DNA of 37,080 bases from Myxococcota bacterium (GTDB lineage Bacteria > Myxococcota_A > UBA9160): positions 1-37,080 of the forward strand of contig DAIOWK010000001.1 in assembly GCA_036758525.1 (NCBI GenBank), given 5' to 3'. Each line of letters starts with the position of its first letter. Position 1 is the first letter of the stretch. Made by a program: the position numbers and the translations under genes. Positions 1-37,080 of the stretch are shown piece by piece. Below the pieces are notes generated by a model. It did no database searches. It saw only the letters and a program-made list of their open reading frames with translations, and was not told the origin of the DNA.

Positions 1-1
1 C

Positions 2-898
2 GACCACCTCTCGACAACGCAGGCACGCTTCGAGGCCTACGACAGCCTGCTTTCCGAGGCGGCCGTGCTGGGCTTCGAGTACGGCTACAGCCTGGCCGAC
101 CCGCAGACCCTCACGGTTTGGGAAGCGCAATTCGGCGACTTCGTGAACGGCGCCCAGGTCATCATTGATCAATTCATTTCGAGCGCCCACGCCAAGTGGG
201 GTCGCATCAGCGGCCTCGTCATGCTGCTGCCGCATGGCTATGAGGGGCAGGGGCCCGAGCACTCGAGCGCACGGGTGGAGCGGTTTTTGCAACTGTGCGC
301 CGAAGACAATCTCCAGGTTGTGAACTGCACGACGCCCGCCCAGTACTTCCATGCGCTCCGGCGCCAGATGCGCAGAAACTTCCGCGCCCCCCTCATCCTC
401 TTTACCCCGAAAAGCTTGCTACGCGCGCCACGCGCAGCCTCCCATTCCGAAGACCTGTCCTCGGGCGGCTTTCAGCGGGTCCTCGACGACGTCCGCGCTT
501 CAGCGGCGCCCGAGCGCGTGCGCCGGGTCCTGCTCTGCTGCGGGAAGGTTTACTACGACCTGCTCGAGGCGAATGAGAAGCGCGAGGCCGCAGGGGCGAG
601 CGCCGGCGAGGTTGCGCTGGTGCGGATCGAGCAGCTTTACCCATGGCCCGCCGCGCAGCTCAGTTCGTCTCTTCAGCGCTACGCCCGGGCCGATCGCGTG
701 TTCTGGGTCCAGGAGGAACCGGCCAATATGGGCGGATGGACCTTCGTCCGCGAACGCATTCAGGACGCGCTCTTGCCAAGCCAGCAGCTCGCCTACGCCG
801 GCCGGCCGGAGAGCGCCAGCACGGCCGTCGGCTCGCTGCGGCTTCACAAGGAGCAGCAGGCCGCACTCGTGGCCGCAGCGTTCGCAGGATTGAGCTAG
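2..898 (+). CDS. sucA: 2-oxoglutarate dehydrogenase E1 component, C-terminal fragment (5' end lies outside the window)
   Basis: The frame is open from nt 2 to TAG 896-898. The listed 'M' at 65 is an internal GTG. The translation ...LSEAAVLGFEYGYS...WEAQFGDFVNGAQVIIDQFISS...LLPHGYEGQGPEHSSARVERFLQL... matches the conserved C-terminal part of SucA/OdhA. Confidence 0.9.
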   Translation, partial: DHLSTTQARFEAYDSLLSEAAVLGFEYGYSLADPQTLTVWEAQFGDFVNGAQVIIDQFISSAHAKWGRISGLVMLLPHGYEGQGPEHSSARVERFLQLCAEDNLQVVNCTTPAQYFHALRRQMRRNFRAPLILFTPKSLLRAPRAASHSEDLSSGGFQRVLDDVRASAAPERVRRVLLCCGKVYYDLLEANEKREAAGASAGEVALVRIEQLYPWPAAQLSSSLQRYARADRVFWVQEEPANMGGWTFVRERIQDALLPSQQLAYAGRPESASTAVGSLRLHKEQQAALVAAAFAGLS

Positions 899-922
899 TT
901 CCACTCACGGGGCGGTCTCGGA

Positions 923-928
923 TACACT
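923..928 (+). promoter_or_regulatory. Candidate -10 hexamer TACACT, 6 nt upstream of ATG 935 (possible leaderless transcript)
   Basis: TACACT fits the TANNNT pattern and is followed by ggggcc and then ATG. No SD is present in the 36-nt gap after sucA. Confidence 0.3.
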
Positions 929-934
929 GGGGCC

Positions 935-2131
935 ATGCCCCCCCCCACCCATTTCGCAGCCTCTCCGGAGTCCATCGGCGTCGATTCCGCCAAGCTCGAG
1001 CGAGTCTTCGAACGTGCCGAACGCGAGGTGCGCGAGGGCCTGCTGCCGTCGTGCCAAGTGGCCGTCGCGCGTCACGGGAAACTTGCGGGCATGCGGACGT
1101 TTGGGAGCGTGACGCACGAAGGTCAGCCCGCGCCTGCGACGAACGAAACTCTCTACGTGGTGTTCTCGTGCACCAAGGCCATCACCTCCACGGCGGCCTG
1201 GCTCCTGCTGCAGGAGGGCAAGCTCGACCTGAAGGAGCGCGTCGCAGACATCATCCCCGAGTTCGCAACGAATGGGAAAGAGCGCGTCACAGTCGAACAG
1301 CTGTTCACCCACACCGCAGGCTTTCCATACGCGCCGTATCCCCCCTCCGAGTGGCTCGACCGGGACGCGCGCCTGGCGCGCTTCCAGCGCTGGCGCCTCA
1401 CCTTCGAGCCCGGCTCGCGCATGGAGTACCACGCCACGTCCTCCATGTGGGTGATCGCGGCGGTCGTGGAGCGGCGCGCAGGACAGAGCTTCGGGGAGTT
1501 TGTTCGCCAGCGGATTGCCGCTCCCCTTGGGCTCGAAGATCTCTACGTGGGTCTTCCCCGCGAGCAGCACGGCCGGGTCGCGGATGTGGTTCATGTCGGT
1601 CCTGCGCTCTCGCCTGAGGAGCTCGCGAAGCTCGGCTTCCCGGTGAACCCCCAGAGCGAGGTCACGGAAGAGGCGATCGAGGCTTTCAATCGCCCCGAGA
1701 CTCGCGCGGCGGGTGTACCCGGCGGGGGAGGAACAATGACCGCCGGGGATCTAGCGCTTTTCTATCAGGCGCTCCTGAGCGACGCCGAGCCCCACCCTGG
1801 CCCGCGCGTCTGGTCCCCCGAGACCGTGGCGCAAGGTCTCGAGATCCGTACCGGTGAGCTTCGGGATCCGATGATCCGTCGCCTGGCGAACCGCACTCTC
1901 GGCCTCGTGATCGCCGGCGAGACCGACCGGGTCTTCCGCGGCTTCGGCCACACGAACTCATCGCGTACCTTCGGCCACATGGGCGCGGGCGGTCAGGTCG
2001 CGTGGGCGGACCCGGAGACCGGGATCTCGTTCGGCTACTGCACCAACGGCTTTGACCGCAACCCGCTCCAGCAAGGTCGCCGCGGTGTCGGGCTCTCGAG
2101 CCGGACGGCCTCTTGCTTGCTCGACACATGA
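935..2131 (+). CDS. Serine hydrolase, beta-lactamase (class C/EstB-like) family
   Basis: 398-aa ORF with an S-x-x-K nucleophile motif (FSCTKAITS) and the family-typical segments LFTHTAGF and GHMGAGGQ. Its stop overlaps the next start (ATGA). Confidence 0.85.
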   Translation: MPPPTHFAASPESIGVDSAKLERVFERAEREVREGLLPSCQVAVARHGKLAGMRTFGSVTHEGQPAPATNETLYVVFSCTKAITSTAAWLLLQEGKLDLKERVADIIPEFATNGKERVTVEQLFTHTAGFPYAPYPPSEWLDRDARLARFQRWRLTFEPGSRMEYHATSSMWVIAAVVERRAGQSFGEFVRQRIAAPLGLEDLYVGLPREQHGRVADVVHVGPALSPEELAKLGFPVNPQSEVTEEAIEAFNRPETRAAGVPGGGGTMTAGDLALFYQALLSDAEPHPGPRVWSPETVAQGLEIRTGELRDPMIRRLANRTLGLVIAGETDRVFRGFGHTNSSRTFGHMGAGGQVAWADPETGISFGYCTNGFDRNPLQQGRRGVGLSSRTASCLLDT

Positions 2132-3390
2132 GCGCGGGAGAGCAAGCGCCGTCGGGCGACTCGTTCACGCACTGGCTGAACCCGTTCGACCCGGCTTTTC
2201 AAGACAATCCGTACCCCACCTACCATCGCCTGCGTGAGCGGGACCCGATTCACCTGCTGCCCGAGTTCAATCTCTGGTCTCTTACACGCTATGCGGACGT
2301 GCAGGCGGTGCTGCGCGATCCGCGGTTCTCCTCCGAACCCTTGTCCGACGACCCGAACCTGTTCCGAAATCTGCGCGAGTCGGGCGGTGAACTCGGGACA
2401 CTCGCCCAGACCATGCTGCACTGGATGCCGCTCAAGGACGCGCCGCACCACACGCGGCTGCGCAACCTTGTAAACAAGGCGTTCACGCCACGGCACATCG
2501 AGGCCATGCGTCCGCGGATCAGTGCCATCGTGGAGCAGCTCCTGGAGCCTGTCTTGCAGGCCGGTCGCATGGACCTGGTGCGCGACCTCGCGCATCCGCT
2601 ACCGGTGATCGTGATCGCGGAGATGCTCGGTGTCCCGGTTGCGGATCAAGGCGAGCTCAAGCAGTGGTCCGACGACATGGCCCTTGCGCTCGATCCGCTG
2701 CAAGTGGGGTCCCGTCGTGCGGAGGGAGATCGGGCGGCGCTCGCGATGACGAGGCTCTTCGAGCGAGTGGCCGAGGAGCGCCGGCGCGCACCGCGAGAGG
2801 ATCTGCTCTCGGCGCTCTTGGCCGCGGAGGAGCTGGGCGATCGTCTATCGATGGACGAACTCCTGGCCACCTGCGTGCTTCTGCTCTTCGCGGGGAATGA
2901 GACCACGACGAACCTGCTGGGAAACGGGATCCTCGCGCTGCTGCGCAATCCCGACGAGCTGGCGCTGCTGCAGCGGGATCCATCCCTGGTACCTGCGGCG
3001 GTCGAAGAGCTGCTGCGTTACGACAGCCCGCTCCAGTTCGCGGCACGTGTCGCGAAGGAGAACGTCGAAATCGACGGACGCACCCTTCTGGCGGGCCAGC
3101 GCGCGATGCTGGTCCTCGGCTCCGCAAACCACGACCCCGCACAGTTCCCCGACCCCGACCGTCTCGACGTCCGACGGCCAGACCACCGTCATCTCGCTTT
3201 TGGCTTCGGCACGCACTTTTGCCTGGGCGCTGGCCTCGCGCGCGCGGAGGCGCAGATCGCCCTCGATACCCTCGTGCGGCGCTTGCCGGGATTACGCCTC
3301 GGCGCCGATCCTCCCGTGCGCAGGCCGAGCATTGCGTTGCGCGGACTCTCGAGCCTGCCTGTGGAGTTTGATTCCAAGCGTCCCTACTAG
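2128..3390 (+). CDS. Cytochrome P450
   Basis: Contains the I-helix LLFAGNETTTN, the ExxR motif EELLRYDSP and the heme-Cys loop FGFGTHFCLGAGLARAE. I chose ATG 2128 (ATGA overlap with the upstream stop) over the TTG at 2113. Confidence 0.93.
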   Translation: MSAGEQAPSGDSFTHWLNPFDPAFQDNPYPTYHRLRERDPIHLLPEFNLWSLTRYADVQAVLRDPRFSSEPLSDDPNLFRNLRESGGELGTLAQTMLHWMPLKDAPHHTRLRNLVNKAFTPRHIEAMRPRISAIVEQLLEPVLQAGRMDLVRDLAHPLPVIVIAEMLGVPVADQGELKQWSDDMALALDPLQVGSRRAEGDRAALAMTRLFERVAEERRRAPREDLLSALLAAEELGDRLSMDELLATCVLLLFAGNETTTNLLGNGILALLRNPDELALLQRDPSLVPAAVEELLRYDSPLQFAARVAKENVEIDGRTLLAGQRAMLVLGSANHDPAQFPDPDRLDVRRPDHRHLAFGFGTHFCLGAGLARAEAQIALDTLVRRLPGLRLGADPPVRRPSIALRGLSSLPVEFDSKRPY

Positions 3391-3409
3391 TCGAACCACA
3401 GGAGAGACG

Positions 3410-4627
3410 ATGGACCTTCGCTACAGCAGGCAGTACGAAGACTATCGCCGCGAAGTGCGGGGATTCTTGAAGGCGCACTGGCCGCCGTCGGGGGACGCTG
3501 CGAGGGGCTCGCAAGCCGAGCAAGCCACACGCTTCCGCGCGCTCGCCATCTCGCATGGCTATGTCGCACGCTCGATCCCCGCGGCCTACGGGGGCTCCGA
3601 GCAGCCGCCGGACGTTCTGAAGGCCGTGATCATCGCCGAGGAGTTCGGGCGCGTTCACGCACCGGGAGACGTGCGCGGGATCGGTGCGTCGATGCTCGTG
3701 CCGACGCTTCTCGAGCACGGGCGCGAAAACCAGAAGCAACGCTTCATACCGCCGACGATCCGCGGCGAGATGCACTGGTGTCAGGGGTACAGCGAACCTG
3801 GCTCGGGCAGCGACCTGGCATCGCTCAAGACCCGTGCTGAGCTCATCAATGGCGAGTGGGTGGTGAACGGCCAGAAAATCTGGACAAGCGGTGCGCAAAT
3901 CGCGCAGTACATGTTCTGTCTGTGTCGCACAGAACCCGACGCACCGAAGCATGCGGGTATCTCCTACCTGCTGATTGACATGACGTCACCCGGGATTGAG
4001 GTAAGACCGCTGCGACAGATGACAGGGACCGCCGATTTCAATGAGGTCTTTCTGACGAACGTACGAGTGCCGATGGACAGCATCGTCGGCAAGCGCGGTG
4101 AGGGTTGGACAGTCTCCCGTTCCACCCTGAAGCACGAACGCAACATGATTGGGGATGCCGCGGGCTCGCGTGCGCTGTTCGAGGGCCTACTGCGTCTTGC
4201 GCGGGAGACCAAGCGCAACGGAAAGCCGGCGATCGAGGATTCGGAGGTGCGGCAGCAGTTGGCCACGATCGAGGGGTACGTTCTTTCCCATCAGTACTCC
4301 GGCTATCGCCAGCTCACCCAGGCGGCGCGCGGTTGGGACGCGGGAATCGCCGGGATGATGAACAAACTGACGTCGACGAACATCGGCCACAGCGTCGCCA
4401 AGCTGGCCCTCGACTTGCTGGGTGACGAAGGGCTCGTCGCGCCGACCCACGAGGCGCGTGTGATGGGACAGCCGCCCCACGGCCACGCCGGCTGGATCAC
4501 CCAGAATATGTGGTCCCTCGGCATCGCCATTGCCGGGGGCAGCGCCAACATTCAACGCAACGTGATCGCCGAGCGGGGCCTTGGTCTCCCGCGTGATTTC
4601 GCCGCCCAGCGCGAGGGCTCGCGGTGA
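3410..4627 (+). CDS. Acyl-CoA dehydrogenase (FadE-like)
   Basis: AGGAGA lies 5 nt upstream of ATG 3410, which sits inside the longer listed ORF 2897..4627. Motifs: WCQGYSEPGSGSDLASL, GQKIWTSGA and a C-terminal IAGGSANIQRNVIAERGLGLP. Confidence 0.9.
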   Translation: MDLRYSRQYEDYRREVRGFLKAHWPPSGDAARGSQAEQATRFRALAISHGYVARSIPAAYGGSEQPPDVLKAVIIAEEFGRVHAPGDVRGIGASMLVPTLLEHGRENQKQRFIPPTIRGEMHWCQGYSEPGSGSDLASLKTRAELINGEWVVNGQKIWTSGAQIAQYMFCLCRTEPDAPKHAGISYLLIDMTSPGIEVRPLRQMTGTADFNEVFLTNVRVPMDSIVGKRGEGWTVSRSTLKHERNMIGDAAGSRALFEGLLRLARETKRNGKPAIEDSEVRQQLATIEGYVLSHQYSGYRQLTQAARGWDAGIAGMMNKLTSTNIGHSVAKLALDLLGDEGLVAPTHEARVMGQPPHGHAGWITQNMWSLGIAIAGGSANIQRNVIAERGLGLPRDFAAQREGSR

Positions 4628-5715
4628 ACTTCGGGCTCTCCGACGAGCAGGAGTTGCTCCAGGATACGGTGCGCCGCTTCCTTGAGGAACGCTGGCCGGC
4701 CCAGAAACTCCGAGCCTTGTTTGACGGTGCTTCTGGTCACGACGCGGACCTGTGGCATGGGATGGCGGAGCTCGGTCTCCTGGGCCTCATGGTGGAAGAG
4801 AAGGCGGGCGGCGCGGGCCTTGAGCTTCTCGATCTTGCGCTCGTGGCGGAGGTGCTCGGACGGTTTGCTGCCCCCGGACCTTTCCTTGGTCACACCCTCG
4901 CCTGCCTCGCGCTCTCGTTGGGCGGGAGTGAGGCGCAGAAGGAGCGCTGGCTTCCCCGTCTTGCATCGGGTGAGGCGGTGGCGACCCTCGCGCTGCTCGA
5001 TTCGGGCGGAGGCTGGGATCCCGAGACATGGGGCACCCCGGTGGTCTCCGCGGGTGCGGGACTGCGGATTTCGGGTGAAAAGCTCCACGTGCCGGGAGCC
5101 GAGGTTGCCGACTTATTCGTCGTGGGCGTTGCTGGCGGTGGGCTTGCCCTGGTGGAGCGCGCGACCGAAGGCGTTTGCGTCGAAGCGATCGAAGGGGTCG
5201 ATCGCACCCGAAGGGTCGGCCGTGTGGTGTTCGAGGGAGCGGTCGCAAACCTTTTGCCCGGTGGCAACGAAGCCGCGCCGCGCGTCCGCGATGCCGGCCT
5301 CATCCTCTTGGCCGCCGATGCCTTTGGCGGCGCTTCGCGCTGTGTCGAGCTCTCGGTCGAGTACGCGAAGACGCGCGTTCAGTTCGGAGTCACGATCGGC
5401 CATTTCCAGGCGGTGAAGCATCAGCTCGCAAACATGGCGGTGGAGATCGAGCCCGCACGGAGTCTCTACTGGTACGCGGCCCATGCCTTCGATCATCTTC
5501 CGGCCGAATCGCAGCACCACGCCGCGCTTGCCAAGGCACATCTCGCCGACCGCTTCATGCAAATCGCACGCGACACTGTCGAGATGCACGGAGGAATCGG
5601 CTTCACCTGGGAGTGCGACGTCCAAATCTGGTACAAGCGCGCGATGTTCGATCGCGCGTTTCTCGGCACACCCGCTCTGCACCGCGAGCGCGCGGCGCGG
5701 ATCGCGAGATGGTGA
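4624..5715 (+). CDS. Acyl-CoA dehydrogenase family protein (second subunit-like partner)
   Basis: The GTG start overlaps the upstream stop (GTGA), and GAGGG lies 6 nt upstream. Contains ACAD-typical FGVTIGHFQAVKHQLA and MHGGIGFTWE. It lacks a terminal GGTxEIQRN-like segment. Confidence 0.87.
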   Translation: MNFGLSDEQELLQDTVRRFLEERWPAQKLRALFDGASGHDADLWHGMAELGLLGLMVEEKAGGAGLELLDLALVAEVLGRFAAPGPFLGHTLACLALSLGGSEAQKERWLPRLASGEAVATLALLDSGGGWDPETWGTPVVSAGAGLRISGEKLHVPGAEVADLFVVGVAGGGLALVERATEGVCVEAIEGVDRTRRVGRVVFEGAVANLLPGGNEAAPRVRDAGLILLAADAFGGASRCVELSVEYAKTRVQFGVTIGHFQAVKHQLANMAVEIEPARSLYWYAAHAFDHLPAESQHHAALAKAHLADRFMQIARDTVEMHGGIGFTWECDVQIWYKRAMFDRAFLGTPALHRERAARIARW

Positions 5716-6620
5716 GCGGTTGCGATGAGCAAGAACGCCCGGTGGTGCATCTGATCGACGGCCACGTGTACGTGTTTCGGGCCTTTTATGCGCTGCCCGA
5801 CATGGCGGCCCCAGACGGGACTCCGACCGGCGCCACCTACGGCTTTGCAAGCACCCTCCTCAAATTCCTCGCCGATCGCGCAGTGACGCACGTGGCGTTG
5901 TGTTTCGACTGGGCCATGGAGAGTTTCCGAAACGAGATCTTTCCGCTCTACAAGGCCACACGCGGTGCTCCTCCCGAAGATCTTGTCCTGCAGTTTGGGT
6001 TGTGCGGAGAAGTGGCACGCGCGCTCGGACTGCCGGTATTCGAACAGGAGCGCTACGAAGCGGACGATCTGATCGCGACCCTCACCGCAAAACTTGTTTC
6101 CGGAGGAGCGAACGTCGTCGTCGTGACGAGTGACAAAGACCTGGCACAGCTCGTTCGAGAAGACGCCAGCGTCGTGCTTTACGACCTCGCTCGCGGCACG
6201 ACGCTGGATGCGAGCGGCGTGCGAGCGAAGTTCGGAGTGGACCCTGAGCAGATCCCCGACTACCTCGGGTTGGTCGGCGACGCCGTCGACAACCTCCCCG
6301 GCGTGCCCGGAGTGGGCCCACGCAGTGCCTCCGCGGCGCTCCGCGCATTCGGCGCGATCGAGGGCATTCCCGCCGATCCTCGGGCTTGGGCGGGCGTTCC
6401 GGTGCGCGGCGCAGCGCGGCTTGCGCGGGCCATCGACGGTCACCGCGCCCAGGCGTTGCGCGTGCGCGAGCTCGCAACCGTCGAATGCGAAGTACCGGGA
6501 GTGCGCTGTGGGCTGGATGCCCTCGCCTATCGGGGTGCGTACCGAGACCGCGTTTCCCCGCTCTTCGAGCGTCTCGGCTGGAAGGGCATCGCGGCGCGGG
6601 TCTCTCGCTGGCGAGACTGA
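5709..6620 (+). CDS. 5'-3' exonuclease (stand-alone FEN / Pol I N-terminal-domain-like)
   Basis: VVHLIDGHVYVFRAFYALP, ADDLIATL and VVTSDKDLAQL match the PIN-like 5' nuclease domain. DNLPGVPGVGPRSASAALRAFG matches the H3TH domain. The start ATG overlaps the upstream TGA (ATGGTGA). Confidence 0.87.
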   Translation: MVSGCDEQERPVVHLIDGHVYVFRAFYALPDMAAPDGTPTGATYGFASTLLKFLADRAVTHVALCFDWAMESFRNEIFPLYKATRGAPPEDLVLQFGLCGEVARALGLPVFEQERYEADDLIATLTAKLVSGGANVVVVTSDKDLAQLVREDASVVLYDLARGTTLDASGVRAKFGVDPEQIPDYLGLVGDAVDNLPGVPGVGPRSASAALRAFGAIEGIPADPRAWAGVPVRGAARLARAIDGHRAQALRVRELATVECEVPGVRCGLDALAYRGAYRDRVSPLFERLGWKGIAARVSRWRD

Positions 6621-6635
6621 TCGGCAGCGGGTCGC

Positions 6636-7712
6636 TTAACCGAACAGGTCGAGCTGCGCTCCGCCCGGCCTGCGAAAGGCACGCGTCGAGAGTTCCAACG
6701 ATCGACGTTCGATCCCAGCGCGCCGAACGGCCAAGGCGAACATGCCGTCGATCTGCTGCGCGAACACGCCTTCGCCCGTCATGCGCGAGCCGAAGCGCGG
6801 GTCGTTGAGGCGCCCACCGCGAATCTCTTGGATGCGGTGAAGCACCTTGTCTTTTCGCTCCGGATAGTGGTCGGCGAGCCAGTCCGCGAACAGCTGCTTT
6901 AGGCTGTGCGGTAGGCGAAGCATCACGTATCCCGCGGAGCGCGCGCCGGCGCGTGCGGCGGCAGCGACGACCGCCGGGATTTCCGAATCGTTCAGGGCGG
7001 GAATCACCGGTGCCATCAAGACTCCAACCGGGACACCCGCCTCGGTGAGCGACTCGATCGCGTCGAGCCGGCGTTCGGGCCTGGAGGCGCGCGGCTCGAG
7101 CCGGCGCGCAAGCTCCCCGTCGAGGGTTGTTAGCGAAATCAAGACGAGTGCGGCGCCAACGTCGGCGAGCCTGCGCAGAAGGTCGGCGTCTCGCGTGACC
7201 AGATGGCTCTTGGTCACGACCACGACGGGATTTGAGAAGGTCGCCAGCACCTCGAGGCAGCGTCGCGTGAGACCCAATCGCCGCTCGGCGGGCTGGTAGG
7301 GATCCGTGACGCCGGAGAGCGCGATCACGCGAGGTCGCCAGCCCGGTCTCGAGAGCTCGCGCTCGAGCAGCTGCGGCGCGTCCTCCTTCACGAAGATCCG
7401 ACTCTCGAAGTCAAGGCCGGCCGACAGGCCGAGATATTCATGGGTCGGACGGGCATAGCAATAGATGCAACCGTGTTCGCAGCCCCGGTAAGGATTCAGA
7501 CTGGTATCGAAGCCCACGTCGGGACTTTCGTTGTGCACGAGAATCTCGCGCGTCGGATCGCGGTAGAGCTCGGTCTTGAGGGCACGGGGCGGATCGTCGT
7601 CGTCCACTGCCGCGCCGACGAAGTCGGTCTCCGGCTCGTAGGAGAGCCGCTCGAAGCGACCCGTGGGGTTTCCAGCGGCTCCGCGACCGCGCATGGGTCC
7701 GTGGGTCGGCAT
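6636..7712 (-). CDS. Radical SAM protein, PA0069 / SplB-like family
   Basis: Contains the CxxxCxxC cluster motif GCEHGCIYCYARP and the N-terminal RGRGAAGNPTGRFE typical of this family as I recall it. The start is uncertain. ATG 7712 is preferred because of the TAGACT hexamer 7 nt upstream. ATG 7769 and ATG 7694 are alternatives. Confidence 0.82.
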   Translation of the reverse strand: MPTHGPMRGRGAAGNPTGRFERLSYEPETDFVGAAVDDDDPPRALKTELYRDPTREILVHNESPDVGFDTSLNPYRGCEHGCIYCYARPTHEYLGLSAGLDFESRIFVKEDAPQLLERELSRPGWRPRVIALSGVTDPYQPAERRLGLTRRCLEVLATFSNPVVVVTKSHLVTRDADLLRRLADVGAALVLISLTTLDGELARRLEPRASRPERRLDAIESLTEAGVPVGVLMAPVIPALNDSEIPAVVAAAARAGARSAGYVMLRLPHSLKQLFADWLADHYPERKDKVLHRIQEIRGGRLNDPRFGSRMTGEGVFAQQIDGMFALAVRRAGIERRSLELSTRAFRRPGGAQLDLFG

Positions 7713-7719
7713 CCCCGAA

Positions 7720-7725
7720 AGTCTA
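7720..7725 (-). promoter_or_regulatory. Candidate -10 hexamer TAGACT (minus strand), 7 nt upstream of ATG 7712
   Basis: The minus strand reads gGTAGACTttcggggATG. The hexamer fits TANNNT. Confidence 0.3.
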
Positions 7726-7801
7726 CCGAATGCATCGTCAGGACGGCGCGGCGTGGAACTGCACGCCAACGCGCAGCGACCGAGGTCCCTCGGACCGACG
7801 C

Positions 7802-10477
7802 CTATGCGCGCCGGGACTCGAGCCAGCGCCGCAGCCCCGGCGCCTCGCGCCGGCGAAGTTCGGCGTTGAGATCGAAGCGCTCGAGGGCCTGCTGAAGCGC
7901 TCGCTTCGCCGTGGGGATGGGGTGCGCGCGGAAGAAAGACGCTACGTCACGCCTCGACGTCGCCGTCTGAAGAGCGGGGGTTGCCTCCACGAGTCGCGTG
8001 ACCAGCATCGGCGGCATCCGCTTGCGCAGCGCAGTCCACTTCTTCTTTACGAAGGCCCAGGCGCGCTCCCGTGCCACGCGGTTGGCCAGAAGCCGAGTCA
8101 GCACAAAGACCACATCTTGGGTCGGCACGGTTTCACTCAGTGCGAGCCCGAGCGTGCGCTCAATGAGCCGGAGATTCCGGAATTCACCCAGCGCAAAAAG
8201 GAACCGGCGGCGCTCCTGGGGCGTCCGCGCCCGCGCGACCGCCTCGAGGAACGATTCGTACAACGAAACCTCACCTGCGCGAGCGGCAAGCGCCACCACC
8301 GAGTCGGCGAGATTCGCATCCAGACTCGCTCGATCGCGGAGATACGCCGAGCAGCGCGATGCCGCCTCGGTGACGACGGGCTCCCACTCGGCGACGTCTC
8401 CGAGCAGTCCCACGAGTGCGGCTCGACGCATCCGCGTGTCATCATCCTCGCCCGCGGCAGGTTTCCATCCGAGTGCTGAAAACTGCGAGCGGAAGCACTC
8501 GACGAGCCATCCGCGGTAGCGCAGGGGAGCGTCACCCCCAGCGGCCGGTGCCAGGTGCTCGTCCACGAAGCCTAGGGGCCCACGCAGAGCCTGGAGCACG
8601 TCGGGGCTGGTCTCCGCTCCGAACGCCGCCGCGAGTCCGAGAAAGCTCTCGATCGAAGCGGAGCCGGCGCGCACGAACGCCCACTGGTCTCCGAGCAGCG
8701 CCATGCGCTCCACGGCAGCGAGCGATGCGAGCTCTGAGGCCAGCTGACGAAGTGCCTCGGCGTCGTGCAGGGCCCGAAAGAAGCCACCCCCATCGGCGTT
8801 GCCATAGACGAACCGGGGCGGGGTCGGACCGAGGGCCACCTTCTCCCGAGCTTTTGTGAAGACGCGCCGTTCAAGCCGAGTCTCGGCCCCGGTTCGCGGA
8901 CCGACGCGCCCGACCCACGGGATGGGCCAGCGCGGCCGGGAGCTCCGACCGGGGTGCTGTTTGGCCCTGCGGCTCGCGAAAAACCGTTCCTGGCGCAGTT
9001 CCACAGTCCGGCCTTCCTCCCCCAGCCCGACCGCCACCACTGGGAAGCCCGGCTGTTCGATCCAGGCGCGCGCGACGGGTTCGACGGGGAATCCAGCGGC
9101 TTCGCCAAGCGCGTTCCACAGATCGGCGGCCACCGCGTTGCTCTCCCGATGGCGACGGATATAGGCGCGCACGCCGTCGCGAAAGGTCGCCGCTCCGAGG
9201 TAGCGCTCGATCATCCGGACCACGGCTGCGCCCTTTTCGTAGGTGATGAGGTCGAAGTTCTGGGTTGCGTCTGCGGGTGTCCTCACCTCGACGTAGATGG
9301 GATGGGTGCTGCCCAGCGCATCCAGCTGGAGCGCTGCGGAGCGGTGATGTTCGAAGTCGAGCCACATCTTCCACTCCGGCTTCCAGGCATCGACGATGGT
9401 GGTGGCCATCCAGGTCGCAAAGGCCTCGTTCAGCCACAGGTCGTTCCACCAAGCCATGGTGACCAGATCGCCATACCACATATGCGCAAGCTCATGGCAA
9501 ATCACCTCTGCCGCGCGCTTGCGTTCGCTCAGCGTTACCGTTTCCGGGTCCACAAGCAGGAGCGTCTCCCTGAAGAAGACAGCGCCGGCGTTCTCCATCG
9601 CGCCCGCCTCAAAGTCCGGAACAGCGACGAGGTCAAGCTTCGCGTAGGGGTAGGGCAGATCGAAATATGCCTCGAGCCGCGCAAGGGTTTCTCGCGCGAC
9701 CTCGAGCGCAAAAGCGGTGAGCCGACCTTTCCCCGGCACGTGCCAGACGCGGATCTCGGTCTGCCCGCAGCGTACCGGCTCCGACGACTCGAGCTCGCCC
9801 ACCGCCAACGCGAACAAGTAAGTTGAGAGCGGAGGAGTCTGCGCGAAATGCACGGTCTTGCGCCCGACGGCGAGCTTCTCGGTCTTTTCGATCGGCGCAT
9901 TGGAAACCGTCGCGTTGCGCTCCGGGGTGGTTACCGAGAGGCGGAAGCAGGCCTTCATCGCCGGCTCGTCAAAGCAAGGGAAGAAGCGCCGGGCGTCGGC
10001 GGCTTCGAGCTGCGTAAAGGCATAGCGGCGATCGCCAGAGCGTGCGGCGTAGAGGCCGCGCAGATCCCCACGCAGCTGGCCCTCGAAGCCCATCGAAAGA
10101 TGTGCCGGCCCAGGATCGATGGTCCGCGCAAAGCGGACTTCTACCGTCTCGCGCTTGGTGTCGAGGGAAATCCTCCCGGCCTGTGCCCCGCCGGCGACCG
10201 CGATCCGTGCGTGCGCGAGTTTGAGATCCACGGCGTGGAGAACGATTTTGCGCGTCGGCCGCCCGAGCACGAGCTGGATCGCGACTTCCCCGTGAAATGT
10301 CGGGCCGCCCGCGGGATCGACTTCGAGCGCCACGTGGTAACTCGAAGGTCTCACGTCCGGCGAGAGCCTGACCGCTCCATCTCGAGCTGCCTTCGCTCCG
10401 GCTCGGCTCCGCGTACTCGCGCGCCGCGCGCTCTTGCGGCTGGACTTGCTGCGCTTCAGAGCCTTGCGAGGCTTCAT
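7802..10477 (-). CDS. M1-family zinc aminopeptidase (aminopeptidase N-like)
   Basis: Contains the GAMEN exopeptidase motif and HELAHMWYGDLVTMAWWNDLWLNEAF (HExxH-x18-E). A long helical C-terminal domain follows. GGAGGGA lies 6 nt before ATG 10477; the listed start at 10483 is a GTG. Confidence 0.92.
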   Translation of the reverse strand: MKPRKALKRSKSSRKSARRASTRSRAGAKAARDGAVRLSPDVRPSSYHVALEVDPAGGPTFHGEVAIQLVLGRPTRKIVLHAVDLKLAHARIAVAGGAQAGRISLDTKRETVEVRFARTIDPGPAHLSMGFEGQLRGDLRGLYAARSGDRRYAFTQLEAADARRFFPCFDEPAMKACFRLSVTTPERNATVSNAPIEKTEKLAVGRKTVHFAQTPPLSTYLFALAVGELESSEPVRCGQTEIRVWHVPGKGRLTAFALEVARETLARLEAYFDLPYPYAKLDLVAVPDFEAGAMENAGAVFFRETLLLVDPETVTLSERKRAAEVICHELAHMWYGDLVTMAWWNDLWLNEAFATWMATTIVDAWKPEWKMWLDFEHHRSAALQLDALGSTHPIYVEVRTPADATQNFDLITYEKGAAVVRMIERYLGAATFRDGVRAYIRRHRESNAVAADLWNALGEAAGFPVEPVARAWIEQPGFPVVAVGLGEEGRTVELRQERFFASRRAKQHPGRSSRPRWPIPWVGRVGPRTGAETRLERRVFTKAREKVALGPTPPRFVYGNADGGGFFRALHDAEALRQLASELASLAAVERMALLGDQWAFVRAGSASIESFLGLAAAFGAETSPDVLQALRGPLGFVDEHLAPAAGGDAPLRYRGWLVECFRSQFSALGWKPAAGEDDDTRMRRAALVGLLGDVAEWEPVVTEAASRCSAYLRDRASLDANLADSVVALAARAGEVSLYESFLEAVARARTPQERRRFLFALGEFRNLRLIERTLGLALSETVPTQDVVFVLTRLLANRVARERAWAFVKKKWTALRKRMPPMLVTRLVEATPALQTATSRRDVASFFRAHPIPTAKRALQQALERFDLNAELRRREAPGLRRWLESRRA

Positions 10478-10599
10478 CGCCACTCCCTCCGTGTGCGAGC
10501 CGGACTATACCCGCGAATGGCCGCTGAACCGCTGATCTGGACCTCGGGCGGAGCGCGCGCGAAAGCCTCCCTAGCGCGACCGAAGCGCCTCTTCTTGGC

Positions 10600-11295
10600 T
10601 CACCATTTCTCGGCGTAGGGCCTAAGATCCAGCTCGAAAGTCCATGCGGAGCGCTCTTGCGTTGCGACGTGGAAGACGCTTTCCGCGATGGAATCGGGCT
10701 TCAGGAAGAAGTCGTCTGGTTTGCTCCGAATAAAACTGCGCGTGGCCGGCGTGTCGATCACCCCGTCCACGACGATGTACGCCACATGGACGCCCCGAGG
10801 GCCGAGGCTGCGCGCCATCGACTGGGCGAGGGAGCGCTGGGCCGCCTTCGCGGGTGCGAACGCCGCAAAGCCCGCGCCGCCGCGCAACGCGGCCGTGGCT
10901 CCAATCACCACGATGGCGCCGCTCCCGCGCGAGAGCATGTCGCTGGCTGCTTCGCGCCCGCACAGGAAGAGCGACAAGGTATTGACCCGCCAGGCCGCCT
11001 CCAGGGCTTCGGCCGTGACCTCGAGAAAGCCGCCAAAGGAGGCGTTGCCCGCGTTCTGCACCAAGGCATCCACGGGGCCGAGTTCGTGACGCACACGGGC
11101 AAACGCTTCCTTCACCGAAGCCGCGTCGGCGACGTCCGCCGCGAACGCGCGGGCGCCGGGAATTGCAGCCTCAAATGCGCGCAGCTTGTCCGCCGAGCGA
11201 GCCAGCATGGCCACGCGCCAGCCGGCACGTGCGAAGCGACGCACGCTCGCTGCGCCGTTTCCCGGACCGACCCCGGTCACCACACAGACCGACAT
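10600..11295 (-). CDS. Short-chain dehydrogenase/reductase family protein with a non-canonical active site
   Basis: MSVCVVTGVGPGNGAA is the Rossmann glycine motif and NAGN is present. Where YxxxK is expected the sequence reads FAPAK. Start set at ATG 11295, directly before the glycine motif. Confidence 0.82.
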   Translation of the reverse strand: MSVCVVTGVGPGNGAASVRRFARAGWRVAMLARSADKLRAFEAAIPGARAFAADVADAASVKEAFARVRHELGPVDALVQNAGNASFGGFLEVTAEALEAAWRVNTLSLFLCGREAASDMLSRGSGAIVVIGATAALRGGAGFAAFAPAKAAQRSLAQSMARSLGPRGVHVAYIVVDGVIDTPATRSFIRSKPDDFFLKPDSIAESVFHVATQERSAWTFELDLRPYAEKW

Positions 11296-11301
11296 CCAAG
11301 C

Positions 11302-11309
11302 AGTATAGT
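11302..11309. promoter_or_regulatory. Face-to-face overlapping -10-like hexamers in a 47-bp divergent gap
   Basis: The plus strand reads TATAGT (11304-11309), about 33 nt before the GST ATG. The minus strand reads TATACT (11302-11307), 6 nt before SDR ATG 11295. Confidence 0.35.
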
Positions 11310-11342
11310 GAGGGGGACCGCAAAACTCTCGGGGACGCCACA

Positions 11343-12038
11343 ATGATCACGCTTTTTCAGTTCGAGATATCCCCCTATTGCGACAAAATCCGCAGGGTCC
11401 TCCACTGGAAGCGGCAGCCCTACCGGATCGAGGAGATCCCTCTGTCGCAGGCCTTCACGCGTATTCGCAAACTCAATCCCGCCGGAAAATTGCCGTGTCT
11501 CGAGCACGACGGACGCATGGTCGGCGATTCCACCGACATCGCGTACTACTTGGAAGAGAAATTTCCCGAGCCGCCGCTTCTTCCGAAGGATCTGCAGCTT
11601 TGTGGGCTGTGCCACATGCTGGAGGATTGGGCGGACGAGAGCCTCTATTTCTATGAAATGCGCCTGCGCTTCACGCTCCCGCATAACGCGCGTCGCTGGA
11701 TCCCTGAGCTTACGAAGCACGATCCCGGCTGGATGAAAACGATGGCACGCTACTTCATACCGAGAATGATGCGAGGCATACTGTCGCGTCAGGGTGTCGG
11801 CCGCAAGCCGCTTGAACGCGTGCTTTGCGATCTTGAGCGGCATGTCGGGGCAATCGGGGACTGGCTCGGCGGCCGGGAGTGGCTGGTCGGCGATGCGCTC
11901 TCGCTGGCGGACCTCAGCGTCTTTGCGCAACTCGCGTGCATCCGCGGTGCCGAGGAAGGAGCTCGTATCCTCGGGAGCTCACGCCCCGTCACAGAATGGA
12001 TGGATCGCGTGGACCGGATGACGGCAAAGCCCGCTTAG
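11343..12038 (+). CDS. Glutathione S-transferase family protein (Grx2-like thioredoxin-fold N-terminus)
   Basis: MITLFQFEISPYCDKIRRVL...KLPCLEHDG..VGDSTDIAYYLEE matches the GST N-terminal domain, with an SPYC motif. A helical C-terminal domain follows. Confidence 0.8.
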   Translation: MITLFQFEISPYCDKIRRVLHWKRQPYRIEEIPLSQAFTRIRKLNPAGKLPCLEHDGRMVGDSTDIAYYLEEKFPEPPLLPKDLQLCGLCHMLEDWADESLYFYEMRLRFTLPHNARRWIPELTKHDPGWMKTMARYFIPRMMRGILSRQGVGRKPLERVLCDLERHVGAIGDWLGGREWLVGDALSLADLSVFAQLACIRGAEEGARILGSSRPVTEWMDRVDRMTAKPA

Positions 12039-12055
12039 GGAACTCGCGGAGCCGC

Positions 12056-12598
12056 TCAGTCCTTTCCTGTCCCCCACATCTTCTCGAGATAGGACTCCCG
12101 GCCAGAGCCTTTGCGATACATTTTGTAGTGTGCAGGGTTCTTCTTGTAGTACTGGCAGTGATAGGCCTCTGCCGCATAGAAGGGCCGCGCGGGCACGATC
12201 TCCGTGACGATCGGTCCTGCATATTTGCCGGATTTTTGAAGCTCGGCCTTCGACTCTTCGGCGAGTCGCCGCTGCTCTTCGTCGTGGTAGAAAATTGCCG
12301 TGCGGTACTGGGAGCCCGCGTCCGCGAATTGGCGATCTCGTGTGGTCGGATCGATATTTCGCCAGAAGACGTCGAGCAGCTCGCGGTAGCTGATCTTTCC
12401 CGGATCGAATGCGATCTGTACGGCCTCAGCGTGGCCGGTCCCGCCCGAGCACACCTCTTCGTAGGTCGGGTTTTCCGTACGCCCTCCCGTATATCCAGGC
12501 GTCGTCGTAATCACTCCAGGCAGCTTGTCAAAGGGGGGCTCCATGCACCAGAAGCAGCCTCCCGCAAACGTCGCGATCTTAGTATTCTCGTCGGCCAT
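12056..12598 (-). CDS. msrA: Peptide-methionine (S)-S-oxide reductase
   Basis: Contains the GGCFWCME active-site motif plus GHAEAVQI and YHQQY-like YHCQYY. AAGGAGG lies upstream of ATG 12598. Confidence 0.95.
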   Translation of the reverse strand: MADENTKIATFAGGCFWCMEPPFDKLPGVITTTPGYTGGRTENPTYEEVCSGGTGHAEAVQIAFDPGKISYRELLDVFWRNIDPTTRDRQFADAGSQYRTAIFYHDEEQRRLAEESKAELQKSGKYAGPIVTEIVPARPFYAAEAYHCQYYKKNPAHYKMYRKGSGRESYLEKMWGTGKD

Positions 12599-12621
12599 CG
12601 TGGGGGCGCCGCCTCCTTGGG

Positions 12622-13068
12622 TCAGCTTGGCGTTCGCAAGTCCGGGAGCTGCTCGCCGTCGGTTACAAAGCGAAGCGCCGCGCCATTGTTGCAGTAGCGT
12701 TTGCCCGTCGGTGGCGGGCCGTCGTTGAAGACGTGCCCTTGATGCCCCGCACAGCGCGCGCAGTGATATTCGGTGCGCGGGAGAAGGAGCTTAAAGTCGC
12801 GCTTGAATCCGATATGGCCCTCGATCGGCTGAAAGAAGCTTGGCCAACCCGTACCACTGTCAAATTTCGACGCGGATTGGAACAAGGGAAGGAAGCACGC
12901 CGCGCACACGAAGGTACCGGTTCGCTTCTCCTGATTGAGCGCACTTGTAAAGGGATGCTCCGTTGCTTCCTCGAAGAGCACACCATACGCCTCGGGTGAG
13001 ACGAGACTACGCCATGCCGCGTGCGGGCTCTTCAGCTCCTCGATCTTCTCATGAGGGTCGGGTGCCAC
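12622..13068 (-). CDS. msrB: Peptide-methionine (R)-S-oxide reductase
   Basis: Contains two CxxC zinc motifs (CAAC, CARC), HQGHVFNDGP and the catalytic RYCNNG. The start is a GTG with GGAGG 7 nt upstream. It lies 2 nt after the upstream gene's TAG. Confidence 0.95.
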   Translation of the reverse strand: MAPDPHEKIEELKSPHAAWRSLVSPEAYGVLFEEATEHPFTSALNQEKRTGTFVCAACFLPLFQSASKFDSGTGWPSFFQPIEGHIGFKRDFKLLLPRTEYHCARCAGHQGHVFNDGPPPTGKRYCNNGAALRFVTDGEQLPDLRTPS

Positions 13069-13070
13069 GG

Positions 13071-14081
13071 CTATGCCTCCGGTGCCGGCTTCGGGAAGCG
13101 GATGTATTCGTCGATCAAGAGTAGCGCCAGTGCGCGGCCATTCGGAACGTCGCCTTGAAGCCGTCCGCGCTTGCGCAGATCGCTGAGGAGAATGTCAAGG
13201 ATCTGATCACGCGTCAGGTCGTCGGAGTGTTCGCGCACCCCGCGCAGTTCCGCCTCGTCGGCGAAGCAGTACGCCTTCCAGGAAATCGAGAAGCGGATGT
13301 CGTCCCACGAGTAACGAGCCACGGTCTCCGCCTCGCGGCCCAAGCGCCAGCTCCCGTGCCCCTCATAGGTCAGGCGCATGCTGAGATCGAGAGGGGGGAG
13401 TGTCACGGCGGTGTCCGCCACCCGGTCGACCCCGTGAAAGACGCTATCGGTATCGAGGAGGATGGCGGTGTTGTGCGCGGCCGGAAGCGTCTTTGGCGGC
13501 GCGTCGGGTCCTTCGGGATAGAACGCGAAGGCTCCGCCGCGGCAGTCCCGAAACCACGATACGGCGGTGGCGATCGGCATCCGCCAGGGTTCGAAGAGGC
13601 CTGAGAGGTGCATCACCACCATCAGCCATTCCGGATCCTGGGTGCGGTTGCAGCCTCGGAACTCCGGCACGTCCGTGTGCACGGCCAGCTCTTGACCGGG
13701 AACCAGCAAGTTCGCGTAGACGATGGCTGGCACGATGACGGCTCGGCCATAGAGCGAGCGGGCGGCATCGATGAAACCATCGTAACGAAGGAACTTCTCG
13801 ATGCCCGGAACGAGGGGCTCGGCATAGGCGTACGTTTCGCGGAAGTAGTTGGTCCTGAACGCAGCGGTCTTGAAAGACTCCTTGCGCCCAAAGCGCCCGC
13901 CGGATTGGATGTAGTTCATCGCGGCATCGTGTCGCTGGAAGAGCCCGCGGCCGAGCTCTTCCTCGACCGGCGCTCTGCCGTACATCCCGTAAGAGCCAAA
14001 GGCCTCGCAAAGCCCCACCAAGGCCTCGGCCTCTTCCTCGGGGAACAGCGGAGCGAAGATCGTGAAGGCCGCCCTCTGCAT
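13071..14081 (-). CDS. Hypothetical protein, possibly a cupin/Fe(II)-oxygenase-like fold (HxD...H)
   Basis: 336-aa ORF with AGGA 6 nt before ATG 14081; the listed start at 14102 is a TTG. I recognise no family. It contains LAVHTDVPEF and, about 70 residues later, SVFHGVDRV. Confidence 0.7.
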   Translation of the reverse strand: MQRAAFTIFAPLFPEEEAEALVGLCEAFGSYGMYGRAPVEEELGRGLFQRHDAAMNYIQSGGRFGRKESFKTAAFRTNYFRETYAYAEPLVPGIEKFLRYDGFIDAARSLYGRAVIVPAIVYANLLVPGQELAVHTDVPEFRGCNRTQDPEWLMVVMHLSGLFEPWRMPIATAVSWFRDCRGGAFAFYPEGPDAPPKTLPAAHNTAILLDTDSVFHGVDRVADTAVTLPPLDLSMRLTYEGHGSWRLGREAETVARYSWDDIRFSISWKAYCFADEAELRGVREHSDDLTRDQILDILLSDLRKRGRLQGDVPNGRALALLLIDEYIRFPKPAPEA

Positions 14082-14591
14082 CGCAAATCCTTGAGGGGTC
14101 AAGAGCTCCCTTCAGCCATGATACCGGGATCGACGCAGCTGAGGGGATCCCCGCGAGCGGTGCCCTCACCGTCCGGCGCGGCGAGCTCGAGCAGGGCGAG
14201 GCTGTGCCCAATCCCCGCCCTGGGCCACATCATGCCGGCAAGCCTGCGCCGCGACTCCGGGGAGGGTCGCCCTTCAAGGCCGACCCCATCGCTTGTGGAG
14301 CAATGGCTACGCGGCGAAGCCAAGAGCGGGTTCGGAAGCTCCGGTAGGCGCCGGAGGGGAAACGGGTTTCAAGCCGAAAACATATGGCCAAAGAGCTGGT
14401 TACGCCCGCTTCATACACGCTGCGGGTGATCTGCTGGAGTTTCCGAATCCTGTGGGGGATCCACCCTCGCAGCCAACGTTCTCCTGAGCCCGCCTTCCGA
14501 TTGCGAGGGGTCCACTCCCAAAAGTGATCCGCGTCACATTCGCGGACGAGAGGATCTGGTTCCATTCACATTGAAGGAGGGCCCCCCCGCC

Positions 14592-14696
14592 ATGCGTGGC
14601 AAGAGCCTGGGTCACGAAGCTGCCTTGCGCTGGGCGTATCTGGCAGGATTCGTGTGGTTTGGTTTGACCGCCGTGTTGGCCTTCAGCATTTTGTAG
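14592..14696 (+). CDS. Candidate small membrane peptide (34 aa)
   Basis: AAGGAGGG (14574-14581) is followed by a C7-containing spacer and then ATG. The translation is MRGKSLGHEAALRWAYLAGFVWFGLTAVLAFSIL, a polar N-terminus plus about 20 hydrophobic residues. A strong plus-strand terminator lies 55 nt downstream. It is below the size cutoff of the ORF track. Confidence 0.35.
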   Translation: MRGKSLGHEAALRWAYLAGFVWFGLTAVLAFSIL

Positions 14697-14751
14697 CGCC
14701 GCGGCAGCTCCACTTTTGCTCGACGGTTCGAAACCCGCGTTTTGAGGTCAC

Positions 14752-14812
14752 GCGGGGAGCGCCCGGGGAGGCAACCCTTGCACACCCGGGCGCTCCCCGC
14801 TCTCTTTTCCCT
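14752..14812 (+). terminator. Rho-independent terminator (plus strand)
   Basis: A perfect 16-bp stem pairs GCGGGGAGCGCCCGGG (14752-14767) with CCCGGGCGCTCCCCGC (14785-14800). The loop is 17 nt and is followed by TCTCTTTTCCCTT. The minus-strand flank is not T-rich. Confidence 0.6.
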
Positions 14813-14930
14813 TGCGCAAGACGGACCGATCTCTGTCGCGCGAGAGCGTGGTGTCGGTCCCGAGGACCCACAGCCTGCTTCAGTTCCTCGAGGCGCGGCA
14901 TCCGCCGGGGTCGCCCCTTGAGTCGTCGGG

Positions 14931-16070
14931 TCAGTCCTCGTCCGTTTCTCCAGCGAAGGGTGGGAAGGGCTCGGCCACGATCTCGTGAGGACTCGCCTCG
15001 AGCGGCGTCGCGGCGCGCGCATCCACAAAATCGTTCAGCCGGTCGATCAGTTGCCGCAGGCGACCCACGTCGCGTCGGTTGAAGCGCAGGGTGAGGCGGG
15101 GGTGGCCCGCCATTTCGCGACCTTCTTCGGGAAGCGGAGCTGCGACTTCGATGCGGCCGCTCTTCACGATCGACGAAAACTCGTGATTGAGCATCTCGAG
15201 CTGACCCTCGTCCGGCGCCTCGCGCAGGCGAATCACGAGCAGTTCGCGGACGTAACGGCTCGATTGGTAGTTGGCGTAGAAGTGGAGGATCTCGTTCACC
15301 GCATCGTCGACGTCGTCCGTCACCCGAAAGAGCGCGAAGTCTTCTGGAGAGATGAGGCCGCGTTCGCGCAGGTGCTCCTCGAGGTAGCCGCGCCACTCGG
15401 CCCAGTAGCTCCCCCCCCGCGCGTCGACGAATACCACCGGCAGCATCTCACTCTTGCCAGTTTGGATCAGGGTGAGCGCCTCGAACCCCTCGTCGTGGGT
15501 GCCGAAGCCGCCGGGAAAGAGCGCGATCGCATGCGCCTCCTTCACGAACGCGACTTTTCGCGTGAAGAAGTAGCGGAAGTTGATGAGCTTCGAATCTCCG
15601 GCAATCGTCGGATTCGCATTCTGCTCAAAAGGCAGCCGGATATTGACGCCAAACGACGCCGCGCGGCCGGCACCACCTTGCGCCGCACCCATGATCCCTT
15701 CTCCTGCGCCGGTAATGATCATCCAGCCCTCCGCGGCGATGCGCTCGGCAAACGCGAAGGCCTGCTTCCAATCGGGTTGATCGGGTGTGGTCCGTGCGCT
15801 TCCAAACACCGCGACTTTGCGGACCGCGCGATAGGGTGCGAACACCCGGAACGCGTGGCGTAGCTCCTTGAGTGCGCTGTTCAAGAGCTTGAGGTCACCG
15901 CGCGGCGTTCCATCGCGCAACAAGCGGAGTGCGGAGACGACAATCTGTCGCACCGACTCCGTGTCGCTGGCGGCGCCATAGCGCGCCTCCGCGGTTGCGA
16001 TGAGTGCCTCGATCCTCTGGTCGAGCTCGGCTTCGCCGAGTTCGTAGCGCTTCCGCTTTTCCTCGGTCAT
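14931..16070 (-). CDS. LOG-family protein, long form (TIGR00730-type Rossmann fold; PpnN-like nucleotide 5'-monophosphate nucleosidase candidate)
   Basis: VAVFGSAR, ITGAGEGIMGAAQGGA and PGGFGTHDEGFEALTLIQTGK (PGGxGTxxE) are present. Helical extensions of about 100 aa flank the core on both sides. Start set at ATG 16070 (MTEEKRKRYE); the longer listed ORF adds an implausible R/P-rich N-terminus. Confidence 0.83.
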   Translation of the reverse strand: MTEEKRKRYELGEAELDQRIEALIATAEARYGAASDTESVRQIVVSALRLLRDGTPRGDLKLLNSALKELRHAFRVFAPYRAVRKVAVFGSARTTPDQPDWKQAFAFAERIAAEGWMIITGAGEGIMGAAQGGAGRAASFGVNIRLPFEQNANPTIAGDSKLINFRYFFTRKVAFVKEAHAIALFPGGFGTHDEGFEALTLIQTGKSEMLPVVFVDARGGSYWAEWRGYLEEHLRERGLISPEDFALFRVTDDVDDAVNEILHFYANYQSSRYVRELLVIRLREAPDEGQLEMLNHEFSSIVKSGRIEVAAPLPEEGREMAGHPRLTLRFNRRDVGRLRQLIDRLNDFVDARAATPLEASPHEIVAEPFPPFAGETDED

Positions 16071-16077
16071 ACAGGCG

Positions 16078-16085
16078 AGAGTATC
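16078..16085 (-). promoter_or_regulatory. Candidate -10 element (GATACTCT on the minus strand), 7-9 nt upstream of ATG 16070
   Basis: The minus strand reads cGATACTCTcgcctgtATG. It contains GATACT and TACTCT (TANNNT). No SD lies within 12 nt. Confidence 0.3.
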
Positions 16086-16286
16086 GCCTTGGCGTCCCTC
16101 CTGCGCAGGTGGGATTTGTTTCTCAGACCGGCGAGCTCCGGCTCGTGGCATGCCTGCCTTTACGCCGCATCGGGCCGCATGGAGGTGAGGAGCCCGCATG
16201 GCGCACGTCTTGACAAGCGAACCTCGCTTCATGCACAAGGAGTGCCGCAACCGAACGCGATACCGCATGGGTGAGGGGAGGGAGGG

Positions 16287-17039
16287 ATGGCCTACGAGAT
16301 CCGGGAAATGGCCTTTGCTGAGGTCCTGGACAGCGCGTTTCAGCTCCTGCGCGACCACTTCGTTCTTCTTGTGGGGACCTCCGCAATTACTCTGGTCCCG
16401 GTTCAGCTCGGGATCCTACTTTTTCCGCGCGCAACGCTCAGGGGGGCGGGAGGGATCGTGGTTGTAGCTCTCCTTATCCTCATCATTTCTCCGTTCGTTC
16501 GAGCGCTGCAGGCCTTTGTGATCGGTGAGCTCTATCTCGGCCGGTCCGTATCGCTGGGACAAGCTTACGGACAGATTCTGCGGATTTTCTTCCCGCTCAC
16601 GGGGACAATTTTTCTCTCAAGCCTCGCGATCATGGGCGCGACCCTATTGCTCGTCCTACCAGGGATCTATTTCGGTCTGGCGTTCGTTTTGATCAATCAA
16701 GTCATGGTATTTGAGCGCACGTTCGGCGCGCAGGCGCTCGGTAGAAGCCGGGAACTGATGCAGGGAAATTTTCTTCGCGCAATTGGGATCCTGCTTCTAG
16801 AAGCAGTCATGAGCTGGACGCTGACGTTCGGAGTCAGTCTCGCTCTTAGGCTCGTTCCGTGGCCGTGGCTTCACGCGCTCGCCGCAGGGATTTCTGCGTC
16901 TGTCGCCTCGGCTTTCGGTGCCGCGGCGTTAGTCGTGCTCTACTTCGAGATTCGCTGCCGCAAAGAGGCGTTCGATCTCGAGCATCTCGCGCGCCTCGTA
17001 GAGGTAGGCGACAATCTGGCTGCCGCTCCTACCGCATAG
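16287..17039 (+). CDS. Polytopic membrane protein (UPF0259/DUF975-like, first gene of the MoxR cluster)
   Basis: GGGAGGGAGGG lies immediately before ATG 16287. About 6 hydrophobic segments are visible. The C-terminus LYFEIRCRKEAFDLEHLA is typical of this membrane-domain family as I recall it. Confidence 0.8.
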   Translation: MAYEIREMAFAEVLDSAFQLLRDHFVLLVGTSAITLVPVQLGILLFPRATLRGAGGIVVVALLILIISPFVRALQAFVIGELYLGRSVSLGQAYGQILRIFFPLTGTIFLSSLAIMGATLLLVLPGIYFGLAFVLINQVMVFERTFGAQALGRSRELMQGNFLRAIGILLLEAVMSWTLTFGVSLALRLVPWPWLHALAAGISASVASAFGAAALVVLYFEIRCRKEAFDLEHLARLVEVGDNLAAAPTA

Positions 17040-17068
17040 GCGGGCACTCGAGAGAACGTCCGTACGCG

Positions 17069-17689
17069 ATGAGTTCAATCGATTTGCCGTCGGACGACGC
17101 CCTGCGCTCTTTGGCGTCGCAGATCCTAGCTCGGCCGGAGTACGCGAAGTTTCGACCGTTTGACGAGGTGTGGTGGCTCCATCTGAAGTCCGCTGTTTTG
17201 CGGTTGCAATCCTGGGTGGCGAATCTCGATCCCTGGCTGTATGCAACCATTCTCGGCGGGCTCGTGTTCCTGCTGGCGCTCCTCATCTTTCACATCGTGT
17301 GGTCTCTTCGTGCGGCGCTCGGCGCCGCATCAAACGTGCCCCATCGAGCGGCCAATACGCACGCCACCGCTCTCGATGTGCAGGCGCGCCGTCTTGCGGA
17401 GGAGGGGTACTTTCTCGACGCTGCGCATCAAATGCACCTCGCGTGCATCGACCGGCTCTTGCGCGAGGGTGTCTTCGAACTCCATCGACACGATCCCAAT
17501 CGGACCCTCCGCAGACGCCTCAAAGCAACTTCGATGCGTGAAGATCTAAAGACAGCGTTCATCTCACTCCTCGAACGCCTCGAGAGAAGGTGGTTCCGGG
17601 ACCACACCGAGGATCCGTCTGACCGCGAGCTTTACGACGAGTGGCGAGACCTACACGAGCGTATTGAGTCCGCGGGGCCTGTTCAGTGA
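17069..17689 (+). CDS. DUF4129-like membrane-anchored protein
   Basis: The ATG at 17069 lies inside listed ORF 16859..17689. There is one central TM segment (LYATILGGLVFLLALLIFHIVW). The helical C-terminal region ...TLRRRLKAT...LLERLERRWFRD... resembles DUF4129. Its stop overlaps the next start. Confidence 0.68.
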   Translation: MSSIDLPSDDALRSLASQILARPEYAKFRPFDEVWWLHLKSAVLRLQSWVANLDPWLYATILGGLVFLLALLIFHIVWSLRAALGAASNVPHRAANTHATALDVQARRLAEEGYFLDAAHQMHLACIDRLLREGVFELHRHDPNRTLRRRLKATSMREDLKTAFISLLERLERRWFRDHTEDPSDRELYDEWRDLHERIESAGPVQ

Positions 17690-18927
17690 GACGTCCCGCT
17701 GCAATCCTTTCGCTTGTGGTGTTCTTTGGCCTTGTGATCGTTGGTTTGTGGCGAGGCGACGACTACCGCGATCTCAGCGCCACAAGCTTTGGCAGAATCC
17801 CTAGCGGACATCGAGCCCTATACGATTTCCTGTCCGAGCTTGGGCTCGCCGTTGCCCGCAGCTATGCACCGCCTACCCAGCTTCCCGCTCACGCGACCGT
17901 GTGGTGGATCGAACCCGACCGCCCATGCGAGGAGCCCAAGGCGGAGGACGAGCCATCGACTGGGCGCGATCGACGTGTGCCTGAGCCGGTTCTCGATGGC
18001 CCAGGCCTCAACCGCTGGATCGCTGAGGGAGGAACGGCGGTGGTCTTTCTGCCGCCCGATTCGCATGTCTGCTCCCGGGACGCGAAGCTTGCGGGCGTGA
18101 GCTTGCCGCCTCGCGAGGAGGTCGCGGTAGATGCAGCGATCTCCGCTGGGAAAGTCGACACGACACGCATCGCGCGTGCGGCGCAGGTTAGCGTAGAGGG
18201 TAGGCTCGTCTCCCAGCCCCGCATCCTCGATCTCCGCACACCTTGGAGCTTCCAAGACGCCTTCCAGGACGTAGCCGGAAGCGGTGCCGAGACGCGCTGG
18301 GAAGCCGCCGCCCGGGTCGGCGCGCGCCCGTTCGTGCTGTGGCAGCGACTCGGTCAAGGGCAGCTCGTCGTAGTAGCGGACGCTCGCTTTGTGCGGAACT
18401 CGGGGCTTGATCGCGCCGACGCCGCACTGCTCGTGGCGGACCTGGTCCGGGCCTACGGAGTGCCATGGATCGATGAGCGCGCTCACGGCCTCGTCGTTTC
18501 GAGAAGTGCCCTCGCCTATCTTGTGGCCTCACCGGCCGCTCCATTTCTCGCGGGCGCGGCGATTCTCGCGCTGGCCTTTGTGTGGTTCCACGCCGCGACG
18601 CCTCCGAGGCGCGTCCCTGAGCTCGATCCCAGCGCACCCAGTCTCGACGCCTTCGTGGACTCGCTCGCCGCGTGTTACGCCTCAACTCGCGACTATGCTC
18701 GTGTCTTTGAGCGCTTTCGCGAACTCACCTCGCGTCGCCTCCGCAGGCACTTCGGTTTGCCTCCGGACGCGCCCGAATCCCAACTCCTCGAGCGCCTGCG
18801 GCGGCGCTGCGCATTGCCTCCCGAGGCGCTCGATCTGCTGGCAAAGGGAACCCCGCTTCGGAGTGCCAGCGAACTCGAGACCGCGGTCCAGCAGATCGAT
18901 CATGTGGTTCGGGAGGCCATCGGATGA
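17686..18927 (+). CDS. DUF4350-like protein with an N-terminal TM anchor
   Basis: The GTG start overlaps the upstream stop (GTGA). MRRPAAILSLVVFFGLVIVGLW is a signal anchor. There is a second hydrophobic segment near residue 290. Its position upstream of moxR is typical for DUF4350. Confidence 0.68.
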   Translation: MRRPAAILSLVVFFGLVIVGLWRGDDYRDLSATSFGRIPSGHRALYDFLSELGLAVARSYAPPTQLPAHATVWWIEPDRPCEEPKAEDEPSTGRDRRVPEPVLDGPGLNRWIAEGGTAVVFLPPDSHVCSRDAKLAGVSLPPREEVAVDAAISAGKVDTTRIARAAQVSVEGRLVSQPRILDLRTPWSFQDAFQDVAGSGAETRWEAAARVGARPFVLWQRLGQGQLVVVADARFVRNSGLDRADAALLVADLVRAYGVPWIDERAHGLVVSRSALAYLVASPAAPFLAGAAILALAFVWFHAATPPRRVPELDPSAPSLDAFVDSLAACYASTRDYARVFERFRELTSRRLRRHFGLPPDAPESQLLERLRRRCALPPEALDLLAKGTPLRSASELETAVQQIDHVVREAIG

Positions 18928-19886
18928 CCGACGCGAGCCCCGCCCCGGTTTCAGCAGTGACGAGGCTGTATCAGGACCTCCTCGCGGGAGTGGGACTGAA
19001 CGTGATCGGTCAGGACGCGGCGGTGCGTCTCGTCTTCGTGACACTGCTTTGCGGGAGTCACAGTCTGATTGAAGGTGTTCCGGGCGTTGCCAAGACGCTC
19101 TTGGTCCGGAGCGTTGCGTCATGCCTCGGCATCCGGTTCGGCCGCGTGCAGTTCACTCCCGACCTTATGCCAAGCGATATCATCGGAACCCCGATCCTCG
19201 ACCCGCGTGCCGGCGAGCTGCGCTTCCGTCCGGGTCCACTCTTCACGGATCTTCTCCTGGCCGATGAGATCAATCGCGCCTCGGCAAAGACACAAGCGGC
19301 ATTGCTGGAAGCCATGCAGGAGCGTGCGGCAACTGTAGATGGTCAAAAACACGTACTTGGCGCACATTTCGCAGTATTTGCGACGCAGAATCCCGTGGAG
19401 CAGGAAGGCACCTATCCCCTACCGGAGGCGCAGCTCGACCGGTTTCTCTTCAAGATCATGATCGACTATCCAAGCGAGGAAGACGAGCGCGCGCTGTTAG
19501 AGCGCCATCACACCGATGAAGTGCCGGTGGCGGAGCCACCCCAAAAGGTGATGCCGGAGCGAATTGACCGCGCGCGAGCCATCGTGCGGGCTGTGAGTGT
19601 GCGGCGTGAGATCACGGAGTACGTGGCAAGCCTCGTGCGCGCGACGCGAGGCGATCTTCACTTCGTGCTTGGTGGCTCGCCACGTGCAGGCGTGCTGCTG
19701 TTGCGTGCCGCAAAGGCAAACGCGGCAATCGAGGGCAGAGACTATGTGTTGCCTGAGGACGTGCAGGAGATGTGGCTACCGGCGCTTCGCCACCGGATTC
19801 AGCTCGAACCCGCGGCCGAGGTAGAGGGTCTCCTAGCCGACGAAGCGCTCCGACAGACGCTTGAGAGTGTGACCGTTCCGCGATGA
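18924..19886 (+). CDS. MoxR-family AAA+ ATPase
   Basis: Contains Walker A GVPGVAKT, Walker B LLADEINR and the MoxR-typical RVQFTPDLMPSDIIGT and FAVFATQNPVEQEGTYPLPEAQLDRF. ATGA overlaps occur at both ends. Confidence 0.94.
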   Translation: MTDASPAPVSAVTRLYQDLLAGVGLNVIGQDAAVRLVFVTLLCGSHSLIEGVPGVAKTLLVRSVASCLGIRFGRVQFTPDLMPSDIIGTPILDPRAGELRFRPGPLFTDLLLADEINRASAKTQAALLEAMQERAATVDGQKHVLGAHFAVFATQNPVEQEGTYPLPEAQLDRFLFKIMIDYPSEEDERALLERHHTDEVPVAEPPQKVMPERIDRARAIVRAVSVRREITEYVASLVRATRGDLHFVLGGSPRAGVLLLRAAKANAAIEGRDYVLPEDVQEMWLPALRHRIQLEPAAEVEGLLADEALRQTLESVTVPR

Positions 19887-21211
19887 CGGTGTGGCCCGCT
19901 CGGTCGCTCGTGTTGGGTCTGGCCGTCTGGACCGGAGCCGCGGCGTTTGCGGTGATGGCACCCTTCCTGGTGCCGGTCCTCCTCGGCTGCCTTGTCATCT
20001 TCGCCACGCTTGGCACCTGGGACTTATGGCTTCTGGGTCGCCGCCCCGCGCTGGAGCTCGAGCGCATCCTTCCGGCGCGAGTTTTTGTTGGACAAGAGAC
20101 ACGAATCGAGCTTCGCTTACGCAACGTCGCCAAGGTTGCCGTGAAGGTTGATGTGCAGGAGGAACTACCCCGCGACGTTTCACAGGTTGAGCCGAGATTC
20201 GGCGACGTCATCGCCGCCCCAGGCGTGGTGACCACCGTTCACTACACGTTGCAGCCTGCCTCGCGCGGAGATCGGCCGCTCGGCGCAGCGGTCCTTTTCG
20301 AGCGTTCGCCGCTCGGACTGTTGCGTCGCCGCCGCTTCGCGGGTGCGGGACAGCTGCTCCGGGTTTACCCCGACACTTCGCACTTCCTTATGAAAGTAGC
20401 GTTGAACCCTCAGCGCATGCGGGTCGCTCTCGGCATGAAGCCGTCGCGGCGACGCGGGGAAGGGATGGACTTCGAGTCGTTGCGCGACTATGTGCCCGGG
20501 GACGATCCGCGGCGCCTCGATTGGGCGGCAAGCGCACGTCGAGGGCGGCCCATCGTGCGACTTCACCAACACGAGCGCAATCACACCGTCGTTGTCGCGC
20601 TCGATTCGAGTCGGCTCATGGCGGCGCGCTCCGAGGGTCGATCGAAACTCGATCACGCGATCGACGCGACGCTGTGCCTCGCATTCGCGGGCCTTGTGTC
20701 GGGGGATCGTATCGGCGTTGTGGTCTTCGATCGCGAGATTCGGGCTCACCTCGCCCCCCGCGCTCATCGCCAGGCGATCGGCGCCTTCAGCGACGTCCTG
20801 CGTCCTCTTCAGCCGCGCATGGTGGAACCGGACTATGCCGCGCTCGTGCGGGATCTGGCGGTTCGCCAGCGCCAGCGCGCGTTCGTCGTGATGCTTACGG
20901 ATTTCGTCGAGGCCGAATCCTCTGGGGTCCCCGCGCCGCTTTCGGTGCTCGCGCGGCGCCATCGTGTATTGGTCGTTGCCATCCGCGATCCAATCTTCGA
21001 TACGCTCGACGCTGAGGATCGGGTGAGCGATTCCCGTGGGATTCTCGGGTTGCACCGGCGTCTTGTTCTGGACGATCTCTTGCACGAGCGCGAGACGACG
21101 CTTGCGCTGCTTCGTCGTCGGGGCGTGCTCACTCTCGACCTACCGCCCCGCAGACTCGTCACCCCGGTTCTAAATCACTATTTGGCGATCCGCTACGGAG
21201 CGGACCCGTGA
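19883..21211 (+). CDS. DUF58 (vWA-like) domain protein with two N-terminal TM helices
   Basis: DFESLRDYVPGDDPRRLDWAASARRGRPIVRLHQHERN is the DUF58 signature. VVVALDSSRLM is a vWA/MIDAS-like beta strand. The ATGA overlap links it to moxR. Confidence 0.9.
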   Translation: MTVWPARSLVLGLAVWTGAAAFAVMAPFLVPVLLGCLVIFATLGTWDLWLLGRRPALELERILPARVFVGQETRIELRLRNVAKVAVKVDVQEELPRDVSQVEPRFGDVIAAPGVVTTVHYTLQPASRGDRPLGAAVLFERSPLGLLRRRRFAGAGQLLRVYPDTSHFLMKVALNPQRMRVALGMKPSRRRGEGMDFESLRDYVPGDDPRRLDWAASARRGRPIVRLHQHERNHTVVVALDSSRLMAARSEGRSKLDHAIDATLCLAFAGLVSGDRIGVVVFDREIRAHLAPRAHRQAIGAFSDVLRPLQPRMVEPDYAALVRDLAVRQRQRAFVVMLTDFVEAESSGVPAPLSVLARRHRVLVVAIRDPIFDTLDAEDRVSDSRGILGLHRRLVLDDLLHERETTLALLRRRGVLTLDLPPRRLVTPVLNHYLAIRYGADP

Positions 21212-22253
21212 GCTCCTCTAGCCAAGCGGTGTCGACGCGTCGCTGGCGGGCGAGGTGCCTGGAGAAGGTGAGCGCGGCGACCAGGAGAAGGGCGAAGGCT
21301 CCGGCGATCGAAAGGCGGGTCGTCGTGCCGAGCTTCGACTCGCGTACGAAGCTCTCCACTGCTCCGGCGACAAAGAAGAGCGGGACGGAGGCGCCGAACA
21401 GCAGCAGGGCAGGATCGATCGCGGTGCGCAGCGCCTCGCGGCGGCCTGAGCGGCCGGGCGCGGCGACTGCCATTCCCAATACTAGCCCAGCAGCCACGCA
21501 GAGCGTGACGGCCGTGAGCTCGGGGATCCCGTGTGGAAGAATCCACGCAAGGAACTCGAGGGGCCAGGGGTCTCTCAGGAAGATGGACGCGATCGCTCCG
21601 AGCGTCATCCCGTTGTAGAGCTGAAGCAGAATGGTGGGCACCGCGGCTAGAATTCCCGTCGCGAAGGCAAGCAGTCCCACCCTGGTGTTGTGGACGAAGA
21701 GCTCGGCGCCAAACAGGGCATTGTGGGCCGCAGGAGTTTTCTCGCGGACAAAGAACTGCACGCGAGCCTCGTGAGATCGGCTAAGGGTTTCGAGTCCTGC
21801 TTGTGAGTAACCGAGTCCGGCTGGCACGAGAGCGGAGAGCGCTTCGGGGTCCCGAGAGCCGAGTACGCCGCCTACGAGGCCCCCGGCCACGAGCAGAAGC
21901 CACGCAGCCGCCTGCGCTCGCCACGTCTGCGCGATGGTGTCGAGGAGCCGGGTGGCGATCGACGGGCTCCGGGCGTGGGGTGCGGCTCGGGAGGCGTACA
22001 GAAACGCGAAGGCGCGGACGCACACCGCGTTGAGATGGCGGATTGCTTCTGGATCTTCGTCCCGGTCGCGGAGGCGTGCAAGCTGCGCCGCGTTGATGCG
22101 ATAGAGGTGCCCGAGCTCACGCAACTCGTCGAACGAGAGATTGTGGGACCGAATCAGCACCGCTCGATCGAGGAGCTCCATGAGCCGTGCGCTCGAGATA
22201 CGGATCGGATCTTGGAGCTTACGGTCAGCAGGCGTCGGCGAGCTCGCTGCCAT
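21159..22253 (-). CDS. SpoIIM-like (DUF95) polytopic membrane protein
   Basis: GGAAAGG lies before ATG 22253. A soluble helical N-terminal region of about 100 aa is followed by about 6 TM segments (e.g. LPHGIPELTAVTLCVAAGLVLG, which is typical of SpoIIM). Its 3' end overlaps the DUF58 3' end by 53 nt. Confidence 0.75.
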   Translation of the reverse strand: MAASSPTPADRKLQDPIRISSARLMELLDRAVLIRSHNLSFDELRELGHLYRINAAQLARLRDRDEDPEAIRHLNAVCVRAFAFLYASRAAPHARSPSIATRLLDTIAQTWRAQAAAWLLLVAGGLVGGVLGSRDPEALSALVPAGLGYSQAGLETLSRSHEARVQFFVREKTPAAHNALFGAELFVHNTRVGLLAFATGILAAVPTILLQLYNGMTLGAIASIFLRDPWPLEFLAWILPHGIPELTAVTLCVAAGLVLGMAVAAPGRSGRREALRTAIDPALLLFGASVPLFFVAGAVESFVRESKLGTTTRLSIAGAFALLLVAALTFSRHLARQRRVDTAWLEELTGPLRSGSPNSDLEPG

Positions 22254-22288
22254 GGTACCTTTCCATTTTGCCAGCAGGATGAACGCCG

Positions 22289-23140
22289 ATGGACGCTCAC
22301 GAGAACCCGGAGTACGAGAGCATCGGCGATGGCCTGCGTCAAGTGGTGCGATCACCCGAGCAGGTGCTTCTCCACTTCCCGGTGGCAGGGCCCACGACTC
22401 GGATGCTGGCCTATGGCATAGACCTCATCGCAGTCTATCTGCTTGAAGGGTTCGTCCTCCTTGTCCTGTTCCTTGCGAGCCCGCTTGCAGCCTGGCTGAT
22501 CCACCAGTTCGACAGCGTTGCCGTGGAGGCAAAGAAGATCCCACAGAGCGCAAGTGAGAGTGCAGCGCTCCTCTATCTTTTTGCGGTCTTCCTGCTCGTC
22601 CAAATCGTGATCGAGTGGGGATACTTTGTGATCTGGGAGCTCTCGTCCGGCGGCCGGTCCCTCGGAAAAATGGCGCTCGAACTCCGCGTGGTTTGCGACG
22701 GCGGGACTCCGATCACACTCCGCGAATCTCTCGTCCGCAACCTCTTGCGGGTGGTCGACTTCTTGCCTGCCAACTACCTGGTGGGTTTGATCGCGATGGT
22801 GGTCTCAGCAGAGGGCAAACGACTCGGCGACGTTGCGGCGGGTACTGTCGTTGTTCGAATGGATCGCCCGGCCGCCGCCTTGCCGCTGCTGGACGAGGGG
22901 GATGCCGGTGCGGCGGGCTTCCGGTTCGACCGCTCTCAAGTTGCGCTTCTTGGACGCGCCGAGCGCGCTCTCCTGCGTCAGACGCTGCGTCGCATGGAGA
23001 CTCTACCACCGGACACCGCCCAGGCCGCATTGGCACGTGCCGTCGAAGTGCTTTGTGCGCGCATCGGCCATGGGCCTGTCGAGCCCGCCGAACACGTCCA
23101 CTTCCTGCGCGCCATGCTGCGTGCGACCCGAGGGCGCTGA
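22289..23140 (+). CDS. RDD-family membrane protein
   Basis: Contains TRMLAYGIDLIAVYLL, WELSSGGRSLGKMALELRVV and LVRNLLRVVDFLP, which are RDD domain hallmarks. It is divergent from the SpoIIM-like gene across a 35-nt gap. Confidence 0.8.
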   Translation: MDAHENPEYESIGDGLRQVVRSPEQVLLHFPVAGPTTRMLAYGIDLIAVYLLEGFVLLVLFLASPLAAWLIHQFDSVAVEAKKIPQSASESAALLYLFAVFLLVQIVIEWGYFVIWELSSGGRSLGKMALELRVVCDGGTPITLRESLVRNLLRVVDFLPANYLVGLIAMVVSAEGKRLGDVAAGTVVVRMDRPAAALPLLDEGDAGAAGFRFDRSQVALLGRAERALLRQTLRRMETLPPDTAQAALARAVEVLCARIGHGPVEPAEHVHFLRAMLRATRGR

Positions 23141-23150
23141 GCGGGACGGT

Positions 23151-24365
23151 TCACTTGAGGACGTTGCGTAGGGTCTCCGCGCAGCGGTCAATCTCTGCAT
23201 CGCCGATCACGAGCGGTGGGCAGAACGCGACCGTGGTCGCGTTCACGGCGCGGACGATCACGCCCGCTGCAAGCATCGCATCTCGCACGGCCACCGAGTC
23301 CCGCCCCGGCAGCAGGCCCGCCGCCCAGAGTCCTCCGTCGCCGCGCACTTCAGCCAGTAACCCCTCACGAACGAGGCTTCGCAGGCCGTCCTCGAGCCGC
23401 TTGCCCACGTACAGGGCACGTTCCAGGAGCCCTTCGCGCCGCGTGATAGCGAGCGCCGCGAGCCCTGCCGCGCACGCCGTCGGGTGACCGGAGTAGGTGT
23501 GGCCGTGGCGCAACACGAAGCTCTCGTCAGCCTCGAGCACTTCGCAAATGCCGCGGCTTATGATTACTCCGCCGAGCGGGAAATAACCCGAGGAAACACC
23601 CTTCGCGAAGGTTAGAAGATCGGGCCGGATGCCGAAGCGCTCGGCTCCGAACCACGAACCAAGACGGCCGAATCCGCAGATCACCTCGTCTAGGATCAGA
23701 TATGCCCCATGTTCATCGCAGAGCCGGCGCAGACCTTCCAAGAAGCCCGGAGCGGGCGGATGGACTCCTCCTGCGCCCTGCACGGGTTCGGCGATGACGG
23801 CAGCAACCTCGCCGCGATGGCGGGCAAAGATCGTCTGCGCGGCCGCGAGGTCATTGTTGGGGATGTGCACAAAGCCCGGTACGAGGGGGCCGAATCCCTG
23901 CTGATTGGCAGGGAGGCCCTGGGCGGAGGTACCGCCATAGGTCGCTCCGTGGTACGCGTGCTCGCGCGCGACGACCAGTACGCGCTCGGGTCGCCGCGCA
24001 CGAATCTGCGCGCTCCGGGCAATCTTGATCGCGGCATCGACGGCCTCGGATCCAGAGCTCGTGAAGAAGATGCGTGGCCGCTCCATCGGTGCGATCTCTG
24101 CGATGCGCGCCGCAAGTTCCTCCGCCGGCTCATTGGTGAAGGGCTCATAGGTGTGGTACGAGGCCAACTTGCGCAGCTGTGCAGCGATCGCCTCGATCAT
24201 CTCGGCATGGCCGTGTCCGACGTTCATGTACCAGAGGCTCGCCATCGCATCGACGTAGCGCTTCCCGCTGTCGTCGAACACGAACGCTCCTTCGCCGCGC
24301 ACAATCGTCAGGAAATCAGATCGTGCCGGCCGCGCAAAGGGGTGGAGAAACGGTGTGGGCGCCAC
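23151..24365 (-). CDS. Class-III (omega-type) PLP aminotransferase family protein
   Basis: Contains SLWYMNVGHGH, FFTSSGSEAVDAAIKIAR, DEVICGFGRLGSWFG and the PLP-lysine context LLTFAKGVSSGYFPLGG. The GTG start lies 7 nt after the upstream stop. Confidence 0.9.
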   Translation of the reverse strand: MAPTPFLHPFARPARSDFLTIVRGEGAFVFDDSGKRYVDAMASLWYMNVGHGHAEMIEAIAAQLRKLASYHTYEPFTNEPAEELAARIAEIAPMERPRIFFTSSGSEAVDAAIKIARSAQIRARRPERVLVVAREHAYHGATYGGTSAQGLPANQQGFGPLVPGFVHIPNNDLAAAQTIFARHRGEVAAVIAEPVQGAGGVHPPAPGFLEGLRRLCDEHGAYLILDEVICGFGRLGSWFGAERFGIRPDLLTFAKGVSSGYFPLGGVIISRGICEVLEADESFVLRHGHTYSGHPTACAAGLAALAITRREGLLERALYVGKRLEDGLRSLVREGLLAEVRGDGGLWAAGLLPGRDSVAVRDAMLAAGVIVRAVNATTVAFCPPLVIGDAEIDRCAETLRNVLK

Positions 24366-24372
24366 AGTCGGT

Positions 24373-25830
24373 TCATCCCCCGCTGTCCGATGGATCGCGG
24401 TACAGCTCGTTTAGGTACTCGACCAGCAGCCGCTCGCGGAGCTTCACGGGAAGGGCGTTCAAGACTTCGTTGATTTCCGCCATGCGTGTCGGGAGCGAGG
24501 AGCCGCGGACACCGGCCATGGCCAGAAGGCCCTGCAATGAGTCCGCGCCGAGCGGCTGGGGAGCGAGGCTCGAGAGAGACTCCTGAACCCTCGCCGCAAG
24601 CTCACCGCGCTTCATCGAGCGCGCCTCTTCGACGCATTCGCGCAGATCGACCAGCAGTCTGTCGACCCAGCGGACGCTCGCGGGGTTGATCGAGAGGTGA
24701 ATATTCTCGGGTGAGCTCTCGAAGCGAAGTTGTGGTTGAACATACCAACCGCGTTGTCGCATTTCGTCGATCACATGGAAGACACTGACCTTGTCCGATG
24801 CAAATGCGACGAGATTCATCTGCGGCCGTCCGAGCAGGCGCAGCGCCGGGATTTCTTCGATGCCCGAGGCGACGCGCTGGGTCGCGTCGAGCACCTGGCG
24901 CGCAATCTCGAGATATCCGTTGTCACCGATGAAATGAAGGGCAGCCCACGCTGCGGCAAGCGGACCGCCAGACTTCGAGCTCTGCACGGTGGGATTGATC
25001 ACGGTGTACCCGGTCCAGTTTGAGCAGGCATAGATCTGGTAGCGCCGGAGCTCCGGGCTCCGGTACAGGATTACCGAAGCTCCCTTTGCGGCAAACGCAT
25101 ACTTGTGAAAATCCATCGAAATGGAAGTCACGCCAGGCACCAGGAAGTCAAAGTCGGGTAGGGCGCAGCCAAGCCGACGAAAATAAGGCAAGAGGAAGCC
25201 GCCCATGCACGCGTCAACGTGAAGCAAGAGCTCGTGCTCCTGCGCGATCCGTGCAAGCTCAGGGATCGGATCCACCACGCCATGCGCATAGGAGACGGCT
25301 GAACCGACCATGAGGATGGTGTCCTTCGTGATGGCGCGGCGCATCGCGACGGGGTCAGCCTTGTAGCTCTGGGGATCGACCGGCACAGTCACTGGCTCGA
25401 CGTCCAGATAGTGGCATGCCTTCTGGAACGCAGCGTGGGCGGTGATCGGCAAGACGATCTGCGGGCGAAGTACGTGCGGCCGCAGCGCCCGAGCGCGATC
25501 TCTCGCACTCTTGATCGCGAGGATAATGCTCTCGGTACCACCGCTGGTGAAGTTTCCGCACACCTGCGAGTCACCGCCAAGGTGTGCTGCGGCCATGGCG
25601 ACGAGCTCGTTCTCAAGCCGTAGCGTACTCGGAAACACCGTGGGGTCGAGAGCGTTCTCGGTGAGATAGAGCGCGAAAGCGCGTTTGATGACCTCCTCGG
25701 CTGCCTTGCCAGGATCATAGACATACGCGAGAGTGCGTCCTTCGCGCCACGGTACGTCATTCGCACGATACGATTCGAGACTCGCAAACAGGTCCTCTTG
25801 GGACAGTCCGATCTCGGGGATCGTCTTCAC
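24373..25830 (-). CDS. Sphingosine-1-phosphate-lyase-like PLP-dependent lyase/decarboxylase (group II decarboxylase fold)
   Basis: WREGRTLAYVYDPG, DPTVFPSTLRLENELVAMAA and SISMDFHKYAFAAKGASVILY closely parallel the SGPL1-type segments WQEGRASGTVY, HPDIFPGLRKIEAEIV and SADTHKYGFAPKGSS (from memory). I chose the GTG start at 25830 (GTGA overlap with the SDR stop, GGAGGG upstream). Confidence 0.86.
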   Translation of the reverse strand: MKTIPEIGLSQEDLFASLESYRANDVPWREGRTLAYVYDPGKAAEEVIKRAFALYLTENALDPTVFPSTLRLENELVAMAAAHLGGDSQVCGNFTSGGTESIILAIKSARDRARALRPHVLRPQIVLPITAHAAFQKACHYLDVEPVTVPVDPQSYKADPVAMRRAITKDTILMVGSAVSYAHGVVDPIPELARIAQEHELLLHVDACMGGFLLPYFRRLGCALPDFDFLVPGVTSISMDFHKYAFAAKGASVILYRSPELRRYQIYACSNWTGYTVINPTVQSSKSGGPLAAAWAALHFIGDNGYLEIARQVLDATQRVASGIEEIPALRLLGRPQMNLVAFASDKVSVFHVIDEMRQRGWYVQPQLRFESSPENIHLSINPASVRWVDRLLVDLRECVEEARSMKRGELAARVQESLSSLAPQPLGADSLQGLLAMAGVRGSSLPTRMAEINEVLNALPVKLRERLLVEYLNELYRDPSDSGG

Positions 25831-26570
25831 CACTGCCCTCCGTCGATGCGAAAGACCTTGCCGGTGATCCACGACGCATCGTCGGAAGCAAGATATACGG
25901 CAAGCTCCCCGCACTCCTCCGGCGTCCCCATACGCTGAAGGGGAATGGATTTCACGATGGCCTCGCCGTGGACCTCGAGCATCCCGTCGGCGATGTCGGT
26001 CTTGATCAGTCCGGGAGCGATCACGTTGCAGCGAACGTTCACGGCAGCGTTCTCGTGAGCGATCACCTTGGTGAGCGCGTTCACGGCCGCCTTGGCGGCC
26101 ACGTAAGGACCGCCATTTGCTCCGCAGATGTCCGCGGCCACCGAGGATACGGTGAGGATCACACCCTTCTGTTGGGCGCGCAGGAGCGGGAGCGCAGCGT
26201 GCATGGTGTGGAAGACACCGTTGAGGTCGATCTCGAGCACGCGCTGCCAGTAAGACGGCTCGACCTCGTGCAAGGGCTGAAAGCGCGTCGGCACGCCGGC
26301 GTTGGCCACCACGATGTCGAGCCCGCCCAAGTCGGCGTGCGCGGACTGCACCATGGCTCGCACCGCATCGCCGTCCCGCACGTCGGCGGCGTACGCGAAC
26401 CCGCGACGGGCCTTGGCCTGAATCGCCCTCACGGTGGCCTCCGCAGCGTCCTTTTCACGGCGGTATCCGACGGCCACGTCGGCTCCCGCGCCTGCGAATG
26501 CGAGGGCGATGCCTCTGCCGATTCCACGCGAGGCGCCCGTGACGAGCGCCTTCTTCCCGGCCAGCTTCAT
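25827..26570 (-). CDS. SDR-family oxidoreductase (FabG-like)
   Basis: Contains KKALVTGASRGIGRGIA, NAGV and the catalytic YVAAK. GGAGGA lies 7 nt before ATG 26570; the listed start at 26585 is a TTG. Confidence 0.9.
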   Translation of the reverse strand: MKLAGKKALVTGASRGIGRGIALAFAGAGADVAVGYRREKDAAEATVRAIQAKARRGFAYAADVRDGDAVRAMVQSAHADLGGLDIVVANAGVPTRFQPLHEVEPSYWQRVLEIDLNGVFHTMHAALPLLRAQQKGVILTVSSVAADICGANGGPYVAAKAAVNALTKVIAHENAAVNVRCNVIAPGLIKTDIADGMLEVHGEAIVKSIPLQRMGTPEECGELAVYLASDDASWITGKVFRIDGGQW

Positions 26571-26621
26571 CTGGATTTCCTCCAAAGAGCTCAGTGTGCC
26601 ATAGGGTGGGGCGTAGGCGGC

Positions 26622-26627
26622 TAGAAT
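26622..26627 (+). promoter_or_regulatory. Candidate -10 hexamer TAGAAT, 8 nt upstream of the GNAT ATG 26636
   Basis: The sequence reads ggcTAGAATcctccggtATG. There is no SD; the spacer is CCTCC, i.e. anti-SD-like. Confidence 0.35.
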
Positions 26628-26635
26628 CCTCCGGT

Positions 26636-27595
26636 ATGAAGGTCATCGTGCGGGCCATGGAAGAAGGCGACCTCGCTGCGGCAGATCACGTCTTCCGTGT
26701 GGCCTTCGGGACCTTCCTGCGGATGCCCGAGCCCGAGCGCTTCGGCGGCGACTTGGAATTTCATCGCCCGCGTTTTCGAGCGGACCCGAGTGCAGCCTTC
26801 GTGGCCGAGCGAGCCGGCGAGGTCGTGGGTTCGAACTTCGCGACCGGCTGGGGCAGTGTCGGCTTCTTTGGGCCGCTCTCCGTTCGACCCGACCTGTGGA
26901 ACAAGGGCATTGGGCAAAGCCTCGTGGTGCAGGCTCTGGAGCGCTTCGAGGCGTGGGGAACGCGGCATGCGGGTCTGTTCACTTTTGCGGATAGCGCGAA
27001 GCACCTCGCGCTCTATCGCAGGTTCGATTTTCACCCCCGCTCCCTCACCGCGATCCTGTCGGCGGCACTACCCGGCAAAGACCAGATTCCTCCGCAGGAT
27101 CGTCCCGTGCCCCCGCAGCGCTACTCCGAACTCAAGCCGGCGGAACAGGCGACCGCGCTCGCCGAGTGCCGGGAGCTCGCCGATCAAATCCATCCCGGGC
27201 TCGACCTCACGCCGGAAATCTCCGCTGTCGCGAGGCTTGGCTTCGGGGATACGCTGTTCCTGCCCGACGCCTGCGGGCTCGGCGGGTTCGCGATCTGTCA
27301 TTGCGGGCCGGGCACCGAGGCGGGGAGCGGCGCGTGCTTCGTCAAGTTCGGGTGCGTCCTGCCGGGCGCAGGAGCGAGCCAACGTTTCGAGGGGCTCCTC
27401 GCCACTTGCGAGGCCTTCGCGGCCTTGCAAGGTCTAAATCGTGTGGTCGCCGGTGTTTCCACGGCGCGCGCTGAAGCCTATGGCCGCATGCTGAACCGCG
27501 GCTTCACGACTTTCCTTCAAGGCGTCGCGATGCACCGCCCGAATGAACCGGGGTATCACAGCCCCGACGCCTTGGTGATGGACGACTGGCGCTAG
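26636..27595 (+). CDS. GNAT-family N-acyltransferase with an extra C-terminal domain
   Basis: The acetyl-CoA motif A context is LSVRPDLWNKGIGQSLV. It is 319 aa, about twice the size of a minimal GNAT. Start at ATG 26636 (MKVIVRAMEEGDL). Confidence 0.75.
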   Translation: MKVIVRAMEEGDLAAADHVFRVAFGTFLRMPEPERFGGDLEFHRPRFRADPSAAFVAERAGEVVGSNFATGWGSVGFFGPLSVRPDLWNKGIGQSLVVQALERFEAWGTRHAGLFTFADSAKHLALYRRFDFHPRSLTAILSAALPGKDQIPPQDRPVPPQRYSELKPAEQATALAECRELADQIHPGLDLTPEISAVARLGFGDTLFLPDACGLGGFAICHCGPGTEAGSGACFVKFGCVLPGAGASQRFEGLLATCEAFAALQGLNRVVAGVSTARAEAYGRMLNRGFTTFLQGVAMHRPNEPGYHSPDALVMDDWR

Positions 27596-27711
27596 CTCAG
27601 CGTCTTCTTCTTTATCCATTCATTGCGATTCTTGCGCCTCCGGAGACGCAGAGAGCGGTTCTCGGAGCGGGGCGGGACGGACTGCGGGAGCGAGAGGAGT
27701 TGCGAGTCCCC

Positions 27712-27734
27712 CTTTGGACGCCTCGCGTCCAAAG
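27712..27734. promoter_or_regulatory. Perfect 10-3-10 inverted repeat (candidate operator or RNA hairpin)
   Basis: CTTTGGACGC-ctc-GCGTCCAAAG lies 13 nt upstream of a TAGAAT hexamer. No T-tract follows on either strand, so it is not a classical terminator. Confidence 0.3.
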
Positions 27735-27747
27735 CGTGAACCGGCGT

Positions 27748-27753
27748 TAGAAT
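27748..27753 (+). promoter_or_regulatory. Candidate -10 hexamer TAGAAT upstream of SDR gene 27792
   Basis: The sequence reads cgTTAGAATcgg, about 39 nt before the start. AGGAGGGAA lies just before the GTG. Confidence 0.3.
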
Positions 27754-27791
27754 CGGTTGGCGAGAGGGTCCTCTGGCCCAGGAGGGAAGTG

Positions 27792-28556
27792 GTGGCATTC
27801 CGAGGGAAGGTTGCGTTCATCACGGGTGGCGGGAGCGGAATGGGGCGGCTCGCCGCCCAGCGGCTTGCCCGCGGTGGTGCGGCGGTAGCGGCAGTCGACA
27901 TCAATGAAGCCGGCCTCGCAGAAACCGCGAAGGGCGAGGCGGGGATCCGCAGCTTTGTCCTAGATGTCACGGACAGCAAGGCGGTCGCCGAGGCGGTGGC
28001 TCGGGTCGAGTCCGAGCTCGGACCCATCGACCGCGTATTCAACGCGGCTGCGATCATGCCTACGGGTCTCTTGCTGGAACAGGATCCTCAACTCATCCAG
28101 CGGGTGATGGATATCAACTACGGCGGCACTGTGAACGTCTGCCAGACAGTGCTTCCCCGGATGCTCCAGCGTCGGCAGGGTGATCTCGTGAACTTCGCCT
28201 CCGTGGCGGGCTGGATGCCAACGCTGCATTTTGGTGCCTACAACGCCTCTAAGTTCGCTGTTGTGGCTTACACCGAAGTGCTCTATCACGAGAATCGTGA
28301 GCGGGGCGTGCGCTTCGCGTGCGTGTGTCCGCCGCCGGTAGCGACGCCGCTCCTCGATCAGGCAAAGTCGAAGCCCAAAGTACTGGAAAATCTGCCACCG
28401 ATCGCTCCCGCAAAGGTGCTCGACGCCATCGAACGCGAACTGGAGAAGGGGAAGCTCATGGTCTTTCCCGACCGAAACGCGTGGCTCTCCGTTGCCACGC
28501 GGCGCTTCCTTCCCGGCCTCCTCTGGCGGAGCATTCACCGCATCGAGAAGATCTGA
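27792..28556 (+). CDS. SDR-family oxidoreductase
   Basis: Contains KVAFITGGGSGMGR, NAAA and the catalytic YNASK. The GTG start follows AGGAGGGAA; GTG 27789 is an alternative. Confidence 0.85.
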   Translation: MAFRGKVAFITGGGSGMGRLAAQRLARGGAAVAAVDINEAGLAETAKGEAGIRSFVLDVTDSKAVAEAVARVESELGPIDRVFNAAAIMPTGLLLEQDPQLIQRVMDINYGGTVNVCQTVLPRMLQRRQGDLVNFASVAGWMPTLHFGAYNASKFAVVAYTEVLYHENRERGVRFACVCPPPVATPLLDQAKSKPKVLENLPPIAPAKVLDAIERELEKGKLMVFPDRNAWLSVATRRFLPGLLWRSIHRIEKI

Positions 28557-28669
28557 GGGAGAAGCGCCGGTCGAGGAGTGGTTCGATGAAGTTCCGGAGC
28601 GGGAGTCCGTAGGCTCGAGGGCGGCCGGACGCCGCGAGTGGAGACCCGCGAGAGCGGAGGGGAGCCGTG

Positions 28670-29437
28670 ATGTCGAACGTCCGTTTTGAAAAAGAAGGTG
28701 CGGTCGCTGTCGTGACCATCGATCGTCCGCAGGTCCGCAACGCGGTCGACTTCCCTACCGCGACCGATCTCGCAGAAGCCTTCCGCCGCTTTGATGCGGA
28801 CGGGGAACTCTCTGCGGCGATATTGACCGGCGCCGGCGGTACCTTTTGCGCGGGTGCCGACCTGAAGGCCTCCTCCGAAGGCCGCGGCAACCGCGTCAAC
28901 GACGACGGCGATGGTCCGATGGGGCCGACGCGGATGCAGTTGATGAAGCCGGTGATCGCGGCGGTGGAAGGGTACGCGGTGGCAGGTGGGCTTGAACTTG
29001 CGCTCTGGTGCGATCTGCGCGTCGCGGCGAAGGACGCCGTTTTCGGTGTGTATTGTCGACGCTGGGGCGTACCCCTGGTCGACGGCGGCACGATCCGCCT
29101 CCCGCGGCTCATCGGCCAGAGCCACGCCCTCGACCTCATCCTGACGGGCCGCGGCGTGTCGGGCGACGAGGCGCTACGGATGGGGCTTGCGAACCGACTC
29201 GTCGAAAAGGGAAGGGCGCTCGAGGTCGCACTCGCGCTGGCCAAGGATCTCGCAAGGTTTCCCCAGCGTTGCTTGCGGGGGGATCGGCGCTCGACGGTCG
29301 AACAGTGGGACCTCGATCTCTCGGCGGCCCTGCGTCACGAGACGCAGATTGGACTTGAGGTGATCCGCTCGGGTGAGACGCTCGAGGGAGCAACACGCTT
29401 CGCGCGGGGGGCGGGCCGCCACGGCGCGTTCGAGTGA
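28670..29437 (+). CDS. Enoyl-CoA hydratase/isomerase (crotonase) family protein
   Basis: Contains VAVVTIDRPQVRNA, ILTGAGGTFCAGADLK and AAVEGYAVAGGLELALWCD. GGAGGGGAG lies upstream of ATG 28670. Confidence 0.92.
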   Translation: MSNVRFEKEGAVAVVTIDRPQVRNAVDFPTATDLAEAFRRFDADGELSAAILTGAGGTFCAGADLKASSEGRGNRVNDDGDGPMGPTRMQLMKPVIAAVEGYAVAGGLELALWCDLRVAAKDAVFGVYCRRWGVPLVDGGTIRLPRLIGQSHALDLILTGRGVSGDEALRMGLANRLVEKGRALEVALALAKDLARFPQRCLRGDRRSTVEQWDLDLSAALRHETQIGLEVIRSGETLEGATRFARGAGRHGAFE

Positions 29438-29475
29438 ACCCCGGCGATGCTCGACGCGGGCGCGGCGGTGAGCGC

Positions 29476-29506
29476 GCCTCGAGACCCTGAGCGAGGCCGC
29501 AATTTT
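29476..29506 (+). terminator. Weak candidate terminator between convergent genes
   Basis: A GCCTCG...CGAGGC 6-bp stem is followed by cgcaaTTTT. The stem is short and the T-run is only 4. Confidence 0.2.
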
Positions 29507-29508
29507 CG

Positions 29509-30915
29509 TTACGCTGCGCCCGCCGCTGCGAGCAATTCTGCGAAGGCTTCGCGGATCCCGTCCACAAGCTCAGCCAAATCCGGCAGGGCATCCCAGTCGC
29601 CGTTCAGACCCCAGAACAGGCCGCCGTCGTAGCTGAACAGGGCGATGTTAAGTGCCTGACCCGGCATGAGGGGCGCCACGGGATAAGAGGCTCGCATGCG
29701 GCAACCGAGCAGGTAGAGAGGAATCTGAGGCCCCGGCACGTTCGTCACGATCAGGTTGTACGGCCGTGAGTTCGAGGCGAGCCGGATCGATTGCACGAGA
29801 ACGTTGGGCACCGTCCACTCGCTCACGGCTGTCAGCACGCGTCCCCCGAGCGCTTGTTTTGATTCTTTCAGGCCGCTCATCACCTCGCGCACCGCCTTCA
29901 GGCGCTCGATGGGATCCGACAGGGCGACGGGGAGGTCGGCCACCATCTGAGTGATTTGGTTTCCGAGGATGCCGGCCTTGCCCTTCGCACGGACGCTCAC
30001 CGGCACCACCGCCCGAATTTCGAGATCCTGCACCTTGAGCCCGCGGTGGAAGAAGAAGGTACGGAGCGCGCCGGCGACCGTCGCCAGCACCACGTCGTTT
30101 AGCGTGCCCCCGAGCGCGTCCTTCACGCGTTTGAAGTCCGATACGCGATGTTCGGTGAACTCGAACCGTCGGTGCGGGCCGATGGGCACGTTGAAAGGGG
30201 TCTCCGAGGCGGAACGAAATGCGGGGGCGAAGGCCTCGACCACCCCTTCGGCGGCGGCGCGGAGCGCGACCACCGTTTCATCAGGCGTGTTGAGCGCTTT
30301 CCTCACAGCGGAGAGCGCGTCAAAGGGTTGAGTCACACGGTGCCAAAGGGCATCCATCGAGAGCCGCCCGCGGCTCGGTGCGGGCATCGGCGTCCAGGGC
30401 TTTGGCGCGGAAATCGGTGTGTCCGGCGCAAGGTCCATCAAGACCGAGATCAACTCCGCGCCCGCAATGCCGTCAATCATGCAGTGGTGCGTCTTTGAGA
30501 TCAGTGCGAAGCGATCCCCTTCCAGCCCTTCGACGAACCACATTTCCCACAGCGGCTTCCCACGGTCGAGCTGTTGCGACATGATTCTGCCGATCAGACG
30601 CTTGAGTGCGTCGTCGTTACCAGGCCTCGGCAGCGCAGAGTGACGCACGTGGTAGGCGATATTGAAGTGATCGTCGTCAATCCAGATCGGATGTCCTTCG
30701 CCCGGCACCCAAGAGATCCTCTGGCGGAAGCGCGGTACCCGGTCCAGGCGCGCGTCAATCGCCGCCCGTACTCGATCAACGTCGAGGCCCCCCTCCGCGG
30801 TGCGAAGAGGGCCGAGCTCATAGATGAGGACGCCACCGACGTGCATGTGGTGATTCGCATCCTCAAGGCCGAGAAAAGACGCGTCTTGTGCGGTCAGGCG
30901 CTCGTAGTACGGCAT
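29509..30915 (-). CDS. Wax ester synthase / acyl-CoA:diacylglycerol acyltransferase (WS/DGAT)
   Basis: Contains the HHCMIDGIAGAEL (HHxxxDG) catalytic motif and the N-terminal LTAQDASFL. At 468 aa it has the typical length. Confidence 0.92.
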   Translation of the reverse strand: MPYYERLTAQDASFLGLEDANHHMHVGGVLIYELGPLRTAEGGLDVDRVRAAIDARLDRVPRFRQRISWVPGEGHPIWIDDDHFNIAYHVRHSALPRPGNDDALKRLIGRIMSQQLDRGKPLWEMWFVEGLEGDRFALISKTHHCMIDGIAGAELISVLMDLAPDTPISAPKPWTPMPAPSRGRLSMDALWHRVTQPFDALSAVRKALNTPDETVVALRAAAEGVVEAFAPAFRSASETPFNVPIGPHRRFEFTEHRVSDFKRVKDALGGTLNDVVLATVAGALRTFFFHRGLKVQDLEIRAVVPVSVRAKGKAGILGNQITQMVADLPVALSDPIERLKAVREVMSGLKESKQALGGRVLTAVSEWTVPNVLVQSIRLASNSRPYNLIVTNVPGPQIPLYLLGCRMRASYPVAPLMPGQALNIALFSYDGGLFWGLNGDWDALPDLAELVDGIREAFAELLAAAGAA

Positions 30916-30982
30916 GACGACCCCCTGCGAAGCCCTGGTTCACCCTAACACGCAGCGTTGCGAGTGGGGGAGCGGTGACGGC

Positions 30983-32488
30983 CTAGTACCCGAAACGGAT
31001 CAGGTCGGCGCGCTCGCGGGCGTAGGCGTAAGCGAACTCGAGTTGGGCGGCGCTCTGCGCATGGATCTCGAACAGCGACTCCCCCCGCGAGACCACGTCG
31101 CCCACCGTACGCAGGAGTCGCACGCCCGCCGCTGCATTGGCGGGTGCTCCGGCGCGCTTCGCCACGCGTGCGATCTCCAGACAATCGATTCCGCGGATGC
31201 GGCCGTCGGCCGAGGACTCCACCGGCACTCGATGGGTTGCAACAGGGGGAAGCTCGCGCGCTCCCTGCGCCTCGACGATGCGCCGGAAGGCCGCCTCGGC
31301 GGCGCCGGAGTCCAACGTGTGCTGCGCCAAGCGGTATCCGGTCGCGGGCGGCGCGGCCCCCACGAGCTCGATCACCCGCGACGCGAGAAACAGCGACTTC
31401 TCGCGCAGGTCTACGGGTGCACCCGGGTCCCGCTTCAGGACCGCGAGCACGTCCAGCGCTTCGAGGCGGGGGCCGATACCGAAGCCCACCGGGCCGGGTG
31501 CATCGGTCACGACCACTTCGATTGCGATCTCGATCTGCTCAGCCACCGCGCGGAACAGGCTTGCGAGTCGCTCGGCGCTCGCTGCGGTCCGCAGCTTCGC
31601 CCTCGGGCCGACCGGTATGTCGATGAGCGCGTGGGTGGCGCCCGCAGTCTTCTTCTTTGAGAGAATCGAGGCCACCATTTGCGCCTCCGTGTCGAGTTCC
31701 ATGGGTCGCTCGACCGTGATCAAGATGTCATCGGCAGGAGCGAGACCGAGGGCGCCGCCCCATGCGATACATGCTCCCACCTTCTCCACCACTTCACGCA
31801 AGCGCTGCGGCGAGAGCGCTACCTCGGCGACCATCGCCATCGTGTCTGCGGTGCCGGCAGGGCTCGTGATCGCCCGCGAGGACGTCTTGGGCACGCGCAC
31901 ACCAAGCGCCGCAAGGATCGGCACGATGACCATCGTCGTTCGATTGCCAGGGACCCCACCCACGCAGTGCTTATCCGCGATGGGTCCAGAACCGAAATCA
32001 AGCCGAGCGCCGCTGTCGATCATGGCACGGGTGAGCGCGACAAGTTCCGGGAGATCCAGTCTTCGAAGGGCACATGCGAGTACGAACATCGATAGCTCAA
32101 TCTTCGAGTAACGATGCCGAACCACGTCGTTCAAGATCGCCGTGAAATCCGCTGCGTTGAGTTTTTCGCCGGAGAGCTTCTTACGGACCAGGTCGACGCT
32201 GTGCGGAGCGGGAGCGATCGTCGCGTGAACAGGCGCCCCCTCGGGCAAGCCGAGGTCACGGAAGGCATCCTCGGAAAGGCCAATCTCCTGGGGTGTCACG
32301 AGCGAATCGCGGCAAAAATTGAGAACGCCAATCACCTCGCGTGTCACTCCGCCGGGAGGCACCGCCTCAACGACGCGCACCCTATCGAGTGGATGGAATC
32401 CGAGGCCGCCGGTCTTCGCGGAGGTTTCGTGGATGAAAAGCACATGCTCAGACAGCGTGTCGATGCACACGCGCTTAATCCGGAACAT
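30983..32488 (-). CDS. Thymidine-phosphorylase-family (NP-II / glycosyltransferase family 3) protein, long form with an extra N-terminal domain
   Basis: DKHCVGGVPGNRTT and SRAITSPAGTADT match the phosphate/pentose-binding segments. The C-terminal alpha/beta domain contains GDVVSRGESLFEIHA. A 90-100 aa N-terminal extension is present (MFRIKRVCIDT...). GGAGG lies 6 nt before the ATG. Confidence 0.9.
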   Translation of the reverse strand: MFRIKRVCIDTLSEHVLFIHETSAKTGGLGFHPLDRVRVVEAVPPGGVTREVIGVLNFCRDSLVTPQEIGLSEDAFRDLGLPEGAPVHATIAPAPHSVDLVRKKLSGEKLNAADFTAILNDVVRHRYSKIELSMFVLACALRRLDLPELVALTRAMIDSGARLDFGSGPIADKHCVGGVPGNRTTMVIVPILAALGVRVPKTSSRAITSPAGTADTMAMVAEVALSPQRLREVVEKVGACIAWGGALGLAPADDILITVERPMELDTEAQMVASILSKKKTAGATHALIDIPVGPRAKLRTAASAERLASLFRAVAEQIEIAIEVVVTDAPGPVGFGIGPRLEALDVLAVLKRDPGAPVDLREKSLFLASRVIELVGAAPPATGYRLAQHTLDSGAAEAAFRRIVEAQGARELPPVATHRVPVESSADGRIRGIDCLEIARVAKRAGAPANAAAGVRLLRTVGDVVSRGESLFEIHAQSAAQLEFAYAYARERADLIRFGY

Positions 32489-32505
32489 GCGGAACCTCCG
32501 TTGGG

Positions 32506-33747
32506 TTACAGCGTGAGAGCTGCCTCGCTGAGTTGCACGCGCTCCAGATCCGCCGGGACCACTGCGGTCCAGCCGAGATCGGCATGGATGCGTTTGCGCA
32601 ATGCCGCCGAGGCGGAGGCCTCTCCGTGTACGACGAAAGCCGTATCAGGTGCGCGTGGCATACCACGCAGCCAGGCGATGAGCTCCTCCTGATCCGCGTG
32701 CACGGAGAACAGGGAGAGCCCGAGCACCTCTGCGCGGACCGGCACGTAGCATCCGTGTATCTTCAACGCGCTTGCGCCTTCAAGCAGAGATCGCCCCCGT
32801 GTTCCTTCGGCTTGGAAGCCAGGTAACATGATCGTGTTGCGAGGGTCGGGAAGGAAATGGGCGAGGTGATGCAACACACGTCCGCCGGTCGCCATCCCGG
32901 AGGCCGAGATGTTGGGGCTGTCGACGTAGACCGGCAAGTCGGGCACGCGACCTTCGCGCATTAGCCCGCGGAGTGCGAGCAACAGGACCTCGGTGCGGTC
33001 CACTGCGAAGGCGGGGATGATGACCGTGCCGCCCCGGTCCGCCGTGCGCGCGATGGCGGTCTCGAACGCGGAGTCGCCATGGTCGGATGGATGGCGGCGA
33101 TCGCCATAGGTCGACTCAATCAGCACGGCGTCAGCGTCGCCGGGGGGCTCCGGTGGACGCAAAATCGGGTGACTCGGGCGCCCAAGATCACCGCTAGGTG
33201 AGCCGGCGAGAGTAAGGTGGACTGTCGCGGAGCCAAGGATGTGTCCGGCAGGACGGAAAATTGCCTGAACGCGGCGGGCGACTTCGACGCTCGTATGAAA
33301 GGGTACCTCACTGAAATCCTCGAGTACACGGGATGCATCTTCTTCAGTGTAGAGAGGCAAGGCCGGCGTATGCTTCGAGAAGCCCTTGCGGTTCGCATAG
33401 CTCGCGTCCTCTTCCTGAAGGTGTCCGCTGTCCGGGAGGACGATCCGGCAAAGGGCGTGAGTCCCCGGAGTTGCGTAAATCGGGCCGCGGAAGCCGTCGC
33501 GTAGAAGGCGCGGGAGATATCCGGAGTGGTCGACGTGTGCGTGCGTCAGCACGACGGCATCGATCGTGGAGGGAGCGACGGGGAACGCGGCCCAGTTGCG
33601 CAAGCGCAGGGATTTCAGGCCTTGAAAGAGTCCGCAGTCCACGAGGACACGGGCGTGCGGCGTATCCAGGAGAAAGCGGCTTCCAGTGACCGTTCCCGTC
33701 GCTCCGAGGAATTGCACGCAGGGAAAGGCTGGCCGGACTACTTCCAT
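32506..33747 (-). CDS. Metallo-beta-lactamase-fold hydrolase of the beta-CASP type
   Basis: Contains LTHAHVDHSGYLP (HxHxDH), SGDLGR, LIESTYGDR, FAVDRTEVLL, SVHAD and VVHGE. The start overlaps the upstream stop by 10 nt. Confidence 0.88.
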   Translation of the reverse strand: MEVVRPAFPCVQFLGATGTVTGSRFLLDTPHARVLVDCGLFQGLKSLRLRNWAAFPVAPSTIDAVVLTHAHVDHSGYLPRLLRDGFRGPIYATPGTHALCRIVLPDSGHLQEEDASYANRKGFSKHTPALPLYTEEDASRVLEDFSEVPFHTSVEVARRVQAIFRPAGHILGSATVHLTLAGSPSGDLGRPSHPILRPPEPPGDADAVLIESTYGDRRHPSDHGDSAFETAIARTADRGGTVIIPAFAVDRTEVLLLALRGLMREGRVPDLPVYVDSPNISASGMATGGRVLHHLAHFLPDPRNTIMLPGFQAEGTRGRSLLEGASALKIHGCYVPVRAEVLGLSLFSVHADQEELIAWLRGMPRAPDTAFVVHGEASASAALRKRIHADLGWTAVVPADLERVQLSEAALTL

Positions 33748-34613
33748 GCGAGCGCTTGGGCGACCAGGGCCGCTGTGCGGATCGCGTTCGTCGGATGAGG
33801 GATGGTGTCGCAGGACGCGATGCGCGTCACACCGGCGGCGCGCACGCGGCCAAGGGCGCCGGGCGCAAAGATCGCGTGAACGACGACCGCCTCGACCGCG
33901 TCTACGCCAGCGCGCCGGAGCGCACGAGCCCCGGCCGCGAGGGTGGTTCCACTGCTGGCGATGTCGTCCAGCAAGACCGCGCGGCGTGCAGGCGGAACCG
34001 TGGGGAATCGGATGCGCACACTGCGATCACCGAGGCGTGTTTTCTCGCCCACGATCCACGCGACCCGGGCGGTGGCGGCCACTGCCTGAACCCAGGGGCG
34101 CGACTCCTCGTCCGGCCCGACGAGGAGCAGCCCGCGGCGGCGACGCGCGAGAAAAGCGCCGATGGCGGGAGCAGCGGAAAGGGAGCGCGCCCGCCCCGGG
34201 ATGACTTCCGAGAGCTCAAACACCCGATGCAGGTGGGCTTCCACCGTGAGGACGGCATCGAAGTCGCGACCGAGGAGCGCCCCCACCGCACGCTGGGAGA
34301 TTGGTTCGCCAGCCGCGAATACGGCGTCCTGTCGCATGTACGGGAGATAAGGCGCAACGAGCGTGACGCGCTGCGCCCCCGCCCGGCGGAGGGCATCCGC
34401 GGCGAGAATCGTCTCAATCAGCTTGGCATTCGGGTTGAAAAGGGATCTCACCACCACAGCGTGTTGGCCCGCCGGCTGCCGTATCCGCACCAGGCTCTCG
34501 CCGTCGGGGAAGCGGTGGAGCGCGACCCGCGTGGTGGGCAGCCGGGCCGCTCGCCCGAGCCGGTGCCCGAAGGCCGCGCTATCGGGGAAGACGTGGATGC
34601 GAGTCTGGTTCAC
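33738..34613 (-). CDS. Ribose-phosphate pyrophosphokinase (PRPP synthetase)-like protein
   Basis: Contains FPDGESLVRI, APYLPYMRQD, VEAHLH and the PRPP-binding loop VLLDDIASSGTT. The GTG start has GGGGA 7 nt upstream. Confidence 0.87.
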   Translation of the reverse strand: MNQTRIHVFPDSAAFGHRLGRAARLPTTRVALHRFPDGESLVRIRQPAGQHAVVVRSLFNPNAKLIETILAADALRRAGAQRVTLVAPYLPYMRQDAVFAAGEPISQRAVGALLGRDFDAVLTVEAHLHRVFELSEVIPGRARSLSAAPAIGAFLARRRRGLLLVGPDEESRPWVQAVAATARVAWIVGEKTRLGDRSVRIRFPTVPPARRAVLLDDIASSGTTLAAGARALRRAGVDAVEAVVVHAIFAPGALGRVRAAGVTRIASCDTIPHPTNAIRTAALVAQALAWK

Positions 34614-34646
34614 CGCACGGTCCCCGGATTCTGGGTGCGATTCGCC

Positions 34647-34652
34647 AACCTA
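34647..34652 (-). promoter_or_regulatory. Candidate -10 hexamer TAGGTT (minus strand) for the prs-like operon
   Basis: The minus strand reads gtgTAGGTTggcg, about 33 nt upstream of GTG 34613. Confidence 0.25.
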
Positions 34653-34969
34653 CACACCGCGCCGACCTGATTCGAAGACTCGAGCGAGCGCGCGATCGCG
34701 AACCAACCCCGGCGAGCAGATGCGGCGCCGCCGGCATGGGTTGCGCCCCCGCGGTCTCGGTGCCGCGGACAACGGAGGCCTACACTTCGAGGACGGGCGC
34801 GCTGCCGAGAACCAGGGCATGGGCGAGGGTGTAGGGTAGCGAGGGCTCGCAGTCGATGGAGCACACCGACCTCGATCGCCGGAGAGGAAGGCACAATTCC
34901 GCCGCCTGCGGCCTCGACGGCGGGTTTGAACCCGTACCTGCGATGGCCGCCGTGCCCGGGATGGACGGG

Positions 34970-34997
34970 CACCCTCAGGAGTTCACCCTCAGGGTGA
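34970..34997. repeat. Direct repeat CACCCTCAGG x2, overlapping a perfect 7-1-7 palindrome TCACCCTcAGGGTGA
   Basis: The copies lie at 34970-34979 and 34984-34993. The palindrome is at 34983-34997, within a 511-bp divergent intergenic region. Confidence 0.35.
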
Positions 34998-35112
34998 CGG
35001 GGAGGGGCGAGGGTCGCGTCTTTCGTGCGCTCGACGCGAGCGGGTCTGCGGCTTCGGGCGCTCCAATGGCGTTCCGGTTCGCGCTTGCGCCGATCTTGTC
35101 CGGACGGCGTGG

Positions 35113-35118
35113 TAGGTT
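35113..35118 (+). promoter_or_regulatory. Candidate -10 hexamer TAGGTT, 6 nt upstream of ATG 35125
   Basis: The sequence reads gtggTAGGTTgcagacATG. No SD is present. Confidence 0.33.
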
Positions 35119-35124
35119 GCAGAC

Positions 35125-36111
35125 ATGGCTTCGAAGACACCGCACGCCGTGAGCGACGATCGGATTCGGATCGGCGTTTCGGCATGCCTCCTCGGCCACG
35201 AAGTGCGTTTCGACGGTAGTCACAAACACGACGCCTTCCTGACGGACATTTTTGCTCGTTTTGTGGAATGGGTACCTGTGTGCCCGGAAGTCGAAATCGG
35301 CATGGGCATCCCCCGTGAGTCGGTCCGCCTCGAGCAAGACGTCAAGGGTTTGCACCTCGTGGCACCCAAGAGTGGACGCGACTGGACGCTCCCCATGCGC
35401 AGCTTCGCTGCGCGGCGGGTTCGGGCCCTTTCGGCGCTCGATCTTTCCGGTTATGTGCTCAAGAAGGACTCCCCGAGCTGTGGGATGGAGCGTGTGCGTG
35501 TGTACGCTCATCAGGAGCGCAGCGTCACGCCGCGACGCGAGGGCCGCGGCTTCTTCGCTCATGCCCTGATCGCAGCAAACCCGATTCTGCCAGTCGAAGA
35601 GGAGGGGCGCCTTTGGGACCCCCGTCTGCGTGAGAACTTCGTCGCAAGGGTCTTCGCCTATCGCCGGCTTCGTGCCTTCTTCGGCGGTCGCTGGACTCTG
35701 GCCGGGATCGTGGCCTTTCACGCCTCCCACAAACTCACGCTGCTCGCGCATTCTCCCGAGGCCTATCAGCGATTGGGTCGCCTCATCGCCAGCGCGAAAG
35801 GGATACCCCGCGTGGAGCTGCGAGCCCGGTACGAGATGGAGTTCATGGGCGCACTCTCGAAGCTCGCGACAATACGCCGACATACGAACGTTCTGGAGCA
35901 TATCGTCGGCCATTTCAAGAAGCGGCTGGATGCTTCTTCGCGGGCTGAACTCGTTGCCCTGATCGGGGAGTATCGTCGTGGACTCGTCCCCCTGATTGTC
36001 CCGATCACGCTGATTCGCCACCACGTGCGGGTCCACAGCATGTCCTACTTGGAGGGGCAGATCTACCTCGACCCCCATCCCAAAGAGCTGATGCTCCGAA
36101 ACCACATCTAG
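35125..36111 (+). CDS. DUF523 (TudS-like [4Fe-4S] thiouracil desulfidase family) fused to a DUF1722 (YbgA-like) domain
   Basis: IRIGVSACLLG, VPVCPEVEIGMGIPR and KKDSPSCGMERV supply the three conserved Cys contexts of DUF523. The C-terminal half (HKLTLLAHSPEAYQRLGRL...LVPLIVPITLIRHH) matches DUF1722. Confidence 0.85.
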   Translation: MASKTPHAVSDDRIRIGVSACLLGHEVRFDGSHKHDAFLTDIFARFVEWVPVCPEVEIGMGIPRESVRLEQDVKGLHLVAPKSGRDWTLPMRSFAARRVRALSALDLSGYVLKKDSPSCGMERVRVYAHQERSVTPRREGRGFFAHALIAANPILPVEEEGRLWDPRLRENFVARVFAYRRLRAFFGGRWTLAGIVAFHASHKLTLLAHSPEAYQRLGRLIASAKGIPRVELRARYEMEFMGALSKLATIRRHTNVLEHIVGHFKKRLDASSRAELVALIGEYRRGLVPLIVPITLIRHHVRVHSMSYLEGQIYLDPHPKELMLRNHI

Positions 36112-36225
36112 CGCCGCCGCTGCCCAGGGGGCCCCCCGTCTTTGCACGCCCCAATGTGGCGACTCCAGAGCCTCTACGAATGTGGTCCAACGGGTGGAGG
36201 CGGAGGCTGTGGCGCTCGGGCGCGG

Positions 36226-37080
36226 TCAGTCGATCACGCCTGCGCGCCGCGAGGCAGCCAGGGCCGCGATCCCGTCTACGCGGCGGATTGCCTCACGGAT
36301 CTCGTGTGCAAACGCGGCCCGACGCAGCCCAAGGTCAGGAATTCCCGATTCGAGCAGGCCACGGTTGCGCGCGAGCCGAAGCGCTGTTTCGAACAGAACG
36401 CGAGAGACCGACTCCGCGCTTTGAATCCGGCGCTGAAGCCGATACTGCTTGCCCAGTGCGAGGCATTGACCGAGCAGAGCATTCACGTCACAGGGAGTTC
36501 CGGGATCTTGGCGCTCCAACGCGTCACTCACCACGCGATATGCCTCGAGGAAGGGCCGGAGCACGCGATGAGCGCTGAATGGACGGATCCGCTCCACCAG
36601 CGCCAGGATCTCTGCTGATCCGCGCGAGAGCCTGCTCTCCCACTCACCGTCGTGGAGCGCGAGCTCCTGGCGCAGCTCGCCCCGAAATTTTTCCTTTTCC
36701 GCAAAGAAGAACTCGAACTTAAGAAGATCCCGTAGGCGCATGGCTTCTTCCCAGAACTCTGTCGTCCCGTCGATCACGTCAATTTCCGCCGCGCGGAGCA
36801 GGGCGAGCTCCGCGATCGCGCCATTCACAAAAAAGTGGATCACGGTGTTGCGGTAGTACGCCGCGGTCAGGTGTTGGTCGGGCCCGATCGCGTAAACCGC
36901 TTCAGGTCCCTCAGCAAAACAGGCGACGACGCCGCTGTTCACCAGTGCATCGAGTGCTCGCTGCACCCCCTCTTTGGTATCAAGCTCGAGATCGCAGGTC
37001 GTCGGGAGCGCGCGGCGCCGCACGTAGCCCACGAGCCGACGGAGCGCCTCGACCGTTTCCGCCACGGAGAGGGCTCGGTC
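36226..37080 (-). CDS. Glycerol-3-phosphate acyltransferase PlsB-like protein, C-terminal fragment (5' end outside the window)
   Basis: The frame is open to the window edge; the listed 'M' at 37065 is an internal GTG. Segments such as LTAAYYRNTVIHFF resemble the PlsB C-terminal region as I recall it. I could not check this assignment. Confidence 0.55.
   Translation of the reverse strand, partial: DRALSVAETVEALRRLVGYVRRRALPTTCDLELDTKEGVQRALDALVNSGVVACFAEGPEAVYAIGPDQHLTAAYYRNTVIHFFVNGAIAELALLRAAEIDVIDGTTEFWEEAMRLRDLLKFEFFFAEKEKFRGELRQELALHDGEWESRLSRGSAEILALVERIRPFSAHRVLRPFLEAYRVVSDALERQDPGTPCDVNALLGQCLALGKQYRLQRRIQSAESVSRVLFETALRLARNRGLLESGIPDLGLRRAAFAHEIREAIRRVDGIAALAASRRAGVID

Follow-up and report, generated by a model that had tools for sequence, protein, structure and literature searches.

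Archaeal AMP phosphorylase phosphorolyses AMP, CMP, and UMP to ribose-1,5-bisphosphate, R15P (PMC9700705), and for archaea and CPR bacteria a scheme has been described that runs from PRPP through AMP and R15P to RuBP (PMC5113843). The window analyzed here, a stretch of 37,080 nucleotides from a Myxococcota bacterium (contig DAIOWK010000001.1), carries a three-gene unit encoding a thymidine-phosphorylase-family protein (TP-like), a PRPP-synthase-like protein (Prs-like), and an MBL-fold beta-CASP hydrolase (MBL). An earlier note on this DNA knew of no characterized bacterial pathway of such a composition, and our literature search likewise found no paper assigning a function to the module genes. 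We put the chance somewhat short of even, at roughly 45%, that the module, a phosphorylase-like core with a coupled Prs-like protein and frequently a beta-CASP hydrolase as third member, serves nucleotide recycling under stress or low oxygen.

Locus organization

The unit lies on the minus strand, and a check of the sequence recovered all three ORFs at the coordinates of the earlier note, together with the overlap, the GGAGG spacer, and the peptides quoted there. The Prs-like gene (33738..34613, 291 aa, GTG start; identified from the ORF list and NF005537) contains YLPYMRQD and VLLDDIASSGTT in its translation. Its stop shares gcATGGAAGTAGtc with the start of the MBL gene (32506..33747, 413 aa), and this 10-nt overlap (33738..33747, minus strand, ATGGAAGTAG) indicates translational coupling. 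After the MBL stop come cccaacGGAGGttccgc, a 17-nt spacer in which GGAGG forms a ribosome-binding site (32489..32505, minus strand), and then the ATG start of the TP-like gene (30983..32488, 501 aa).

The divergent intergenic region 5′ of the operon (34614..35124) is the presumed promoter region and has no recognizable element, as no sigma-70-like site, no FNR-type box, and no Rfam match at E ≤ 1 was found in it. Beyond it lies a plus-strand gene for a TudS (2-thiouracil desulfurase) protein with a DUF1722 domain (35125..36111; Pfam PF04463, PF08349). TudS occurs in none of the 80 related loci and is not part of the module, so the theme of modified-nucleobase salvage that the earlier note had drawn from this neighbor is without basis. 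On the other side, a WS/DGAT wax-ester/triacylglycerol synthase gene (29509..30915, minus strand; TIGR02946, 455.8 bits) starts 67 nt downstream of the TP-like gene on the same strand, with no terminator-like hairpin in the spacer, and may be co-transcribed with the module in the window; it too is found in 0/80 related loci and is not a conserved member. The flanks of the window itself contain no Usp, Hsp20, or ATPase genes.

Protein families

All three proteins have homologies well outside what chance would give. The TP-like protein, a member of the nucleoside-phosphorylase-II family, matches NCBIfam NF003338 (604.7 bits against a cut-off of 434, 1e-181 in the profile search). It scores 531 bits with TIGR02645 and 458.8 bits with the AMP_phos model TIGR03327, under the cut-off of 535 for the latter, and falls below 200 bits with the DeoA/PyNP models, missing all their cut-offs (197.9 vs 269 and 195.4 vs 409, among others). 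The best PDB matches are 4GA5 and 4GA6 (329 bits, residues 15-494). The extra N-terminal domain, which the earlier note had put at 90-100 residues, is real; it comprises about 95 residues and is homologous to that of the Thermococcus kodakarensis AMP phosphorylase. Foldseek aligned the AlphaFold2 model (pLDDT 91.9) to 4GA5 with a TM score of 0.87 over 507 columns, N-terminal domain included. The motifs GGVPGNR and PKTSSRAITSPAGTAD are also present in archaeal AMPpases, and GG(V/I)PGN(K/R), PKTSSRAITS.AGTAD, ER, and S..SKK are common to the TP-like clade and 21 archaeal sequences. Only seven columns separate the bacterial from the archaeal clade, and just one of them, a Ser to Cys change, is in the active site; the bacterial clade was nevertheless split from the archaeal enzymes in 200/200 bootstraps, at 34-43% identity. 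HMM scores and tree thus do not nest the protein within ordinary thymidine phosphorylases. Profiles, tree, motifs, and modeled fold agree in placing it, as the earlier note had suspected, with the N-terminally extended AMP/NMP-phosphorylase branch and not with DeoA/PyNP or TrpD, and assign it to a bacterial clade of its own (NF003338) among the AMP/NMP-phosphorylase-like enzymes.

The Prs-like protein matches NCBIfam NF005537/PRK07199 (348 bits, cut-off 322, 4e-104) and stays below the cut-offs of all class I equivalogs and of the archaeal NF002095, while its best PDB match is 1U9Y, the class III Prs of Methanocaldococcus jannaschii. The motifs RFPDGE, YMRQD, H(LHR), GPD, K.R, and DD..S.G.T are conserved in 69 family members; features specific to the family are YMRQD, HLHR, and the absence of any conserved basic residue following RQD. 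By its motifs and profile scores the protein is assigned to a distinct class-III-like ribose-phosphate diphosphokinase (PRPP-synthase) subfamily with the catalytic motifs kept, and it looks catalytically competent, as these are conserved throughout the family. The match to NF005537, the scores below the class I cut-offs, and the occurrence of the family on 110 plasmid records mark it as a special paralogue and not a housekeeping-type prs.

The MBL protein, of the TTHA0252 or RNA-metabolizing type by Pfam and PDB match, has Lactamase_B, Beta-Casp (just profile positions 79-120 of 120), and RMMBL domains. Its best PDB match is the Thermus thermophilus RNase TTHA0252, with residue 280 of the query at the junction between residues 254 and 310 of the chain. 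Compared with TTHA0252 and close relatives of 467-470 aa, the protein of the window is shortened by two in-frame deletions, one of about 6 aa ahead of the SGD motif and one of about 56 aa in the beta-CASP domain. H69, H71, D73, H74, H169, D187, H350, and H374 are invariant in the alignment with the relatives. The gene in the window is therefore not intact, yet its metal-binding and catalytic motifs are kept. Assignment as Cas14 (313 bits vs 800) and, by profile search, as RNase J was rejected.

Pairing, mobility, and genomic context

The reciprocal pairing of the TP-like and Prs-like genes is observed directly. A Prs-like gene adjoins TP-like in 69/80 genome loci anchored on TP-like, and a TP-like gene adjoins Prs-like in 60/80 metagenome loci anchored on Prs-like, or in 28 of the 31 metagenome loci flanked by 1.7 kb or more on each side. 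The MBL gene recurs beside the pair in differing gene orders, but only in 12/80 and 18/80 of the same two sets (15-22%). Co-occurrence of the trio, as envisaged in the earlier note, is thus borne out for Prs-like and TP-like and not for beta-CASP: the conserved unit is the pair, with Prs-like as the obligate partner of TP-like, whereas the beta-CASP gene recurs as an accessory without being obligate.

TP-like is found on 126 plasmid records, and the module genes overlap by 4 nt on annotated plasmids. With plasmid carriage counted, the module is accessory, not housekeeping, and horizontally mobile. Its hosts include Chromatiaceae, Nitrosomonas, Thiomicrorhabdus, Hydrogenophaga, and Bradyrhizobium as well as Sphingobium, Legionella, Ruegeria, and Novosphingobium. 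Neither the mobility on plasmids nor the low-oxygen and stress context described below appeared in the earlier note.

Stress-type neighbors are directly seen around the module, namely Usp/CBS, Hsp20, P-type ATPase, and phosphoketolase-family genes. Usp-CBS or Usp genes are near it in eight loci of the window's clade, Hsp20 and P-type ATPases recur as well, and on Agrobacterium/Rhizobium plasmids a phosphoketolase-family gene lies within the operon and a Crp/Fnr regulator and an FNR-like box are close by. Such boxes precede just 7/130 modules, against a background of 1.3%. In Bradyrhizobium diazoefficiens the module responds to microoxia: protein and transcript of bll3115/3116/3117, of which bll3117 is the TP-like member, both go up at 0.5% O2, an induction that comes from one paper on one organism (PMC6515984). 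Many plasmid copies sit within metal-resistance islands, pointing to a link with stress that is broader or of another kind.

Proposed function and alternatives

The substrates, flux direction, and physiological role that we infer for the module would combine as follows. Upon oxygen limitation or another growth-arresting stress, RNA would be trimmed to 5′-NMPs, by the beta-CASP enzyme where present. The TP-like protein would phosphorolyse these to free base and R15P, a reaction proposed because its active-site motifs and fold are near-identical to those of the archaeal enzyme. The Prs-like protein would act on the common pool of 1-activated ribose-5-phosphates and adenylates: AMP is its product and the presumed substrate of TP-like, PRPP and R15P are one phosphate apart, and the pair would then remodel or salvage nucleotide and pentose-phosphate pools. 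The last step of the salvage route sketched in the earlier note, in which the Prs-like protein turns R15P into PRPP, did not find support.

Several observations count against recycling. Plain NMP degradation gives no reason for a co-inherited PRPP synthase; TP-like scores under the AMP_phos cut-off and forms a clade apart from the archaeal enzymes; and the MBL gene is missing from about 80% of loci and internally deleted in the window. The archaeal partners R15P isomerase and Rubisco were also not found among the conserved module neighbors, so recycling leaves the fate of R15P unexplained. Against a general low-oxygen or stress role speak the single organism with documented microoxic induction, the small share of modules preceded by FNR-like boxes, the metal-resistance islands around many plasmid copies, and the window's own flanks, free of Usp, Hsp20, and ATPase genes.

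A dedicated PRPP-synthase paralogue so strictly paired with it would be expected if TP-like consumed PRPP, and the TP-like protein might instead act like TrpD, attaching ribose-5-phosphate from PRPP supplied by Prs-like to a nucleobase or other acceptor with release of PPi, while the MBL enzyme processes the product or a precursor. TrpD is in the same fold family (TM about 0.5 by Foldseek; TIGR01245, 40 bits, 2.5e-10), and the TP-like loop R-A-I-T-S-x-A-G-T-A-D seems nearer to the R-x-x-S-S-x-x-G-S-A-D motif of TrpD than to R-G-L-G-H-T-G-G-T-x-D of TP. The NMP phosphorylase is nonetheless far closer than TrpD (329 vs 32 bits, TM 0.87 vs 0.5), TP-like keeps all of PyNP's base-binding Arg, Ser, and Lys as well as the phosphate-loop Lys, Ser, and Thr, and bacteria already possess dedicated PRPP-dependent base phosphoribosyltransferases. 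We regard this reading as unlikely, and the near-identity of the active-site motifs with those of archaeal NMP phosphorylases likewise lowers the odds of the PRPP-dependent ribosylation offered in the earlier note as its second option.

It is quite unlikely that the module works in the synthetic direction, with Prs-like making PRPP, a housekeeping adenine phosphoribosyltransferase making AMP, and TP-like releasing R15P that feeds RuBP and Rubisco or another pentose-bisphosphate route, or that itself acts as a regulator. Many hosts do come from lineages in which Calvin-cycle autotrophy is well known (the Chromatiaceae, Nitrosomonas, Thiomicrorhabdus, Hydrogenophaga, and Bradyrhizobium named above), but many others (Sphingobium, Legionella, Ruegeria, Novosphingobium) are not known as autotrophs. 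The route has a precedent in the archaeal/CPR scheme (PMC5113843), of which Prs-like and TP-like would be the first and third steps; however, the conserved neighbors include no R15P isomerase or Rubisco gene, and ATP would be spent without obvious gain under energy limitation.

A role in metal stress, in which the module travels with efflux genes for copper and heavy metals and either keeps up a metal-insensitive supply of PRPP and nucleotides or repairs nucleotide pools when housekeeping enzymes are poisoned, appears decidedly improbable. Plasmid copies do occur within, or immediately next to, operons that contain heavy-metal P-type ATPases, CusABC, HMA-domain proteins, DUF2933, CopC, and metal sensor kinases, and copper exposure reportedly raises metabolites used for PRPP synthesis in Staphylococcus aureus (PMC10249872), from which Prs as a copper target would be our own extension. 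Metal genes are missing, however, around the chromosomal copies of most Proteobacteria and of the window's clade, P-type ATPases are also typical of low-oxygen regulons (FixI; BCAM0318 in lxa), and the conserved active-site Cys of the TP-like clade would, if anything, confer sensitivity to thiophilic metals.

Public annotation names a 'thymidine phosphorylase (family protein)' and a 'ribose-phosphate pyrophosphokinase', but ordinary pyrimidine salvage by a normal thymidine phosphorylase, with a housekeeping prs and an unrelated MBL hydrolase adjacent by chance, is very improbable: it is contradicted by the family tests, with scores below every DeoA/PyNP and class I Prs cut-off, by the N-terminal domain and AMPpase motifs of TP-like, by pairing kept across phyla and on plasmids, and by induction under microoxia. 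Anti-phage or toxin-like nucleotide depletion by a nuclease and a nucleotide-cleaving enzyme is barely credible, since, although the module is mobile and frequently carried on plasmids, defense systems are known to employ nucleotide-degrading effectors, and TIR and PIN genes lie near one related locus, PADLOC gave no match save a marginal PRTase-motif hit, the module is essentially absent from phage genomes, regulation by oxygen tension is physiological, and the neighbors are stress, transport, and metabolic genes and not defense islands.

The stress-linked recycling reading keeps first place for what is a widespread, uncharacterized bacterial gene pair, and it suggests a so far unstudied nucleotide recycling in bacteria during growth arrest.

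Comparison with known systems

The neighbors of the module have families in common with the low-oxygen and dormancy gene sets (B. cenocepacia lxa, M. tuberculosis DosR, and the B. diazoefficiens microoxic regulon), namely universal stress proteins, CBS, Hsp20/alpha-crystallin, cation P-type ATPase, PfkB/PFK kinases, and, in the case of the window, WS/DGAT. For the DosR regulon the comparison draws in part on the lxa paper, whose main text does not name TP-like, Prs-like, or MBL among the lxa genes.

The MBL protein has the MBL, beta-CASP, and RMMBL domains of TTHA0252 (PDB 2DKF, 3IEK), its HxHxDH, His, and Asp motifs, and motifs A, B, and C, but about 56 aa are missing from its beta-CASP domain and about 6 aa ahead of SGD, and it is coupled to nucleotide-metabolism genes. 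Prs-like resembles the M. jannaschii class III PRPP synthase (1U9Y/1U9Z) and the class I Prs of bacteria in its two-domain PRTase-type fold and in the catalytic motifs RFPDGE, RQD, His, GPD Asp, K.R flexible loop, and DD..T.GT ribose-phosphate loop; it differs in forming its own subfamily, NF005537, nearly always by TP-like, plasmid-borne, and induced by microoxia.

TP-like and DeoA/Pdp (1BRW, 1TPT) belong to one fold family and have Glycos_trans_3N, Glycos_transf_3, and PYNP_C in common, with the Arg, Ser, Lys base contacts and Lys, Ser, Thr phosphate contacts conserved, whereas identity is only 26-33%, all curated cut-offs are missed, the N-terminal domain is extra, the genomic partners are other, and the loop reads KTSSRAITSPAGTAD in place of KMSGRGLGHTGGTIDK. 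The archaeal AMP/NMP phosphorylase (T. kodakarensis DeoA-like, EC 2.4.2.57; PDB 4GA4/4GA5/4GA6) of the pentose bisphosphate pathway or NMP shunt is much closer, at 39% identity and TM 0.87, with the same four-part build of N-terminal extra, helical, alpha/beta, and PYNP_C domains and identical phosphate-loop and base-binding motifs, and both enzymes would generate or use R15P. TP-like differs from it in the active site, where DKHC stands for the archaeal DvHS, and in its setting: the archaeal phosphorylase is partnered by R15P isomerase and type III Rubisco, its haloarchaeal form being found only in species with Rubisco, whereas TP-like is partnered by Prs-like and is often carried on plasmids.

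Gene organization of the locus

The three genes that the earlier note had described as one tight operon are recovered by ORF calling as co-directional reading frames on the minus strand, and the peptide motifs quoted from them are present in the translations of the window. They encode a PRPP-synthase-like protein (Prs-like; 33738..34613, minus strand, 291 aa, GTG start), a predicted β-CASP metallo-hydrolase (MBL; 32506..33747, minus strand, 413 aa), and a thymidine-phosphorylase-family protein (TP-like; 30983..32488, minus strand, 501 aa, ATG start). As read from the sequence, the stop of the Prs-like gene overlaps the start of the MBL gene in ATGGAAGTAG, and 17 nt containing GGAGG lie between the MBL stop and the TP-like ATG. 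A scan of the window found no terminator-like elements inside this unit or between it and the WS/DGAT wax-ester/TAG synthase gene directly downstream (29509..30915, minus strand). The promoter and terminator scan of the locus gave nothing informative, and no riboswitch or leader RNA was matched in Rfam, either in the window region (E ≤ 1) or at eight related loci.

The window derives from contig Ga0311301_10000203 of JGI metagenome 3300032160, and its nearest named relatives are Candidatus Binatia and 'Deltaproteobacteria' MAGs. In the public gene call for this contig, a 291-aa gene lacking any Pfam match is put on the strand opposite to the Prs-like ORF (window 33795..34670, plus strand; 2417..3292 in the contig record L081), and the Prs-like gene is therefore absent from the public annotation of this organism. 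The opposite-strand call is probably an antisense-ORF miscall of the kind met in high-GC DNA.

A WS/DGAT gene (tgs1) belongs to the dormancy regulon of mycobacteria; the adjacency of the window's WS/DGAT gene to the operon is not kept in relatives. The C-terminal region of a PlsB-type GPAT is encoded at the edge of the window (36226..37065, minus strand). Further away, a 475-aa LOG/'possible lysine decarboxylase' (SLOG) domain protein (14931..16358, minus strand), which scores just under the TIGR00730 cut-off and resembles the NMP nucleosidase PpnN only faintly, may from its sequence be another nucleotide-cleaving enzyme of the window, one that acts by hydrolysis. The DUF4350-(320-aa ORF)-DUF58/VWA cluster (17686..21211, plus strand) and a SpoIIM-family membrane protein (21159..22355, minus strand) are context unrelated to the module.

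The TP-like protein and archaeal AMP phosphorylase

By profile score, the TP-like protein is a member of the uncharacterized bacterial subfamily NF003338 (PRK04350, 'thymidine phosphorylase family protein'; 604.7 bits against a cut-off of 434), and it also passes TIGR02645 (531.1 against 434.6), while it misses the AMP_phos equivalog TIGR03327 (EC 2.4.2.57; 458.8 against 535). It is predicted to work like the archaeal AMP phosphorylase, and it is placed outside that curated family because both the equivalog cut-off test and the partnership test fail. The classical DeoA/Pdp enzymes were rejected as its identity on four profiles, NF004490 (197.9 vs 269), TIGR02644 (195.4 vs 409), TIGR02643 (137.5 vs 570.7), and NF004747 (145.7 vs 559), and also by its phosphate loop, which differs from SGRGLGHTGGT, and by the presence of the N-terminal extra domain. 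Anthranilate phosphoribosyltransferase TrpD was likewise rejected (TIGR01245, 40.2 bits vs 199; Foldseek TM ~0.5 at 19% identity).

Among solved structures, the protein is closest to the AMP phosphorylase of T. kodakarensis (4GA5/4GA6; 329 bits, residues 15-494), and the alignment to 4GA5 takes in the N-terminal extra domain (~85 aa) of this nucleoside-phosphorylase-II fold protein. The AF2 model (pLDDT 91.9) superposes on 4GA5_A with TM scores of 0.87/0.88 over 507 columns, against 0.66-0.75 for PyNP/TP structures. We aligned the protein with 21 archaeal AMP phosphorylases, 10 Binatia-type and 71 proteobacterial homologues, and the PyNP of B. stearothermophilus. The motifs GG(V/I)PGN(K/R), PKTSSRAITS.AGTAD, ER, S..SKK, WGG, and APADD are common to the bacterial TP-like proteins and the archaeal enzymes in this alignment. 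In a neighbor-joining tree computed with a numpy implementation, the bacterial proteins split from the archaeal ones as their own clade in 200/200 bootstrap replicates, the identity between the two groups being 34-43%. The affinity to AMP phosphorylase suspected from the sequence is supported by profile scores, the fold match to 4GA5, and shared motifs, and the HMM and phylogeny check proposed along with it places the protein under all DeoA/PyNP and TrpD cut-offs, in a clade of its own beside the archaeal enzymes.

Seven columns tell the bacterial clade from the archaeal one, and only one of them lies in the active site. This is residue 175 of the TP-like protein (codon at window 31963..31965, minus strand), which is Cys (DKHC) in 95% of the bacterial clade and the phosphate-binding Ser in 100% of the archaeal AMP phosphorylases; PyNP also carries Ser there. 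With a thiol in the active site, the enzyme might be redox- or metal-sensitive, a property that, if true, would be of interest given the hypoxia and metal-island context described below. Substrates of the archaeal enzyme are AMP, CMP, and UMP, which it cleaves with phosphate to the base and ribose-1,5-bisphosphate (R15P) (PMC9700705). We found no published assay of any member of the bacterial clade in the searchable literature.

The Prs-like protein

The Prs-like protein passes NF005537 (PRK07199), the TP-linked PRPP synthase subfamily, with 348 bits against 322, and TIGR01251 with 173.6 against 113. It scores below the cut-off of the archaeal class III Prs model, and its closest match is the class III Prs of M. 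jannaschii. All checkable diphosphokinase catalytic motifs are kept across 69 family members. On these scores it is assigned to NF005537. That the gene might simply be the housekeeping prs was raised in the earlier note as a possible objection. A housekeeping class I PRPP synthase is rejected by NF002320 (102.5 vs 297), with the other class I equivalogs all far under their cut-offs, and this reading is opposed further by the occurrence of the family on 110 plasmid records and by its induction under microoxia. The special nature of the gene is upheld on all these counts.

Conservation of the TP-like/Prs-like pair

A search of the GTDB species genomes for TP-like motifs confirmed at least 590 loci, and 80 of them were taken into the neighbor analysis. 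The Prs-like gene is present in 69 of these 80, almost always directly adjacent, but MBL in only 12. Clustering of all flanking ORFs within ±8 kb of the 80 loci revealed no other widely kept neighbor; DUF1614, an ATM1-like ABC exporter, Tag, and HupE each occur in at most ~10% of loci. In the reciprocal scan of metagenome contigs, anchored on motifs specific to the Prs-like family, the TP-like gene is on the same strand in 60/80 loci; among the 31 loci flanked on each side by 1.7 kb or more, 28 contain it. MBL occurs in 18/80. The gene order is Prs-[MBL]-TP in the clade of the window and [MBL]-TP-Prs in most Proteobacteria, and the window's own clade includes Prs-MBL-TP, Prs-TP, and MBL-TP versions. 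From the clade-dependent order and these counts, the conserved unit is therefore the pair, with MBL as a recurrent, independently recruited third gene, and the proposal that all three form the unit does not hold. Neither did the suggested link to modified-nucleobase salvage through the divergent TudS gene (35125..36111, plus strand) survive, TudS being found, like WS/DGAT, in 0/80 TP-like-anchored loci. The module is widespread, spanning Proteobacteria, Binatia-like, and Myxococcota-like lineages, is not peculiar to the window, and has escaped study.

Two local additions were seen. In a Binatia-type MAG (contig L083, 9507..11036, plus strand), a 509-aa protein that matches neither Pfam nor NCBIfam abuts the TP-like stop, and a DUF1488 protein lies between the Prs-like and TP-like genes in Ralstonia wenshanensis and R. 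solanacearum (L173, 11658..11936, plus strand).

The MBL protein

MBL contains the Pfam domains Lactamase_B, a partial Beta-Casp (42 of 120 profile positions matched), and RMMBL, and its closest solved relative is the RNase TTHA0252. It is a candidate β-CASP ribonuclease of the TTHA0252/CPSF73-like type. Identification as Cas14 or RNase J was ruled out by profile score. Two stretches present in homologues of 467-470 aa are missing from the window copy: ~6 aa ahead of the SGD motif, and 56 aa within the β-CASP domain, the latter between 'VDSP' and 'ISASGM' and also absent relative to TTHA0252. Both deletions are in frame and leave the metal and catalytic residues and the RMMBL intact; they set this copy apart from all close homologues, and the exact protein is recorded on one contig only. 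Possible explanations are gene decay, a trimmed variant specific to the lineage, and an error of assembly.

A member of the same MBL family (47% identity) is found on the C. metallidurans CH34 megaplasmid (L177, 1123604..1124953), with no TP-like or Prs-like gene within 13-14 kb on either side, so this family is not confined to loci with the pair. Plasmid records point the same way, with 235 carrying the MBL family and 126 the TP-like gene, so that MBL has a life apart from the pair.

Plasmids, islands, and neighboring genes

The Prs-like gene is on 110 plasmid records, and annotated plasmids show MBL-TP-Prs with 4-nt overlaps. The surroundings include heavy-metal/copper P-type ATPases, MFS, DUF2933, ICMT, LemA/TPM, and ppk2, together with Hsp20, FtsH, a PfkB kinase, CusABC, and oleate hydratase. 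A recurrent mobile island was observed on mobilizable and conjugative plasmids, namely Acidovorax p1-T1 (L170), Variovorax (L172), and Ralstonia insidiosa pB1901 (L176); it comprises DUF2933, ICMT, MBL-TP-Prs, DUF6629, a heavy-metal P-type ATPase, MFS, LemA/TPM/YgcG, ppk2, and a VTT-domain protein, and adjoins copper-resistance genes. No description of this island as a whole was apparent in searchable papers. In the clade of the window, Usp-CBS and Usp genes adjoin the module in eight loci, and Hsp20, MgtC, PFK, and P-type ATPases are also neighbors.

On Agrobacterium/Rhizobium plasmids, a phosphoketolase-family gene is inserted between Prs and MBL-TP, and a Crp/Fnr regulator gene and an FNR-like box stand upstream of the operon. 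In pAtCFBP6623a (L175, 9622..17918, minus strand; also plasmid matches H143-H145, H152, and H153) the order is P-type ATPase, Prs-like, phosphoketolase-family protein, MBL, TP-like, cytochrome b, the phosphoketolase-family protein being annotated as 'xylulose 5-phosphate 3-epimerase'.

Expression under low oxygen

The one direct literature mention of these genes that we found is a table (PMC6515984). In B. diazoefficiens, the adjacent bll3115 (MBL), bll3116 (Prs), and bll3117 (TP family) are upregulated at 0.5% O2, with protein log2 fold changes of 2.9, 4.4, and 2.1 and transcript fold changes of 15.4, 7.7, and 5.1, respectively, and are neither NifA targets nor direct FixK2 targets (PMC6515984). 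FNR-like boxes are weakly enriched upstream of the modules (7/130 vs 1.3% background), and no FNR/Anr box was found upstream of the window operon; the box at one Agrobacterium plasmid copy is suggestive and too weak to generalize to the module. A full-text search of the searchable literature returned no functional study of the pair or of the three genes, which agrees with the earlier note that this composition has no assigned pathway.

Proposed function and alternatives

The most parsimonious chemistry for the TP-like protein, going by sequence and by analogy with its archaeal cousin, would be NMP + Pi to base + R15P, in principle reversibly. Where present, the β-CASP enzyme would supply 5′-NMPs from RNA, and the whole module would recycle nucleotides and pentose phosphates when respiration or growth fails. 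We give this overall reading, a nucleotide-recycling module for stress and low oxygen, a probability of about 45%; its two components, NMP-phosphorylase-type chemistry and a stress/low-oxygen accessory module, are each held with higher confidence than the whole.

The recycling reading does not account for the obligate Prs-like partner, for which confidence in any specific role is low. Two links within the pair are plain: AMP is what a PRPP synthase releases and, presumably, what the phosphorylase takes as substrate, and PRPP and R15P are both C1-activated ribose-5-phosphates. The Prs-like enzyme could conceivably make PRPP to re-salvage the released bases, or run in reverse and regenerate ATP, both at low confidence. 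A more elaborate and rather unlikely proposal is that the pair is an oxygen-independent device conserving energy and nucleotides during growth arrest, a Rubisco-free form of pentose-bisphosphate metabolism. RNA-derived NMPs would be phosphorolysed to R15P, and the Prs-like enzyme, not being a net PRPP producer, would move the C1 phosphoryl of R15P or the diphosphoryl of PRPP to AMP/ADP, such that glycosidic-bond energy regenerates ADP or ATP; ribose-5-phosphate would then enter a phosphoketolase or pentose-phosphate route, and on resuscitation the reverse run would rebuild adenylates cheaply from adenine. By back-of-envelope thermodynamics, energy harvest from NMPs is unfavorable under standard conditions.

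Also of low probability is that the Prs-like enzyme feeds a route from PRPP through AMP to R15P, like that described for archaea; neither R15P isomerase nor Rubisco is found in the neighborhoods and the hosts are diverse, which speaks against an unmodified archaeal NMP shunt. Supply of PRPP to a TrpD-like transfer reaction is similarly improbable, the near-identity of the active site with that of the archaeal phosphorylase opposing a switch of the TP-like protein to PRPP chemistry. The conversion of R15P to PRPP by the Prs-like enzyme, part of the salvage route suggested earlier, is to be regarded as wrong or unsupported.

Pentose-bisphosphate and NMP-phosphorylase metabolism is regarded as archaeal and tied to Rubisco, with additional reports from candidate-phyla bacteria. 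Defined here is a large bacterial sister clade of the archaeal enzyme that is locked to its own PRPP-synthase paralogue instead of Rubisco, is carried in stress and metal islands of conjugative plasmids, and is upregulated under microoxia in a model rhizobium. If the proposed chemistry is true, many aerobic bacteria would handle AMP/NMP and ribose phosphates in an unrecognized way when respiration fails. This would bear on dormancy, on how cells persist in nodules, sediments, and hypoxic niches, and on how thousands of 'thymidine phosphorylase' annotations should be understood.

Comparison with known systems

A known anti-phage defence system is not indicated: TP-like, MBL, and TudS have no match in PADLOC-DB, the Prs-like protein has only a marginal one (E 0.0012) to the PRTase motif of PsyrT, and the module is essentially absent from phage genomes. 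The neighbor families around the module mirror those of the B. cenocepacia lxa locus, a low-oxygen/dormancy gene set, in whose paper the main text makes no mention of TP-like, Prs-like, or MBL. The closest known system is the archaeal AMP/NMP phosphorylase, which has the N-terminal extra domain, the fold, and the active-site motifs in common with the TP-like protein but uses an active-site Ser where the latter has Cys175. R15P isomerase and type III Rubisco are absent among the conserved neighbors within ±8 kb of the 80 genome loci. The two systems thus differ in their partners, which are R15P isomerase and type III Rubisco for the archaeal enzyme and the Prs-like protein for the bacterial one.
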